Source: Candidatus Omnitrophota bacterium (GTDB taxonomy: Bacteria > Omnitrophota > Gorgyraeia > Zapsychrales > Fredricksoniimonadaceae). From it: a stretch of DNA of 64,000 nucleotides. The position numbers and the translations under genes were made by a program. The notes under the pieces are model-generated. The model saw only the letters and a list, made by a program, of their open reading frames with translations. It had not been told where the DNA came from and did no database searches. Positions 1 to 64,000 of this stretch are shown here, in pieces. Location: positions 728,991 to 792,990 of the forward strand of contig JBGAJA010000002.1 of NCBI GenBank assembly GCA_044225175.1, written 5' to 3'. Numbering within the stretch: the first letter of the stretch is position 1; the number at the start of each line of letters is the position of its first letter.

Positions 1-1
1 A

Positions 2-181
2 GGCGGATTAGGCTTAGGCTTGTCTATTTCCCGTGATATAGTCCATCGTCACGCAGGAAGGTTAGAAGTTAAAAGTCAACCAGGATTAGAAACGGTATTT
101 ATTATTAAATTACCAGTTTATTCAACGTCAACCTTGGAAAGAAATAATTATGATTTCATCAAAGATAGTTATAGTGGATGA
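2..181 (+). CDS. Sensor histidine kinase, C-terminal fragment (5' end outside window)
   Basis: Translation GGLGLGLSISRDIVHRHAGRLEVKSQPGLETVFIIKLP is the G2-box/C-terminus of an HATPase_c kinase domain. The stop at 179-181 overlaps the start of the downstream response regulator. Confidence 0.6.
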   Translation, partial: GGLGLGLSISRDIVHRHAGRLEVKSQPGLETVFIIKLPVYSTSTLERNNYDFIKDSYSG

Positions 182-869
182 TGACCGGAGAATTATTGAC
201 AGTTTAAAAGCTGTCTTATTTGAGTATGAGTTAATTACTTTCAGTGATGGTGAATCTGCCTTGAAATATCTTTCAAAGCCTCATGAAGTCCACTTAGTTA
301 TTTTAGATGTTTGTATGAAAGGTTTAAATGGTTTGGAAGTTCTTGAACGCATTAAGAAGCTCAATAAAGATATGGCGGTTATCATGTTAACGGGTCAAGC
401 AACGCAGGATATCATTATTGAATCTTTGCGTTACCATGCGGATGATTTTTTAGAGAAACCATTTGATGTGAGTGATTTAAAAGATCGCATTAAGAACATT
501 CTTAAAAGTAGAGAACGTTACGACATTACTGTTCTTGATCGTGATGTTCAGGCAGAGCGTATACGTCAATTCATTGAACGAAATTATGCAAATGTATCAT
601 TAGAAGCAGTTGCTAGCGAGCTATGTTTAAGTCCAAAATATGTGGGCCAGTTATTTATAGGTGCCAGAGGAGAAGGTTTTCGTAAATATAAATTGAAAGT
701 CCGTATGGAGCAAGCCCAAAAACTTTTACGGAATTCTTCTCTAACAATATCTTCAATTGCTCATGAATTAGGTTATGAAAATCCAGAATCTTTCATGAGG
801 ACTTTTAAAACTTATTATCACAAAACCCCTAAGCAATACCGTCAGGAATTGAAAAAAGGAAAAACATAA
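150..869 (+). CDS. Two-component response regulator, CheY-like receiver plus AraC-type HTH
   Basis: N-terminal receiver with canonical residues (VDDD, ILDVCM, MLTGQ, EKPF). C-terminal AraC HTH (SIAHELGYENPESFMRTFKTYYHKTPKQYR). Confidence 0.85.
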   Translation: MISSKIVIVDDDRRIIDSLKAVLFEYELITFSDGESALKYLSKPHEVHLVILDVCMKGLNGLEVLERIKKLNKDMAVIMLTGQATQDIIIESLRYHADDFLEKPFDVSDLKDRIKNILKSRERYDITVLDRDVQAERIRQFIERNYANVSLEAVASELCLSPKYVGQLFIGARGEGFRKYKLKVRMEQAQKLLRNSSLTISSIAHELGYENPESFMRTFKTYYHKTPKQYRQELKKGKT

Positions 870-1240
870 TGTCGATAGATAAAAAGATCCTTATTATTGA
901 TGCTCATCCAGTCTATGGTCCTAAAATTCAGGCATTTTTAGAAGGGTTAACTTTTAGAAACATAGAAATTATCAATAAAGGTAGTCAAGCTTTTGAGAGA
1001 ACAAAGACTTTTTCTCCAGACTTAGTTATTTTGAGCGGTATGTTGCCTGATGCAGACAGTTTAGAAACTTTAAAAAGTATAAAAACTATACGTCCATCTC
1101 TTCCTGTTATTGTCCAAGTTGGTTTATTGGCAGAGGATGCTTTAAAGAAGAGTTTTCAAACAGCAGGAGCATGTGCCGTCTTACCACGCCTCGAAAAAGA
1201 CCTATTCCCGCTACAAAATGCAATTGAGACAAATCTTTAG
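869..1240 (+). CDS. Degenerate (pseudo-)receiver domain protein
   Basis: 123 aa with CheY-like fold signature, but the phospho-acceptor Asp position reads SG (LVILSGMLP) and the conserved T/K positions are absent. ATGA overlap with the upstream RR. Confidence 0.6.
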   Translation: MSIDKKILIIDAHPVYGPKIQAFLEGLTFRNIEIINKGSQAFERTKTFSPDLVILSGMLPDADSLETLKSIKTIRPSLPVIVQVGLLAEDALKKSFQTAGACAVLPRLEKDLFPLQNAIETNL

Positions 1241-1334
1241 TAATGATTGATTCAAAGAAAAAGGGTTGTTAATTTTTTAGCGTTCCAATAAGATGCATTA
1301 TTGTGCGTAAACTATTAATATCTACTTTTTTAGT

Positions 1335-2897
1335 ATGTCGGTAAAAATAATTTCAAAAATCCTGCGTGTTGTTTTTATTTTTCTTCTGGTCTACTTTTCG
1401 GCCCGTATCTTTACGTATCATTATGACCTCATTGTTTTTCCTTATGCAGATATCCTTAGGGAAGCTGCATTAATTTCTAATACCTGGGCATTGGTACACC
1501 ATTTGAATCCTTTTTCATTTGATTTACAGCCTGAATATACCAATGTGTATGGCATTGTTTATCCCATGTTTGTGGCGCCCTTTGCAAGTATTTTTGGAGT
1601 AACGCCCCTTATACATAGAGTTGTAACGGGTTTATTTCTTTGGGGATGCTGTGCAATCATATTTTTAGTTTTGCGTAAACGCAAAGTTGATTTGTTGTTA
1701 AATTTATGGTGTCAATTAATGTTATATGCTTCATTGGTTTATCCTGGAACCAGCTCTCCATGTGCGGATCCTGCTCTAACCGGATTATTTTTTATGCTGC
1801 TTACAATCTTTGTTCCTTTCTTTTTTGAATACTCTTTATTGTCACTATTTTTTGGTCTTATATTTGGGTTGCTTGCTTTTTATGCAAAACCTTATTTTCT
1901 CCTGGCATTGCCAATCTTAGCATCGTATCTTTTCTTTTTTGTTTCGAAGAAAAAAGGTCTAGGGTTTATTGTAATAGCTATCGGATCATTGCTCGCAAGT
2001 GTGATCATAATGAATCATCTTTTCCCAGCATATTTTGACAACACATTTTTTACTCATAAGAATCCCGCTAAAGAATGGGCCAGTATGGAACGTTTAACAA
2101 GTCAGCTTCATTCTTATATCACTCTTCATCTGGGGATATTCATCTTAACAGCAGGAATATTGTTCTATCGGCTATGGCAATCAAATATTGTCATGTCCTT
2201 TAAAATTTCTTCTATTTACCTTCATTTAACTAACATTTTTCAAATAAAAAAAAGAAATGAGCCCCTGTTTAGATTTTCTCTTCCAATTGAAGTATATGCG
2301 GGGATCTGTTCTTTAATGGTTTTACTTTTGATGTTAGGTAAACATTCTGGAGCGACCCTCTGGTACTTCTTTCAATTATTATCTCCATTTTTGGTAATGT
2401 GTATTGCTCAGATTGTGAGTTCTTTTGCATTTTGGTCTTGGGCTGCTATTCCATTCTTAATATTTAATTTACATGTACTGACTGCCACTCTTGATTTTCC
2501 TAAGAATCCCGAAGGCTGGTCTCATGTCAAAGAGCTTTTGGAAACTAAGAAAAATATATATGGTTCACCTTTAATTGCTACAACATTAATTGAGCAAAAT
2601 AAAACAATTTATGATAACGGATTAACTTATGTTTTTGGGTGGGGAGCAGCTCGTAAAGGTATATGGAAATATCTTTTAAAAGAAGACGAGAGAGTTTACA
2701 AAGCAATGATACTTTATGATCAAAAGCTGGGAGATAAAATTGCTAACAAAGAATTTGATTTGGTCATGATTCAAAGTTGTTCTCCGGCCGTTTGTGAGGC
2801 ACTTAACCGTTATTATCGTTTGATAGGTTTTTTCCCAATATATGCTCCCCAAGATCGTATTTCTTATTCCACAGGCGTTTGGCTTCCTAATGAGTAG
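1335..2897 (+). CDS. Polytopic integral membrane protein with soluble C-terminal domain, function unknown (possibly GT-C-like)
   Basis: 520-aa ORF with about 10 hydrophobic segments followed by about 120 hydrophilic residues. No recognisable catalytic motif. Confidence 0.5.
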   Translation: MSVKIISKILRVVFIFLLVYFSARIFTYHYDLIVFPYADILREAALISNTWALVHHLNPFSFDLQPEYTNVYGIVYPMFVAPFASIFGVTPLIHRVVTGLFLWGCCAIIFLVLRKRKVDLLLNLWCQLMLYASLVYPGTSSPCADPALTGLFFMLLTIFVPFFFEYSLLSLFFGLIFGLLAFYAKPYFLLALPILASYLFFFVSKKKGLGFIVIAIGSLLASVIIMNHLFPAYFDNTFFTHKNPAKEWASMERLTSQLHSYITLHLGIFILTAGILFYRLWQSNIVMSFKISSIYLHLTNIFQIKKRNEPLFRFSLPIEVYAGICSLMVLLLMLGKHSGATLWYFFQLLSPFLVMCIAQIVSSFAFWSWAAIPFLIFNLHVLTATLDFPKNPEGWSHVKELLETKKNIYGSPLIATTLIEQNKTIYDNGLTYVFGWGAARKGIWKYLLKEDERVYKAMILYDQKLGDKIANKEFDLVMIQSCSPAVCEALNRYYRLIGFFPIYAPQDRISYSTGVWLPNE

Positions 2898-2906
2898 AGA
2901 GTTTTT

Positions 2907-3356
2907 ATGCGTGTCGTCATTCAAAGAGTAAAAAAAGCTCATGTTACAGTTGAATCTCAGCTGATTGGTCAAATTAATGAAGGAATGCTTATTTTTTTAG
3001 GCGTTTCTAAATCTGATACTGTTCTGCAAGCTGACTGGTTAATTAAAAAGATCACTGAACTTCGTATTTTTGAAGACAGAGAGGGGAAAATGAATCTTTC
3101 TCCCATGGAAGCAGGATCAGAGTTTTTAGTGGTGTCTCAGTTTACCCTTTATGGGAATTGTGATAAAGGAAGGCGTCCTTCTTTTGATGAAGCTGCAGAG
3201 CCTCAAAAAGCTGAAGAATTGTATAATTATTTTGTCGAAAGTTTGAAAAAACACAATGTTGTTGTAGCGACAGGTCGTTTTCGCGCTATGATGGAAGTGT
3301 TTTTAATTAATGATGGTCCTGTGACCTTAATTATAGAATCCAATGCCGATTATTGA
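2907..3356 (+). CDS. dtd: D-aminoacyl-tRNA deacylase
   Basis: 149 aa; SQFTL and NDGPVT motifs characteristic of DTD. Confidence 0.9.
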   Translation: MRVVIQRVKKAHVTVESQLIGQINEGMLIFLGVSKSDTVLQADWLIKKITELRIFEDREGKMNLSPMEAGSEFLVVSQFTLYGNCDKGRRPSFDEAAEPQKAEELYNYFVESLKKHNVVVATGRFRAMMEVFLINDGPVTLIIESNADY

Positions 3357-4107
3357 TACCCATGCTCATATTGACCAAATTGAGAATTGGTCTCAAGCTG
3401 TTCTAAGGGCTAAGGAAGCTCAAGTTTCAGATGTCATTGCAATGAGTGTAGATTTGGCTTCTATGAAAAAAGTCTTAGAGTTAGCCAAATCAACGATAGA
3501 AATTAAAATCCATCCAGCACTCGGCGTGCATCCGGGACTGGTGAAAGATGGAGTTCCTGCTGAAGTTTATGATTTTATTCGTTCAAATGCTCAGCAAGCA
3601 ATTGCTATAGGTGAGACTGGCTTAGATTATTGGTATAAATGGGTTCGCGATAACAAAGAAGAAAGAGCTAAACAAAAAGATTCTTTGGCTAAGCATTTTG
3701 AGATTGCTAAAGAATTTGATATGCCTATCGTGATCCATAGCAGAGGAGCGTATCGAGATTGTTTGGACATGAGTATAGAATCCGGATTAAAGAAAGTTTT
3801 GTTTCATTGGTATAGTGGTCCAGTTGATATTTTAGAGAAGATTTTGGCTGCTGGGTTTTACGTTTCAACAAGTCCAAGTGTAGGTTATTCGCCTGAAACT
3901 CAAAAGGCAATGCTGGCAGCAGATGTGAATCGAGTTTTGATTGAAACAGATTCACCGGTCAGATATAAAGAGGGTGATGGTAGTTATGTAAGTGAGCCTA
4001 AAGATGTCATTAAAACTCTTAAAGCTTTAGCAAAATTAAAAAATATGCAAGAGTCGCAACTTTTAGAAATTGTTAATCGTAATGCTAAATATTTCTTTGG
4101 GATTTAG
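3343..4107 (+). CDS. tatD: TatD-family metal-dependent hydrolase/DNase
   Basis: IDTHAHID N-terminal motif and TIM-barrel TatD signature residues (ETGLDY, HSR, ETDSP). Confidence 0.85.
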   Translation: MPIIDTHAHIDQIENWSQAVLRAKEAQVSDVIAMSVDLASMKKVLELAKSTIEIKIHPALGVHPGLVKDGVPAEVYDFIRSNAQQAIAIGETGLDYWYKWVRDNKEERAKQKDSLAKHFEIAKEFDMPIVIHSRGAYRDCLDMSIESGLKKVLFHWYSGPVDILEKILAAGFYVSTSPSVGYSPETQKAMLAADVNRVLIETDSPVRYKEGDGSYVSEPKDVIKTLKALAKLKNMQESQLLEIVNRNAKYFFGI

Positions 4108-4112
4108 TCTCT

Positions 4113-6107
4113 ATGAATAAGAAAATATTGATTATTTCTGTATTAGTCACGCTTATTGCGATAGCGGGGGGGGTGCTCTTTTTAAGTCGTCCCTTATCAG
4201 TAAGTTTAGAACAGGTTTTTCCCTCTAATGCTTTGGGTTTTGTGCGCTTATCACATGTGGCATCCGACTTGGAGAGCTTTTCTCAAAATGACTTTTGGAA
4301 GTCGGTATCTACAATCGATTTGCCAAAAGTACTCGAACATAATAAAGCATCTGCAAGAGATATTGAGCAGATCAAAGTTATGCAAAATCAGTTGGATTTG
4401 CTTTTGAAGAATCCTTTGACCAAGAAATTTCTTGGCCAAGAAATGGCTGTAGGTTTTTATGAAAAAATTTCTTCTGAAGGAAAGGATAATGAAAGCTATT
4501 ATGATGCGCTTTTTGCTATTCGTTTGGGTTTCACCTTTCAGATAGCAGAATTCTTTGTTTCGATGGCACATCAATTATCTGATGATGTCACCACCACAGA
4601 AGAGAAGTATCAAGATTTCAAGATTATTCATGTCCGTTTCCCAAAACGTCATTTAGAAATTCAATATATACGAATCCAAAATGTTTTATTTGCATCATTA
4701 GCTCCATCAAACATACTACATCAAATGTTGGATGTGTATCATAAGAAGACCTCTTCATTAGCTGAGGATTCTAACTTTTCAAAATCAAATGCTTTAACAT
4801 ACGCTTCAGGACATGGAATTTTTTATATTAATTTTGAGAGATTTTATGGCTTTATAAAAAACCATGCTCCAAAGGAACAGAAAGAATATTTGAATGAAAT
4901 TTCTAAGGACATTTCTGGGTTTAAATCGTCCACACTTTCTTTTTTGCCAGGTCAGATTTCTAAACTGAAATTCATCATGCATTATGAGCCTCAGGAATTA
5001 AATGCATATTGGCGGGCAATCTTTTCATGTGCACCTCAGGGCAATCTTTCTTTAAAATTTGTCCCTCATAATGTCATGGCCTATCATTGGGGGAATTGCT
5101 ATGATTTCAACAATGTATTGGATCAAGCGAAAGACGCTTCATTATCTTCTAAGAAAGAGGAATATGGCAATTTTCTTAATAAGATTGAAAAGAAACTAAA
5201 GTTGAGTATTCATGATGAGGTATTAGCAGCATTTGATTCTCAGATGGGTTGGTATTTAGATGATATTGATACTCAAGGCGCTTTTCCTTATCCTAGAATG
5301 GTCCTTTTTTTTAAATTAAAGGATCGTTCAGCAATAGAGCGTGTCATAGAAAAATTCTCACGAAAAGCCATTGTTCCCTTCCAGCATGAAGAATATTCTC
5401 AAACTCCTATCCATTATATGTCAATCCCCTTGGGGGAAGATATCGATTTAGGTTATACTTTCTTAGGAGACTTTCTTTTACTGGGAAGTTCCAAACAACT
5501 GCTTAAAACATCCATTGATGCTTTAAATAATCAAGATCAATCTATTCAATCAACAGATTTTTTCAAGCAATTTAATTCGGATAATTCAAATTTGAATCAA
5601 GCGGTAGTTTTAATTAAAACAGATGAGGTTTCTAAGCGTCTACAGCAGTTATTGAATTGGTATAACAAAGTAGTCTCTTCTCAAATTACCGCAGCATTGA
5701 CATATCAAAGAGAAGCCAAGCAGCAACAAAAAGAGCTTGAGGAGGAAGCTATCTCTAAAAAGGAAGATTTAAATCTTGCTAGTAAGAAATTAAAAGAGCT
5801 CAAGCAAGTTATTCTTCCAGTTGAAGCTTCTTCCGAGGAGATAGCCGACCAAACAAGTAAGATTGAGCATTTGAATTCGGATGTTCAGCAATTAAAAGAG
5901 GAAATTCTTTCAAATCAAAAAGAACAACAAAAAATCAAAGATTCATTTGTTAGCTATCAAAGTCAGTCAGAAGGCGCTAAGCTATGGTTGTTTAATTCAG
6001 ATGAGGTATTTGTTCCTTTACTTAAAGGACTTGAAGGTATTCATGCCATTAGCATGCAAATTCATATGAAGGACCGTATTACGGAAACGGAGATCTTGGT
6101 CAAATGA
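4113..6107 (+). CDS. Hypothetical N-terminally anchored protein with C-terminal coiled coil
   Basis: 664 aa; N-terminal TM (ILIISVLVTLIAIAGGVLFL); K/E/Q-rich coiled-coil region near the C-terminus; no catalytic motifs. Confidence 0.6.
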   Translation: MNKKILIISVLVTLIAIAGGVLFLSRPLSVSLEQVFPSNALGFVRLSHVASDLESFSQNDFWKSVSTIDLPKVLEHNKASARDIEQIKVMQNQLDLLLKNPLTKKFLGQEMAVGFYEKISSEGKDNESYYDALFAIRLGFTFQIAEFFVSMAHQLSDDVTTTEEKYQDFKIIHVRFPKRHLEIQYIRIQNVLFASLAPSNILHQMLDVYHKKTSSLAEDSNFSKSNALTYASGHGIFYINFERFYGFIKNHAPKEQKEYLNEISKDISGFKSSTLSFLPGQISKLKFIMHYEPQELNAYWRAIFSCAPQGNLSLKFVPHNVMAYHWGNCYDFNNVLDQAKDASLSSKKEEYGNFLNKIEKKLKLSIHDEVLAAFDSQMGWYLDDIDTQGAFPYPRMVLFFKLKDRSAIERVIEKFSRKAIVPFQHEEYSQTPIHYMSIPLGEDIDLGYTFLGDFLLLGSSKQLLKTSIDALNNQDQSIQSTDFFKQFNSDNSNLNQAVVLIKTDEVSKRLQQLLNWYNKVVSSQITAALTYQREAKQQQKELEEEAISKKEDLNLASKKLKELKQVILPVEASSEEIADQTSKIEHLNSDVQQLKEEILSNQKEQQKIKDSFVSYQSQSEGAKLWLFNSDEVFVPLLKGLEGIHAISMQIHMKDRITETEILVK

Positions 6108-6283
6108 TTAACTCAAAGAAGCTCGTTCTAATTGCCTGTCTTTCGATTCTTTGCACCACACAAAGTGGATGCGCATTATTTGCTCTGCCTGGCCAGCTGA
6201 TTGGCGGTCTTTTTGGTTTTCTAGGCCAGGCGCTCAATTTTGCTTCAGGTCTTCCTATGCCGCCTCCATGGGTATTTTTCTAA
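6104..6283 (+). CDS. Small Gly-rich membrane/lipoprotein-like peptide (59 aa)
   Basis: MINSKKLVLIACLSILCTTQSGCALFALPGQLIGGLFGFLGQALNFASGLPMPPPWVFF. Start overlaps the upstream stop (ATGA). Signal-peptide-like N-terminus with Cys; GxxxG-rich. Below the ORF-track size cutoff. Confidence 0.35.
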   Translation: MINSKKLVLIACLSILCTTQSGCALFALPGQLIGGLFGFLGQALNFASGLPMPPPWVFF

Positions 6284-6316
6284 ATCTCATTTTGCTTTCC
6301 TAATGATAAATTTCAA

Positions 6317-6345
6317 TTGACAGTTGGGTGTATTAATTATTAACT
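6317..6345 (+). promoter_or_regulatory. Candidate sigma70 promoter for the oxidoreductase operon
   Basis: TTGACA (6317-6322), 17-nt spacer, TTAACT (weak -10), about 15 nt upstream of the 6360 start. Confidence 0.25.
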
Positions 6346-6359
6346 AGTACCCAAATATT

Positions 6360-7250
6360 GTGCTTTTTACTATGAATTTTAATATAACCCACAAACAAGT
6401 CATTGCATTGGATATCAAACGTATTGATATCCATGCCCCTCAGATTGCTTCTAAAGCTAAGCCTGGTCAATTTATTTTTATGACTGTCCAGGAAAACGCT
6501 CATTCTATTCCTTTGAGTATTATTGATGCCGATGAGCGAAAAGGAGTGATCTCTTTAATTGTGCGTGAAGTAGGGTTGGTGACAAAAGCCCTTGGAGCTC
6601 TTTCGATTGGAGAAGCTCCATTAAATATTGTTGGTCCTTTAGGAAAACCAGCAACTATTGATAAATTTGGATTAGTCGTGTGTGTAGCAACCGGAATTGG
6701 TGCTGCCCAAATTCTTCCTATATGTAAAGCTCTTAAGAAAAAGGGTAATAAGGTTATAGGTATTATGGGAGCTAAATCCAAGAAAGTGCTCATGTTAGAA
6801 TCCCAGATGCGTGTGGTTTGTGATGAAATGTATATCACAACCAATGATGGGTCGTATGAACGTAAAGGACTTGCCACAGAGGTTTTAAAAGAGCTCTTGG
6901 CAAAGTACCCAGTGGATTGTGTTTATGCAATTGGTTCTGTAGATATGATGGAAGCTGCAACTACCATGGCCAAACTAAAAGATATTCCAGTCTATGTGAC
7001 TTTAAATCCTTACATGACTAATGGATTAGGAATTTGTGGTTCCTGTCGTGTGAAAGTACAAAGAGGATTTCAATTAGCTTGTGTGGATGGCCCTGAATTT
7101 AAGGGAATAGAAGTTGATTTTAAAGACTTACATTTAAGAATGGATGCATTTAAGGAGATGGTGTGGGACAACCAAAACCAATTAGTCAAAGCTCCAAAGA
7201 AAGAGTTAGCAACGTTCGTGAAGTCTCTTTGGGGTTCAACAAAAAAATAA
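6360..7250 (+). CDS. PyrK/NfnA/SudB-like FAD/NAD(P)-binding oxidoreductase subunit with C-terminal [2Fe-2S] motif
   Basis: Ferredoxin-reductase-type FAD/NAD-binding fold signatures; C-terminal GICGSCRV...C cluster typical of PyrK/NfnA. Confidence 0.8.
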   Translation: MLFTMNFNITHKQVIALDIKRIDIHAPQIASKAKPGQFIFMTVQENAHSIPLSIIDADERKGVISLIVREVGLVTKALGALSIGEAPLNIVGPLGKPATIDKFGLVVCVATGIGAAQILPICKALKKKGNKVIGIMGAKSKKVLMLESQMRVVCDEMYITTNDGSYERKGLATEVLKELLAKYPVDCVYAIGSVDMMEAATTMAKLKDIPVYVTLNPYMTNGLGICGSCRVKVQRGFQLACVDGPEFKGIEVDFKDLHLRMDAFKEMVWDNQNQLVKAPKKELATFVKSLWGSTKK

Positions 7251-8515
7251 GCGCTGATGAAGCTCGCCGATGTCCACAATGTGCACAACCCACTTGCATG
7301 ACGGGCTGTCCTTTAGGAATCGATATTCCTGGTTTCATTCGTCTATTGCGAGAATCTGATGCTGCGGCAGCTTTAGAGAGAATTAAACTCGAGAATCCTT
7401 TTCCTGCTATCTGCGGCCGAATTTGTTCGGCTCCCTGTGAATCTGCCTGTGTATTTAATGATGAAGGCTCCCCTATTGCCATTCGTGCTTTAGAACGCTA
7501 TGCCTCTGATTTTGGATCTAAACCTAGTGGAAAAACCAAAATAGTTCCTCAATTCAGCGATAAGAAAGTTGCTATTATAGGTTCTGGCCCTTCAGCCATG
7601 ATGGCTGCGAGTATTCTTCTTAAGGAAAAAATCAAGGTTGTCATGTTTGAAGCGGGTTCTGAAGCTGGCGGTATCTTACGATATGGAGTTCCCGAGTTTC
7701 GATTACCTAAAAATATTTTAGCTGAACAATTTGAACAATTATTTCTTCAAGGATTGGAACTTCACACGGATATTTTAGTAGGGCGAATCAAACCTTTACA
7801 AGAATTGATCAATGCTTTTGATGCAGTCCTGATTGCTGTAGGGGCAAGTTTGCCTAATTTTTCTACTCTTAAAGGAGAGAATTTAGCGGGGGTATACTAC
7901 GCTCAGGAGTTCTTAACTCATCTTCAGATGATTTCTAAAGAAAATATCTTATCTCCCAAGAAATTTTTTAAAGGATCAAATACGATTATTCTTGGAGCTG
8001 GGTATGCAGCGTTAGATGCAGCTCGACTAGCCATTCGTTTAGGACAACAAGTTGATTTGATGTTTGAAGGGTTAGAAGAAGAGATGGGTGTCCCCCCGGA
8101 CATGCTTAAAGAAGCTTTAGATGAGGGGGTTAAGATTCATGCTCCTTTTGAAGCGATTGACATAGAAGGAGATACACAAGGGTTGGTTCAATGCGTCAAA
8201 TCGCGTCGCTTAGAAATCTCTGAACTTAACGGTTCATTATCTTTAGTTCCATCCTCAGATGACCCCCAAGTCTTTCCGGCCCAAACAATTGTGATTGCCA
8301 ATGAGGCCCACACAAATTTATTTTTAGCCAAAGAAATCAACCAGCTCAAAATTAATGAACAGGGAAGTTTTTGGGTAGAACCAGGCACTTTTAAAACATC
8401 TTTAGAAAAAGTCTTTGCTGTGGGGAATGCTGTGAAATCTTCATCGAGGCTTATTGAGGCTTTTGCAGATGGTAAGGCTGTGGCTAGAAAGATCATTGAA
8501 AGTCTAAACTCATGA
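7163..8515 (+). CDS. GltD-like NAD(P)H-dependent oxidoreductase (glutamate synthase small-subunit family; NfnB/SudA-like)
   Basis: CPQCAQPTCMTGCPLGIDIP Fe-S motif, then IGSGPSAMMAA FAD/NAD Rossmann motif and a second nucleotide-binding motif (ILGAGYAALDAA). The annotated start overlaps the upstream gene by 88 nt; the true start may be downstream. Confidence 0.8.
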   Translation: MGQPKPISQSSKERVSNVREVSLGFNKKISADEARRCPQCAQPTCMTGCPLGIDIPGFIRLLRESDAAAALERIKLENPFPAICGRICSAPCESACVFNDEGSPIAIRALERYASDFGSKPSGKTKIVPQFSDKKVAIIGSGPSAMMAASILLKEKIKVVMFEAGSEAGGILRYGVPEFRLPKNILAEQFEQLFLQGLELHTDILVGRIKPLQELINAFDAVLIAVGASLPNFSTLKGENLAGVYYAQEFLTHLQMISKENILSPKKFFKGSNTIILGAGYAALDAARLAIRLGQQVDLMFEGLEEEMGVPPDMLKEALDEGVKIHAPFEAIDIEGDTQGLVQCVKSRRLEISELNGSLSLVPSSDDPQVFPAQTIVIANEAHTNLFLAKEINQLKINEQGSFWVEPGTFKTSLEKVFAVGNAVKSSSRLIEAFADGKAVARKIIESLNS

Positions 8516-9318
8516 CTATCAAAGAGTTATTAAACCAGAAAAAGAAGAAGCAGAAAATTGTTGTTGTTACTGCCTATGATTATCCTATTGCTTCCATGGC
8601 AGATGAGGCAGGGGTAGATGTCATTTTAGTTGGAGATTCTCTGGCTAATGTAGTCTTGGGGCTTGATTCCACCCGGCAGGTTGGAATGACAGAAATGCTT
8701 CATCATACTAAAGCTGTTGTAAGAGCTGTTAAAAAGTCCCTTATTGTGGGTGATATGCCATATGACGCTTATCAAAAGAGCTCTAAGGATGTTGTCGCCA
8801 ATGCCAGGAAGTTTATAGATGCTGGCTGCCATGCGGTTAAATTGGAATGGTTTAAAGATGCTTTAAGTGTCACTGAGAAAATTGTCAAAGCTGGTATTCC
8901 TGTCATGGGACATGTGGGGCTAACCCCTCAGACTGCGACTCAAATGAAGGTGCAAGGACGTGATGTTGCCTCTGCTCAAGCGATTATTAAACAAGCCCAA
9001 GATCTTCAATCTAAAGGCGCTTTTAGTATTGTCTTAGAATGCATTCCTCAAGAGGTTGCCGCCAAGATTACCGCCAAGCTTAAGATTCCTACAATTGGTA
9101 TTGGTGCAGGCAAACATTGTGATGGTCAGGTTCTTGTGAGTTATGATTTATTAGGACTATTTAATCGCTATCAGCCCAAATTTTCCAAGAAATATTTAGA
9201 TTTATCTCCTTTGATTGTAAAAGCCTTCCAACAATATACCAAAGATGTGCGTCAGAAGAAGTTTCCTGATGATGCTCATTCTTTCCACATGTCTTCTGAT
9301 GAACTTAAGAAAATATGA
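8512..9318 (+). CDS. panB: 3-methyl-2-oxobutanoate hydroxymethyltransferase
   Basis: VVVTAYDYPIA...ILVGDSLANVVLG...VGDMPY motifs typical of PanB. Confidence 0.9.
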   Translation: MTIKELLNQKKKKQKIVVVTAYDYPIASMADEAGVDVILVGDSLANVVLGLDSTRQVGMTEMLHHTKAVVRAVKKSLIVGDMPYDAYQKSSKDVVANARKFIDAGCHAVKLEWFKDALSVTEKIVKAGIPVMGHVGLTPQTATQMKVQGRDVASAQAIIKQAQDLQSKGAFSIVLECIPQEVAAKITAKLKIPTIGIGAGKHCDGQVLVSYDLLGLFNRYQPKFSKKYLDLSPLIVKAFQQYTKDVRQKKFPDDAHSFHMSSDELKKI

Positions 9319-10022
9319 ATCTGATCTTATTTTCAAAAAAAGATATGACCTCTTCGAATGTCATTCATTTAACTGGAAGAAGGTTCGAACATATCAAGAA
9401 TATTCTAAAACCTAAGGTGGGTGATTTTTTATCTGTGGGGAAGTTCAATAATCTTGTTGGACAAGGTAAGGTTATTAATCTTGAAAAAGAATCAATTGAT
9501 CTAGAAGTTAAGTTAAATCAAAAGCCCCCTGCAGGTTTAGATATAATTGTTGTGATGGCTTTGCCTCGTCCACCGATGCTCAAACGCTCTTTGCAATGCC
9601 TATCTTCCCTGGGAATCAAGAAGATTATTATTCTCAATTGTCACAGAGTCGAAAAAAGTCTTTGGCAATCTTCAGCTTTGAAGAAAGAATCCATTCATGA
9701 AGACTTGATTTTGGGATTAGAGCAATCTAAAGATACGATTCTGCCAGAAGTAGTACTAGAGCCTAAGTTTAAACCTTTTGTGCAGGATCAACTTCCTAAG
9801 ATTATTAGGAATAGAAAATCTTTTGTAGCTCATCCCGGATCAAAGAAAATTCTTCCCAAAGTTGGAAAAACCCCCAGTCTTTTAGTCATAGGCCCTGAAG
9901 GGGGATTGGTAGACTTTGAAATCGACCTATTGAAAAATGCAGGCCTTATTCCCGTTCATTTAGGAACTCGTATCTTACGTTTTGAAAATGCCTTGTGTTA
10001 TGCTCTGGGGAAGATGTCTTAG
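9315..10022 (+). CDS. rsmE: 16S rRNA (uracil1498-N3)-methyltransferase RsmE-like
   Basis: 235 aa; PUA-like N-terminus and SPOUT-type C-terminus (ALPRPPMLKR, LGIKKIIILN, GPEGGL). Confidence 0.75.
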   Translation: MNLILFSKKDMTSSNVIHLTGRRFEHIKNILKPKVGDFLSVGKFNNLVGQGKVINLEKESIDLEVKLNQKPPAGLDIIVVMALPRPPMLKRSLQCLSSLGIKKIIILNCHRVEKSLWQSSALKKESIHEDLILGLEQSKDTILPEVVLEPKFKPFVQDQLPKIIRNRKSFVAHPGSKKILPKVGKTPSLLVIGPEGGLVDFEIDLLKNAGLIPVHLGTRILRFENALCYALGKMS

Positions 10023-10093
10023 AGGGTATTGAACGTTGACTTAAGCTATAAGTGAGTGTTAATATACCGTCCTATTTTAGATAATTTTATTAT

Positions 10094-10167
10094 CGGGGCG
10101 TAGCGCAGTTGGCTAGCGCGCAACGTTCGGGACGTTGAGGTCGACGGTTCGAGCCCGTCCGTCCCGA
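10094..10167 (+). tRNA. tRNA-Pro (anticodon CGG)
   Basis: Manually folded cloverleaf: acceptor CGGGGCG/CGTCCCG (one G-U), D stem GCGC/GCGC, anticodon stem CAACG/CGTTG with loop TTCGGGA, T stem GACGG/CCGTC with loop TTCGAGC, discriminator A. 74 nt; no encoded CCA. Confidence 0.8.
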
Positions 10168-10181
10168 TTTAATATAGGTAT

Positions 10182-10457
10182 ATGAATATGGTTCGAGCCC
10201 ATGTGATCTTCTCTGGCGCCGTTCAAGGCGTTGGCTTTCGTTTCACCACCAAAGGTTTTGCCTCCAATCTCAGGATTACTGGCTGGGTCAAGAATCTTTC
10301 TGATGGCCGTGTGGAAATGGTCGCTGAAGGGTCTCGTGAAGCTTTGGAAAATTTACTCTATAAGCTGGATAAGAAGTTTGAGGGAAGAATCACTCATAAA
10401 GATGTAGATTGGATGAACGCTAAAGGCGGTTTATCTAATTTTGATATTACCTATTAA
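10182..10457 (+). CDS. acyP: Acylphosphatase
   Basis: 91 aa; VxGxVQGVGFR and GWVKNxxDGxVE motifs. Confidence 0.85.
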   Translation: MNMVRAHVIFSGAVQGVGFRFTTKGFASNLRITGWVKNLSDGRVEMVAEGSREALENLLYKLDKKFEGRITHKDVDWMNAKGGLSNFDITY

Positions 10458-12450
10458 TATGAATCCCAAACAAGCCAAAGAGCAAATTGAACACCTTTCT
10501 CACGAATTACAAGAGCACAATCATCGCTATTATGTGCTTAACCAGCCATCTATTTCTGATGAGGAATACGATGTCCTTTTAAAAAAATTGATTGCTCTCG
10601 AAGAAGAATTTCCAAAGTATAAAACACCTAATTCACCAAGCCAAAGAGTAGGTAGCAAAGTTGAAGGAAACCTGCCTGTTGTAACCCATCGTATTAAGAT
10701 GCTTTCTTTAGATAACACATATTCGATTGATGAAGTTAATGCCTGGTATGATCGAGTCATCAAAGGTTTAGGAAAAGCTCCTGGGTTGACGGTTGAACCT
10801 AAGATCGATGGAGTAAGTTGTTCATTGACTTATTCTAAAGGTCAATTAATTATGGCTGCAACCCGTGGGGATGGATCCACTGGAGAAAATGTGACCCATA
10901 ATGCCAGGACCATAAGAACAATCCCACTAGAACTTAAAGGCAAGGTTCCTAATTTGTTGGAAGTTCGTGGGGAAGTTTATATGGAAAAACAAGATTTTGC
11001 CAAAATGAACCGTGAGCGTAAGGAGAGCCAGGAAGAACTCTTTGTTAATCCTAGAAATGCAGCCAGCGGTGCTTTAAAGCTCTTGGATAGTCGTTTAACG
11101 GCTAAACGGCATTTAAAATTCTTTGCTCATTCGTTTGCTGTAATTCAAGGTGAAGCAATGCCTGAAGGTCAATGGGAATTTCTTCAGAAATGCAAAGATT
11201 ATGGGTTCTCTATAAATCCATTTAGTCATTTGTGCGCAGATCTTCAGGAAGTTCTTAGTTTTTGTCAAAGTATACAAGAGAAGAGGCAAGAGCTTTCTTA
11301 TGATGTGGATGGAATTGTGATTAAAGTTAACGATTTTAAGAGTCAAGCTCAACTGGGAACCACCCAAAAAAGTCCACGTTGGGCTGTTGCTTTTAAATTT
11401 CCCGCTTACCAAGCAACAACGACAATCAGAGAGATCAATGTTCAAGTTGGTCGTACGGGTGTAATAACGCCAGTTGCGGAATTGGAACCAGTGTTTTGCG
11501 GAGGTGTTACAATTTCAAGAGCTACATTGCATAATTTTGATGAAGTTAGACGCTTGGGAGTCAATGTTAGAGATAAAGTTTTAATTGAACGGGCAGGAGA
11601 CGTTATCCCAAAGATTGTTAAAGTTACTGAAAAGTTATCTAAAGGAAATTTTAAGTTGCCTGATAACTGTCCTTCTTGTGGGGCCAAGATCGTTAAAGAA
11701 GACTTAGAACAAGTAGCATTTAGGTGCGTTAATCATTCTTGTCCTAAACAATTAGAAGGAAGGTTGCTACATTTTGCTTCCAGGCGAGCTATGGATATTG
11801 AGGGCTTTGGAGAGGCTGTTGTGAAGCAGCTTTTAGAAAAAGGAATTCTTAAAAATTTTTCTGATATTTATCACCTGACCAAAGAAGATCTTTTAACTCT
11901 TGATTTATTCGCTGATAAAAAAGCAGAAAAATTAATAGATGCTATTGAGAAAAGCAAGAAACAATCCCTATCTCGATTGATTTATGCTCTTGGTATTGCT
12001 AATATCGGAGAGAAAGCAGCCAGTGTTCTTGCTGATCACTTCGGATCTATGCAAACGTTAATGAAGGCCCAAGCAGAAGAACTTCAATCCATTTATGAAG
12101 TAGGTCCCATCATGGCGGCAGAAGTTGTTAATTTCTTTTCTCAAAGTCAGGTTAAAAGTTTAATTAAAGATCTTGGTGAGCTTGGTTTGAATATGAACCA
12201 AGAAAAGACAATAAAGTCCGATAAGCTCGCGGGAAAGAAGTTTGTTTTTACCGGTGAGCTTGAAGGTATTAGCCGGGACCAAGCCGGAGAAATTGTTCGA
12301 AATTTAGGAGGAGAAGTGTCTTCTTCGGTCAGTTCTAAGACGGATTATGTCGTTGCAGGAGAGAGTGCAGGATCTAAATACAATAAAGCTAAACAATTAA
12401 AATTAACAATTCTCAATCTAGAACAGTTTAAGGAGTTGACTAATGGCTAA
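10441..12450 (+). CDS. ligA: NAD-dependent DNA ligase
   Basis: 669 aa; adenylation KIDG motif; OB fold; four-Cys zinc finger (CPSCGA...CVNHSCP); HhH; C-terminal BRCT region. Confidence 0.95.
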   Translation: MILPINMNPKQAKEQIEHLSHELQEHNHRYYVLNQPSISDEEYDVLLKKLIALEEEFPKYKTPNSPSQRVGSKVEGNLPVVTHRIKMLSLDNTYSIDEVNAWYDRVIKGLGKAPGLTVEPKIDGVSCSLTYSKGQLIMAATRGDGSTGENVTHNARTIRTIPLELKGKVPNLLEVRGEVYMEKQDFAKMNRERKESQEELFVNPRNAASGALKLLDSRLTAKRHLKFFAHSFAVIQGEAMPEGQWEFLQKCKDYGFSINPFSHLCADLQEVLSFCQSIQEKRQELSYDVDGIVIKVNDFKSQAQLGTTQKSPRWAVAFKFPAYQATTTIREINVQVGRTGVITPVAELEPVFCGGVTISRATLHNFDEVRRLGVNVRDKVLIERAGDVIPKIVKVTEKLSKGNFKLPDNCPSCGAKIVKEDLEQVAFRCVNHSCPKQLEGRLLHFASRRAMDIEGFGEAVVKQLLEKGILKNFSDIYHLTKEDLLTLDLFADKKAEKLIDAIEKSKKQSLSRLIYALGIANIGEKAASVLADHFGSMQTLMKAQAEELQSIYEVGPIMAAEVVNFFSQSQVKSLIKDLGELGLNMNQEKTIKSDKLAGKKFVFTGELEGISRDQAGEIVRNLGGEVSSSVSSKTDYVVAGESAGSKYNKAKQLKLTILNLEQFKELTNG

Positions 12451-12967
12451 ACGCCTTTTGAATCGTTCCATGCTCGTGAATGTCGTATTAATGTTGATAG
12501 TGGTTTTATGTTTGTCATCTTGTGAGGCATGGCGTAAGAAATTTATACGTCATAAAAAAGAAGGTGCAAATCCAGCATCGGAAGCACAGCCAATTCTTGA
12601 GCCGCAAGAATATCCTGCTCTAGAGAATAATGCCCCAGAGCTTTATAAACAGCATTATGCTCTTATTAAAGTTTGGTATAAGGACTTGTGGACTGGGATT
12701 GAAGAAAGGAATACCGATTCTTCCGTGAGATATGGCATTAAGCAGATTAATGAACATCTTGAAGAAATGAAGAAGTTATTAAAGCCTGAAAAGGTTGCAG
12801 ATTTAAATAAATTATCAGATTTGCTTAAATTTTATCAAACATCATTAGATCAGCCCAGAATGGTTCGTAATTATGCCAGGATTCAAAGTGATCTTCGTGC
12901 TTTTGACCGTCTGCTTAGAAAAGAGTTTCGCCAAGATGCGGTTAAAGAGGATTTGCTCCTTAAATGA
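12443..12967 (+). CDS. Hypothetical lipoprotein
   Basis: Signal peptide with lipobox (VVLCLSSC); 174 aa; no further motifs. Confidence 0.55.
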   Translation: MAKRLLNRSMLVNVVLMLIVVLCLSSCEAWRKKFIRHKKEGANPASEAQPILEPQEYPALENNAPELYKQHYALIKVWYKDLWTGIEERNTDSSVRYGIKQINEHLEEMKKLLKPEKVADLNKLSDLLKFYQTSLDQPRMVRNYARIQSDLRAFDRLLRKEFRQDAVKEDLLLK

Positions 12968-13851
12968 AAGATCTAATTGGTGAATTTATCAATTACCTCT
13001 CTGTTGAGCGGGGATTAGCTAAAAACACTCTTTTGGCTTATACAAAAGATTTGGAGAAATATACCGTGTTTCTTTCGGGTTCTAAGATCCAATCTCCTGA
13101 TCAAGTAAAACGTGAGCACGTCACAAATTTTATGATGAAGCTAAAGAAAGATGGAATGTCAGCCACATCCATTTGCCGTCATTTGGCGGCGGTCAAGATG
13201 TTCCATCGTTTTATGGTCAGGGAAAGCTTTTCTAAAGAAGATCCAACTACTTTGATTGATACTCCTAAGCTTTTTAAAAGAGTCCCTGAGGTTCTGACTC
13301 AAAAGGAAATTGAAGCTATTTTAGAAGCTGCACAGAAAGTTAAATCGAAAGATCAACGAGATTATGTAATTATTGAATTATTTTATGCTTCTGGCATGCG
13401 TGTTTCAGAGTTGGTAGATTTGAAGATGACAAGTGTAAATTTTGATGTTGGCTTTGTACGGGCGATGGGAAAGGGCAGTAAGGAAAGGATCATTCCTATT
13501 GGCAAGAAAGCACTCCAAGCACTCACGTTTTACTGTGACAAAATTCGTCCACGATTGCTTAAGAAAACTTCGACAGATATCTTGTTCTTAAGCCGTTTAG
13601 GAAAGAGGCTGAGTCGACAAAGTGTATGGAGCGTCATTAAAAGCTATGCTCGTTTAGCTGGAATCAAGAAGAATATTAAGCCCCATACATTGCGACATAC
13701 ATTTGCAACTCATCTGCTAGAGCATGGAGCAGATTTACGTTCAGTTCAAGAAATGCTAGGACATTCTGATATTTCGACGACACAAATTTATACCCATGTG
13801 GATCGCGAACGTTTAAAGAGTGTGCATAAAGAATTTCATCCGCGTGGATAA
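12964..13851 (+). CDS. Tyrosine site-specific recombinase, XerC/XerD family
   Basis: C-terminal catalytic region HTLRHTFATHLLEHGADLRSVQEMLGHSDISTTQIYTHV with R-H-R-Y residues. Confidence 0.9.
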   Translation: MKDLIGEFINYLSVERGLAKNTLLAYTKDLEKYTVFLSGSKIQSPDQVKREHVTNFMMKLKKDGMSATSICRHLAAVKMFHRFMVRESFSKEDPTTLIDTPKLFKRVPEVLTQKEIEAILEAAQKVKSKDQRDYVIIELFYASGMRVSELVDLKMTSVNFDVGFVRAMGKGSKERIIPIGKKALQALTFYCDKIRPRLLKKTSTDILFLSRLGKRLSRQSVWSVIKSYARLAGIKKNIKPHTLRHTFATHLLEHGADLRSVQEMLGHSDISTTQIYTHVDRERLKSVHKEFHPRG

Positions 13852-13855
13852 GATT

Positions 13856-14581
13856 ATGAAAAATATACTTACCAAATTGGATCATCAAACAAGCAAAATT
13901 CTTAAAGACATTGGCCAGTTAGCCAGTGAGCTGGATGTTCGTGTCTATTTAGTGGGCGGCCCTGTCAGAGATCTTCTTTTAGGAAAAGATAATTTAGATA
14001 TCGATGTAACCGTTGAAGGTAATGCTATTCGTTTGGCAGAGATTTTTGGTAAAACTCACCAAGCAAAAGAAATTGTTCGTTATCAAGCATTTAAAACAGC
14101 TACTGTATCCTTGTCCAAGGATCAGATCGTTGATTTTGCTACAGCTAGGAAAGAGGTGTATATTCGTCCTGGGGCTTTTCCAACTGTCACTCCTTCAACT
14201 ATTGAGGATGATCTTTATAGAAGAGATTTTACAATCAATGCAATTGCGATCAGTATTAATTTTGAAACATGGGGTAAGATGGTGGATCCCTATGGTGGCC
14301 AGGCTGATTTGAAAGCTAAGAAGATTCGCATCCTTCATCCTAAGAGTTTCGAAGATGACCCTACTCGAATCCTTCGAGCTGCTCGATTTAAAGCCCGTCT
14401 AGGGTTTACAATGGAGAAAAAAACTCTCCAGATTCTGGAGAAATCTGTCCATGGGGGAGCTTTAGAAACAATTAAGAAACAAAGGTATAGAAAAGATTTA
14501 GAGAAAATATTAAAAGAACCAAAATCAAAAGATGTGATCCAATGTTTAAAATCATGGAACGCTTATAAAGAGGAGAAATAA
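13856..14581 (+). CDS. Short (about 242 aa) Pol-beta-family nucleotidyltransferase of the CCA-adding/poly(A)-polymerase family (head and neck only)
   Basis: GGPVRDLLLGKDNLDIDV (GGxVRD...DxD) and RRDFTINAIA motifs. The ORF ends about 1 nt before rbfA with no body/tail domains. The ATG at 13856 is preferred to the overlapping upstream start. Confidence 0.7.
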   Translation: MKNILTKLDHQTSKILKDIGQLASELDVRVYLVGGPVRDLLLGKDNLDIDVTVEGNAIRLAEIFGKTHQAKEIVRYQAFKTATVSLSKDQIVDFATARKEVYIRPGAFPTVTPSTIEDDLYRRDFTINAIAISINFETWGKMVDPYGGQADLKAKKIRILHPKSFEDDPTRILRAARFKARLGFTMEKKTLQILEKSVHGGALETIKKQRYRKDLEKILKEPKSKDVIQCLKSWNAYKEEK

Positions 14582-14582
14582 C

Positions 14583-14942
14583 ATGCGTATTGATCGAGTC
14601 AATGAGGTCATTAAACGAGAGCTTGGGAACATGTTTTTAATGGGTGAAATTAATGATCCAAGAGTTCGTTTGGTGACCATTTTAAACGTGGATGTCAGTA
14701 AGGATCTTCAACATGCTCGTGTGAGATTCAGTGTTCTAAGCGACGATCCTAAAGATATTAAGAATGCCACAGAAGGGTTAAAAAATAGCAGTGGTTTTAT
14801 CCGTAAAATAATCGCTTCAAAAGTGGTATTACGTTACATTCCTGAGTTTCAGTTTATTTTTGATAAAGGTATCTCCCATGCAGCAAAGATTGATGCGACA
14901 TTAGAAGAAATTAAAAATACATTAACCAAAGGTAAATCATGA
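14583..14942 (+). CDS. rbfA: Ribosome-binding factor A
   Basis: 119 aa; RVNEVIKRELG...VTILNVDVSKDLQHARV typical RbfA KH-like signature. Confidence 0.9.
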   Translation: MRIDRVNEVIKRELGNMFLMGEINDPRVRLVTILNVDVSKDLQHARVRFSVLSDDPKDIKNATEGLKNSSGFIRKIIASKVVLRYIPEFQFIFDKGISHAAKIDATLEEIKNTLTKGKS

Positions 14943-15901
14943 GTTCATTAAAACAAGTTTGGTCGCATATTAAGAAGTATAAGAGTTTTTTAATTTGCAC
15001 TCATCATAACCCAGATGCGGATGCTGCTTCTTCAGCTCTAAGTATGGCTCTTGTCTTAAAAAAGATGGGCAAGAAAACGCATATTGTCAATGATGACAAT
15101 CTCCCTGAGTGGCTGGGGTTTTTGCCTGGCGCTAAGAGCTTTAAAAAGAGAGCGGACATTAAAAAGATTCCAAGCTTTGACTGTGTCATCATTCTAGATG
15201 CGGGTGAAATTGATCGTATTGGTGGTGTACGTAAATGGATTACTGGTCAAAGCATCATTAATATCGATCATCATGTAACCAATGATAATTTTGGCTTACT
15301 TAATGTGGTGTGGCCCAAAGCTTCTTCTACATGCGAAGTACTCTTTGATTTATTTAAAGAAGCTAAGGTCAAGATGAATAAAGATTTGGCTGTGCTTTTA
15401 TATGCTGGAATTATGACGGATACAGGGTCATTTCGTTTTGAGAATACCAATTCAACGACCCATGCCATTGCCAGTGAGTTGTTGAAATTTGGATTATCAG
15501 TCTCTGATTTACACAGCCGTTTGTATGTGGGAATTCCTGTCAAAGACATTCGAGGGTTTATCGGTGTTATTCATAACTCCGAGCTTCTTTTAAATAATAA
15601 GGTCTATTGTGTTATGTTGCCTCAGTCAATCACGCAGTCTTTTTCAAAGAAATTTGATTTGAAGGAAAAGATTTTTAGTTTCTTGCGTTCAGTGGAGGGA
15701 ATTGAGGTTGTGGTGATTCTCCATGAACTAAATTCAAAACTTACTCGAGTGAACTTACGCAGCCAGAATAATTTTGATGTAGCCAAGCTGGCTAGCCAAT
15801 TTCAAGGTGGCGGCCACAGAAAAGCAGCCGGTGCCAAAATAGATGCTAATTTAAACGAATCCAAGAAAAAGATTTTGACTGCAATTAGGAAAGCTTTATG
15901 A
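14939..15901 (+). CDS. nrnA: DHH/DHHA1 phosphoesterase NrnA (nanoRNase/pAp phosphatase)
   Basis: ICTHHNPDADAASS, IDHHVTN (DHH) and GGGH (DHHA1) motifs. Confidence 0.85.
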   Translation: MSSLKQVWSHIKKYKSFLICTHHNPDADAASSALSMALVLKKMGKKTHIVNDDNLPEWLGFLPGAKSFKKRADIKKIPSFDCVIILDAGEIDRIGGVRKWITGQSIINIDHHVTNDNFGLLNVVWPKASSTCEVLFDLFKEAKVKMNKDLAVLLYAGIMTDTGSFRFENTNSTTHAIASELLKFGLSVSDLHSRLYVGIPVKDIRGFIGVIHNSELLLNNKVYCVMLPQSITQSFSKKFDLKEKIFSFLRSVEGIEVVVILHELNSKLTRVNLRSQNNFDVAKLASQFQGGGHRKAAGAKIDANLNESKKKILTAIRKAL

Positions 15902-16961
15902 AGAATCAAGTAATCAAAAAGAGAATGGCGGGTGGGTATCAAAAGTTAATAACAGATATAGCGGGCATTATTACGTATGGACGTAATCAGAGCATTCAAG
16001 CTATTGATGTAATACAAGCGCAAACATATTGGTGTATTGGCAAAGAGATTGTCGAATATGAACAGGGTGGAAAAACACGTGCTGAATATGGTGATGGTTT
16101 AATAACACGGCTTTCATTGGATATGATGAAACGCTTTGGCAAAGGATTTTCTGAGACAAATCTTAAAATGATGAGATTGTTTTATCAGTCGTTTCCAATT
16201 CGTCAGTCGGTGTCTGACAAATCAATGAAAAACGAAGTTCGGCAAATTCGTCAGACACTGTCTGACGAATTTAAACCAAAGCTTTCATGGTCGCACTATT
16301 GCGAATTACTGAAGGAAGATAATCTTCAAGCCAGGGCTTTTTATGAAATTGAAGCTTCCGAAAATGGATGGTCAATGCGTGAGCTTAGGCGACAGATGGA
16401 TTCGCTTTTATATGAGAGGCTTGCTTTGAGTCGTAATAAGCAAAAGGTTAAAGCGCTGGCACGCAAGGGGCAGATCATTGAAAAACCTGAGGATGCTGTC
16501 AAAGATCCATATATTTTAGAATTCTTGGGCCTTAAAGAAGAAAATGAATATACAGAAAGCCAGCTTGAAAGTGCAAGTATTGATAAGCTTCAGCATTTTT
16601 TACTTGAAATGGGAAAGGGTTTTACCTTTGTTGCTCGTCAGAAGCGCATCACTATGATCAATCGGCATTATTTCATTGATCTCGTTTTATATAATCGATT
16701 CCTTAAATGTTTGTGCTTGTAGATTTTAAACGTGGTGAATTGACTCATGCCGATGCGGGACAGATGAATTTTTATCTGAATTACTTTCGTGACAATGAAA
16801 TGGCTCAAGGGGAAAATCCTCCGATTGGGATTATTCTTTGTTCGAAAAAACATGCTGTCTATGCCAAGTATGTTCTTGGAAATTTAAACAATAAAATATT
16901 TGCTTCAAAATATAAGTTAAGTTTGCCGACAGAGAAGGAATTATCCATATTAGTCGATTAA
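15898..16961 (+). pseudogene. YhcG-like (DUF1016) PDDEXK nuclease-family protein, interrupted by a frameshift (or sequencing error) in a T-run
   Basis: ORF 15898-16722 ends ...FIDLVLYNRFLKCLCL*; ORF 16707-16961 in the -1 frame continues FVLVDFKRGELTHADAGQMNFYLNYF...PPIGIILC. The two parts are colinear with the single-polypeptide YhcG pattern (FIDLLFYH.LRCYVVIELK...FYL...IGIILC). Restoring one T in TGTTTG (about 16710-16716) fuses them. Confidence 0.6.
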
Positions 16962-16963
16962 TT

Positions 16964-17641
16964 TTGGGAGATGACATGAAAGAAGGGATTTTGATTATTA
17001 ATAAACCACCAGGAATCACATCTCACGATGTGGTTTCTCGAGTGCGTCGGACATTCAATATGAAACAAGTAGGGCATGCGGGTACACTTGATCCTTTAGC
17101 AACGGGAGTATTGATTATTCTGTTGGGCAAGGCAACTAAGCTTTTTGATCGATTCGTGGCTTTTGATAAGAGCTATCGAGCAACATTAAAGTTGGGCCTT
17201 AAAACGACTTCTGCAGATATTATGGGTGCGACGATCGAAGAAAAACCTTTTAATGAAATTGATGAGAACCAAGTCAGGCAGGTATTTGAAAGGTTTACAG
17301 GAGATATTGAACAAATGCCGCCTATGGTTTCTGCAGTGAAACATAAGGGTGAGCGTCTCTATAAGATTGCGCGTAAAGGAAAACAAGTAGAGAGAATTGC
17401 TCGAAAAGTTAGGATTGATGAATTAAAAATTTTGAAATTTGATAGCCCATCAGTTGAGTTTCTTATGTCCTGCTCTAAAGGAACCTATGTTCGTCAACTG
17501 GCGGAAGATGTGGGTGATGTATTAGGCTGCGGGGCGTGTATTTCACAAATTGAACGAACACGCGTGGGTCATTTTGATATTAAAGACTCGATCAAGCTTG
17601 AGGAACTTAATGAAAGTCATATACGACCTTGGAACAACTAA
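16964..17641 (+). CDS. truB: tRNA pseudouridine(55) synthase TruB (no PUA extension)
   Basis: ILIINKPPGITSHDVV...GHAGTLDPLATGVL catalytic Asp motif. Confidence 0.9.
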   Translation: MGDDMKEGILIINKPPGITSHDVVSRVRRTFNMKQVGHAGTLDPLATGVLIILLGKATKLFDRFVAFDKSYRATLKLGLKTTSADIMGATIEEKPFNEIDENQVRQVFERFTGDIEQMPPMVSAVKHKGERLYKIARKGKQVERIARKVRIDELKILKFDSPSVEFLMSCSKGTYVRQLAEDVGDVLGCGACISQIERTRVGHFDIKDSIKLEELNESHIRPWNN

Positions 17642-18536
17642 GCTAAAGTCAACAGTCGTTGCAATCGGTGTTTTCGATGGTGTTCATCGTGGTCACCAGC
17701 TTTTAATTGATAATGCTGTGAAAGAGGCTAAGAGGACTAAAGCTAAGTCGATGGTGATTACATTCTTTCCTCATCCAGCCCATGTACTATCTAAGAATAG
17801 CCAATTACCTTATCTGATGTCTTTAGAACAACGCCTAGAGACTTTTAAATCCAGAGGTGTCGATCTGGTCTGGGTCGTGCGTTTTAATAAGCGTTTTGCT
17901 CAGATCAATCCAAGGTCTTTTATTAAGAAGATCTTGGTACAAAACTTAGGTGTAAAATCTATTTATGTGGGAGAGAATTTCCGTTTTGGCCGTAATCGAA
18001 GTGGAGACATTGATCTGTTTAAAGAGATGTCCAAAGACTTTGGTTTTCAGATTCATCCTTTAAAACCTATCAAAGCAGCAGGGGAGATCATTAGCTCTGG
18101 ACGTTTACGAGCGTTAATTCCTCAAGGGCAGTTGAAACAGGCTGAACGATTATTAGGTCGTCCCGTCTCAATTTTAGGTGAAGTCGTTAAAGGTTCCTCT
18201 CGTGGAAAATTGTTAGGGTACCCAACAGCCAATGTTCAATACAATTGCGATGTTCTTCCGCCAAAGGGTGTATATGCAGTTAGGATTACATGGAAGAATA
18301 AGGTTTATTTTGGTATGGCTAATTTAGGAGTAAGGCCTTCTTTTAAAGAAAATGATCCAAAGCCTCTTTTGGAAGTAAACATATTTGATTTTAATAAGAA
18401 TCTTTATGGGCAGAAGATTCTAGTCGAATTTCTTAAGAAAACTCGAGATGAGCGCTCTTTTTCTTCGAAAGAAGCTTTGATTGGTCAAATTCAAAAAGAT
18501 GAACGCATGATCCGTAGTTTCACTGCCTCGTTATAA
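17610..18536 (+). CDS. ribF: Bifunctional riboflavin kinase/FAD synthetase
   Basis: IGVFDGVHRGHQ nucleotidyltransferase motif; C-terminal riboflavin kinase (GYPTANV, GxRPSF). The start MKVIYDLGTT at 17610 is preferred; the ORF-track start at 17550 overlaps truB. Confidence 0.9.
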   Translation: MKVIYDLGTTKLKSTVVAIGVFDGVHRGHQLLIDNAVKEAKRTKAKSMVITFFPHPAHVLSKNSQLPYLMSLEQRLETFKSRGVDLVWVVRFNKRFAQINPRSFIKKILVQNLGVKSIYVGENFRFGRNRSGDIDLFKEMSKDFGFQIHPLKPIKAAGEIISSGRLRALIPQGQLKQAERLLGRPVSILGEVVKGSSRGKLLGYPTANVQYNCDVLPPKGVYAVRITWKNKVYFGMANLGVRPSFKENDPKPLLEVNIFDFNKNLYGQKILVEFLKKTRDERSFSSKEALIGQIQKDERMIRSFTASL

Positions 18537-19868
18537 ATTCTTCAATAATAAACTCTGTTCTTTACGTTCAAATCTTCCGGATAACTTCTCTAAGTGTTTA
18601 CTGATAATTTTATATTCTTGCGATTCATGAATGGGAATATCTTCCTGTCCTAAATGTTCAATGGCGTTAATCACATCTTCTAGTCTAATATCATTGATCG
18701 TACGAGCAGGATGGTAGGCGAATATTTTATTATCATCGACGTAAATCTTACAAAGTAAGTTGGATTCGACTAAATCAAAAGTAACCTGTTGAGCTAAGCG
18801 GGCTGGAATATGCAAATGTTCGGCTATTTGTTGAATGGTACATGGTTTTTCTCCACGCTCAAAATCTTTGACACATCTGTATGTAATTAATAAGGCGACT
18901 AGTTTACGCAAAGATGGACTTGGTGTGATGTTTTCAGGCTCAAACTCGTAAGTTTTTAAATACTGCCTGGCAAAAGAAATTTCCGCACCAAAAAGAAGGA
19001 TCATCCAGCTTAGTTGAAGCCAGACTAAGAAGAGAGGAACTGCAGCTAGACTTCCATAAATAGCATTAGCGTTATTAATCCACACTTGAAAAATAATATA
19101 ACTCCATTGAGTTACTTGATAGAGGGTTCCTGCAATGAATCCTCCCCAAAGTGCAGAAATAAAGTTGACTTGAGTGTTGGGCATAAAAATATAAATGAAT
19201 GTGAACACCAGCCAAATGACGAGAAATGGAATAAAAAAGAAAGCAGCATAGATCAAAGGAACAAGGGGGCCTAAGTATGTAAAATTTTGTGCAATGCTAT
19301 GGACTTGGGTCGATATAAAAACAACAGCGCTGCCTGAACATACCAGAAGCAAAGGACAGATGAGAAATACAGCTAAATAATCACTTAATTTTCTAAGTAT
19401 TGGTTTTCCTTCTTTGATGCCCCAAATATCGTTGAAGGCTTCTTCGATTGTCGTTAATGTTTTAAAGACTCCCCAGAGTAAAAGAGCAAGGCCAATTCCT
19501 GCGAAAACTGTTCCATGGCTTTTTTCAACATACGCTTGAGCCATGTTAAAGATTGCATCAATGAGTTCTTTGTGGGTAGGGAGATTGTGATCAAGTTGTT
19601 CTTTAAGAGTCCCTTCCAGACCAAATCCTTTCATAAGTCCATAAAGCAATGTCATGGAAGGAACAAGTGCGAGGATAGAATAATACGTCATGGAAGCTGC
19701 CTGCAAACGGCTATGCTGCTGATCAAATTTACGCAAAGCCAGAAGAACAGTCTTTAACTGGCGCAACCCAAAGGATTTGAAGAAAGAGAATTTTTCTTCT
19801 GATGTCTTCCAGATATCTTTGGTGAGGAATTGATTTAAGTTTTTGAGTTTATTTTTGATCATAAGCAT
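18531..19868 (-). CDS. YihY/BrkB-family inner-membrane protein with C-terminal extension
   Basis: 445 aa. N-terminal pattern (FDQQHSRLQAASMTYYSILALVPSMTLLYGL) and multiple TM segments typical of the YihY/BrkB family. About 110-aa soluble C-terminal tail. Confidence 0.8.
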   Translation of the reverse strand: MLMIKNKLKNLNQFLTKDIWKTSEEKFSFFKSFGLRQLKTVLLALRKFDQQHSRLQAASMTYYSILALVPSMTLLYGLMKGFGLEGTLKEQLDHNLPTHKELIDAIFNMAQAYVEKSHGTVFAGIGLALLLWGVFKTLTTIEEAFNDIWGIKEGKPILRKLSDYLAVFLICPLLLVCSGSAVVFISTQVHSIAQNFTYLGPLVPLIYAAFFFIPFLVIWLVFTFIYIFMPNTQVNFISALWGGFIAGTLYQVTQWSYIIFQVWINNANAIYGSLAAVPLFLVWLQLSWMILLFGAEISFARQYLKTYEFEPENITPSPSLRKLVALLITYRCVKDFERGEKPCTIQQIAEHLHIPARLAQQVTFDLVESNLLCKIYVDDNKIFAYHPARTINDIRLEDVINAIEHLGQEDIPIHESQEYKIISKHLEKLSGRFERKEQSLLLKNL

Positions 19869-20032
19869 TTAAGAATATTCGGCATATTCATTTTAGCGTT
19901 TTTACATTAATTAAAGATTAAGAACGTGTTTAAAATCAAGAAACCGCTTTCTAAGGCCAGACTCGCCTGACCCGCCTGCCTGATTTGCATTTTAAGTATT
20001 TATATGCTTTACTTGATGTAATATTAAAGCCT

Positions 20033-23000
20033 ATGAGATCCCAAATTTCCTTATTTACGTTATTTTGTTTTTTGATGGCCAGCATTGTTGGCCCAGTTCC
20101 TATCTCATTTGCCTCATTTACCCAGGAAGTTCATTTGCCAAAACCTGGGGTAATGGTCCATTTAAGTGCCCCTGTAACTCCCCCTTTGCTTAAAGGAATC
20201 AAGGTTCATCTGGATAACCCATTTAGGTTCGATTTTATCCTGGATCCAGGGTACGGTTCCATCGCTGATGCACATAATTTAAGGCAAGAATCCAACCGTC
20301 TAATTAAGTACTTTTTAGCCTCTTTAACGGTCCCAGAAGCCGACCTATGGGTGAACCTAAGCCCCTATGAGAAGGACCGTATAGTACCAGAAAGTTTTGG
20401 CCAAACAGAGATGGGCCGAGACCTTTTAGTCCAAGACTACATGCTCAAACAGATCACAGCTAGTCTAATATACCCAGAAGATGAGGTAGGACGGCGGTTT
20501 TGGAAGAGAATATATGAAGAATCAGCCAAAAGGTATGGAACAACGAATATTCCAGTCAATACCTTCAACAAGGTGTGGATATTGCCTGAGAAGGCAGTAG
20601 TTTATGAGAACTCCAAAGCAGGAACCGCCTATGTGGTGGAGTCTAGGTTGAAGGTGATGTTGGAGGAAGATTACTTATCCATGGATAAAAACACATTGTC
20701 ATCCCTGCCTGTCCGGCAGGCAGGCCCGAAAGCTTCTGTCGAGGATCCAGGCATTAATGAACTAGATGCCCGACAAAAACATTCGGACATGACAAATAAA
20801 TTAGGTAGCCAAATAATCCGTGAAATCGTCATTCCGGAACTTACCAAAGAAATCAATGAAGGATCCAACTTTTCTCAGCTTAGGCAGGTTTATAGTTCTT
20901 TGATTCTGGCCACATGGTATAAGAAGAAAATTAAAGATAGCATCCTTGCTCAGGTGTATTCAGATAAAAATAAAGTCCAGGGGATAAACATCAATGATCC
21001 CCAAGAGAAAGATAAGATTTATCAGCAATATCTCCAGGCCTTCAAAAAAGGTGTCTACAATTACATCAAAGAAGAGAAGGATTTGTCAACTCAGCAACCT
21101 GTCTCTAGAAAGTATTTCTCTGGAGGCGCAGAACTTATTGATGTTGATGCTGCAATGACTATTTTGCATCATGTGAGTTCTGAACAATTAGGTCGCCAAG
21201 AAAATTTGATTGAAGTTTCTAGTCGTTTTGAAGCTATGAGACCAGAAGAAATAAGAAATACAGATCCAGCTATGCTAACTGAGCTAAAAAGTCCTGTGTG
21301 GGTTCATCATCAATTAACCTGGTTTTCCTTAAGTCATGTCAATGGTGTTTTAAGGTCGATTAATTATTTAGAGAAATCTCAGCAAGAATCTCATAGAGAT
21401 AACTATGAAAAGTATTTAGATAACATTAAGAAATTTGGAAAACTTTTTGATGCTTTAGCCTATGCTCCTGTGCGCATTGATACGGCCATTGAAAACCAAG
21501 GAGAATCCATCAATCAAGGAGCGGCTGAGATCATTTCCAATGCTATCGATGCTGTTTTAGAAAAGCAAGGTCATCCTGCTATTGGAAGATTTGGAGTAGG
21601 TTTTTATATGATTTTGTCGGAATTGGAACAAGAGGGAGATCGTGTTCAAGTGTTGACCAAAAATGGAAAGAATCAAACAAGATTTATTGAATTTATGAAA
21701 TATGATGATCAGGTCTTCGTTCGCTGGGAAATTCTTCCTAAAGAATCAGAGAAGGGAACAAAGGTTAGAGTCATTAAATCTTCTTTTAATAAAGAACGCA
21801 CAGAACAACTGATAGATTATTTAAAAGGTCGATTTGCTCGCAATACAAATCTTAATATCCAAATTGTTCATGCAGATGGAAGAAAAGAAATGATGAATGA
21901 AAGGAAAGGATTAATAGGCTTGGATAAAAGATCTATAGGCATCAAGTTTCCTCAAGAGAAAGTTGTGATGCGTTTTCTCAAAGATGGATATGAAATCCAA
22001 GATGATGGTAAAGGTATGGCAGACAAAGTGATCTTTGACAATTTTCTGATTCCCCGGGCAACAACCAAACCAATGCCGCAGGAAGAAGATCATGAAGTAA
22101 AAGTATTTTACAAACCTTCAACTAAAGAAAATCAGAAGACAATAAAGGCCAAGATCAACGTTCAAATCAACGGTCAAATCATCAGTTCATTTGAAAAGAC
22201 TGGATATAATCTTCCTGAAGAATTCTTGTTAGAGTTGTCGCCCTTAAGCTGGATTCCTGAATCCCGCAATAAAATACGTTTAACAAAAGAGCAGGTGATA
22301 TCTGTTATTGAACAAATTTTAGAGAAATCATCAGGACAGGAAAGGGCGCAGCTTCTCAACGCTTTTGCGTTGATTCTAAGAAAGATCCAAGATGAAGTTT
22401 CGACAGACATTATTCAGCTGGCTATTAATCAGGTGCGGCCTTGGATTAAAAGACAGAAAAGCCAGGGCAAGATTATTTTACCTAATGAACCAGGTTTTTT
22501 TGAATTTGATATGGATCAGAAAAATGCAATATATCTAAATCCAGTTTTATTTGATTTTAATCCTGCAGATGTCCCATCCATGCAGCATATTAAGGAGTAT
22601 GATTCGGAGTCGGTCATGCTATACGTTGCTGATTTTGATAGTAAGAGTAAATTGATTTCTTTTGAACATGAAGGATATGTGTTTATTAATAAGACATATT
22701 ATGAGGCCCATAAAGACAATGCGGCACCTATCGATTTATGGCTTGACTCCATCCGTACTGGATACAGGACTCATGGTGAGCCTCCCAAGAAAGGGTCATT
22801 TCATGCTTCTTCTAAGCTCTCCTTACCTTTAAAGAAAAAAACCATGGCCGATAAACTGTCTTTTAGTCATGCTCTCTTAGATGAAATTCGTAAGAGTCTC
22901 AGCGAATTCTTAAAATCAATGCCTCAAGATAATCGGTTAATCTGGATGTCTAAGTTAGAGCAATTGTGGAAGAATCTTTCTGATTCCCCTGGTTTTGATC

Positions 23001-26000
23001 TTAATCGTTTCATTAATGGTATTTTACGTTTTTCTAAGAATGAAGAACAACGTTCTTACAAAATTGAAAATTTAAAAAACACATCATGGGGTTCCGATCC
23101 AATAGTCGCCAATGGGTATGTTTATTTTTTAAAAAAGGGGACTTATGGAAAAGATCCGGTCATAGTAAAGATGGATACAAAAGGAAAAATTAAAGAAATA
23201 AAAGTTGATGGACTGCATTCAGATGGTTTCTTAGGGGTTACTTTAGACGGACTTTTAATATTCAGCCAGAACAGTCATCGTTCTAAGAGTTGGCGTGAAT
23301 TTGTTGATTTGGTTTTGGTTAAAGAAAATGGAAAGAAGAAAGTTTTAGAAGTAGGTGTCAATCATGAATTTCCTTTTGGGATCTTAGCAATGAATGGGCA
23401 TTCCTTATTTGGTGAGGAAATAGTTGTTACTAAAAAAGCGATTTATGCATCTGGCACTACAAATTCATTATATGACCCTATTGAGGATGGGCTTGTTAAG
23501 GTTGATTTTGAAGGTCATTCTGAATTCATCAACTTATCTCAATTAGGCTACACCCGTCCAGTGCCTTACCATTATGTTGATGGGCGTCTTTTTGTCTCGG
23601 TAGTCTCGAAAGATGAGAGACAATGCGTATTGATTATCAACGAATCTGGGAAAATATTGAAAGAAGTTCCTCTTACTGAAAAAATAAGAAGTGCAGTTTT
23701 TGGATCGCAATATCACAATAATGTGGTTGATTTACACGGTGATGTTTATTTTGCTTTAAGGGATACAGTTAAGAGATTGGATTCAAATGGAGAAATCAAA
23801 GATCTTAATTTTGGCAAAAGTTTCGATTTAGGTAAGGATTCTAAAATACCAGAGGAGGATGCCGCAATAGAAGACATTTTTGTCTACAAGCAAGAGGTCT
23901 ATGTTGCCCTTGGGCGAGGATTTTTAGAATATGGAGAAAAGCACCAGAAGTATCTTTTTAGACGATATGATTTTTATAAACTGGATGCTGCTGGAAATTT
24001 TGAAAAAATATGGTCAATAGAATTAAAGGAATTGACAAGAGTGTTGCCTACTCGAGCAGGAATGTTGATAGTCTACAATGATAGTCGAGAACTTTATGAT
24101 AAACTTGGAGTAATTGAGGAAATTGTAAATCATGAGGGGCGAGTTTCTTCTTTAGGTGTTCCGTATGAGGGGATACAAATAGATGTGATTACAAGGTTTT
24201 TAGAAGAACATTCTCGTTTTGTTCGGCAAAATCGGGATTTAACCAATCGTTTCTATGTAAATCTTGCTTATCAAAAAGATTTTAATCTCCTTCAATCTGA
24301 CCAAACGTTAACAGCTCTTTATTTTCTTCCAAAGAACATGCTCAAATATAGAAATGCCCAATTGATTAGAGACTTCAGTGCCTTTATTAAAGACAAAAGT
24401 TTCGATAATTTAAAACAATTTGCCTCTATTCTTCAGCGATTAGATGGTCGTATCAAATCGACTGTCGATGCTGAAGCTCTTTTAAAGCGATGGATTGACT
24501 TGTATGAATCTCTTCATAAAAGAAAGAGCGGTTTAGATAGTTTTTTTGAAATGATGAATGAATTTGGTCAATCTCTATTGGAAGAAGAAACACTTCCTGA
24601 ATTTGCCAAATATTTGTCACAAGATATTGTTTTATATGCGAAGTACCTGCGTGGTGAGCTGGAAGGTTTACTACAAGATAAGGAGTTATCATTTGAGATT
24701 CCCCAAAAGACGAATTTTACAATCCAAGATTTAGATGTTGCTAAGGTCAATATAGCCTATCGTTCTCTACCACAAATCAGGAACTATAAATCTTTAAAAA
24801 CATACGCAAATGCTTTGGGTGAATTATCTTCCAAAGCTGATTTGCGTAGCGCCGAAAGGGAGATTATTTCTGCCATATCAGGTCAGGACCGCTCAGATAA
24901 TATTTGGACACGAGAGCTCGTTCAAAATTCCCGGGATGCGATCAAAACCGCTAAAGGCCATCCAGTTTCCAAAAAGATCACAATTGATAATTTTGTTCGT
25001 AAAGGAACAAATGAATGGATAGTCAGGGTCAGTGATTCTGTGGGGATGGATTTACCCACGCTGATTGGTCCTCTTTTTGTTGTAGGAGAGAGTACGAAGA
25101 TTGATGTTCTTTTGGCCGGTTTTTTTGGAGAGGGGTTTTATACGATATTTGCAGAATATGACAGGGTGAATATTAAAACCAGCGATGGAAATGGAAAAAC
25201 ATACTATTTAACAATTGGTAAGAACACAAGAGGTCTGCCTGTTATCCAACAGATGAGCGAAACAAATGAGCAGTTTAAGGGGACAATCATTGAGCGAGTG
25301 GTTCGGTTCGAGAAAGACAGGCCAAATTTAGAATCGATTTTTGTAGTCCAAGATTTGATTCGTTATGTGGGGGCAATTCAAGGAGTAGACATTATTTATA
25401 ATGGAAAGAAAATCAATGAAGATTTGGAGATTATGGCTCGTGTAACAACTCCTTTTAAAGGAGATATTTCTCTATCTATAACAAGCGCGTCGGGTCATCG
25501 TCGCATTACTCAAGAAGGGCTTTATATAGAACACCTTGAAAAGTGGATTCTTAAATATGTTCCAGGGAAATACCGGTATTTATTGACATTGCGTGGTCTA
25601 AATATAGACCTTCCCAGAGGTGTTCCTGTGACACGAGCGAGAATTGGTATTGCCATGGCTGAGAAGTATCGTGAAACCATTCAGCGTTACGTGGCCAGGG
25701 CTGCTTTGCAGGCGGTCGTGCGAAATTATATTCGCCATGGAGTTATGGTTCCTGGTGTTTCGGATGATTATTTTTCTTATGAAAAGGGTGATTATTCTAT
25801 ATCAAAAGATATTTATAGGGATGCTCAACTTATAAATGAGAACCAAATGCAAGGAATTGATTTTTCCCGATATGTCATTACTGATAATGATAGCGAGAGT
25901 GAGAAGGTAAGAAAAAATCGTAATCTCGAATATTTGGTGACATTAATTGAAGTTGAAGAAAAAGGTAAAATTTTGAGCCTTCAATCTATCAGAGAAGAAT

Positions 26001-26992
26001 TATGGAGGAAAAAGGATGAGTTCATTCGTAGTTTGGAAAAGAAATTAGAGTTCTCACAGGCTTTTCTAGATGATATGACGCTTGGGAATGCTTTAAGAAA
26101 ATCAAAAGAGAAGAAAAGTCTTAGAATAGATATTCCTGATAGCGTGGTAGGCCAGATAAAGTCGTTAGGTCTGTATAAATTTTTGTTAGATCAAATGGTT
26201 GGTTTGGTTGCTGAGAAACCCGTCACAATTAAGTTTTATTATGACGAAGATGACCCTGCGAAGGCGTATTTCGTGAGGCGCTCAAATCAGATGTATTGGA
26301 ACTTATTTTGTAATTTGGATGATATTAAAGTGTTTATCGATATTTTGAATAATAAAGAAAATAAAACTGGTGCATTTTCATTCTTTAAAGATACGTTAAA
26401 TTTGGTGACTCATGAATTGGCTCATCAAGATGAACCTGATGGTCCAACGCATCAACAAGAACAAATTGATGATAGTAAGAAAAAAGAATTGCCTCATTGG
26501 GTAGATGATGAGGAGTTGGAAGCGATCGCTGGAACATTTGCCTATCGTCAAAGATTGGTTATGGCAGACTATCTGTATGCATTAGAGAAAGGAAATTGGC
26601 AACAGCTTATTTCGGCATTACCTAAAGGGTTGATTAAGCAAACAAAAAATATTAAAGATTTGCGCTTCTTTATTAATTCATCAAAGAAACGTACAGCCAC
26701 AGAGGTAACAGAAGAAGATGAGGCAATGAATACACCATCCAAGAACAGCGCGCTAACTGTTAATACTCCAATTATAGCTGGGAGTACAAATACAGGTGGA
26801 ATTGATTTTACCACCAATAAAATTCCTTTGGACATTCAAAATAGACGAGAAAGTATAAAATTTCATCTCGATCCTGCTATGCTCTATCAACTCCAAGACG
26901 CCCCTGGTTTCGCACCCGTGATTATTAGCATGCAACCTATGACAAATGTAAGGAATTTCTTGGGCATTAGTGATCCTTCCTTGAATAATTGA
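20033..26992 (+). CDS. Giant secreted multidomain protein (about 2.3k aa) with two GHKL (Hsp90/sacsin-type) ATPase-like modules and a C-terminal HExxH motif
   Basis: Signal-peptide-like N-terminus MRSQISLFTLFCFLMASIVGPVPISFASF; ATG at 20033 is preferred to the TTG at 19985. Module 1 about 21520-21610: EIISNAIDAV followed by GRFGVGFYM (Bergerat N-box and G2-box, Hsp90/sacsin-like). Module 2 about 24910-25150: ELVQNSRDAI, SDSVGMDL (G1-like), GFFGEGFYTIF (G2). HELAH at 26411-26425. Confidence 0.85.
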   Translation: MRSQISLFTLFCFLMASIVGPVPISFASFTQEVHLPKPGVMVHLSAPVTPPLLKGIKVHLDNPFRFDFILDPGYGSIADAHNLRQESNRLIKYFLASLTVPEADLWVNLSPYEKDRIVPESFGQTEMGRDLLVQDYMLKQITASLIYPEDEVGRRFWKRIYEESAKRYGTTNIPVNTFNKVWILPEKAVVYENSKAGTAYVVESRLKVMLEEDYLSMDKNTLSSLPVRQAGPKASVEDPGINELDARQKHSDMTNKLGSQIIREIVIPELTKEINEGSNFSQLRQVYSSLILATWYKKKIKDSILAQVYSDKNKVQGININDPQEKDKIYQQYLQAFKKGVYNYIKEEKDLSTQQPVSRKYFSGGAELIDVDAAMTILHHVSSEQLGRQENLIEVSSRFEAMRPEEIRNTDPAMLTELKSPVWVHHQLTWFSLSHVNGVLRSINYLEKSQQESHRDNYEKYLDNIKKFGKLFDALAYAPVRIDTAIENQGESINQGAAEIISNAIDAVLEKQGHPAIGRFGVGFYMILSELEQEGDRVQVLTKNGKNQTRFIEFMKYDDQVFVRWEILPKESEKGTKVRVIKSSFNKERTEQLIDYLKGRFARNTNLNIQIVHADGRKEMMNERKGLIGLDKRSIGIKFPQEKVVMRFLKDGYEIQDDGKGMADKVIFDNFLIPRATTKPMPQEEDHEVKVFYKPSTKENQKTIKAKINVQINGQIISSFEKTGYNLPEEFLLELSPLSWIPESRNKIRLTKEQVISVIEQILEKSSGQERAQLLNAFALILRKIQDEVSTDIIQLAINQVRPWIKRQKSQGKIILPNEPGFFEFDMDQKNAIYLNPVLFDFNPADVPSMQHIKEYDSESVMLYVADFDSKSKLISFEHEGYVFINKTYYEAHKDNAAPIDLWLDSIRTGYRTHGEPPKKGSFHASSKLSLPLKKKTMADKLSFSHALLDEIRKSLSEFLKSMPQDNRLIWMSKLEQLWKNLSDSPGFDLNRFINGILRFSKNEEQRSYKIENLKNTSWGSDPIVANGYVYFLKKGTYGKDPVIVKMDTKGKIKEIKVDGLHSDGFLGVTLDGLLIFSQNSHRSKSWREFVDLVLVKENGKKKVLEVGVNHEFPFGILAMNGHSLFGEEIVVTKKAIYASGTTNSLYDPIEDGLVKVDFEGHSEFINLSQLGYTRPVPYHYVDGRLFVSVVSKDERQCVLIINESGKILKEVPLTEKIRSAVFGSQYHNNVVDLHGDVYFALRDTVKRLDSNGEIKDLNFGKSFDLGKDSKIPEEDAAIEDIFVYKQEVYVALGRGFLEYGEKHQKYLFRRYDFYKLDAAGNFEKIWSIELKELTRVLPTRAGMLIVYNDSRELYDKLGVIEEIVNHEGRVSSLGVPYEGIQIDVITRFLEEHSRFVRQNRDLTNRFYVNLAYQKDFNLLQSDQTLTALYFLPKNMLKYRNAQLIRDFSAFIKDKSFDNLKQFASILQRLDGRIKSTVDAEALLKRWIDLYESLHKRKSGLDSFFEMMNEFGQSLLEEETLPEFAKYLSQDIVLYAKYLRGELEGLLQDKELSFEIPQKTNFTIQDLDVAKVNIAYRSLPQIRNYKSLKTYANALGELSSKADLRSAEREIISAISGQDRSDNIWTRELVQNSRDAIKTAKGHPVSKKITIDNFVRKGTNEWIVRVSDSVGMDLPTLIGPLFVVGESTKIDVLLAGFFGEGFYTIFAEYDRVNIKTSDGNGKTYYLTIGKNTRGLPVIQQMSETNEQFKGTIIERVVRFEKDRPNLESIFVVQDLIRYVGAIQGVDIIYNGKKINEDLEIMARVTTPFKGDISLSITSASGHRRITQEGLYIEHLEKWILKYVPGKYRYLLTLRGLNIDLPRGVPVTRARIGIAMAEKYRETIQRYVARAALQAVVRNYIRHGVMVPGVSDDYFSYEKGDYSISKDIYRDAQLINENQMQGIDFSRYVITDNDSESEKVRKNRNLEYLVTLIEVEEKGKILSLQSIREELWRKKDEFIRSLEKKLEFSQAFLDDMTLGNALRKSKEKKSLRIDIPDSVVGQIKSLGLYKFLLDQMVGLVAEKPVTIKFYYDEDDPAKAYFVRRSNQMYWNLFCNLDDIKVFIDILNNKENKTGAFSFFKDTLNLVTHELAHQDEPDGPTHQQEQIDDSKKKELPHWVDDEELEAIAGTFAYRQRLVMADYLYALEKGNWQQLISALPKGLIKQTKNIKDLRFFINSSKKRTATEVTEEDEAMNTPSKNSALTVNTPIIAGSTNTGGIDFTTNKIPLDIQNRRESIKFHLDPAMLYQLQDAPGFAPVIISMQPMTNVRNFLGISDPSLNN

Positions 26993-27031
26993 TCCCTTAA
27001 TACAACCTTAATAATTGTTTCTTTTTCTTTA

Positions 27032-27060
27032 TTGACAGTGGAGTGGTGCTTGTTTATACT
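27032..27060 (+). promoter_or_regulatory. Sigma70-type promoter of the dcw operon (Pmra)
   Basis: TTGACA (27032-27037), 17-nt spacer, TATACT (27055-27060); about 60 nt upstream of the mraZ start. Confidence 0.7.
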
Positions 27061-27093
27061 TGCGATTAAGTGGAGTATGGTGGAGCAAAGTGG
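27038..27093 (+). promoter_or_regulatory. Putative MraZ operator: GTGGAG direct repeats at 10-bp phasing
   Basis: GTGGAG at 27038, 27070 and 27080, plus GTGG at 27090, all in phase (10-bp or 32-bp spacing), overlapping or just downstream of the -10 element. Resembles MraZ-box arrays (TGGGN or AAAGTGG-type repeats) described upstream of mraZ in other bacteria. Confidence 0.5.
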
Positions 27094-27122
27094 TTTAGCT
27101 CTAACTAAAGGAAGAAACTGTC

Positions 27123-27563
27123 ATGTTTTATGGTGAATATAATCATGGAATCGACAATAAAGGTCGATTGATTTTGCCTTCTCGCTTTCGAGAGGTTGCT
27201 AAAGAATACGGGGTTGAGAAGTATTTTGTCACCCGTGGACTTGATCGCTGTATTTTTATGTTTAGTGACCAGCAATGGAAAACAGAAGAGCAAAAATTTA
27301 AAAATTTGTCATTTACAAAACAAGAAGCGAGACATTTTAATCGTTTATTCTTCTCAGGTGCGGTGGAAGTAACTCCTGATCGACAGGGCCGATTTGTTCT
27401 TCCTCAGTATTTAAAAGACTTTGCGGGCATCAAAAAGGATGCAGTTGTGATCGGGATTTCAAATCGTATTGAAATTTGGCAGACTCAAGCCTGGCAGGAG
27501 TTTTTCGCAAGAACGAGTGTAGATTTCGAGAAGACTGCAGAACATATGATGAATTTGGATTAA
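27123..27563 (+). CDS. mraZ: Transcriptional regulator MraZ
   Basis: 146 aa; duplicated DxxxR motifs (IDNKGRLILP, PDRQGRFVLP). Confidence 0.95.
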   Translation: MFYGEYNHGIDNKGRLILPSRFREVAKEYGVEKYFVTRGLDRCIFMFSDQQWKTEEQKFKNLSFTKQEARHFNRLFFSGAVEVTPDRQGRFVLPQYLKDFAGIKKDAVVIGISNRIEIWQTQAWQEFFARTSVDFEKTAEHMMNLD

Positions 27564-27567
27564 GAGG

Positions 27568-28458
27568 TTGGTAATGCATGTTTCAGTGATGCCCAAAGAA
27601 GTGATGGACTTATTAGAGATAAGGCCAGGGCTCACAGTTGTTGATGGGACCTTGGGGATGGGTGGACATTCAGCTTTGATCGCTGAAAAACTAGCTTCTC
27701 AAGGGCATTTAATAGGAATTGATAAAGATCATTCATCTTTAACGGAAGCTAAGAGACGTCTGGGAACCTTTGATGTACGGATTGATTTGTTGCAGGGCTC
27801 ATTCCATGATGTCAGTCGTCTCTTAGCTGAAGTTAAAATTAAGTTAGTTGATCGAGTTTTGTTAGATTTAGGAATTTCTAGTTTTCAATTAGATCAGCCA
27901 GAGCGTGGGTTTAGCTTTCTTCATGATGGGCCGTTAGATATGCGTATGGACCAAACACAAGGTCCATCAGCGGCAGACTTAGTCAATACTTTAAAAGAAG
28001 AAGAATTAGCTCGAATTATTTATGAATATGGCGAGGATCGACTTTCGAGGCGTATTGCTAAAGCAATTGTGTGGCGTCGAAGTGAGCAAAAAATTCTTAC
28101 AACAGCACAATTAGCTAAAGCTGTCTTAAGTGCTATGCCAGCGGGCCATACCCGCAGTCGTATTCATCCAGCAACAAGGACTTTTCAGGCGTTGCGCATT
28201 GAAGTCAATGGAGAGTTGGAGGTCTTAAAGCAAGCACTGCGTAATTGGTTTGAAGTGCTAAAGCCACAAGGAAGAATGTGCATTATTTCTTTTCATTCCC
28301 TTGAGGACCGTATTGTCAAAAATACATTTAAAGTGTTTGCTCAAGAAGAGCAGGGAAATATTTTAACCAAGAGACCGTTGGAAGCTTCTGAGGAAGAATG
28401 TGCTAATAATCCCAGAGCAAGAAGTGCCAAATTAAGGTGTATTGAAAGGATTGCATGA
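27568..28458 (+). CDS. rsmH: 16S rRNA (cytosine1402-N4)-methyltransferase
   Basis: HxPVM-type N-terminus (HVSVMPKEV), DGTLGMGGHS SAM motif, FHSLEDRIVK. Confidence 0.95.
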   Translation: MVMHVSVMPKEVMDLLEIRPGLTVVDGTLGMGGHSALIAEKLASQGHLIGIDKDHSSLTEAKRRLGTFDVRIDLLQGSFHDVSRLLAEVKIKLVDRVLLDLGISSFQLDQPERGFSFLHDGPLDMRMDQTQGPSAADLVNTLKEEELARIIYEYGEDRLSRRIAKAIVWRRSEQKILTTAQLAKAVLSAMPAGHTRSRIHPATRTFQALRIEVNGELEVLKQALRNWFEVLKPQGRMCIISFHSLEDRIVKNTFKVFAQEEQGNILTKRPLEASEEECANNPRARSAKLRCIERIA

Positions 28459-28838
28459 GTTTAAAAGTTTGGGTTAAATTATTATTCTCAGTAACAATAA
28501 TTGCCCTTATTTATATTCATATGCAAACACAAATCTTCCATTTGGCTTATCAAGGCAAAGATAAAGAAGCACGTATGCATGAATTGAGAGATCGAAACGG
28601 AGTTCTGACCCACCAAATCCTTTCGTTAAAATCCTCTAATCATCTAGGGGCTCAGCTTCTAGAGAGAAATGGTCATCTTCAGTTTATGGATAATAACCAG
28701 GTCTTGACACTCACAGGACCAGTGGCGAAGAAGAATCAGAAGGCACTCTTTGAAGCCAAAAATAAAAATGAAAATTCAATGTGGAATTTTTTGTCTTTCT
28801 TAACTCCCCAGGAAGCCAAAGCTTGGGATCGGGAATAA
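28455..28838 (+). CDS. ftsL: Cell division protein FtsL-like (bitopic)
   Basis: 127 aa; single N-terminal TM followed by a coiled-coil-like region; conserved position between rsmH and ftsI. Confidence 0.6.
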   Translation: MSLKVWVKLLFSVTIIALIYIHMQTQIFHLAYQGKDKEARMHELRDRNGVLTHQILSLKSSNHLGAQLLERNGHLQFMDNNQVLTLTGPVAKKNQKALFEAKNKNENSMWNFLSFLTPQEAKAWDRE

Positions 28839-28853
28839 GGGATAGAGGTAAAA

Positions 28854-30563
28854 TTGTTTCTTAGAAAATATCCTTCTCGTCTAGCAATTATTTTCTTTGT
28901 TCTTTTAGCGGGATTCTTGTATTCAATTACCTTTCTGTTTGGAATTCAACTCTTTCATTCCGCCTTTTTAAATAATCTTGCTCAAAAACAGCATGAACAT
29001 TTGATTAACATTGATCCTAAGCGTGGGACAATTTATGATCGTAATTTAAGGCCAATGGCGATTAATCTGCCAGTCTATTCTGTATTCATCAATGGAAGGA
29101 CTATCCAACTGCACCACGATAAAGATGATGTTATTTCTCAATTATCTAAGATATTAAATGTTCCTTCCCAAGAAATCTCTGCAAAAGTCAAAAAGAATAA
29201 ATATTTTTTATGGGTCAAAAGAAAAATTCCTCAAGATACATACTTAAAATTAAAGTCATTAAAATTAACAGGTGTTGGTTTCGTCAAGGAAAGTAAAAGG
29301 TATTACCCTAATCAAACTTTGGGGGCTCATTTAATTGGTTTTGCTGGAATGGACAATAATGGTCTAGATGGTTTGGAACGTGACTATGATAAAGATCTAA
29401 AAGGTAAGGAAGGTCGCAGCGTTATCCTAAGGGATGCCAAACAACGGGAATTATTATTAGAGAAAAACTATATTGCTCCAGTGGATGGTTTTGATGTGGT
29501 TTTAACAATCGATGAGACTATTCAATTTATTGCCGAAAATGCATTAGAGAAAATGTATACGAAATACAATGCTAAAGGCGCTAGTATTATTGTCATGGAT
29601 CCTACGACGGGTGAAATCTTAGCTTTCGCTAATCGGCCTACTTATAATTTAGAAGAAGCGTCGAAAAGTACTCCTGACCAAAGAATTAATAGGGCTATTG
29701 TTTATACATATGAACCGGGATCTGTATTTAAGATCGTTGCAACTGCCGCTGCTTTACAGGAAGGTGTTATTAAAGAAACCGATATGATTAATTGTGAGCA
29801 TGGCGCTTATCGAGTAGGAAATCATATTCTGCATGACCATGATCCTTTAGGAACAATTACTTTTAAGGAAGTTATTGAACAATCAAGTAATATTGGAACA
29901 ACTAAGGTTGCCCAACGTTTGGGTCCTCAAAGATTTTATAATTATGCCCATCGATTTCGTTTTGGGATGAAGACGGGAATTGATCTGCCTGGAGAAGCTA
30001 AGGGAAATTTGAAACCCGTTCGGTTATGGTCTAAAACATCAATAGGGGCTTTGCCCATTGGACAGGAAGTCACGGTAACTGCCTTGCAATTAGCAGGCGC
30101 TATTTCAGCAATTGCAAATAATGGAGTATACATGCGTCCCTTTGTAGTGAAATATATTAAGGATAGCCATGATCAAATTATTCGAGAAACTAAACCACTG
30201 ATCGTTGATAAGATTATTTCGGAAAAAACTGCTTTACGGGTCAAATCAATCTTAAAAGGAGTTGTTGATAGAGGGACAGGAGTCAAGGCCCAGGTTAAAG
30301 GTGTGAGCGTCGCTGGAAAAACGGGAACTGCTCAAAAAGTTGTGGGTGGCACATACTCTCATGGACATTTTTATGCGACATTTATAGGATTTGCACCAGT
30401 GGATAAGCCCCGATTAGCTGCTGTTGTCGTGTATGATGAACCACATCCAGCATATTATGGAGGAACTGTAGCAGCTCCAGTTTTTAGTGAAGTTATTGGA
30501 AATTCTTTAAAGTATCTTGATGCCAAACAAATGGCAGATGTTAATCCTCAGGATCAAAATTAA
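28854..30563 (+). CDS. ftsI: Peptidoglycan D,D-transpeptidase FtsI (class B PBP)
   Basis: N-terminal TM; SVFK, SSN and KTGT active-site motifs (GSVFKIV, SSNIGT, KTGTAQK). Confidence 0.9.
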   Translation: MFLRKYPSRLAIIFFVLLAGFLYSITFLFGIQLFHSAFLNNLAQKQHEHLINIDPKRGTIYDRNLRPMAINLPVYSVFINGRTIQLHHDKDDVISQLSKILNVPSQEISAKVKKNKYFLWVKRKIPQDTYLKLKSLKLTGVGFVKESKRYYPNQTLGAHLIGFAGMDNNGLDGLERDYDKDLKGKEGRSVILRDAKQRELLLEKNYIAPVDGFDVVLTIDETIQFIAENALEKMYTKYNAKGASIIVMDPTTGEILAFANRPTYNLEEASKSTPDQRINRAIVYTYEPGSVFKIVATAAALQEGVIKETDMINCEHGAYRVGNHILHDHDPLGTITFKEVIEQSSNIGTTKVAQRLGPQRFYNYAHRFRFGMKTGIDLPGEAKGNLKPVRLWSKTSIGALPIGQEVTVTALQLAGAISAIANNGVYMRPFVVKYIKDSHDQIIRETKPLIVDKIISEKTALRVKSILKGVVDRGTGVKAQVKGVSVAGKTGTAQKVVGGTYSHGHFYATFIGFAPVDKPRLAAVVVYDEPHPAYYGGTVAAPVFSEVIGNSLKYLDAKQMADVNPQDQN

Positions 30564-32038
30564 TGACGCTCAAAGACCTGTTAGATGGTATCTATTTGAA
30601 ACCTTTATCTATAGTTAATGAAGGAATTGTTATAGATACTATTAGCTGTGACTCGAGAAAAGAGCAATCGCAGGGTTTGTTTGTTGCCCTGAGCGGTTTT
30701 AAATCAAATGGAGAAGATTTTATTAGAGATGCAGTTGATCAAGGAGCCGTTGTTATTGCCAAGAAAGGTTCCAACCGTATTCTTTCCAATTATGAAATCC
30801 CAGAAAGTGTATGTTTGTTAGACGTTGATGACCCCAAAATGTTTCTCACTCAAATTGCTTTACGTTTCTTTGATAATCCCTCAGGTAAGGTAAGAACAAT
30901 TGGTGTTACAGGAACCAATGGTAAGACAACGATTACATATTTTTTAGAAAGTATTTTTAATGCCAATAATCAGTCTTCCGCTGTAGTGGGAACCATTAAT
31001 TACAGAATAGCAGGGCAAATCTTTCCTTCTAAGAACACTACTCCAGGATTCCTAGATAATCAAAGCTTTCTATATCATCTAGCAGGATCTGAAATTCCCT
31101 ACTGTGTGATGGAAGTGTCGTCTCATGCGCTTGAACAAGGACGTGTTGGGGGTATTGATTTCAAAGGGGCCATCTTTACAAATCTCACCCAAGATCATCT
31201 GGACTATCATAAAGATATGGAAAGTTATTTTAAAGCTAAGGCTATTTTATTTGAGAATTTAAATGATCAAGCCTGGGCTGTGATTAATAAGGACGATTCT
31301 TATGCAGAGCGTCTCTTGGTAAAATCGAGGGGTAAGGTTTATACTTATGGTATAGATCAGCCAGCAGATATTAGAGCGGTTGATATACGTTCAACCCTGA
31401 AAGGTACCAGGATGAATATTGTTTTTCCTGAAGGAAGAATATCAGTCGGCACTAATTTTATAGGAAAACATAATGTTTACAATATTTTAGCTTCTGCTGC
31501 AGCCAGTTATTGTGAAGGGATAAATTTAGATGTGATTCAAAAAGGAATAGAAGAATTGTCCTGTGTTCCCGGTAGACTTGAGCGGATAGAAGAGGCTAAA
31601 GATTTTTATGTGTTTATTGACTACGCACATACAGAAGACGGGTTAATTAATGTGCTTAAGGCTTTAAGAAATGTAAGTAGAAATAAAATCATTCTTGTTT
31701 TTGGTTGTGGCGGAGATCGTGATAAAGGTAAACGGCCTAAGATGGGAAAAGCAGCATGCGAACTATCTGATTATTCTATTGTTACAAGTGATAATCCTCG
31801 CAGTGAGGATCCGCTCGATATTATTAAAGAGATCGTTAGTGGATTTACAAAATCAAATTACGAGATCGTTGTTGATCGTAAAGAAGCTATTGCCAAAGCC
31901 CTGCATATGGCTCAAAACAATGAAATTGTATTAATTGCAGGCAAAGGCCACGAGGATTATCAAATTCTAAAGAATAAGACAATTCCTTTTAAGGAAATTG
32001 AAATTGTGAAAGAGTGTTTGAACCTGACAACAAAATAA
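30563..32038 (+). CDS. murE: UDP-N-acetylmuramoyl-L-alanyl-D-glutamate--2,6-diaminopimelate (or Lys) ligase
   Basis: Mur ligase P-loop GVTGTNGKTT; DNPR motif (TSDNPRSEDP) typical of MurE. Confidence 0.9.
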   Translation: MTLKDLLDGIYLKPLSIVNEGIVIDTISCDSRKEQSQGLFVALSGFKSNGEDFIRDAVDQGAVVIAKKGSNRILSNYEIPESVCLLDVDDPKMFLTQIALRFFDNPSGKVRTIGVTGTNGKTTITYFLESIFNANNQSSAVVGTINYRIAGQIFPSKNTTPGFLDNQSFLYHLAGSEIPYCVMEVSSHALEQGRVGGIDFKGAIFTNLTQDHLDYHKDMESYFKAKAILFENLNDQAWAVINKDDSYAERLLVKSRGKVYTYGIDQPADIRAVDIRSTLKGTRMNIVFPEGRISVGTNFIGKHNVYNILASAAASYCEGINLDVIQKGIEELSCVPGRLERIEEAKDFYVFIDYAHTEDGLINVLKALRNVSRNKIILVFGCGGDRDKGKRPKMGKAACELSDYSIVTSDNPRSEDPLDIIKEIVSGFTKSNYEIVVDRKEAIAKALHMAQNNEIVLIAGKGHEDYQILKNKTIPFKEIEIVKECLNLTTK

Positions 32039-32334
32039 TGGGGGTGAGTATGTTAGGACGACGAAGTTATTTAAGAGTTAAAGTTAAATCGAGAGTTCAC
32101 TGGCGTGTAGAAGGTTCACCTTTGTCTGGTGAGGGAATTGTAATCAATTATAGTATTTCTGGAATTAAGTTAGTCTTAGATAAGGTTTTTGAACCACCTC
32201 AAGAATGTGTAGTTTTGATCGAACCATTAACAAGTTTTCAATTCACCGGTGTTAAGAAATTTAAAGTAAAGTGGCAGAAGAGAGTCATAGAGAATAATAT
32301 GGAATGCTTAGAGATTGCCGGAGATTTCATCTGA
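32038..32334 (+). CDS. PilZ-domain protein (putative c-di-GMP receptor) embedded in the dcw cluster
   Basis: RSYLR (RxxxR) followed about 25 aa later by NYSISG (D/NxSxxG). About 98 aa. Start overlaps the murE stop (TAATG). Confidence 0.5.
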   Translation: MGVSMLGRRSYLRVKVKSRVHWRVEGSPLSGEGIVINYSISGIKLVLDKVFEPPQECVVLIEPLTSFQFTGVKKFKVKWQKRVIENNMECLEIAGDFI

Positions 32335-32352
32335 GAATATAAAGATTTATAA

Positions 32353-33732
32353 ATGTTTAAAATTGAAGAAATTATAAAGGCCACGAATGGCCAGCTCATC
32401 CAAGGTCCAGATTCTGGATCTATTCTATCAGTTTGTATTGATTCTCGTCGAGTAACTAAAGATGAAGTCTTTATAGCTATTAAGGGCGATGTTTTTGACG
32501 GACATGATTTTTTAGCTGATGTTTTAGCGCGTGGAGTTAAAGTCATTGTTCTTCACAAAATGCTCCTGATTAAAAATCCCAACATCACTGTTATCTTGGT
32601 AAAAGATACCGTTTTAGCATTAGGTCATATTGCGCGTTTCCATCGTCTGCGTTTTAAAACACCACTCATCTCCTTGACAGGGTCTGCCGGAAAGACAACG
32701 ACCAAAGAAATGATTGCTGCTGTCCTAGAGCAAAAGTATCGTGTCTTAAAAAGTGAAGGAACACAGAACAATCATATTGGAGTTCCTTTAACGCTTTTAA
32801 AGATCAATAAAACCCATCAGATAGTTGTTATTGAATGTGGCACTAATCAACCAGGTGATATCGCCTGGTTATCAGAGATTACTTGTCCAGACGTGGCAAT
32901 TTTTACTAATATTGGACATTCTCATTTAGAAAAATTAAAAACTCCTAGCGGCGTGTTAAAAGAGAAATGGAACTTAACTTCTCATATGAATGCTAAGGGA
33001 ATCATTATTATTAATGAAGATGACCCTTTGTTATGCGCTAAGATCAAAATACACAAGAATTTGCGGATTATGTCCTACGGGGTCAAGAATAAACCACGTT
33101 TTAGAGCGACAGATGTTCATATTAAGAATGGACTTTCTTTAGTTTTTAAGATTGATTCAAAAAACTTTGAATTGAATACATGCGCCATTAATAATGTATA
33201 TAATGCGTTAGCAGCTTATGCGTGTGGAAACATCTTCAAGGTTCCAATACAAAAGATTGTTCAAGCGTTGAAGACATTTCATTTTCCAAAAGGTAGAGGA
33301 CAGATTGTTAAGCTGGGGGCTGGCTGGTTAATTAATGATTCCTATAATGCCAATCCTACATCAATGTTAAGTGCTATTGAAATGCTGAGGGCTCTTAAAA
33401 GTAATGGGAAAAAGATTATGATTGCAGCTGATATGCTTGAGCTTGGGAAAAAGGCCAGAGATTTTCATAGTCAAGCTGGGTTGTATGTGGCCCGTTCGGG
33501 TATTGATGCTTTGATTACAGTTGGCGCTCTTTCGCGTCATATGGCAGCTCGGGCACGTAAGACCAATAGAAATATGTCTGTGTTTGCTTGTGCAGATATT
33601 GAGTCTGCACAGAAGAATTTGGCGAAAATATTAACCAATGGAGACAGTGTTTTAGTCAAAGGTTCTCGACGGATGGCAATGGAAAGAGTTGTGGATTTCA
33701 TGCTTCAGTCACCTAACACCTCGCACCAATAA
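32353..33732 (+). CDS. murF: UDP-N-acetylmuramoyl-tripeptide--D-alanyl-D-alanine ligase
   Basis: Mur ligase P-loop LTGSAGKTTTKEM; three-domain organisation. Confidence 0.9.
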   Translation: MFKIEEIIKATNGQLIQGPDSGSILSVCIDSRRVTKDEVFIAIKGDVFDGHDFLADVLARGVKVIVLHKMLLIKNPNITVILVKDTVLALGHIARFHRLRFKTPLISLTGSAGKTTTKEMIAAVLEQKYRVLKSEGTQNNHIGVPLTLLKINKTHQIVVIECGTNQPGDIAWLSEITCPDVAIFTNIGHSHLEKLKTPSGVLKEKWNLTSHMNAKGIIIINEDDPLLCAKIKIHKNLRIMSYGVKNKPRFRATDVHIKNGLSLVFKIDSKNFELNTCAINNVYNALAAYACGNIFKVPIQKIVQALKTFHFPKGRGQIVKLGAGWLINDSYNANPTSMLSAIEMLRALKSNGKKIMIAADMLELGKKARDFHSQAGLYVARSGIDALITVGALSRHMAARARKTNRNMSVFACADIESAQKNLAKILTNGDSVLVKGSRRMAMERVVDFMLQSPNTSHQ

Positions 33733-33746
33733 AACCAAGGCAAACA

Positions 33747-34835
33747 ATGTTTTATTTTCTTTCCGATTTCTCTTATCAATGGCCAGTTTTAAACATCTTT
33801 CGGTATATCACTTTTCGTGCTGGTATGGCTGCATTCACTGCTTTTATTCTGTGCGTTATTTTGGGACCTATTTTTATCAGGATTTTTAAAGAAAATCGAA
33901 TTAAAGAGATAGCAAAGCGTCATGATGCTCCAGGGCTTGATCAGTTTCAAGTCAAGAAAGAAGGTACTCCAACAATGGGAGGGGTCTTTATTATAGGAAG
34001 CATTTTACTTTCGGTATTACTATGGGGAAATTTAACCAATTCATTTTTGATGATGACATTCTTTATTTGTTTTTGTTTGGCAATTTTGGGTGGTGCCGAT
34101 GATTACATTAAACTCAAAGGAATAGGAAAGCATCGTGGCATTAGAGCTAGAACAAAGTCCCTTTGGCAAATTCTGTTGGCCCTGTTGGTAGGCTTTTTTG
34201 CTTATATGCATCCTGATATTACGACGTACTTGGACGTTCCTTTTTTTAAAGATTTGGTGATTGATCTAGGTGCTTTTTTTGTTTTTTGGGTCATTCTTGT
34301 TGTTGTGGGAGCCTCCAATGCGGTTAATTTGACAGATGGGCTCGATGGTTTAGCCATTGGCTGCGTTCTTATGGTGGCTTTTACTTTAGGCATTCTAAGT
34401 TATATCACTGGAAACACGACGATGAGTGAGTATCTTTTTGTCCCCTACGTCTCAGGATCAGGAGAGCTTGCTGTATTTTGTGCAGCGATGGTTGGAGCAA
34501 GTTTAGGGTTTCTTTGGTTTAACTGTCATCCAGCGAGTGTTTTTATGGGGGATGTAGGATCATTAGCTCTAGGGGGAAGTTTGGGGATGATTGCTATTCT
34601 TATCAAAAAAGAGTTATGGCTGGTTGTTCTTGGAGGGGTTTTTGTTGTTGAAGCAACATCGGTTATTTTACAGGTATTTTCTTTTAAATTGACGGGTAAG
34701 AGGATTTTTAAAATGTCCCCCTTTCATCATCATTTACAACTTTCCGGTTGGAATGAAAATAAAATCATTGTCCGCTTTTGGATTATCGCCATTATTTTGG
34801 CAATGTTGACGTTAACAACTCTAAAAATTAGATAG
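33747..34835 (+). CDS. mraY: Phospho-N-acetylmuramoyl-pentapeptide transferase
   Basis: 10-TM protein with GTPTMGG and NAVNLTDGLDGLA motifs. Confidence 0.95.
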   Translation: MFYFLSDFSYQWPVLNIFRYITFRAGMAAFTAFILCVILGPIFIRIFKENRIKEIAKRHDAPGLDQFQVKKEGTPTMGGVFIIGSILLSVLLWGNLTNSFLMMTFFICFCLAILGGADDYIKLKGIGKHRGIRARTKSLWQILLALLVGFFAYMHPDITTYLDVPFFKDLVIDLGAFFVFWVILVVVGASNAVNLTDGLDGLAIGCVLMVAFTLGILSYITGNTTMSEYLFVPYVSGSGELAVFCAAMVGASLGFLWFNCHPASVFMGDVGSLALGGSLGMIAILIKKELWLVVLGGVFVVEATSVILQVFSFKLTGKRIFKMSPFHHHLQLSGWNENKIIVRFWIIAIILAMLTLTTLKIR

Positions 34836-34837
34836 TC

Positions 34838-36076
34838 ATGTTTGATATAAAAGATAAGAAAGTAACCATTCTTGGTGCTGCTCGTAGTGGCTTAGCTGCC
34901 GCAGATTTAGTCATACGTTTAGGCGGCCTAGCAAAGATCTCAGATTCCAAGCCTTCCGAACATAACCTCCGGAACCTCGTAGGTTCCGAATGGGGAGGGC
35001 ATACTCAAGAGTTTATTCAAGACAGCGATTATGTCGTTGTGAGTCCAGGGGTTAGAATTGATAGCCAGGCTGTGAGATGGGCGAAGGAAAAAAGAATTGA
35101 GGTGATAGGTGAGGTCGAACTTGCTTTCAGAGTGTGCCCTTGTCCTATTGTGGCGATTACAGGAAGTAATGGAAAAACAACGACAACGACTTTGATTGCA
35201 GAAATTTTAAAAGCTGCAGGAAAAAAGGTGTTTCTTGTAGGAAATATAGGAAAACCATTTTCAAGTGAGGTTCTGAATTTAAAAGAAACAGACATTGTGG
35301 TTTTAGAAATCAGTTCATTTCAATTAGAGTCAACATTAACATTTAAACCTCACGTAGCTGTCTGGCTTAATTTCAGTCAAAATCATTTAGATCGTCATAA
35401 AGATTTAGAAGAATATTTCGATGCAAAGAAGATGATTTTTAAGAACCAAGATGCCAATGATTTTGCTATTCTTAATGATGCGCAGACAGAATTTAAGAAT
35501 TTAGCGAGGAGTCTAAAATCAAAAGTCCTGTTTTTTAATCGACCAGGAGAGTCGCCTGGTATCACAAATCCTAATTATTTAGCAGCAATGTGTGCTGCTA
35601 AAGCATTAGGCGTAGCTGATGAGATTTCTCAGAAGGTATTTAGAGAATTTAAGGGTGTTGAGCATCGTTTAGAATTTGTTCGGTCACTAGGAGGTGTTGA
35701 TTATATCAACGATTCTAAATCAACAACTGCAGAGGCTGGTCGATGGGCACTTGAGCGTCTGGAGAAGCCTGGAATTTTGATTTGTGGTGGATCAGATAAA
35801 CACATTGATTATAAAGATTTAAAACCATTGGTGGCTCAAAAAATAAAATATATGATTGCAATTGGACAGATAAGCCAACAAATCAAACAAACTTTTCAAG
35901 ATGTTGTTGGTCTAGAGGTATCAGATACATTGGCGAGCGCAGTTGAAACTGCTCAAAAGAAAGCCGCATCGGGGGATTGTGTGATACTTTCTCCTATGAC
36001 AGCTAGTTTTGATATGTTTAAAGATTATGAAGATAGAGGAAGAACTTTCAAAGAAATCGTAGGACACCTTAAATGA
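34838..36076 (+). CDS. murD: UDP-N-acetylmuramoylalanine--D-glutamate ligase
   Basis: ITGSNGKTTTTTL P-loop; N-terminal Rossmann fold GAARSG. Confidence 0.9.
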   Translation: MFDIKDKKVTILGAARSGLAAADLVIRLGGLAKISDSKPSEHNLRNLVGSEWGGHTQEFIQDSDYVVVSPGVRIDSQAVRWAKEKRIEVIGEVELAFRVCPCPIVAITGSNGKTTTTTLIAEILKAAGKKVFLVGNIGKPFSSEVLNLKETDIVVLEISSFQLESTLTFKPHVAVWLNFSQNHLDRHKDLEEYFDAKKMIFKNQDANDFAILNDAQTEFKNLARSLKSKVLFFNRPGESPGITNPNYLAAMCAAKALGVADEISQKVFREFKGVEHRLEFVRSLGGVDYINDSKSTTAEAGRWALERLEKPGILICGGSDKHIDYKDLKPLVAQKIKYMIAIGQISQQIKQTFQDVVGLEVSDTLASAVETAQKKAASGDCVILSPMTASFDMFKDYEDRGRTFKEIVGHLK

Positions 36077-37167
36077 AAGAAACTAGAGTTCAATTAACTG
36101 TGATTGTTTTGGCGCTAATCTGCATCGGTATAGTCATGATTTTTTCTGCCAGTTGTGTCAATGCTCAGGAAAGTTTTCATGACAGTTATTATTATCTCAA
36201 GAGACATGTTCTTTTTTTAGTTTTGGGTTTGATTGCATGTTTTGGGGTGATGAGTATTGATTATCGTATCATTCAACCCAAAGCTAGATTAATTCTTGGA
36301 ATTAGTCTTTTTCTTTTGGTTTTAGTTTTGATTCCGCATCTAGGTAAAGAGAGTTATGGTGCTCGTCGTTGGTTTAAGCTCGGCATGTTCCATTTTCAAC
36401 CTTCAGAGTTTGCTAAGTTAGCCGTTATTATTTACACAGCGGATTTCTTAAGTCGTAAACAGGAATTCATTCGTGATTTCAAGAAAGGATTTTTGCCGCC
36501 AATCTTAGTCATGGGGGTAGCTTGTCTGCTTACGGTGAAACAGCCTGATTTAGGTACAACCCTTGAAATGGCTGTTGTTGTGATTGGTCTTATGTTTATA
36601 GCAGGAGCTAGAATGATACATTTATTATCATTGGTGGGTGCGGCGATTCCTGTTCTAGTTTATTTGGTTGTAAAGGAACCTTATCGTATGGCTCGGATTG
36701 TTGCATTTCTTGACCCCTGGCAAGATGCTCAGGGCATTGGTTTTCAATTGACTCAGTCTCAGATTGCTTTGGGTTCAGGAGGGGTTTTTGGAGTTGGCTT
36801 AGGCCATAGTCAACAAAAACTATTTTATCTCCCCGCTGCCCACACCGATTTTATCCTTTCGATTATTGGGGAGGAAATGGGTTTAATTGGGACTGTTGCT
36901 ATTATAATTTTATTTGTGCTATTTGTCTGGATGGGAATACGTTTGATTCGTCAAACCCATGAGTCATTTGGGTATTTCTTAAGTATTGGAATTATTCTGA
37001 TGCTTGGTCTTCAAGCTATGGTGAATGTAGGAGTGAGTATAGGAGCTTTTCCAACCAAAGGATTGCCGCTGCCATTTATTAGTTATGGCGGTTCTGCTTT
37101 AATTTTTCATTTGATATGTATTGGTCTGATTCTAAACGTTTCCAAAACACAAGATCAAAAGTTTTAA
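36073..37167 (+). CDS. ftsW: Lipid II flippase / SEDS glycosyltransferase FtsW
   Basis: 10-TM SEDS-family pattern (FQPSEFAKL, PxxHTDFI, LPLPFISYGGS). Confidence 0.9.
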   Translation: MKETRVQLTVIVLALICIGIVMIFSASCVNAQESFHDSYYYLKRHVLFLVLGLIACFGVMSIDYRIIQPKARLILGISLFLLVLVLIPHLGKESYGARRWFKLGMFHFQPSEFAKLAVIIYTADFLSRKQEFIRDFKKGFLPPILVMGVACLLTVKQPDLGTTLEMAVVVIGLMFIAGARMIHLLSLVGAAIPVLVYLVVKEPYRMARIVAFLDPWQDAQGIGFQLTQSQIALGSGGVFGVGLGHSQQKLFYLPAAHTDFILSIIGEEMGLIGTVAIIILFVLFVWMGIRLIRQTHESFGYFLSIGIILMLGLQAMVNVGVSIGAFPTKGLPLPFISYGGSALIFHLICIGLILNVSKTQDQKF

Positions 37168-37174
37168 GGAAAAC

Positions 37175-38239
37175 ATGAAAATTATTGTCTCCACCGGTGG
37201 GTCAGGGGGTCATATATTTCCGGGGTTAAAGACTGCTCAGGTGTTAAGAGCCAAAGGTCATGAAGTGACTTTTGTTGGGTCTTTGGGATTAGGTTATGAG
37301 AATATTAAAACTCAAGGATTTAAGGCGATTAATATCCATGCTCAAGGATTAACCAATAAATCTTTAAAAGGATTTTTGAACTTTGGGTTAATTATGATGA
37401 AAGCCCTGAGTGAGGCGAGGAATGTCTTACTGGAAGAGAAGCCTGATAAAGTTATTGGATTTGGAGGCTATGGATCTTTTGCTGTCGTTGTTGCTGCATC
37501 AATATTAAGAATTCCTGTAATGATTCATGAACAAAATGTTGTACCTGGCAAGGCCAACCGTCTATTATCTAAGTTTGTTAAAAAGTTAGCCATTAGTTTC
37601 CAAGAAACGAGCAAATATTTTGATCCTAAGAAGACTATTTGGACTGGTTGTCCCTGTCAAAATAACTCTTCTACTAAGACTAAAGAAGCCTTGTTTCAAC
37701 AGTTCTCTTTGGAGCCACATAAGAGAACGATACTAGTCTTGGGAGGAAGTCAGGGAAGCCAGAAGATTAATGAGATTTTCTTCAATATGATGTGTTCTTT
37801 AGGGATAAATGATTCCATTCAAGCGATCCATATGACGGGAAAGAAAGATTTTCCTGTTTATGAGTTTACTTATAAACAAAAAGGTATTCCTGTCAAAGTT
37901 CTTGAGTTTATTAGTCCTATTGAAGAAGCCTATGCTATTGCTGATCTTGTGATTGCAAGGGCGGGTGCTGTCACAGTCTCAGAGTTAGGATTCTTTTTAA
38001 TTCCATCCATTCTTATTCCTTACCCATTAGCTGATGGACATCAAAAATACAATGCGGAAGTTCTCGCGAGCTGTGGGCTCTCCAAAGTAATTGAACAAAA
38101 AGATTTGAGCGTGGATGTGTTAAGAAAAGAAATTGAGTCTATATTATTGCAATCAAAAGCAACAAAGAATAGTCAAGTCAAAGAGAGATTTAAAGACAAC
38201 TCTGCTTTGGAATTAGCTATAGCCGTGGAGAATTTGTGA
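37175..38239 (+). CDS. murG: UDP-GlcNAc:lipid I N-acetylglucosaminyltransferase
   Basis: GGSGGHIFPG N-terminal motif; GT28 C-terminal (GGSQGS, ARAGA). Confidence 0.9.
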   Translation: MKIIVSTGGSGGHIFPGLKTAQVLRAKGHEVTFVGSLGLGYENIKTQGFKAINIHAQGLTNKSLKGFLNFGLIMMKALSEARNVLLEEKPDKVIGFGGYGSFAVVVAASILRIPVMIHEQNVVPGKANRLLSKFVKKLAISFQETSKYFDPKKTIWTGCPCQNNSSTKTKEALFQQFSLEPHKRTILVLGGSQGSQKINEIFFNMMCSLGINDSIQAIHMTGKKDFPVYEFTYKQKGIPVKVLEFISPIEEAYAIADLVIARAGAVTVSELGFFLIPSILIPYPLADGHQKYNAEVLASCGLSKVIEQKDLSVDVLRKEIESILLQSKATKNSQVKERFKDNSALELAIAVENL

Positions 38240-39024
38240 GAAATTTAATTTATATTTCAATTTTTTTAACTTTACTCATTGGGATATCTTCTATTTGCCA
38301 AGCCAAAGATTGGCAGACCATGAAGAATAAACATTTCATTGCCTATTACAGAAATGAAGTTCCTGAATCTTTTGTCGATACCGTTTTAGACTCAGCTGAA
38401 GATGATTATAGATCTGTTGTAGAAACCCTGGGAATTTCTTATTATCAAAGCTGGTCATTTGAAAAACCAGTTTCTATTTATATTTATCGAGATGAAGAAG
38501 ACTATGTTAAAAAAGGTGGCCAAGCAGGGTGGTCTCATGGAACAGCTTTGATTGCGACTAAAACCATTAACACTTATCCTTCCGATCAAGGGTTCTTTGA
38601 TTCTCTGTTGCCGCATGAATTAGGACATATTGTTCTTCATGAATTTATTGGAACCGAGGCAAGAGTACCTTTATGGATGGAGGAGGGGGTTGCTATGTTT
38701 CAGGAAAAAGCAAAAAGAATTGGTGCTAATAAAATAGTGCGCGATGCCTTAGCAAATGGTCAATTTATTGCTTTAACACAACTAACAGATATGCGATTAT
38801 ATAGCAACTCAGATAGGCAAACAGTTGAGTTATTTTATGCTGAGTCTGCCAGTATCGTTAATTTTATGATTACCGAACTTGGTAAAGGGCGTTTTTTTAG
38901 ATTATGTGAGCAGATCAAAGAATCAAAACCTTTTCTCGATGCTCTATCTGATGTTTATCCCAATATTCAAACATTGGATGCTCTAAATAAAAAATGGGTT
39001 AATTATTTGAAAGATAATTCATGA
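38236..39024 (+). CDS. Secreted HExxH zinc-metallopeptidase-like protein (zincin fold candidate) inserted between murG and murC
   Basis: Signal peptide MRNLIYISIFLTLLIGISSICQA; LLPHELGHIVLHEF...WMEEG (HExxH with a downstream Glu). Confidence 0.55.
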   Translation: MRNLIYISIFLTLLIGISSICQAKDWQTMKNKHFIAYYRNEVPESFVDTVLDSAEDDYRSVVETLGISYYQSWSFEKPVSIYIYRDEEDYVKKGGQAGWSHGTALIATKTINTYPSDQGFFDSLLPHELGHIVLHEFIGTEARVPLWMEEGVAMFQEKAKRIGANKIVRDALANGQFIALTQLTDMRLYSNSDRQTVELFYAESASIVNFMITELGKGRFFRLCEQIKESKPFLDALSDVYPNIQTLDALNKKWVNYLKDNS

Positions 39025-40397
39025 AAAAAAGTCATTATCATTTTATTGGAATCGGTGGAGTCGGTATGGGTGCAGTTGCTTCCTTACTTTTAGCGAAAGG
39101 ACATAAGGTGAGTGGTTCTGATCTAAAAGAAAGTGAATTGACCCAGCAGCTTAAGAAAAATGGAGCTCTTATCACGATTGGACATAGTGCAAGTAATATT
39201 CAAAGTCCTGATTTTATTGTTTATTCTTCCGCCATTAGAATTACTAATCCTGAAATGATTGAATCTGTTAGTCGACAACTCCCTCTTCTTAAAAGAGCAG
39301 AAGTATTGGCTCAATTAGTCAATGAAGAGACAGGTATAACAGTGGCAGGTGCTCATGGAAAGACGACGACGACATCTATGATTTCCTGTCTTTTGGTCAA
39401 TGCAGAATTAAAACCTACAACAGCTGTGGGGGGCATTATTAATGGAAACACTTATAATGCCCATTTGGGTGAAGGTACTTATTTTGTAGCGGAAGTGGAT
39501 GAGAGTGATGGAACATTTTTATATTTTCGTCCGATGTATTCCATTATCACTAATATTGATTTTGAGCACGTCGATTTTTATAAAGATTGGAATGGGATCA
39601 CAGAAGCTTATCGCAAATTTATTGACTTAACTAATGATAAAGGCTGTGTGATAGTCTGTGGAGAGGACGAGAAACTAAGAAGTTTAGTTAAGGCTTCTAA
39701 GAAAAGAACTATGTTTTATGGATTAGATGATTCTTGCGATGTGTGGGCAAAGAATATATCAACAGATGGCTTTAATTCAAAGTTTGAAGTTTATACCAAG
39801 TTTGGGAAATTAGCGGACTTTGAACTCATTGTCCCTGGACATCATAACATTTTGAATGCCTTAGCCAGCATTACACTCGGTTTACAGATTGGAATTGCTG
39901 TGGAGGTGATGCAGAAAACTTTAAAAGAATTTGGAGGAGTTAAACGTCGTTTTCAATTAAAGGGTAAGGTAGATGATGTTATGGTTGTTGATGACTATGG
40001 TCATCATCCTACCGAAATCATTGCTACAATTAATGCGGCAAAACTGTTTAATAAAAAAAGAATTGTGACTGTTTTTCAACCTCACCGGTATTCTAGAACA
40101 AAGTTCTTGCTTAACGAATTTGTCGAAAGTCTTAAATTAACAGATCAACTCATTATTACTGATATTTATGCTGCTAGCGAAAAGCCTTCTGAAGGGGTAG
40201 ATATTAAAAAATTGCTTGAACCATTACAAAAGTTGTTAGGAGATCGTGTGGTTTATCTTAAGAAAGAAAAAATTTTGACTCATTTGAATGGTTTTGTGCA
40301 AAGTGGGGATTTGGTTTTATTTTTGGGAGCAGGGGATATTAATCATTTTTCTGATGAACTCGTCCATATGCTTTCTCAAAGAAAGGTTATGGTATGA
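39021..40397 (+). CDS. murC: UDP-N-acetylmuramate--L-alanine ligase
   Basis: FIGIGGVGMGAVA N-terminus; GAHGKTTTTSM P-loop. Confidence 0.9.
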   Translation: MKKSHYHFIGIGGVGMGAVASLLLAKGHKVSGSDLKESELTQQLKKNGALITIGHSASNIQSPDFIVYSSAIRITNPEMIESVSRQLPLLKRAEVLAQLVNEETGITVAGAHGKTTTTSMISCLLVNAELKPTTAVGGIINGNTYNAHLGEGTYFVAEVDESDGTFLYFRPMYSIITNIDFEHVDFYKDWNGITEAYRKFIDLTNDKGCVIVCGEDEKLRSLVKASKKRTMFYGLDDSCDVWAKNISTDGFNSKFEVYTKFGKLADFELIVPGHHNILNALASITLGLQIGIAVEVMQKTLKEFGGVKRRFQLKGKVDDVMVVDDYGHHPTEIIATINAAKLFNKKRIVTVFQPHRYSRTKFLLNEFVESLKLTDQLIITDIYAASEKPSEGVDIKKLLEPLQKLLGDRVVYLKKEKILTHLNGFVQSGDLVLFLGAGDINHFSDELVHMLSQRKVMV

Positions 40398-41344
40398 GTA
40401 CTTCGCGTTTTGGTAATATTGGTGTATTGATGGGGGGGTATTCTTCAGAAAGAGAAATTTCTTTGCGATCGGGAAATGCAGTGTATGAAGCATTAGCAAC
40501 TGCAGGCTATGCGGTCAAACCTATTGATATTCAAACCAATGATCATCCTAAGATTATTGAAATGATTAAATCTTCAGGAATCAATGTTGCGTTTATTGCT
40601 TTACATGGACGTTTAGGTGAAGATGGACAAATCCAAACGATTTTAGATGAGCTAGACATTCCTTACACAGGTTGTGGTCCTGCAGCTAGTCAGAAAGCTT
40701 TTAACAAAATTACCGCTCAAAGTGCATTTAAGAACGCGGGTCTTTCTGTTCCAGAGAATTTTTTCATTACAAATGGCTCACTTGTGCATTTTAAAGAGGT
40801 CTTTGCGGTTCTAAAAAAATTGCCTTTCGTTGTAAAAGCGGCCTGTGAAGGTTCCAGTATTGGTATCAGTATGGTTCGTCATCCTTCTGCCTGGGAAGGG
40901 GTACTGCGAGATGCATTGTCTTATGGTCCGTATGTAATTGTTGAGAAATATATTAAAGGTCGAGAGGTTACTGCGGGTATTTTTGATGGAGAAGCTTTGC
41001 CTTTAGTCGAGGTTATTAATCGAAATCTTTTATTTGATTATAATTCAAAGTATCAAAAAGGATTAACAGAATATGTGGTGCCCGCAGCTTTTCCGGAAGC
41101 ATTGACTAAAAAGATTCAAGAAATGGCACTTGTTGCATATAAGACTTTAGGATGTGAAGGGTTTGCCAGAATTGATATTCGTATAGATGCTCAGGAACAA
41201 CCATATATATTAGAAATAAATACGATTCCTGGATTTACAGCAACAAGTCTTTTTCCAAAGGCCGCTTTAAAAGCGGGTTATAGCTTTTTAGAGGTATGTG
41301 AAAAATTGTTAGATCTCGCTTATGGCAAAAAAGTCCAACATTAA
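40394..41344 (+). CDS. ddl: D-alanine--D-alanine ligase
   Basis: ATP-grasp; GxxGEDGxxQ (HGRLGEDGQIQ); C-terminal EINTIPG motif. Confidence 0.9.
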   Translation: MSTSRFGNIGVLMGGYSSEREISLRSGNAVYEALATAGYAVKPIDIQTNDHPKIIEMIKSSGINVAFIALHGRLGEDGQIQTILDELDIPYTGCGPAASQKAFNKITAQSAFKNAGLSVPENFFITNGSLVHFKEVFAVLKKLPFVVKAACEGSSIGISMVRHPSAWEGVLRDALSYGPYVIVEKYIKGREVTAGIFDGEALPLVEVINRNLLFDYNSKYQKGLTEYVVPAAFPEALTKKIQEMALVAYKTLGCEGFARIDIRIDAQEQPYILEINTIPGFTATSLFPKAALKAGYSFLEVCEKLLDLAYGKKVQH

Positions 41345-42095
41345 TATTCCAGCTATTGCAGTCATTCGTTTGATTGTTTTTCTTTTAATAGCTGTAATTC
41401 TCTTCTGGCTTTATACTCGAACATTTGATTTTCTTTCAAATTCACAAATGTTTAAGATTAAAGACGTTCTAATTGATCAATCAATTGGCTTTATTGATTT
41501 CAAGCTTTTAACTGGATTGAAAGGGCAGAATATTTTCAATGCAGATTTAAAAAAAATTCACCAGCGCATATCTTCACAGTATCCCCAAATTTCCCAATTA
41601 AGAGTTACCAGGCAAATGCCTGATACGATTAAAATTTTGGCTAAGAAAAGAGATGTCCTTTTACAACTTCAGGCTGCTCACAATAAATATTTAATTGTCG
41701 ATACAGAAGGTGTGACAATGTTTTATACATCAGCTCCCTTAGCCTACCCCATGGTTAAAGGAGTTCCTCTTCAAAGGTATAAAATTATTTTAGGAACAGC
41801 TACCTCAATCAAAGAGTTAAATCTAACGATTGATCTTTTGAAGCAATTAAGACTACATCCCCATACAAGTCGTCTTAAAGTGATGGGTATAGAAGCCTCT
41901 AACGTATCCAAAATAGAATTAACTGTAATGCCTAATATTCAAATTATTATTGATCAAGAGGACCTTGTACAGAAAGTAGAGATGTTAGAGATTCTTTTGC
42001 AAAATGGTAAGATTAATTGGAAGAATGTGAAATATGTGGATATTCGTTTTAAAGAACCTATTATTAACGAAACTATCCCTCAAGATGAAAAATAA
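41322..42095 (+). CDS. ftsQ: Cell division protein FtsQ/DivIB-like
   Basis: N-terminal TM, POTRA-like region, conserved position between ddl and ftsA. Confidence 0.75.
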   Translation: MAKKSNINIPAIAVIRLIVFLLIAVILFWLYTRTFDFLSNSQMFKIKDVLIDQSIGFIDFKLLTGLKGQNIFNADLKKIHQRISSQYPQISQLRVTRQMPDTIKILAKKRDVLLQLQAAHNKYLIVDTEGVTMFYTSAPLAYPMVKGVPLQRYKIILGTATSIKELNLTIDLLKQLRLHPHTSRLKVMGIEASNVSKIELTVMPNIQIIIDQEDLVQKVEMLEILLQNGKINWKNVKYVDIRFKEPIINETIPQDEK

Positions 42096-42106
42096 AGGGT
42101 CTGCTT

Positions 42107-43339
42107 ATGTTGAGAAATATTAAACACAGTAAACATTTTTTAGGTCTTGATCTCGGTTCTCATAGTATTAAAGCAGCACTCGTTAAAGCACAAGATGATA
42201 AGAATTTAGAATTATTAAGTGTCTTTGAATCCCCATCCATAGGTCTTAGAGAAGCTTCTGTTAACGATCTCTCTGAGCTTTCCCAAACTATTCGACGTGT
42301 GGTCGATGGTGTTTGTGAAAGGTCTGCTATTAAACCTCAAGCGTTAAGATTGGGGATAAGTGCAGATCTATTATCGGTACGTCGATCTTCAGCCATTGTC
42401 CCTTTGGTTGATGCAGGAACTAAGGTAGTTGCTCCCTCAGATATAAGAAAAGTCAATCATCAGGCCCGTCTTTTGGGGGTTGCGATTGATGAAGAGATTG
42501 TCCATGACTTCGAGCAGTATTATAAAGTAGATGATGCTAATGTAGCTTTGAATCCTATGGGACTCTATGGCCGTAAAGTTGAATCTAATCTTTTGCTTTT
42601 AACAGCTAATTCAGCCCGCCTACGAAATATGACAAAGGCTGTTCATCAAGCAGGTTTGGATGTGCAAAGAGTTTCTCTTTCAAGCTATGCGGCCAGTCAG
42701 GTTGCTATGGATGAAAATTTAAAGAAAGATGGCTGCGCCTTGATTGATATAGGGGCTCATATGACGACCGTATTGTTTTTTAAGAATGGCATTGTGGCGG
42801 ATGCTCAATTTATTCGTTGGGGAGGAAACTTTATTACTCAAAGTATTTCAGATCGTTTGAGTCTAACTCTAGAGCTAGCAGAAGAGATCAAGAAAACTCA
42901 TGCGGTGGCCACTAAATTAACAACCACAGAGATTACTGGCGATATTTTAGTGAAAAGAGATAAAGGCTATGTGCCAATTCGACGACAAACAGTCTGTGAA
43001 GCTGTTGAGTGGGAAGTCGAGAATTTGATGACCCATTTAGAAACTGTTTTAAAAGGCAGTGGATTCTTTCATCAATTAAATCGAGGAGCTGTAGTTGTAG
43101 GCGGTACAGCTCTTTTGCCTGGGCTTATTGAGCGAATTGAACAAATGACTAATTTAAATGTGAGTTTGGGAATCGCAACAAAGGGCTTACAGAATCCATC
43201 CATTTTTGCAGGAGCGATTGGTTTAGCACAGATGAATTATACTCAAAAGAAAATAGAAGAAGTGAATCTAAACACCACCAAAAGTTGGGTGAAGAAAGCA
43301 TTTACAAAGTTTGAAGAAGTATGTCAGGAGTACTTTTAA
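42107..43339 (+). CDS. ftsA: Cell division protein FtsA (actin-like ATPase)
   Basis: GLDLGSHSIKAALV phosphate-1 motif, IDIGAHMTTV, GGTALLPGL; C-terminal amphipathic helix (WVKKAFTKFEEV). Confidence 0.8.
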   Translation: MLRNIKHSKHFLGLDLGSHSIKAALVKAQDDKNLELLSVFESPSIGLREASVNDLSELSQTIRRVVDGVCERSAIKPQALRLGISADLLSVRRSSAIVPLVDAGTKVVAPSDIRKVNHQARLLGVAIDEEIVHDFEQYYKVDDANVALNPMGLYGRKVESNLLLLTANSARLRNMTKAVHQAGLDVQRVSLSSYAASQVAMDENLKKDGCALIDIGAHMTTVLFFKNGIVADAQFIRWGGNFITQSISDRLSLTLELAEEIKKTHAVATKLTTTEITGDILVKRDKGYVPIRRQTVCEAVEWEVENLMTHLETVLKGSGFFHQLNRGAVVVGGTALLPGLIERIEQMTNLNVSLGIATKGLQNPSIFAGAIGLAQMNYTQKKIEEVNLNTTKSWVKKAFTKFEEVCQEYF

Positions 43340-43695
43340 TGGTCTTTAGGTTTTTGATCATTGCGTCGATGGCTTAAATTGAAATCAATGTTCTTAAGCA
43401 CACTGCGAAGTTTTAAAATGCTGCTAAAAATATATAGAATCCAAAATGAATTAAAAAGTAGAAGAATCACAATTAAAAGAGTATTGACTGTTTGAGCCAT
43501 TAATAGTTTTTCAAGGATAGTGCTTTTTTGAGCATCAATACTTACATCAATGATTTTAAGCGAATTTGCAAATGTAGCTACAAAGATAATAACGAGGATG
43601 AATTCAAAAAATAAAAGGTAGAAGTGGCGGACAATCCATTGTGCAGAGCGATTGTCCCATTGGCGAATCTTATTCATAAAGTCTTGATAGCTCAT
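43336..43695 (-). CDS. Small hypothetical membrane protein (2 TM)
   Basis: 119-aa ORF convergent with ftsA; two hydrophobic segments; no motifs. Confidence 0.45.
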   Translation of the reverse strand: MSYQDFMNKIRQWDNRSAQWIVRHFYLLFFEFILVIIFVATFANSLKIIDVSIDAQKSTILEKLLMAQTVNTLLIVILLLFNSFWILYIFSSILKLRSVLKNIDFNLSHRRNDQKPKDH

Positions 43696-43758
43696 TTGAG
43701 TTCCTTTTTAAGTATTCTAATGAGCTTTTATATTGCAGCAATAGAAAAATTAAGAACT

Positions 43759-44328
43759 ATGTATATTAAATCCATAATTTATATTTTTTTAGCAGGGACC
43801 TTATTTTCTGGCTGTATGAAACCTCCTTCTAGTACAGGTAGTTTAGGTTTTGCAGATACAAGACGAATCGTTATTGTTGGAGAAAATGTAAATTCTGATA
43901 TTGCTGGCTATTATCAAAAGAAATATGACGCACTGGTTTGGTTTACTCCTTTTCAAGGAAGAATTGCTTATAAAGCCCATAATCTTTTGCAAAGCGGTAT
44001 TGGGCCTAGCGTAGGAATGCGTAGCCTCATAAGAGAATTAAAAAGTATCAATTATTCGATTGGACAATGGCAGATCTTTGTTCCCGGAATTGCAGAGAAC
44101 TATTTTCTAGCGACTTTAAAAAGTATGGAGGATCATAGTTTATCTAAGGCGAGGGGGATGGTTGTTTTGATTGATTCTAAGGGCAATAAAGATATAGAGA
44201 TTTACTTAAAACGTGTAACAGATGGCAGTTTCTTTGTAAATTACGAATTTGGTAAAGATGTTAATGTGTCTGAAGATTCGGGGAATGAAAAAAGCGCGCC
44301 TGAGAGGGATCGAACCTCTAACCCTTAG
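43759..44328 (+). CDS. Hypothetical lipoprotein
   Basis: MYIKSIIYIFLAGTLFSGC lipobox. The ATG at 43759 is preferred to the ORF-track start at 43624. The 3' end overlaps the antisense tRNA-Arg by about 34 nt. Confidence 0.5.
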   Translation: MYIKSIIYIFLAGTLFSGCMKPPSSTGSLGFADTRRIVIVGENVNSDIAGYYQKKYDALVWFTPFQGRIAYKAHNLLQSGIGPSVGMRSLIRELKSINYSIGQWQIFVPGIAENYFLATLKSMEDHSLSKARGMVVLIDSKGNKDIEIYLKRVTDGSFFVNYEFGKDVNVSEDSGNEKSAPERDRTSNP

Positions 44329-44368
44329 TTCCGAAGACTAATGCTCTATCCAATTGAGCTACAGGCGC
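44295..44368 (-). tRNA. tRNA-Arg (anticodon TCG)
   Basis: Reverse complement folds as acceptor GCGCCTG/CAGGCGC, D stem GCTC/GAGC, anticodon stem TTAGT/ACTAA with loop CTTCGGA, T stem AGAGG/CCTCT with loop TTCGATC. 74 nt. Confidence 0.8.
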
Positions 44369-44452
44369 ATAAGAAGGGTATAATCTAGCACGTCCTTATC
44401 ATCCCTTAAAGGAAAAATTTTGGCATTACTGTAATAGTGTTGAAAGGATTAA

Positions 44453-44806
44453 ATGATAAATTCATACGGAGCGAGGGATCATCGCAATGAACAGCGTAAA
44501 GATCCGCGAGTTGTATCGGAGTTGCCTGCTAGTATAAGTGTGGGATCGCAACTCACAGTGCAGGGGGTCCTCAAAGATCTTTCCTTAAAAAGCGCCTTTA
44601 TCAAGATTAAGAATAATATCTTTCTTAAATCCAGCGATGAAATTGGTTTTACTATTCAGTGCTCAGAGAATGTTAATGATGTCATCCAAGGTTTGGCTCG
44701 CGTTTCGCGCGTTGCTGTAGGAGAAGGCCTTGTGATTTATTTTATTAAGATGGATGAGGCTTCTCTTGTCCGTCTCAAGAAGCATCTTCAAAAATCAGGT
44801 GCGTAA
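44453..44806 (+). CDS. PilZ-like domain protein
   Basis: RNEQR (RxxxR) and DLSLKS (DxSxxG-like, G replaced by S) about 30 aa apart; 117 aa. Confidence 0.45.
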   Translation: MINSYGARDHRNEQRKDPRVVSELPASISVGSQLTVQGVLKDLSLKSAFIKIKNNIFLKSSDEIGFTIQCSENVNDVIQGLARVSRVAVGEGLVIYFIKMDEASLVRLKKHLQKSGA

Positions 44807-44847
44807 GCAGTTTGACTTATTAGAAAAATTTGTTATAGTTCTGCCAA

Positions 44848-45948
44848 ATGCAAACACAAGAAACACTTCATAATACCCCTTTAGTTGATGAACATATTGC
44901 ACTCGGGGCCAAAATGGTTGGTTTTGGAGGGTGGAACATGCCATTGCAATATGAAGGCATTATCGCTGAGTGGGACCATAATCGAAAAACGTGTTCGTTA
45001 TTTGATTGTTCTCATATGGGTGAATTTCTTGTTATTGGGGATGCAAAAGAGTCTGGACTAGAAAATATTGTTACGCAACGTTTGAGTGATATGCCTCTTA
45101 AAACATGCCGCTATGGGGCTATGTTAAATGCTCAAGGTGGGGTGATTGATGATTTGATTGTATATCGCAAAGATACCCAAGAATGGATGATTGTAGTGAA
45201 TGCCTCTAATATAGAGAAGAATGTATCTCATTTCAAAGTCCATTTGACATCCAAAGCAGTATTCAAAGATATTTCATTTCAAACAGCCAAGCTTGATCTT
45301 CAAGGGCCACGCTCACGTGAGATTTTAAAAGATTTTGTGCCAGAGATTTCTAAATTAGAGTATTACACTTTCGATGAATTTGTATTATTAGGAGAAAAGT
45401 GTTTGATTAGTCGCACAGGTTATACCGGCGAGTTGGGCTATGAAATTTATTACCCTTGGGAAAAATCAAAAGAATTGTGGCGCGCAATTTTAAAAAATGA
45501 TACAGTCAAACCCACTGGCTTAGGAGTTCGCGATGTTTTGCGAATTGAGATGTGTTACAGCCTCTACGGGCATGAATTAGAAGAACATATTTCACCTTTG
45601 CAGGCAGGATTAAATAAGTTTACTGATTTTGAGAAAGATTTTATTGGTAAAGAGGCGCTTTTAAAAGAAAAAGCAAATGGCGTTACAAAAACAATCGGAT
45701 GCATATCCTCCGAATCCCGACGAAGCCCTCGCCAAGGACACAAAATTTTTGATGCAAATAAGAATGTGATCGGGGAAGTGACCAGTGGGACATTTTCACC
45801 AGGACTACAGTTGGGAATAGGTTTAGGATTTCTTGATATTGCAAATAATGTGGTAGGAAATAAAGTCTCCTTCGGGGATGATAAAATTCAATCACCTGCA
45901 ACTATTATCAAAAGACCTTTTTATAAAAACGGAACTTTAAAGCACTAA
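44848..45948 (+). CDS. gcvT: Glycine cleavage system aminomethyltransferase T
   Basis: 366 aa; LFDCSHMGE, RTGYTGELGYEI motifs. Confidence 0.9.
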   Translation: MQTQETLHNTPLVDEHIALGAKMVGFGGWNMPLQYEGIIAEWDHNRKTCSLFDCSHMGEFLVIGDAKESGLENIVTQRLSDMPLKTCRYGAMLNAQGGVIDDLIVYRKDTQEWMIVVNASNIEKNVSHFKVHLTSKAVFKDISFQTAKLDLQGPRSREILKDFVPEISKLEYYTFDEFVLLGEKCLISRTGYTGELGYEIYYPWEKSKELWRAILKNDTVKPTGLGVRDVLRIEMCYSLYGHELEEHISPLQAGLNKFTDFEKDFIGKEALLKEKANGVTKTIGCISSESRRSPRQGHKIFDANKNVIGEVTSGTFSPGLQLGIGLGFLDIANNVVGNKVSFGDDKIQSPATIIKRPFYKNGTLKH

Positions 45949-45960
45949 AAGGAAAACGTT

Positions 45961-46347
45961 ATGGAAATCATTGATCATTATCTTTACACGAAAGAACATG
46001 AATGGATCAGTATCGAAGATAATATCGGGACAATCGGTATTACTGATTATGCGCAGAATGCTCTAGGAGATATTACCTACGTGGAATTGCCTCAAGAAGA
46101 TCAAGAAGTCGATCAGTTCGAACAATTTGTTTCTCTTGAATCAGTTAAGGCTGCATCCGATATTTTTTCTCCAATGTCAGGTCGCGTTATTGAAATTAAT
46201 GAAAAGCTCGAAGAGAATCCCGGTTTAATTAATAAAAGTTGTTTTGATAAAGGATGGATTGCAAAGATTGAAATCAAAGATATGGAAGAATCTTCCAATT
46301 TGATGTCCGCTGATGATTATCGCGCTTATCTAGAATCCCTCGAATAA
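45961..46347 (+). CDS. gcvH: Glycine cleavage system H protein
   Basis: ESVKAASD lipoyl-lysine motif; 128 aa. Confidence 0.95.
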   Translation: MEIIDHYLYTKEHEWISIEDNIGTIGITDYAQNALGDITYVELPQEDQEVDQFEQFVSLESVKAASDIFSPMSGRVIEINEKLEENPGLINKSCFDKGWIAKIEIKDMEESSNLMSADDYRAYLESLE

Positions 46348-46364
46348 AGAATTTAGGAACACCA

Positions 46365-47705
46365 GTGAATCCGTATATCACTAATACTGACTCTGAAGTC
46401 AAAGAGATGCTCAAAACAATTGGCGTTAAGTCAATTGATGAGCTTTTTGCTGATATTAAACCAGAGAATCGTCCCAAATCCTTCAATCTTCCAGAAGGTA
46501 AATCTGAATTTGAAGTTCTAAGCACATTAACTAAGTTATCTTTAAAGAACAATGTCTATCTAACGCCTTTTATTGGTGGTGGGTATTATGATCATTATGT
46601 TCCCACTGCTGTGGGCTCTCTTATTTCTCGAGGAGAATTCTATACAGCCTACACCCCTTATCAGCCAGAATGCGCTCAAGGAACCTTACAGGCGCTTTTT
46701 GAATATCAAAGTCATATGTGTGCCTTGACAGGTATGGAAATATCCAATGCCTCATTGTACGACGGAGGAACAGCTCTTTATGAGGCTATGATGATGGCGA
46801 TCCGTATCACAGGTCGTGATAAAGTGATCATGGATGGCGGTGTGAGTCCTATTTATCGAAAGATTTTAAAAACATATACACATCATTTGCATTTTCAATT
46901 CGAAGAAACGCCTGTTGTTCATGGGCAAAGTTCTCGGGTTGAAATTGAAAAACTATTAGACCAAAAAACGGCTGTATTGATACTACAAAATCCAAATTTC
47001 TTTGGAGCCATTGATGACTTTACCGACATTATTGAGAAAGCTCATGCCAAGGGAATTTTGGTTATTGTGAGTGTTTACCCTATTTCTTTAGGTCTTCTTA
47101 AGACTCCTGCTGATATGGGAGCGGATATTGTCACAGGTGAAGGTCAGTCTTTAGGTTTATCTTTGAACTTTGGTGGTCCTTATTTGGGTTTTATGTGTAC
47201 CAAAAAACAGTATGTACGCAAAATGCCAGGGCGTATCGTTGGTCAAACAGTTGATTCGAATGGTAAGAGATGTTTTGTCAATACACTTCAAGCTCGAGAG
47301 CAACATATTCGCCGAGAGAAAGCTACTTCCAATATTTGTACGAATGTATCTTTGTGTGCCACCCAGGCTGCAATTTTTATGTCAATGATTGGCCGCGATG
47401 GTTTAAAAGAAATGGCTCAGCTTAATTTGGATAAGGCTGAATATGCTAAACAATGCTTAGAGAAAATCAAAGGTGTAGAAGTCAAGCGTTCATCTCCAAC
47501 ATTTAATGAATTTACTGTACTGTTACCTAAAGATGCTTCTGATGTGGTTGGTAAAATGATTGAAAAAGGTTTTGCTGCAGGGTTTCCTTTGGGACGATAT
47601 TATCCAGGTATGGAAAAATACTTGCTGGTTGCTGTCACAGAAAAACGTACTAAGCAAGAAATTGATAACTACGCAAAAGCATTACAGGAAGTACTATGGA
47701 GTTAA
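46365..47705 (+). CDS. gcvPA: Glycine dehydrogenase (decarboxylating) subunit 1
   Basis: Split P-protein N-terminal half; FIGGGYYDHYVP, TPYQPECAQG motifs. Confidence 0.9.
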   Translation: MNPYITNTDSEVKEMLKTIGVKSIDELFADIKPENRPKSFNLPEGKSEFEVLSTLTKLSLKNNVYLTPFIGGGYYDHYVPTAVGSLISRGEFYTAYTPYQPECAQGTLQALFEYQSHMCALTGMEISNASLYDGGTALYEAMMMAIRITGRDKVIMDGGVSPIYRKILKTYTHHLHFQFEETPVVHGQSSRVEIEKLLDQKTAVLILQNPNFFGAIDDFTDIIEKAHAKGILVIVSVYPISLGLLKTPADMGADIVTGEGQSLGLSLNFGGPYLGFMCTKKQYVRKMPGRIVGQTVDSNGKRCFVNTLQAREQHIRREKATSNICTNVSLCATQAAIFMSMIGRDGLKEMAQLNLDKAEYAKQCLEKIKGVEVKRSSPTFNEFTVLLPKDASDVVGKMIEKGFAAGFPLGRYYPGMEKYLLVAVTEKRTKQEIDNYAKALQEVLWS

Positions 47706-49159
47706 TCTTCGAAAAATCAGTAGAGGGACGTCGGGGATTTCGTTTTGGAAAATCCGATGTGCCTGTGTCTGTTAAAACGCCTCAAAAGTATGCGCGTAAG
47801 ACAGATGCGCCGCTTTCTCAAGTCTCTGAGTTAGACGTTGTCCGTCACTATACTTTGTTATCCCAGCGTAATTTCTCAATTGATACCCATTTTTATCCTT
47901 TGGGGTCATGTACTATGAAGTACAATCCTAAGTTTACTGAAGCTATCGCTCGTTTAGCTGGTTTTGCAGATTTGCATCCTTTATTGCCTCAATTATCCGG
48001 TGGAGAAAAGTTAACACAAGGCGCTTTAGAGGTGCTTTTCGAGATTGAGCGCTGGATGTGTGAGATGACAGGGTTTACAGCGTTTACTCTTCAACCATTG
48101 GCTGGTGCTCACGGAGAATTGACAGGAATTATGCTGATGGCTGCCTATCACAAGGCTAAAGGCAATACTAAGAAGAAATACGTCATTATTCCTGATTCTG
48201 CTCATGGAACTAATCCTGCTAGCGCAGCGGTGGCTGGATATGAGACCATTTCTATTCCATCCAATAAGAATGGTGGAATGGATATTGAAGCTCTCAAAAA
48301 AGCAATTAATGATGAAGTAGCTGGGTTGATGATGACTGTTCCATCCACCTATGGTGTTTTTGAGTCTGATGTTCAAGAGATAGCTAAGTTAATTCATTCA
48401 GTTGATGGTATTATGTATTATGATGGGGCGAATCTTAATGCAGTTCTGGGGCGCTGTCGGCCTGGAGATTTAGGGTTCGATGTCATGCATATTAATACTC
48501 ATAAAACCTTCACAACGCCTCACGGCGGTGGCGGTCCAGGTGCTGGTCCTGTTGGGGTGAATGCGAAGCTCGAGAAATTTTTGCCTGTATCACGCGTGGT
48601 TAAGAAAGCTGATGGAGGCTTTTCTTTGAGCTATGATTTTCCAGAATCAATCGGTTACGTGGCTTCATTTTATGGAAACTTTGCATTATTGCTGCGTGCG
48701 TATGCTTATATGATGATGTTGGGTAAAGAGGGGTTAAAGCAGACAACCGATCATGCGGTTTTAAACGCTAATTACATCATGATGAGGCTTAAAGATCATT
48801 ATAAACTCTGTTTTGACCGCTTATGTATGCATGAAAGTGTTTTTTCAGCTACTTTGCAAGCTCAAAGGGGTGTTCATGCCATCGATATTGCTAAATTTTT
48901 GATTGATCAAAAGATTCATCCTCCGACGGTGTACTTCCCAATTAGTGTGCCTGAGGCAATTATGATTGAGCCAACTGAAACAGAATCCAAGCAAACCATG
49001 GATTTCTTTATCGATAAAATGATTGAAGCAGATGAAATGTCTAAAACCAATCCTTCAGTTTTTCATGATTTTCCTAAAACCATGCCTATCACAAGGCCTG
49101 ATGAGGTGAAGGCTGCTAGGGATGTAAAAACTAGCTTTTTCTTACCCGATGCAGCTTAA
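47696..49159 (+). CDS. gcvPB: Glycine dehydrogenase (decarboxylating) subunit 2
   Basis: PLP-binding region HINTHKTFTTPHGGGGPG (Lys) typical of GcvPB. Confidence 0.9.
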   Translation: MELIFEKSVEGRRGFRFGKSDVPVSVKTPQKYARKTDAPLSQVSELDVVRHYTLLSQRNFSIDTHFYPLGSCTMKYNPKFTEAIARLAGFADLHPLLPQLSGGEKLTQGALEVLFEIERWMCEMTGFTAFTLQPLAGAHGELTGIMLMAAYHKAKGNTKKKYVIIPDSAHGTNPASAAVAGYETISIPSNKNGGMDIEALKKAINDEVAGLMMTVPSTYGVFESDVQEIAKLIHSVDGIMYYDGANLNAVLGRCRPGDLGFDVMHINTHKTFTTPHGGGGPGAGPVGVNAKLEKFLPVSRVVKKADGGFSLSYDFPESIGYVASFYGNFALLLRAYAYMMMLGKEGLKQTTDHAVLNANYIMMRLKDHYKLCFDRLCMHESVFSATLQAQRGVHAIDIAKFLIDQKIHPPTVYFPISVPEAIMIEPTETESKQTMDFFIDKMIEADEMSKTNPSVFHDFPKTMPITRPDEVKAARDVKTSFFLPDAA

Positions 49160-49874
49160 AGATCTCTCTTTTAAGTCCCCTCAAGAAAATATTCTTTACG
49201 ATGAACTTCTTTTGCAGTTAGCTGATAAGCAAAATGAAGGAGAAGTGCTACGTTTCTGGGAGTCTCCTCAAATTTTTGTTGTACTAGGGCTTATAGGTAA
49301 GGAAAAGGAGGATATTTTCCTAGATCAAGCTAAAACTGATCAAATTCCTGTTTTAAGAAGAACTTCAGGGGGTGGAACAGTGCTTCAAGGGCCAGGATCA
49401 TTGAACTATACCTTGGTTTTGGATAAAAATCGTCATTCAGACTTAGCTGATCTTCGTAAGTCTTACAGTTGGATAAGCGCAAAAGTCATTGAATCCCTTA
49501 GGGTTTGCGGTGTTGAGGCTGTTTTTAAGCCGATTTCTGACATAGCTTTACCTAAGTCTGAGAAAAAGTTTTCTGGAAACGCCCAACACAGGGGCAAAAA
49601 TCATATTTTGCATCATGGAACGATCCTTTATAACTTTAATTTGACTCTAATCAGTCGCTATTTAAGAATGCCTAAAGATATTCCTGATTACCGCCTCAAT
49701 CGTCCACACAGTGACTTTGTTACCAATATCAAGATAGAACCTAAGCAATTTAAAGAGGCTTTAGGAGCTATTTTTGATGTAAAAGTCACCTCAAACTCCC
49801 AAAACCTTACATCACAAGAGGTTTTAGCGTTGCAAGAACTGCTTCAAAAGCGTTCGGTTATTGTGGATTTCTAA
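49149..49874 (+). CDS. Lipoate-protein ligase/octanoyltransferase family protein (BPL_LplA_LipB domain)
   Basis: RRTSGGGTVLQGPGSLNYTL motif and GRKxxG-like lysine region (KFSGNAQH). Located directly after the gcvH/P genes. Confidence 0.75.
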   Translation: MQLKDLSFKSPQENILYDELLLQLADKQNEGEVLRFWESPQIFVVLGLIGKEKEDIFLDQAKTDQIPVLRRTSGGGTVLQGPGSLNYTLVLDKNRHSDLADLRKSYSWISAKVIESLRVCGVEAVFKPISDIALPKSEKKFSGNAQHRGKNHILHHGTILYNFNLTLISRYLRMPKDIPDYRLNRPHSDFVTNIKIEPKQFKEALGAIFDVKVTSNSQNLTSQEVLALQELLQKRSVIVDF

Positions 49875-49916
49875 AAAAGTAAGTGAATATTTAAATAGTT
49901 ATGATAATATTTCTCC

Positions 49917-51158
49917 ATGTTATTGAGAAATGTATCCCTTATTATATCTATTTCTATATTATTTATGGTTCCTTCCGTAGAAGCCTCAGCAAAACAAAAA
50001 CCTTCCAAAGATTACAAAGAATACGCTGCTTTTTTTGAAAAAGTTTATAAAACATTTGAGGATAACTATTACCTTGAACCTGATCGTAAAATTTTTGATG
50101 ATTTTTTGGTTAAATTTAAAACCAAGATTTATGCTCAGTTAAGTGGTGAAGGTAAAAGTGATGATTATGTTAAATGGCGAAGTGCTTGGTATTTAGTAGA
50201 TTCTCTGAAGTCCAAAGAAGATCGATTTTCCCAATTTTATCCTCCAAAACCTGCTGAAAAGTTCCAAAAGGAGGCTTTAGGGCAGAATGTAGATTTAGGG
50301 ATTGAAGGTAATAAGTCTGATGTTGGGTTCATTGTGACTCGTATGGAACCACGCTCAGATGCTTATGAAAAGGGTTTAAGAGAAAATGATTTGTTAACGG
50401 CTATTGATGGATTAGATCTTAAAAAACTTACTCAAGAAGATATTGTGAAGAAGCTGACTCCTTTGGTTAATACTAAGGTTAAGTTAACATACCTAGAGCA
50501 TGATACAAAGGCTGCTAAAGCCATTGACGTTGTAAGTAAGGAGTATTTTAAACAGGAAGTGTTTTTAAGGCCTGTAGATGTTCCCGGAGTTTTTGCATTA
50601 GAAATTGTGCATTTTAATCGAACAACTGCAGAAGATTTGTTTCGTTATTTGCAATTTATTGAGCAGCAGAATCCTAGAGGTTTGGTCATCGACCTTAGAG
50701 GAAACCCCGGTGGTCCGCCACTAGCAGCCCGTGAAATAGCTTCCATGTTTTTAAAAGGTGGTGATGAGCTTGTTTATTTTCAAAAAAGGGGTCAACCTCG
50801 TGCGGATTTAGATATTCCTTCAATTCCAGCGCAATATCAATATAAAGGTCCCATTGTAATTCTAGTGAATCAAGACAGCGGTAGTTGTTCTGAGCTTTTT
50901 GCGGGAATTATGCAATATTATAAGCGGGCAGTTATTTTTGGGACAAATACAGCAGGACAAATGCTATTAAAATCAATGTTCCCCATGGAAGATGGGTCAA
51001 TGGTGGCTTTAGTTGTAGCGCGAGGGTATTATCCCAATGGAATTCCTTATAGTTTTAGTGGAGTGGTTCCGGATCAAGTGATTAATGATGCTCCTAAAGA
51101 AGGTTTGATTAATCTTGCCGCAGCTTATATGGTCATGAGCGCTCAAAAGAAACAATGA
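49917..51158 (+). CDS. C-terminal processing (tail-specific) peptidase, family S41
   Basis: Signal peptide; PDZ-like region; VIDLRGNPGGP catalytic Ser motif and a downstream Lys region. Confidence 0.8.
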   Translation: MLLRNVSLIISISILFMVPSVEASAKQKPSKDYKEYAAFFEKVYKTFEDNYYLEPDRKIFDDFLVKFKTKIYAQLSGEGKSDDYVKWRSAWYLVDSLKSKEDRFSQFYPPKPAEKFQKEALGQNVDLGIEGNKSDVGFIVTRMEPRSDAYEKGLRENDLLTAIDGLDLKKLTQEDIVKKLTPLVNTKVKLTYLEHDTKAAKAIDVVSKEYFKQEVFLRPVDVPGVFALEIVHFNRTTAEDLFRYLQFIEQQNPRGLVIDLRGNPGGPPLAAREIASMFLKGGDELVYFQKRGQPRADLDIPSIPAQYQYKGPIVILVNQDSGSCSELFAGIMQYYKRAVIFGTNTAGQMLLKSMFPMEDGSMVALVVARGYYPNGIPYSFSGVVPDQVINDAPKEGLINLAAAYMVMSAQKKQ

Positions 51159-51493
51159 TACAGCTGTTTTTATTAATGATAGTGCAATTGGTCATAGCCG
51201 TTATTGTAATTCTTGTTCTTAAAAGGCTTTTAGACCGTGAACTTAAGAAGGCTGCACTTGAAAAGTTTCAAACTTTAAAGATTAATGGGGAGAAGACCAT
51301 TACTATTTATTACGCAGGACAGTTATCTGCCCATGTTAAGGAAGAATTATTAGATGTTGCGAGAAATAAGTATAAAGAAAGTAATCTTGTTTTTGAACAG
51401 AACCAAATTCTTAAAGGCGGCTTAGTGATTGTCGTTGATGAACAGATGCTTGATTTCAGCGTATCTAATCGTCTAGAAAATTTTTGGTTATGA
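51155..51493 (+). CDS. Hypothetical small membrane protein
   Basis: 112 aa; N-terminal TM (LFLLMIVQLVIAVIVILVL); translationally coupled between the S41 peptidase and GT2 genes. Confidence 0.4.
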   Translation: MIQLFLLMIVQLVIAVIVILVLKRLLDRELKKAALEKFQTLKINGEKTITIYYAGQLSAHVKEELLDVARNKYKESNLVFEQNQILKGGLVIVVDEQMLDFSVSNRLENFWL

Positions 51494-52209
51494 ATTTAAA
51501 TTCCATAAAGATACTAATTATTGTTCCTGCTTTTAACGAGAGCGGAAATATTGCGCGTACGATTAGTGATATTAAGAATCAGAATTTGCCTCTTGATATT
51601 GTTGTTATTGATGACGGATCAACTGATACAACCGTTCGTGAAGCTGTTGCTGCAGGAGCCAACGTTGTTTCATTGCCCTTTAATTTAGGCATAGGTGGTG
51701 CAGTCCAAACTGGTTTTAAGTATGCTCTCAAGCATGATTATGATATTGCGATCCAAATGGATGGTGATGGACAGCATGACGGTAATTTCCTTGTTAAATT
51801 AATTAATCCTATTTTAGAAAATCAAGCGGATATGGTAGTGGGGAGTCGTTTTATTGAAGATAATGGGGGCTTCAAATCTTCTTTTGCTCGTCGAATAGGA
51901 ATTCGTTTCTTTGTTTCGTTAATCAATTTTCTTACTGGATTGAAGATTACTGATCCTACGTCTGGTTTTAGGGCCCATAATAAGAAAATGATTGCTGCTT
52001 TTGCGCGTAGTTATCCGCAAGATTTTCCAGAACCTGAAGCTATTGTGGTAGCTAAACATATTGGTGCTCAAATTAATGAGGTTTCTGTTTTGATGCGCAG
52101 ACGCGAAGATGGTAGTAGTTCGATTCGTCATATGAAAAGTGTCTATTATATGGTGAAGGTGACCTTTGCTATTTGCTTACATATGATTCAATCTCCTCAA
52201 AGGAAATAG
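51484..52209 (+). CDS. GT2 polyprenyl-phosphate glycosyltransferase (DPM1/GtrB/ArnC-like)
   Basis: ILIIVPAFNE...VVIDDGSTD...QMDGDGQHD (DxD region) typical of the GT-A fold GT2 family. Confidence 0.8.
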   Translation: MVMNLNSIKILIIVPAFNESGNIARTISDIKNQNLPLDIVVIDDGSTDTTVREAVAAGANVVSLPFNLGIGGAVQTGFKYALKHDYDIAIQMDGDGQHDGNFLVKLINPILENQADMVVGSRFIEDNGGFKSSFARRIGIRFFVSLINFLTGLKITDPTSGFRAHNKKMIAAFARSYPQDFPEPEAIVVAKHIGAQINEVSVLMRRREDGSSSIRHMKSVYYMVKVTFAICLHMIQSPQRK

Positions 52210-52566
52210 ATGATGAATATACATTTTCTCGCAATCGCCTTGTCTCTTTTAATTTTTTTGTTAGTTGTGGATTTGGTTCGCCGTCAAAAATTAACTTTTA
52301 AATATGCTTTGGCTTGGTTGATGGTTTCAGGATCTGCAGTTTTCTTTGCTATTTTTTATAAGTTTCTTTTTAAGATAGCAGACTTTTTGGGTTTTGAGCT
52401 TCCTAGCAACTTTATTTTTTTCACATTATTTTGTGTCTTCGTGTTCTTAAGCCTTGTGCTAACAGTGTTTTTGTGTCAGCAGAATAATCGTAATGACACT
52501 ATGGCTCAAAAAATTGCGCTTTTAGAATTTGATATTAAGCAAATTAAACAAAAAACCTCAACCTAG
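52210..52566 (+). CDS. Small 3-4 TM membrane protein (DUF2304/GtrA-like companion of GT2 enzymes)
   Basis: 118 aa, hydrophobic, immediately downstream of the GT2 gene as in many GT2/small-membrane-protein pairs. Confidence 0.5.
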   Translation: MMNIHFLAIALSLLIFLLVVDLVRRQKLTFKYALAWLMVSGSAVFFAIFYKFLFKIADFLGFELPSNFIFFTLFCVFVFLSLVLTVFLCQQNNRNDTMAQKIALLEFDIKQIKQKTST

Positions 52567-52577
52567 AAAGCTTTCAC

Positions 52578-53561
52578 TTGATTCTTAGTGTTATTGTGCC
52601 TGCCTATAATGCTCAGGGAACGATTGGTAAAACCCTGAAAGCTTTAACCGAACAAGATTTTTCAGGATCTTTTGAGATTATCGTTGTTGATGACGGGTCT
52701 ACGGATCAAACTGCCGAAATTATACGCACATTTCCTAAAGTTCAATACATTTATCAGCCCAATGCTGGTCCTGGGACGGCTCGTAATCATGGAGCAAAAG
52801 TCTCTCAAGGGCAAGTACTTGCCTTTACGGATTCAGATTGTATTCCTCATAAAGATTGGCTTACTCGTTTGATGGAAGGGTTTATATCAGATGATGTTGG
52901 GGTTGTTATGGGTAGTTATGGAATTGTTAATAAGGAGAGTTTATTAGCTTTCTGTGTTTATAAAGAAATTATTTTTCGGCATAACAAATTTTTGAGTGAT
53001 TTTCCAAAAGTTTTTGGAGGGTATAATTTTTGTATAAAAAAAATTGTTTTTGAGCAGGTAGGTGGTTTTAATACTTCCTATAGGAATGCAAGCGGGGAAG
53101 ACAATGATCTAAGTTATAAGATCATTTCAAGTAATTGGCGCATTTATTTTGAGCGTAAAGCCCTTGTAGACCACTATCATCCAACTCAATTGAATAAGTA
53201 TTTGAAAGAACAGTTTCGTCATGGTTTTTGGAGGGTGCGTATGTACATGGATCACCCTGGCATGGCTTCTGGGGATGGGTATACGTTCTGGAAGGATATT
53301 GTAGAGATACCTCTAAGTCTGTTTATCATAGTATTTATTTTGCTAAGTCCTTTTAATCTAATAAGTTTTAAAGATTTGTTTTTTTATCTTTTCTTTCCTT
53401 TTTTGTTTTTGGAAATTTTTTTCGCACAGAGGATGCTTCATGATATCAATAAAGAATTTTTTTGGGGATTTGTTATGTTTTTAAGAAGTTTTAGCAGAGC
53501 TTTAGGTTTGTCGACGGGAATTTTGTATATTTTTATTAAAAAAAATTTAAATAAACCTTGA
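52578..53561 (+). CDS. GT2 glycosyltransferase with C-terminal membrane anchor
   Basis: SVIVPAYNAQ...IIVVDDGSTD...FTDSDCIP motifs; hydrophobic C-terminus; alternative (TTG) start. Confidence 0.75.
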   Translation: MILSVIVPAYNAQGTIGKTLKALTEQDFSGSFEIIVVDDGSTDQTAEIIRTFPKVQYIYQPNAGPGTARNHGAKVSQGQVLAFTDSDCIPHKDWLTRLMEGFISDDVGVVMGSYGIVNKESLLAFCVYKEIIFRHNKFLSDFPKVFGGYNFCIKKIVFEQVGGFNTSYRNASGEDNDLSYKIISSNWRIYFERKALVDHYHPTQLNKYLKEQFRHGFWRVRMYMDHPGMASGDGYTFWKDIVEIPLSLFIIVFILLSPFNLISFKDLFFYLFFPFLFLEIFFAQRMLHDINKEFFWGFVMFLRSFSRALGLSTGILYIFIKKNLNKP

Positions 53562-53671
53562 AACACATTAATGCTATGTTAAGATGATTCCATATTATAG
53601 ATAAATAAATTTTTAGAAATGCCTTAAAAATGTTATTAGATGTTTTTCTTCGACGATATTTTAATTAAAAG

Positions 53672-54268
53672 GTGAATATGGCTAAAGAGACAGCCGAACA
53701 AAAGTTACTCAAAGCACTTCAGAAAAAATCACCAGGAGCAGTTCCTTCCGTCGGCAAAAAGCTTGATGAGAAGAAGAAATTAAATTTTTCTTTTTCAATT
53801 TTTGATCTCAATAAAATTTTATTTATAGCCATTCTTGTTTGTCTCGCCATTTTAATTTATCAATTTCATTCCGGTTCCGTTTTAATTAATAAAGATGTCA
53901 GTTTTCTAGATCAAGTCAAAACCAACCCTGCCAAAGAACAAATAAATAATCTCAAAGAAAAAAACGATGTTAAGTATTACATTAATAGTTTTGGAAATCG
54001 TAATATTTTTAAACCATACGACATTTCTCTTGGCAAAGCAGCTGCAGGCCAGCCAGATTTAGCTAAGCGTTTAACAAAATATAAACTTGTTGGAGTTGCT
54101 TGGCTTGATCTTCCTGAATCTGCCTCAATTATGGTTGAAGATTCTCAAACGAAAACAACATATTTTCTTAAAACTGGAGAAAAATTAGAAGGCGTAACAG
54201 TTAAGACTATCTATACGGATAGAGTAGTCTTCAGTTACGAAAATGAGGAGACGACAATTAAGCTATGA
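53672..54268 (+). CDS. Bitopic inner-membrane protein, possible secretin-associated (PilP/PilN/GspC-like) component
   Basis: Lys-rich cytoplasmic N-terminus, single TM (ILFIAILVCLAILIYQF), about 120-aa periplasmic beta-rich C-terminus. Stop overlaps the secretin start (ATGA). Confidence 0.45.
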   Translation: MNMAKETAEQKLLKALQKKSPGAVPSVGKKLDEKKKLNFSFSIFDLNKILFIAILVCLAILIYQFHSGSVLINKDVSFLDQVKTNPAKEQINNLKEKNDVKYYINSFGNRNIFKPYDISLGKAAAGQPDLAKRLTKYKLVGVAWLDLPESASIMVEDSQTKTTYFLKTGEKLEGVTVKTIYTDRVVFSYENEETTIKL

Positions 54269-55935
54269 TAAAACATATCCTTAAACCCAAACTGATTTTA
54301 TTGTTGGTTTTGTTTTTTACGATGCCAATGATTCTTATTGCATCCCGAGCCTACTCTCAGGAAGAAAATGCTTCGGACGCTAATGAGAATGCAGGGGCGG
54401 AGCTTCCTAAACCAATTATTTTAACCGAACCTAAAGAGCCTCTTGAAGATCGTATGCAGCGCAAGATTACTTTAGATGTCCGCGATATGAATGTCGTCGA
54501 TGTTATTAAATTTCTTGCTCAAAAAGGTGAATTTAATGTGGTTATTTCCCCTAATGTTGATGGTCGCACAACAGTGTTGCTACATGCTGTTTCAATCCAA
54601 GATGCCTTAGACATTGTTTCGATTTCAAATAAGCTGGCTTATCACACAGAAGGTCAAATTCTTCAAATAATGTCTGCTGCAGAATATGAAGCGCTTTATG
54701 GAAAACAATTTGGTGATAAAACACAAGTTACAATTATTCATTTGCAGTATTCAAAACCAAGCTATGTATTAGCTGCTTTGGATAACATGAAAAGTAATAT
54801 TGGAAAGATTATTATTGATGAAGATACAGGAACAGTTGTTTTAGTAGATACTCCTCAATCAATTACTGTGATGAAAAAAGCAATCGAACAGATTGAACGA
54901 CCATTAGATACTTTTGTTTATGATCTTAAGTATGCAAAGGCAGATGTGGTTGCTGAGAAATTGCGTTCAAGGATTGATGCCAAAGCTGTTGGATCAATCA
55001 CTGCTGATGAACGTTCTAATCAATTGCTTGTCAGGGTTTTTCCAGGAAGACATGATGAAGTAGAGAAGATCATTAAAAGCTTAGATGAGCCAACCAAAGA
55101 AGTTTTAATCGAAGCTCGTGTTTTGGAAATTATCTTGAAACCTAATTACGATATGGGAATTGATTGGAAAGATCAAATCTTTAATAATGGTAAAAGTAAA
55201 TTTAGTGTATCTGGTAATTATCTTAATGATTCCAGCCCTTCTGATCCTTTAAATTCTGTTTTTACCAGAATAGGTGTAGGTAATGCTAATACCAAAGACT
55301 TTACTTTAGCTATTAGATCTTTACAACAAGTCAGTGATACTAAAATCCTTTCAACCCCTCAAATATTAGTAACTAATAATGAAGAAGCTAAGATTCACAT
55401 TGGGGATACCGTTCCTTATATAGTCTCAACAACCAATGGTACGGGTGATAATGCTGTAAGAAGCGAAGACGTAAGATTTATAGATGTTGGACTTAAGTTG
55501 GATGTTGTTCCAGTCATCAATGATGATGGAATGGTTACCATGAGACTTCGTCCAGAAATTTCTTCAGTTGTTGGAAAAATTACTTCCCAAGGCGGTGGAA
55601 TTCCCCAAGTTAATAAAACTGAGGTTGAAACTAGCGTTATGGTTCTTGATGGCCAAACTATTGTTTTGGCAGGGTTAAGAAAAGAAGACAAATCACACAT
55701 TAAAAAAGGACTTCCAGTCTTAATGAATGTCCCATATTTAGGAAATTTATTTTCCAGCACATCAGATGCAATAACTTCTACTGAAATCGTTATTTTAATT
55801 ACGCCACATATTATTAAAGGTAGCGATGATTATGCAAAAGTTCAAGGAACTGTTAAACCTGCTAAGAATTATGATGAAAACTTTAAAATGAAGGAACCGG
55901 TTCAAAGTGACAATCAACCACCGGCTAAATACTAA
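54265..55935 (+). CDS. Secretin-family outer-membrane channel (GspD/PilQ-like)
   Basis: Signal peptide; N0-like domain; canonical secretin domain (ILSTPQILVTNNEEAKIHIGDTVPY...VNKTEVETSVMVLDGQTIVLAGL...PVLMNVPYLGNLF...IVILITPHII). Confidence 0.9.
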   Translation: MIKHILKPKLILLLVLFFTMPMILIASRAYSQEENASDANENAGAELPKPIILTEPKEPLEDRMQRKITLDVRDMNVVDVIKFLAQKGEFNVVISPNVDGRTTVLLHAVSIQDALDIVSISNKLAYHTEGQILQIMSAAEYEALYGKQFGDKTQVTIIHLQYSKPSYVLAALDNMKSNIGKIIIDEDTGTVVLVDTPQSITVMKKAIEQIERPLDTFVYDLKYAKADVVAEKLRSRIDAKAVGSITADERSNQLLVRVFPGRHDEVEKIIKSLDEPTKEVLIEARVLEIILKPNYDMGIDWKDQIFNNGKSKFSVSGNYLNDSSPSDPLNSVFTRIGVGNANTKDFTLAIRSLQQVSDTKILSTPQILVTNNEEAKIHIGDTVPYIVSTTNGTGDNAVRSEDVRFIDVGLKLDVVPVINDDGMVTMRLRPEISSVVGKITSQGGGIPQVNKTEVETSVMVLDGQTIVLAGLRKEDKSHIKKGLPVLMNVPYLGNLFSSTSDAITSTEIVILITPHIIKGSDDYAKVQGTVKPAKNYDENFKMKEPVQSDNQPPAKY

Positions 55936-56709
55936 TTGAAGCGGAGAAACCTTATGGGTAACCACAACTGGTCTAGAGTTTCAAAACACATTACAGTAAT
56001 GATTATTTTAATGGTTTGTTGGGCAATGGGACAACACCCAGCAGTTTATGCTCAAGATAATACAGATGTTCCAGCTGAACTTGGAACACCACAACCACAA
56101 GATGATCGCGAGCAATTTGTTAAAGAAATTCGACGTGTTGAAAATTTAAACAGAAAATATACTAAAGAAATTGAAGAAATCAAGTCGCTTTTATCTGAAA
56201 AAGATGAAGATTTCCAAAAAAGAATGAAGAGTTTAGAGGATAAATTAGTTTCTCAGCAAGGCGAAAGCAAAAAAACAATTGTAGATGAGAAAAATCAACA
56301 AACTTCCAAAGAATTAGAAGTTAAAACCAATGAAATGCTTTCAAAAGGTGTTGATTTAGATTTGGATGATCAACAATTTAAAGAAGAATTAGCTAAAGCA
56401 CATTACAACATGGGAAATATTTATTTTGAACGTGGCGAATATCAAAGAGCGGTCGTCGAATATTATCAAGCTGTTGATTTAACTCCAAATGATCCAGATA
56501 CACACTACAATTTAGCCTTCGTCAGTGGAGAGTATTTAGGTGACCAAGAAACTGCTCTTAAGCATTATCAATGGTATTTGTACCTAAAACCTAATGCAGC
56601 TGACGCCAGTAATGTTAAAGCAAAGATTATACAAGCTAAATTACACTTTAGAGCTAAGGTAGATTCAATAATTGATAAAGATAACGGTCACTACAATCTT
56701 GTTCGTTAA
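55936..56709 (+). CDS. TPR-repeat protein with signal/anchor and coiled coil (possible secretin pilotin/accessory)
   Basis: Hydrophobic N-terminus; K/E-rich coiled coil; C-terminal TPR motifs (AHYNMGNIYFERGEYQRAVVEYYQAVDLTPNDPDTHYNLAF). Confidence 0.6.
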   Translation: MKRRNLMGNHNWSRVSKHITVMIILMVCWAMGQHPAVYAQDNTDVPAELGTPQPQDDREQFVKEIRRVENLNRKYTKEIEEIKSLLSEKDEDFQKRMKSLEDKLVSQQGESKKTIVDEKNQQTSKELEVKTNEMLSKGVDLDLDDQQFKEELAKAHYNMGNIYFERGEYQRAVVEYYQAVDLTPNDPDTHYNLAFVSGEYLGDQETALKHYQWYLYLKPNAADASNVKAKIIQAKLHFRAKVDSIIDKDNGHYNLVR

Positions 56710-56737
56710 ATTTTTTTCTAAATAGATTTCTAAAATT

Positions 56738-58303
56738 ATGACCCAGAAGTTTTCACAAATTGTATTCACACTAATAGCTATTTGTCTTTTGACAACAGTT
56801 GCACAAGCTAACAATTTGTCCATATCTAACGTTACTTTAGGGACCAGAAATCCTGGTGCCAATTCTCTTATTGTTAAATTTAATGTGAGTTGGGATCATT
56901 CTTGGCACAATAAGATTAATCATGATGCCGCATGGCTTACTATTCGACTACACAATACATCTGATACCACAACCAATAAAAAAATTTGTGAGGTTAGTGC
57001 GAGTGGAATAAATCCAGCAGGGTCTTCCGTCGGAACAGCTACAAATTTGGAATTTTATGTACCTTCAGATAAAAAAGGGGCATTTTTAAGAAGATCTTCT
57101 AATGGTAACGTTATTAATGTGTCCACACAAGGTGCTCAGTTGACAATTGATTACAGTAGTTGTGGTTTTTCTGATGATGACCAAATTATTGCCAGCGTTT
57201 TTGGGGTTGAAATGGTTTTTATTCCTCAAGGTGATTTTTACGCTGGAGATTATGATACTAGCACTGCTTCATTAGATCAGGGAACTGCAGATAATCGTCC
57301 ATGGCACATAATTAATGAAAACTCAATTTCAGTAAACAATCCTTCTACAGGTGGATTTCGCTATATTTCTAATAATAACTCAGGAGAAGTAGCCACAGGA
57401 GCATCGTTTGCTATTCCTAATAATTTTCCCAAAGGTTACGCTCCATTTTATGTCATGAAATATGAAATTACTGAAGGTCAATGGGTTGAATTTATCAATT
57501 CTTTAGGATCTGCTGCTGCCCGCTCTAATCGCGATTTGACCGATAATAATCATAAGAATTCCGATGCAGTGACAGCAAGAAATACAATTAGTTGTTCAGG
57601 TTCGCCATTGAGTTGTTCTACTCTACGTCCTGCCCGCGCAGTAAGTTTTTTAAGTTGGATGGATTTAGCAGCATTTTTAGATTGGAATGCTCTTCGACCT
57701 ATGAGTGAATTAGAGTTTGAAAAAATTGCCAGAGGTCCAAGTTTACCAATCCCCGGTGAATATGTATGGGGAAATACTATAATTGCACCAGCTGCTGATT
57801 TAAGCGGTGATGAAGATGGCTCCGAAACAATCACTACTACAGATGCCAATGTCAATATTCTTGGTAATTCAAGCTTTGTTGGGGGAGATGCCCAAGCAGG
57901 ACCTATACGATCCGGAATTTTTGCTACAAGTGCAACTAATAGAACAACCGCTGGTGCTGGTTACTATGGAGTCATGGAATTGTCAGGTAATCTTAAAGAA
58001 CACGTAGTCACAATCGGAAATCCTTCAGCGCTTACTTTCGACGGTACCCAAGAAGGAGATGGTGTTTTGACCTCAGTTTCTGGATTTGAAGGTAATGCGA
58101 ATACTATTTCTTGGCCAGGAACTGATGCTACTCCAGCAAATGGTGTAACAGGAGCGGATGGTTCTGGTTTTCGAGGTGGATCATGGGCTGATTTGACTAA
58201 TAGTTTATTAAGGACATCTGATCGTAGTGAAGCTTCGTTATCTTCAACATCAGCAGCAGATAATTTTGGCGGTAGAGGGGTTCGAACATATGATGGCAAT
58301 TAA
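56738..58303 (+). CDS. Secreted FGE-sulfatase (SUMF1/DUF323)-fold protein, GldJ/GldK-like, paralog A
   Basis: Signal peptide ...TTVAQA; beta-rich N-terminal domain; FGE-fold motifs FYVMKYEITEGQW, RPARAVSFLSWMDLAAFLDWNALRPMSELEFEKIARG, VWGN, RGGSW. Confidence 0.75.
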   Translation: MTQKFSQIVFTLIAICLLTTVAQANNLSISNVTLGTRNPGANSLIVKFNVSWDHSWHNKINHDAAWLTIRLHNTSDTTTNKKICEVSASGINPAGSSVGTATNLEFYVPSDKKGAFLRRSSNGNVINVSTQGAQLTIDYSSCGFSDDDQIIASVFGVEMVFIPQGDFYAGDYDTSTASLDQGTADNRPWHIINENSISVNNPSTGGFRYISNNNSGEVATGASFAIPNNFPKGYAPFYVMKYEITEGQWVEFINSLGSAAARSNRDLTDNNHKNSDAVTARNTISCSGSPLSCSTLRPARAVSFLSWMDLAAFLDWNALRPMSELEFEKIARGPSLPIPGEYVWGNTIIAPAADLSGDEDGSETITTTDANVNILGNSSFVGGDAQAGPIRSGIFATSATNRTTAGAGYYGVMELSGNLKEHVVTIGNPSALTFDGTQEGDGVLTSVSGFEGNANTISWPGTDATPANGVTGADGSGFRGGSWADLTNSLLRTSDRSEASLSSTSAADNFGGRGVRTYDGN

Positions 58304-59948
58304 AACCATAGCATTCACACTACTAGCTTTCTTGGTATTAGTACCATCTAGCTATGCCAATAATTTACAGTTAAAAAATTTGAATGTGGTAAGTTCAGAT
58401 ACAGCTTCAGAAACGATGACTTTCTCTTTTGACTTAACTCAAGAAAATAGCTGGAGAACTAATACCAATAATACAATTAGTTATGATGCTGTATGGGTTT
58501 TTATGAAATATTCAACTGATGGTGGAATTACCTGGAAGCATGGTACCATGAATGGAAGCGGTGTTAATCCCGCAGGTTTTTACGCTCCAGCTAATTTCCA
58601 GATTGAAGTCCCAGTCATTGACCAAAAAGGTTTCTTTTTGCATCGTTCTGATTTTGGTTCAGGAAACATTGCTCCAACAGGAATCAAATTTGTATGGAAC
58701 TATCACCAAGATGGTTTAACAACTGCGGTGGCTGAAGCTTCAAATACAATTCATAAAATATTCGGTATTGAAATGGTCTATATTCCCACAGGCGCATTTT
58801 ATGCGGGAGATGGGGACAGTTCTGCAGAATTCCATCTAAAAGCTGGATCAGCAGACAATACTCCTTGGTATATTCAAAGTGAAACTGGTTTCATGACAAC
58901 CAATACTCCTAATGGAGGGTATTATTACGTAAGTACTGGAGCTACTGGTGAATATGCAGATGGTGCCCCCTTCCAAATAACAAATGATTTTCCTAAAGGT
59001 TATAATGCATTTTATTTAATGAAATATGAATTAACTGAAGGACAATGGGTCAGCTTCTTTAATACACTTTCTAATGCAGCGAAAGTCAATCGCGATATTA
59101 CAACAGGTACAGGTGTAGGTGGAAAGGCCTCTGATGGTGTGGTTAATCGTAATACTATCGCTTGGGACCACTTACAACCTTCATTACCGGCTACCACTTT
59201 AAGACCATCTCGACCTGTTAGCTATGTTTCATGGCCTGATGTTGCAGCTTATGCAGCATGGGCAGGTCTTCGTCCTATGACAGAATTAGAATTTGAAAAA
59301 GCTGCACGTGGGAAAGGTAAAGAAGCCATTGCTGATGAGTTTGCTTGGGGTAATACAAGTTATTCTAGCGCTAATCCTTCTGATATCGATCCTAATGCTG
59401 ATGAAAATGGCACAGAAACAATTTTGACTGGTTCTGCAAACTTTAATGGTAATTCTTCAGGGTTTACCAGTGGTGATGGACGTCCAGGTGGGCCAGCAGA
59501 TGGTCAAGTTGGACCTCTTCGTTCTGGAATTTTTGCCTCTGCTCTTTCGAATAGAAATAAGAGCGGAGCAGGTTTTTATGGCAATATGGAACTTTCCGGT
59601 AATTTATATGAGCCCGTTGTCACCATAGGTCGTACTCAAGGACTTTCTTTTCTGGGTTCTCATGGAAATGGTGAATTAACAAGTGCTTCCGGATATGAAG
59701 GTTTTGCATCCAATAGTGATTGGCCTGGATATGATTCAGCACATGGTGTTGTAGATCACACTAAAGGTATTGGTTACCGAGGGGGAGATTTTAAATCATC
59801 TCTTCGTGCTTTTGAAATTTCTTCTCGAACAAATGCAGCTAAAGATCCAGATACTCAAGGATGTCTTCAACGTTATGATTCAGGTGCAGGATGCGTTGGG
59901 TTAAGTGGAGTCTTTTACGGTGGGCGTTTAGCTAGAACAGCACCTTAA
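58290..59948 (+). CDS. Secreted FGE-sulfatase (SUMF1/DUF323)-fold protein, GldJ/GldK-like, paralog B
   Basis: Start at MMAIKTIAFTLLAFLVLVPSSYA (signal peptide), overlapping paralog A by 14 nt. Colinear with paralog A: FYLMKYELTEGQW, RPSRPVSYVSWPDVAAYAAWAGLRPMTELEFEKAARG, AWGN, RGGDF. Confidence 0.75.
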   Translation: MMAIKTIAFTLLAFLVLVPSSYANNLQLKNLNVVSSDTASETMTFSFDLTQENSWRTNTNNTISYDAVWVFMKYSTDGGITWKHGTMNGSGVNPAGFYAPANFQIEVPVIDQKGFFLHRSDFGSGNIAPTGIKFVWNYHQDGLTTAVAEASNTIHKIFGIEMVYIPTGAFYAGDGDSSAEFHLKAGSADNTPWYIQSETGFMTTNTPNGGYYYVSTGATGEYADGAPFQITNDFPKGYNAFYLMKYELTEGQWVSFFNTLSNAAKVNRDITTGTGVGGKASDGVVNRNTIAWDHLQPSLPATTLRPSRPVSYVSWPDVAAYAAWAGLRPMTELEFEKAARGKGKEAIADEFAWGNTSYSSANPSDIDPNADENGTETILTGSANFNGNSSGFTSGDGRPGGPADGQVGPLRSGIFASALSNRNKSGAGFYGNMELSGNLYEPVVTIGRTQGLSFLGSHGNGELTSASGYEGFASNSDWPGYDSAHGVVDHTKGIGYRGGDFKSSLRAFEISSRTNAAKDPDTQGCLQRYDSGAGCVGLSGVFYGGRLARTAP

Positions 59949-59985
59949 TTAATGAAAGCTTTATTATTGTTTTTTATAAAAGTTC

Positions 59986-62900
59986 ATGTCAGATAAAAAA
60001 TTAAAATTGAAAACTTCAAATCGTCTACTACTATGCTTGGCTCTGTTAGCGTTTTCTGTAGTCGGTTTCGTTGTCTCTAAAGCCTTTGCTCAATACACTG
60101 GCGGCAATCAAACTTCTATTGAAGAAGCCACGATTGGAAGCAACATTTATGTTGGCGGTTCTCAAACCAATACTCCCTATGCTAGCTCTGATGGAACAGG
60201 ATCTTTGTCCCATGGTGCTGCAACCAAACTCGTTTTTAGTGTTATTCCTTCAGCAGAAAAACACGGTATAGCCTTTAGTCGCCAACCTGTTGTAGTCATT
60301 GAAGATGCTAATGGAAATATAGTTACTAGTGATAATTCAACTCAAGTAACCATTGCAATTCTTAATAATCCAGGCAATGGTGTCTTAAGAGGAGCTACTA
60401 CCATCCAGGCAGTTAATGGTTCTGCTAATTATTCCGACTTAAACATTACAAAAGCTGGACAACTTTATACATTGCAAGCAACTGCTGAAGGATTAACATC
60501 AGCTATTTCTTCTCCATTTGATGTACAGGTTGGAACAGGTCCTCAGGGTACTGCTACTTGGATAAGTACTTTAGGAGCATACCGTATTTTTACATGGATT
60601 GTAGATAACAACCAAAGACTGCCTTTAACCGGTGATACCTGTAATGATACTGTAATTTATAAAGCTGATGGGACTTCCGAAACAACGCTAACGATGGGAA
60701 CACCAGATCTCGTAAATAATTGGTGTAAATCTGATTTGACTTGGACACCTTCTAACTCTCAAATTTCTTATTTTGCAAATATTTCAATTATTCACTCTTC
60801 TACGACTCTTGAAAATTATATACCTTTAACTTTATCTGGTGGTTTTGCTCGTGATACATATGGTAACAATATCAACTGGCAAGACATTGCTCTCATCAAG
60901 GCTAAAACAGACACCATTAACTGGCAAGATATTGGAGTTATTAAAAGTAGCACAGATACAGTTAATTGGCAGGATGTCAGTGTTATTCTTTCCAATACAA
61001 ATTCTATTAAATCCATCACCAGTACTATTTCTACAAATGTCAATTGGCAAGACATTGATCGTATGTCCCAATCAGGTGTCAATTGGATGGATGTGGCTCG
61101 AACAACTTTAGTTGGGATTAATTGGAATGATTTCTCAATATTATCAAATGTTGGTATTAATTGGGCTGATTTTAGCGTCCTTACTAAGGGTGGGATCAAT
61201 TGGAATGATATTAGCGTGTTAGGTAAAGCTCATGTTAATTGGGCTGATTTCTCAAAACTTTCTTCTTTAGGAATTAATTGGAATGATATGGACAAGCTTT
61301 TTAAGGCCGGCGTGAATTGGCAAAGCTTTTCCTTATTATCAAATACAGGAATTAATTGGTATGACATGGCTATCATGTCTGGAGCAAGAATTGATTGGTC
61401 AAACACAATTAATTGGTACAGTCTTGCCGCTTTAACAACTTCAGGAGTAAATTGGAATGATTTAGCTATTTTATCAGTCAATAATATTAATTGGAATGAT
61501 ATCAAAATTTTGTCTACCGTTGGGATCAATTGGAATGATTTGAATATTTTAAGTAAGTCAGGAATTAATTGGCGTGATATAGATCTTTTAACCACGGCTG
61601 GAATTAATTGGGTAGACTTTGGAATTTTAGGTAAAGCTGGAATCAATTGGAATGATTTAGGAGTGTTAGCTAAAACAGGAATTAATTGGCAAGATTTAGG
61701 AGTTTTTACTAAAGCTGGCATCAATTGGAACGATTTAGGTGTTTTAACTAAAACGGGAATTAATTGGTTGGATTTACAAGTTTTATCTCGCACAGGAATT
61801 AATTGGAGTGATATTAATGTTTTAAGTAAGACAGGAATTAACTGGCAAGACTTTACGGCATTGAGTAAAGTCGGAATCAACTGGAATGATTTAGGAGTAT
61901 TAGCAAAGACTGGAATCAACTGGCAAGACTTAGGAGTGTTAAGTAAGGCTGGAATCAACTGGAATGATTTAGGAATATTAGCCAAGACAGGAGTTAATTG
62001 GCAAGATTTTGGAGTACTAAGTAAGGCTGGAATTAACTGGAATGATTTAGGAGTATTGGCCAAAAGTGGAATTAACTGGCAAGATTTTGCAGCAGTGAGC
62101 AAGGTAGGGATCAATTGGAATGATTTGCAAGTCATGCATTCACTTGGAATCAACTGGCAAGATTTTGCAGCGTTGAGTAAAGTTGGAATCAACTGGAATG
62201 ATTTAGGAGTATTAGCAAAGACCGGAATCAACTGGCAAGACTTTGCAGTATTAAGTAAGAATGGAATCAACTGGAATGATTTAGGAGTGTTGGCAAAGAC
62301 AGGAATCAACTGGCAAGATTTTGGAGTGTTGAGTAAGACGGGAATTAACTGGAATGACTTAAATGTGTTAAGTAGAACTGGAGTTAATTGGCAAGATTTT
62401 GGAGTGTTAAGTAAGGTTGGAGTCAACTGGAATGATTTAGGAGTGTTAGCCAAGAGTGGAATTAATTGGCAAGATTTAGGAGTATTGAGTAAGACAGGAA
62501 TCAATTGGAATGATTTAGGAGTATTAGCAAAGACAGGAATCAACTGGCAAGATTTAGGAGTGTTAAGTAAGACCGGAATTAACTGGAATGACTTAAATGT
62601 GTTAAGTAGGACCGGAGTAAACTGGATGGATTTAGCAGTGTTCAGTAAAGCCGGAGTTAACTGGAATGATTGGGGAATATTAGGAAAGAGCGGAATCAAT
62701 TGGCAAGACTTTGCAGCGTTGAGCAAGGTAGGGATCAATTGGAATGACCTAGTTACATTAAGTAAGACCGGAGTTAACTGGCAAGATTTTGCAGCATTAA
62801 GTAAGACGGGAATTAACTGGAATGACTTAAATGTGTTAAGTAGAACCGGGATTAACTGGATAGATTTAGCAGTGTTTAGTAAATCTGGAGTTAACTGGAA

Positions 62901-64000
62901 TGATTGGGGAATATTAGGAAAGAGTGGAATCAACTGGCAAGACTTTGCAGCGTTGAGTAAAGTTGGAATCAACTGGAATGATTTAGGAGTGTTGGCGAAG
63001 ACCGGAATCAACTGGCAAGATTTAGGAGTATTAAGCAAGACAGGAATTAATTGGAATGACATGCAGGTATTGCATGCAACAGGAATCAACTGGGTTGATT
63101 TAAGTGTATTTAGCAAGGTAGGAATCAATTGGAATGATTGGAGTGTGTTAGGCAAGAGTGGAATTAACTGGCAAGATTTTGGAGTATTAAGCAAGGTAGG
63201 AGTTAATTGGAATGATTTAGGAGTGTTGGCGAAGACCGGAATCAACTGGCAAGATTTAGGAGTGTTGAGTAAGGTTGGGATCAATTGGAATGATATTGGA
63301 GTATTAGCGAAGAGTGGAATTAACTGGCAAGATTTAGCAGCCTTTAGTAAGGCAGGGGTTAACTGGAATGATTGGGGAATATTAGGAAAGAGTGGAATCA
63401 ACTGGCAAGATTTTGCAGCATTGAGCAAAGTTGGAATCAACTGGAATGATTTAGGAGTATTAGCAAAGACCGGAATCAACTGGCAAGACTTAGGAGTGTT
63501 AAGTAAGGCTGGAATCAACTGGAATGATTTAGGAGTATTAGCAAAGACTGGAATTAACTGGCAAGATTTAGCAGCCTTTAGTAAGGCAGGGGTTAACTGG
63601 AATGATTGGGGAATATTAGGAAAGAGTGGAATCAACTGGCAAGACTTTGCAGCATTGAGCAAAGTTGGAATCAACTGGAATGATTTAGGAGTATTAGCAA
63701 AGACCGGAATCAACTGGCAAGACTTTGGAGTGTTAAGTAAGGCTGGAATCAACTGGAATGATTTAGGAGTATTAGCAAAGACAGGAATCAACTGGCAAGA
63801 TTTTGGAGTATTAAGCAAGGTAGGAGTTAACTGGAATGATTTAGCAGTGTTAGCAAAGACCGGGGTTAACTGGCAAGATTTTGCAGCAGTGAGTAAGGTT
63901 GGGATCAATTGGAATGATTTGCAAGTCATGCATTCACTTGGAATTAACTGGCATGATTTTGCAGCATTGAGCAAAGTCGGAGTTAACTGGAATGATTTAG
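59986..64000 (+). CDS. Giant secreted tandem-repeat protein (3' end beyond window): signal peptide, Ig-like N-terminal region, then at least 80 copies of a 13-aa G(I/V)NW(N/Q)D(L/F)(G/A)(V/A)L(S/A)K(T/A) repeat
   Basis: ATG at 59986-59988. MSDKKLKLKTSNRLLLCLALLAFSVVGFVVSKAFAQ signal peptide. Manual translation of this frame is open to the window end. Residues about 60-160 resemble a bacterial Ig-like domain (VxVxDANGNxV...GxAxxGxAxF..LxIxKAGxYTLxAxAxGL). Repeats begin about 60868. Confidence 0.8.
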   Translation, partial: MSDKKLKLKTSNRLLLCLALLAFSVVGFVVSKAFAQYTGGNQTSIEEATIGSNIYVGGSQTNTPYASSDGTGSLSHGAATKLVFSVIPSAEKHGIAFSRQPVVVIEDANGNIVTSDNSTQVTIAILNNPGNGVLRGATTIQAVNGSANYSDLNITKAGQLYTLQATAEGLTSAISSPFDVQVGTGPQGTATWISTLGAYRIFTWIVDNNQRLPLTGDTCNDTVIYKADGTSETTLTMGTPDLVNNWCKSDLTWTPSNSQISYFANISIIHSSTTLENYIPLTLSGGFARDTYGNNINWQDIALIKAKTDTINWQDIGVIKSSTDTVNWQDVSVILSNTNSIKSITSTISTNVNWQDIDRMSQSGVNWMDVARTTLVGINWNDFSILSNVGINWADFSVLTKGGINWNDISVLGKAHVNWADFSKLSSLGINWNDMDKLFKAGVNWQSFSLLSNTGINWYDMAIMSGARIDWSNTINWYSLAALTTSGVNWNDLAILSVNNINWNDIKILSTVGINWNDLNILSKSGINWRDIDLLTTAGINWVDFGILGKAGINWNDLGVLAKTGINWQDLGVFTKAGINWNDLGVLTKTGINWLDLQVLSRTGINWSDINVLSKTGINWQDFTALSKVGINWNDLGVLAKTGINWQDLGVLSKAGINWNDLGILAKTGVNWQDFGVLSKAGINWNDLGVLAKSGINWQDFAAVSKVGINWNDLQVMHSLGINWQDFAALSKVGINWNDLGVLAKTGINWQDFAVLSKNGINWNDLGVLAKTGINWQDFGVLSKTGINWNDLNVLSRTGVNWQDFGVLSKVGVNWNDLGVLAKSGINWQDLGVLSKTGINWNDLGVLAKTGINWQDLGVLSKTGINWNDLNVLSRTGVNWMDLAVFSKAGVNWNDWGILGKSGINWQDFAALSKVGINWNDLVTLSKTGVNWQDFAALSKTGINWNDLNVLSRTGINWIDLAVFSKSGVNWNDWGILGKSGINWQDFAALSKVGINWNDLGVLAKTGINWQDLGVLSKTGINWNDMQVLHATGINWVDLSVFSKVGINWNDWSVLGKSGINWQDFGVLSKVGVNWNDLGVLAKTGINWQDLGVLSKVGINWNDIGVLAKSGINWQDLAAFSKAGVNWNDWGILGKSGINWQDFAALSKVGINWNDLGVLAKTGINWQDLGVLSKAGINWNDLGVLAKTGINWQDLAAFSKAGVNWNDWGILGKSGINWQDFAALSKVGINWNDLGVLAKTGINWQDFGVLSKAGINWNDLGVLAKTGINWQDFGVLSKVGVNWNDLAVLAKTGVNWQDFAAVSKVGINWNDLQVMHSLGINWHDFAALSKVGVNWNDL
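60868..64000 (+). repeat. 39-bp (13-codon) coding tandem repeat array, organised as a 78-bp higher-order repeat, degenerate at the 5' side and near-identical toward the 3' side
   Basis: Repeated units such as ggaatcaactggcaagacttaggagtgttaagtaaggct and ggaatcaactggaatgatttaggagtattagcaaagacc recur head-to-tail to the end of the window. Confidence 0.9.

Follow-up and report, generated by a model that had tools for sequence, protein, structure and literature searches.

The DNA analysed here, a 64,000-nucleotide stretch of a Candidatus Omnitrophota contig (JBGAJA010000002.1; hereafter the window), ends within a gene for a predicted exported tandem-repeat protein, the INW protein, which lies behind genes for an outer-membrane secretin and associated proteins (Table 1). 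An ATG at 59986 on the + strand opens a frame without a stop for 1338 codons, to base 63999. The window stops inside the repeat array and cuts the last unit, leaving a visible product of 1338 aa.

Table 1 Features of the INW locus in the window
Feature	Coordinates	Strand	Remarks
Small GspC/T2SSC-like protein, upstream of secretin	53672..54268	+	Weak Pfam T2SSC match, E 0.0019, below curated cut-off
Outer-membrane secretin	54265..55935	+	Pfam Secretin E 4.9e-48, Secretin_N E 3.2e-22
257-aa TPR protein	55936..56709	+	Pfam TPR; position kept in all loci read
Two paralogous FGE-sulfatase/SUMF1-like exported proteins	56738-58303, 58227-59948	+	Pfam FGE-sulfatase E 4e-11, 2.9e-17
INW gene: start codon and Sec-type signal peptide	59986..60090	+	aa 1-35, predicted cleavage AFA|Q
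Ser/Thr/Gly-rich linker with conserved 'QY(T/S)GG'	60091..60219	+	aa 36-78
Ig-like beta-sandwich domain 1	60220..60528	+	aa ~79-181; Big_1/invasin-like by similarity
Beta-sandwich domain 2	60538..60849	+	aa ~185-288; family-specific
Entry segment, three NW units 15 aa apart, 'IKxKTDT' motifs	60865..61035	+	aa 294-350
Proximal array, units 1-9 and half-unit 'RIDWSN'	61036..61404	+	aa 351-473
Distal array, diverged part, units 11-22	61405..61872	+	aa 474-629
Distal array, recently expanded, units 23-76 and partial unit	61873..64000	+	Runs off window

Gene neighbourhood and N-terminal head

The same gene order (GspC-like, secretin, TPR, FGE-like where present, INW gene, a protein of 427–466 aa and ATP synthase) holds in the window and in loci L001, L008, L009, L010 and L023, with PilZ/PilM/PilN or MshE/PilC/pilin genes beyond the ATP synthase. 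In L009 and L023 the gene at the position of the GspC-like gene also matches T2SSC. The TPR protein sits where a PilF/PilW/MshN-type secretin partner would be expected, and its size and position suggest a pilotin role. The FGE-like pair is conserved in L008 and L001, and the P0023 locus, on a short contig that shows the FGE-like gene onward only, has one copy; in the window, the start of the second gene is uncertain. The 427–466-aa partner downstream of the INW gene has an N-terminal signal and a C-terminal transmembrane helix. As promoter and terminator scans performed no better than chance, co-transcription of the INW gene with the secretin is suggested by spacing and strand only. The secretin is 80% and an FGE-like protein 69% identical to the L008 copies; in the same genome pair, the INW protein evolves much faster than these neighbours, at 50% identity. 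Elsewhere, the window carries dcw/Mur, glycine-cleavage and DNA-ligase genes, as an ordinary chromosome would.

The original prediction of a signal peptide followed by Ig-like sequence agrees with the N terminus of the product and with two confidently modelled β-sandwiches in the ortholog P0002, which aligns with the window protein at 50% identity. The signal peptide has a K-rich n-region and a 17-residue hydrophobic core, with the cleavage site placed by the −3/−1 rule. This N terminus is conserved in P0002, for which AlphaFold2 models a hydrophobic helix at the equivalent residues 13–33. The linker corresponds to P0002 residues 34–75, of low pLDDT and without secondary structure, and its 'QY(T/S)GG' motif is common to P0002, P0003 and P0023. 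About 90 database matches cover only aa ~75–185 (~8% of the query) at 35–52% identity, and many of these carry Big_1 or Invasin_D3-type Pfam domains; a Pfam scan of the window sequence over domain 1 returned nothing at E ≤ 0.1. In the P0002 model, domain 1 reaches a pLDDT of 86–96 and domain 2 has strands at residues 185–287 (pLDDT 83–93). Foldseek matched the pair (E about 1e-4) to titin, filamin, SlaB and Big-type Ig tandems.

Anatomy and expansion of the repeat array

Behind the head, at least 80 copies of a 13-residue repeat had been predicted. We count 80 Trp-centred units, of which 75 keep a strict 13-residue register, with the consensus G-[IV]-N-W-[NQ]-D-[LF]-[GA]-V-L-[SA]-K-x, as originally written. 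Three leading units spaced by 15 aa (aa 294–340) are followed by 10 units from aa 351 and 67 from aa 474, and among the 80 is one conserved truncated half-unit of 6 aa (aa 468–473). The entry segment is conserved in P0002, P0003 and P0001 and is predicted, with low confidence, to be helical. Proximal units are 0.64 identical to P0002 units at the same position and 0.36 identical to those at other positions, and are old and position-specific. The half-unit 'stutter' is found in the window protein and nine family members, and the first two units of the distal array are 0.85 and 0.77 identical to P0002 units at the same positions.

At the DNA level, Tandem Repeats Finder reported a 39-bp array (61528–63844, 59 copies) and a stronger 78-bp array (61598–64000, 30.8 copies, 76% matches, score 2013). 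The predicted alternation of NWND and NWQD units, forming a 26-aa/78-bp super-repeat, is recovered both as an N5/Q5 pattern and as this 78-bp array. A higher-order repeat of six units (234 bp) is also present, with identity rising from 67% to 75% and 80% at lags of 39, 78 and 234, respectively; the 78-bp and 234-bp repeats lie in the recently expanded distal part. Identities between units confirm a gradient from diverged 5′ to near-identical 3′ units: the best DNA match to any other unit is 0.56–0.87 for units 11–22 and mostly 0.9–1.0 for units 23–76. Several stretches of 39–156 bp are identical, and units 60–63 equal units 66–69. Of the proposed concerted evolution and expansion, recent tandem duplication is clear; species-specific homogenisation is undemonstrated, because distal units of the window resemble P0003 units (0.66) just as much as they resemble each other (0.66).

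Within the array, the + frame and its mirror frame on the − strand are the only frames free of stops; the other four contain 80–102 stops. Differences between units at codon positions 1/2/3 number 2621/2577/5978, and the invariant G, N and D of the repeat are encoded by synonymous codons. Given this third-position excess and the synonymous codons, the repeat is coding and under purifying selection, and a chance open reading frame and a DNA satellite are dismissed. The claim of a tandem-repeat gene thus stands, and the existing sequence holds no stop or frameshift in the + frame over its 1338 codons.

Could the array, in whole or in part, owe its length to misassembly, or the gene be a decaying pseudogene? 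Several units and 156-bp blocks are 100% identical, short-read assemblies give unreliable copy numbers for near-identical arrays, and the gene's relatives are repeatedly truncated at contig ends, just as the window ends within the array. Against this, the 1338 codons are uninterrupted, their substitutions are of the coding type, and complete relatives have 30–78 units; we regard either account as extremely improbable. The gene is real, even with its exact copy number uncertain. The locus illustrates how repeat genes break metagenome assemblies and are therefore under-counted. The label 'giant' is unproven, because the 3′ end of the gene lies outside the window; complete relatives measure 868 aa and 2809 aa at the extremes.

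Repeat family and fold

The 13-mer has no match in Pfam, NCBIfam, PHROGs, PDB sequences or the searchable literature, and on sequence grounds appears undescribed there. Scanned against Pfam and NCBIfam at E ≤ 1, the 1338-aa product gave spurious families only and 0 significant stretches; a Pfam scan of nine relatives likewise revealed no described short-repeat class. These scans bear out the earlier exclusion of hexapeptide, pentapeptide, RTX and LRR repeats, and choline-binding repeats are also absent. The only repeat family to surface in the Pfam scans was that of the lysostaphin N-terminal repeats, PF25533 (33 bits against a cut-off of 60, no single significant stretch), which shares the 13-residue period but has an unrelated consensus. 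A repeat profile search, as had been proposed, found only 403 cluster representatives among 1.84 billion proteins, and the consensus fits no well-characterised family. Dockerin/EF-hand modules were considered and rejected. Their loop of 12 residues carries acidic or amide ligands at positions 1, 3, 5, 9 and 12 and precedes a helix; no Pfam match was found, and reading I-N-W-x-D as loop positions 8–12 places G/D, L/M and K/D at positions 1, 3 and 5, where some orthologs have acidic residues but the window does not.

The core family is found in Candidatus Omnitrophota; its N-terminal heads vary, its stalk is made of INW units, and its helical C-terminal module is conserved. A 13-spacing search gave ~30 strict-register units for P0002 and 44 for P0006, alongside 78 NW motifs in P0098 and the 80 W-centred units of the window. 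Heads differ, with two Ig-like domains in the window, LamG in P0006 and, in P0098, a stretch of ~1300 aa that includes Ig_Rha78A_N. Six members share the conserved C-terminal module, which is modelled as long helices followed by a short conserved strand-like motif; in complete relatives it has no Pfam match above noise and no phage match. The window product shows the other family features, namely a signal peptide with 'Y(T/S)GG', Ig-like sequence, the 'IKxKTDT' entry, the 13-mers and the stutter, and its gene follows secretin and TPR genes as elsewhere in the family; its copy of the C-terminal '...VVVKTWFE' module falls beyond base 64000.

Across 397 distinct units from 15 proteins, 8 of the 13 positions are conserved, giving the family unit G-[IV]-N-W-x-D-h-x-h-[LM]-[ST]-x-x, in which the invariance of N3 and W4 is a selection effect, the units having been picked on the NW motif. 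Variability at positions 5, 8 and 12 lets net charge per unit range from +0.2 to −2.2 between orthologs, which would be expected of solvent-exposed faces; P0001, P0006 and P0098 have highly acidic arrays. Arrays of ~1000 aa contain almost no Pro and no Cys, a scarcity that points to a tightly constrained regular structure.

In two independent AlphaFold2 runs, each unit forms one helix of 8–9 residues and a loop of 4–5 residues, and no strand occurs in the array. Confidence is low (mean pLDDT 48.8 for 20 units, 40–55 for the array of full-length P0002), so the suggested modelling of repeat segments yields a short helix per unit at a pLDDT too low to assign a fold. Fold searches with the array models returned only designed helical repeats and generic α-solenoids. 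The low-confidence short helices and tight loops resemble short-helix α-solenoids such as TALE/BurrH and ARM/HEAT; the 24-residue leucine-rich variant (LRV) repeat is another of this kind.

The β-solenoid originally proposed is thus unsupported. As a single chain, it would have 13 or 26 residues (two units) per coil and an Asn/Trp ladder. The strict period, the invariant Asn, the conserved Gly and the alternating hydrophobics I2/W4 and h7/V9 would suit it, and pentapeptide and hexapeptide proteins do build their coils from several sequence repeats. Yet β-solenoids are usually recognised by AlphaFold2 with high confidence, and both runs gave helices throughout. Moreover, the tightest known coils have 12–14 residues and small cores, and Trp, Ile and two or three Leu/Val in 13 residues are too bulky for one coil. 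We therefore consider this fold very unlikely, although the hydrophobic moment (7.9 at 100 degrees, 8.4 at 180 degrees) leaves α and β unseparated.

A fibre-like array is plausible. If it were a shaft that has to oligomerise, for instance into trimers as in phage tail fibres and adenovirus-type fibre shafts, monomer modelling would fail; the pLDDT is indeed low in both models despite very regular conservation, and the array is flanked by segments modelled as helical and coiled-coil-like. The window repeats also match a 'putative tail fiber protein' of Ralstonia jumbo phage FLC4-3B (BFM93982.1; 35% over 120 aa, E 2e-4), and the uncharacterised protein P0156, encoded beside a phage baseplate-wedge gene, has related G[IV]NW units. 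All three share a core, G-x-N-W-x-[DS]-L-x-x-L, in tandem units of fibre-type proteins. These phage links are weak, however, and the periods differ: 23 aa in the FLC4-3B protein ('GGNWxDLxTL'), 14–16 aa in P0156 and 13 aa in the INW family. A search of 2.9 million viral contigs for the strict 13-aa NWxD pattern gave no true match, the C-terminal module lacks a phage counterpart, and the window is chromosomal, in contrast to the phage structural-gene neighbourhoods of the other two. An oligomeric shaft hence seems rather unlikely to us. A phage tail fibre as such was rejected, with no PHROG match, one marginal phage match and chromosomal neighbours. With a 13-residue period, eight constrained positions, ~400 natural variants and no PDB homolog, the array is a target for structural biology that AlphaFold2 is unable to place; solving its structure would yield either a new class of solenoid or fibre or the shortest helical repeat known.

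Proposed function and location

We lean towards reading the INW protein as a Sec-exported, elongated cell-envelope protein of head–stalk–anchor layout, likely a surface fibre or adhesin. Cleavage of the signal peptide would leave the two Ig-like β-sandwich domains as an N-terminal head, and the ~80 tandem units would make up the stalk, a long and regular rod. Judging from all complete members, an off-window helical module (~150 aa, ending in '...DVVVKTWFE') would tether the protein to the cell, perhaps by way of the conserved membrane-anchored protein whose gene comes next. Its most likely location would be the cell surface, reached with help from the adjacent GspC-like/secretin/TPR module, which resembles type IV pilus and type II secretion systems. 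Gain or loss of 39-, 78- or 234-bp blocks would shift stalk length, and hence reach, in frame, and the most likely role would be adhesion or spacing towards other cells or polymers. The sequence data establish the gene, its repeat anatomy, purifying selection and recent expansion, the family's architecture and synteny, fast evolution relative to neighbours, and the lack of a known family; how the protein is exported, that it sits at the surface, which end anchors it, and its rod shape and adhesive role are what we infer.

A surface fibre is suggested because the gene adjoins an outer-membrane secretin in all the family loci read. Counting against export by that secretin, pilus-system secretins normally pass pilins rather than proteins of more than 1300 aa. 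Synteny beside housekeeping operons (ATP synthase) would also be compatible with a component internal to the envelope, such as a periplasmic scaffold of the type IV pilus/secretin machine with a FimV/HubP- or TsaP-like role. The invariant position between secretin/TPR and pilus genes and the membrane-anchored partner would accord with this, as would the acidic arrays of P0001, P0006 and P0098, since FimV/HubP repeats are acidic too. But the number of copies differs two- to three-fold, heads have been exchanged and the protein evolves fast (50% against 80% for the secretin), which is typical of exposed proteins and makes a part of the machine doubtful; nor is there a LysM or peptidoglycan-binding domain, or a transmembrane segment besides the signal. 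We would give such a scaffold a low probability.

YadA-type trimeric autotransporters and LapA/MpIBP-type RTX adhesins likewise have a head–stalk–anchor layout with a tandem-repeat extender of variable copy number. The INW family resembles them in its variable head, repeat stalk, conserved C-terminal module and in-frame length changes, whereas it lacks a YadA-anchor β-barrel, RTX nonapeptides and a Big/Cadherin-type extender, and its unit is 13 aa rather than a domain of ~100 aa. With a secretin as neighbour and no T5SS or T1SS genes seen at the locus, its export route would differ from theirs. A trimeric autotransporter, which calls for a C-terminal YadA-type β-barrel anchor and a coiled-coil stalk, was rejected: the C-terminal modules of complete relatives, modelled as long helices, have no Pfam match above noise, and that of the window protein lies off-window.

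Omnitrophota are ultra-small and mostly uncultured, and some are predatory or host-dependent. Conserved, exported, fast-evolving, variable in length and tied family-wide to a pilus/secretin locus, the INW protein is a candidate contact structure. More speculatively, and as a proposal we hold to be improbable as a whole, the array would be a new fibre fold (an unusually short-period helical solenoid or an obligate oligomeric shaft) displaying a Trp/Asn/Asp ladder at ~nanometre spacing. The downstream membrane protein and the adjacent secretin/TPR module would join it in an Omnitrophota-specific surface appendage that grips strands of polysaccharide or cell wall on prey or host cells, and the number of repeats would determine how far it reaches.

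Previous work has put forward large Omnitrophota proteins encoded beside T2SS-like loci as factors for adhesion to prey (West-Roberts et al. 2023, bioRxiv 10.1101/2023.11.21.568195). The published giants are longer than 30,000 aa; their domains are of the HEAT, dockerin/EF-hand, thrombospondin type 3, enzyme and SecA-like kinds, they have TM anchors, and gspD/E/F and rcpC genes lie in a conserved upstream locus; the 13-mer is unmentioned in the two papers describing them (bioRxiv 10.1101/2023.11.21.568195; bioRxiv 10.64898/2026.06.07.730766). Unlike these Archaeovorin and Dockerin types, members of the INW family measure 868–2809 aa and lack the giants' domains. They share with them the phylum, a large, repetitive and exported product, a place beside secretion/pilus genes and PilZ genes nearby.

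Coding frame and history of the repeat array

Direct translation of the window gave a plus-strand repeat gene of 1338 codons without a stop, open to the window end as originally predicted. These codons are the visible part of a gene whose 3' end lies beyond base 64000, because the window ends inside the array, and the description of the protein as giant is therefore unproven; the gene is likewise cut within its best relative, locus L001. Across the repeat region, only the plus frame and its minus-strand mirror were free of stops, with 80-102 stops in the remaining four frames. Differences between the repeat units of the window array numbered 2621, 2577 and 5978 at codon positions 1, 2 and 3, and synonymous codons were used at the invariant Gly, Asn and Asp; therefore, the plus frame is a genuine coding frame under purifying selection. 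The product of a 914-aa minus-strand ORF (LLNAAKSCQLIP...) had no support. We read this ORF as a mirror artefact rather than a gene: the excess of differences at third positions has the phase of the plus frame, in which every family homolog is read as well. The ORF exists only because the repeat unit has no stop in the mirror frame, and its annotation as a gene is unwarranted.

By Trp positions, the window protein contains 80 W-centred units, a copy number that may be mis-assembled, given the near-identity of the units. Their consensus, G-[IV]-N-W-[N/Q]-D-[L/F]-[G/A]-V-L-[S/A]-K-x, recovers the 13-residue motif proposed earlier, and the proposed alternation of N and Q, with its 26-aa super-repeat, was recovered as well. 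DNA self-identity was 67%, 75% and 80% at lags of 39, 78 and 234, respectively, and a six-unit (234-bp) higher-order repeat therefore lies on top of that alternation. The gradient noted earlier, from diverged 5' to near-identical 3' units, was also observed: at the DNA level, the best partner elsewhere in the array was 56-87% identical for units 11-22, whereas for most of units 23-76 it was 90-100% identical, and whole blocks were the same (for example, units 60-63 and 66-69).

The closest complete ortholog, P0002 (868 aa), comes from a Candidatus Omnitrophica MAG and is 50% identical to the window protein over the first 345 residues. Between the two, identity of proximal units was 0.64 at the matching position and 0.36 elsewhere, and these units are orthologous position for position. 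Besides the window protein, nine family members carry the half-unit 'stutter'. Within-array identity of distal units was 0.37 in P0002 (diverged), and 0.66 in the window protein and 0.74 in the relative P0003 (both homogenised). Given the position-wise orthology of proximal units and the homogenised distal array, the array has an old core of some 20-30 diverged units, to which the window lineage has recently added by duplicating a block of two to six units in tandem. Of the concerted evolution and expansion first suggested, recent tandem duplication thus stands, but strict concerted evolution is not demonstrated: distal units of the window and P0003 belong to a common type and are as identical to each other (0.66) as those within the window.

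Table. Coordinates of the features discussed; aa, residues of the window protein unless P0002 is named.
Feature	Location	Detail
Repeat gene	window 59986-63999 (+)	ATG start
Leading units (n = 3)	aa 294-340	15-aa spacing
Proximal units (n = 10)	from aa 351	tenth is a truncated 6-residue half-unit, RIDWSN
Distal units (n = 67)	aa 474 to window end	unbroken 13-residue register
39-bp array	window 61528-63844	Tandem Repeats Finder
78-bp array	window 61598-64000	Tandem Repeats Finder; 30.8 copies, score 2013, much stronger than the 39-bp array
Mirror ORF	window 61230-63974 (-)	
Sequon-rich N-terminal 300 aa	window 59986-60885	
GT2 genes and DUF2304-position gene	window 51484-53561	
FGE-sulfatase/SUMF1-like pair	window 56738-58303 and 58227-59948 (+)	
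Second very large ORF	window 19985-26992 (+)	TTG start
Hydrophobic helix	P0002 13-33	AlphaFold2
Ser/Thr/Gly linker	P0002, after the 13-33 helix	AlphaFold2; disordered
Two beta-sandwich domains	P0002 80-290	AlphaFold2; pLDDT 85-96
Repeat region	P0002	AlphaFold2; one 8-9-residue helix per unit, pLDDT 40-55
Long C-terminal helices	P0002 718-856	AlphaFold2; pLDDT 50-69
Downstream unannotated gene	L008 12610-13917; L009 13888-15255; L023 16502-17785	427-466 aa across loci
F-type ATP synthase operon	L008 13933-19336; L009 15342-21351; L023 17859-23409; P0023 contig	
P0001	L010 10001-16915	2304 aa
P0156	L020 6001-9495	

Searches for relatives of the repeat

Scans of the window protein against Pfam, NCBIfam and PHROGs returned spurious families only, with no single significant stretch; matches to Pox_A31, Ntox33, Lysostaphin_N, CbiE and Sir2 were rejected, as each score was summed over many repeat copies with no significant stretch among them. 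Curated-library scans of nine relatives showed no repeat family either, PDB sequence searches with a four-unit repeat profile and with full-length P0002 gave chance-level matches only, and motif strings of the unit were absent from the searchable literature. Two papers on Omnitrophota giant proteins carry no description of the 13-mer (bioRxiv 10.1101/2023.11.21.568195; bioRxiv 10.64898/2026.06.07.730766). A dockerin/EF-hand reading of the unit was rejected on ligand positions and the absence of a Pfam match. Nor did we equate the unit with the 'dockerin-type' subunit that West-Roberts et al. describe as repeating, because their subunit forms a barrel resembling CBM35, spans ~200 aa and has helices on its flanks (bioRxiv 10.1101/2023.11.21.568195). 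The claim that the 13-mer matches no described repeat class thus held across these libraries, PDB sequences and the searchable literature. The repeat is an undescribed class, which matters for structural biology and Omnitrophota cell biology; what is new is the repeat class, the repetitive exported bacterial fibre or adhesin being a kind already known.

Among 1.84 billion cluster representatives, 403 proteins matched the four-unit profile at E <= 1e-3; 143 of these reached E <= 1e-10, and 38 reached E <= 1e-30. Many of the matches are fragments. One group is the core Omnitrophota family, with the architecture of the window protein; a second combines a GLUG/Peptidase_M26_N-type N terminus, about ten 13-mers and an Ig/SKICH-like C terminus; and in a third the G[IV]NW units are 14-16 aa long or alternate between 13 and 11 aa, with one member beside a phage baseplate-wedge gene.

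Ralstonia phage FLC4-3B encodes a 'putative tail fiber protein' that the window repeats matched marginally; its own units are 23-aa 'GGNWxDLxTL' repeats, in contrast to the 13-aa units of the window. Phage origin was rejected: a degenerate DNA pattern of three NWxD motifs at 13-aa spacing matched one viral contig, a false positive lying out of frame within a collagen-like gene, which left this strict 13-aa pattern with no true match in IMG/VR. P0156 and its relatives P0165, P0162, P0167, P0198 and P0205 form an uncharacterised group whose G[IV]NW units span 14-16 aa and whose N termini share a motif, 'DTSSFxxNLxSxDxxVQxALxxLD'; one member adjoins a Phage_Wedge1 gene amid large unannotated ORFs. 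This group may be a tail-fibre class related to the 13-residue repeat.

Family architecture and predicted structure

We surveyed 397 distinct units from 15 core-family proteins, picked on their NW motif. Positions 1, 2, 3, 4, 6, 7, 10 and 11 were constrained (the invariance of Asn3 and Trp4 arising by construction from that selection), and positions 5, 8 and 12 varied freely. The repeat offers no run of 7-10 conserved columns. Pro and Cys were virtually absent, and net charge per unit ranged between orthologs from +0.2 to -2.2. N-terminal heads vary, from two Ig-like domains in the window protein to LamG in P0006 and, in P0098, a stretch of ~1300 aa that contains Ig_Rha78A_N. All six members that reach the C terminus keep a helical module of ~150 aa there, ending 'KL[DE]EIxAKxxAxKEAxxxDVVVKTWFE', and no known relatives of this module were found. 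P0001 stops inside its repeat array without this module, with ~1.7 kb of contig beyond, suggesting a frameshift, assembly collapse or split gene call.

The window protein opens with a stretch rich in Lys, followed by a hydrophobic core of 17 residues and AFA|Q, a predicted Sec-type signal by the -3/-1 rule. Its head region reached no Pfam model, and some 90 database matches cover only aa ~75-185, many with Big_1 or invasin-type domains. We modelled P0002 with AlphaFold2 using 17 homologs; Foldseek on the confident N-terminal part retrieved Ig tandems of titin, filamin, the S-layer proteins SlaB and Sap, and BbgIII Big domains. The new beta-solenoid fold proposed for the repeat was not supported, the model placing one short helix in each unit at pLDDT 40-55; hydrophobic-moment and propensity analysis gave no separation between helix and strand. 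We regard a beta-solenoid array as improbable. An array forming the shaft of an obligate oligomer is a somewhat better candidate, though still an unlikely one.

Genomic context and a putative surface fibre

The window is ordinary chromosome, with dcw/Mur genes, a glycine-cleavage system, NAD-dependent DNA ligase and two tRNAs; a promoter/terminator scan performed no better than on shuffled sequence. Another very large ORF in the window encodes 2335 aa with a hydrophobic segment at the N terminus. It matched no Pfam family at E<=1e-3, is not rich in NW (a single motif) and bears no relation to the repeat protein. From 49917 on, all genes are tightly spaced on the plus strand. Upstream of the repeat gene are, in order, a GT2 gene, a DUF2304-position gene, a second GT2 gene, a weakly GspC/T2SSC-like gene, a secretin (Pfam E 4.9e-48), a 257-aa TPR gene and a paralogous exported FGE-sulfatase/SUMF1-like pair. 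This order recurs in relatives' loci L001, L008, L009, L010 and L023; the FGE-like pair is conserved in L008 and L001, present as a single copy in the P0023 locus and absent from L009, L010 and L023. In a database match, P0029, an FGE-sulfatase domain is fused to an Ig-like domain of the same type as the repeat-protein head.

Four loci extend sufficiently far past the repeat gene: L008, L009, L023 and the short P0023 contig. In each, the next gene encodes a conserved unannotated protein, and an F-type ATP synthase operon comes after it. The protein had no Pfam match; its translated copies, from L008 and L009, start with a signal, contain two modules that resemble each other and end in a TM helix. 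It is a candidate partner or anchor of the repeat protein. The window's own copy presumably sits just past the window end. Beyond the ATP synthase lie MshE-type ATPase and PilC-type platform genes in L008 and L009, with a pilin gene also in L008, and PilZ and PilM/PilN genes in L023. Wherever an Omnitrophota locus was read this far, the operon separates the secretin/repeat module from the pilus genes (ATPase, platform, PilM/PilN or pilin); such a conserved break in a pilus gene cluster is unusual.

Identity between the window and L008 was 80% for the secretin, 69% for an FGE-like protein and 50% for the N-terminal third of the repeat protein. We lean slightly towards a head-stalk-anchor fibre at the cell surface, functionally tied to the secretin/pilus locus, because the Sec signal, interchangeable heads, tightly constrained yet length-variable stalk, conserved C-terminal module adjoining a membrane-anchored partner, faster evolution than neighbouring genes and unbroken linkage to the secretin module all fit. 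The main functional rival, an envelope-internal scaffold of the pilus machine, strikes us as rather unlikely. The analysis establishes the gene and its repeat, the selection on the array and its expansion, the family's architecture and gene order, and the lack of a match in known families. For the surface fibre, we infer export across the outer membrane, display on the cell surface, which end is anchored and function; adhesion would be the likeliest role, as has been proposed for much larger Omnitrophota proteins beside T2SS-like loci (bioRxiv 10.1101/2023.11.21.568195).

The N-terminal 300 aa of the window protein are rich in N-x-S/T sequons (NQT, NST, NGS, NYS, NIT, NDT and NIS). The two GT2 glycosyltransferase genes and the DUF2304-position gene keep their place immediately before the secretin module, and glycosylation of the repeat protein is possible.
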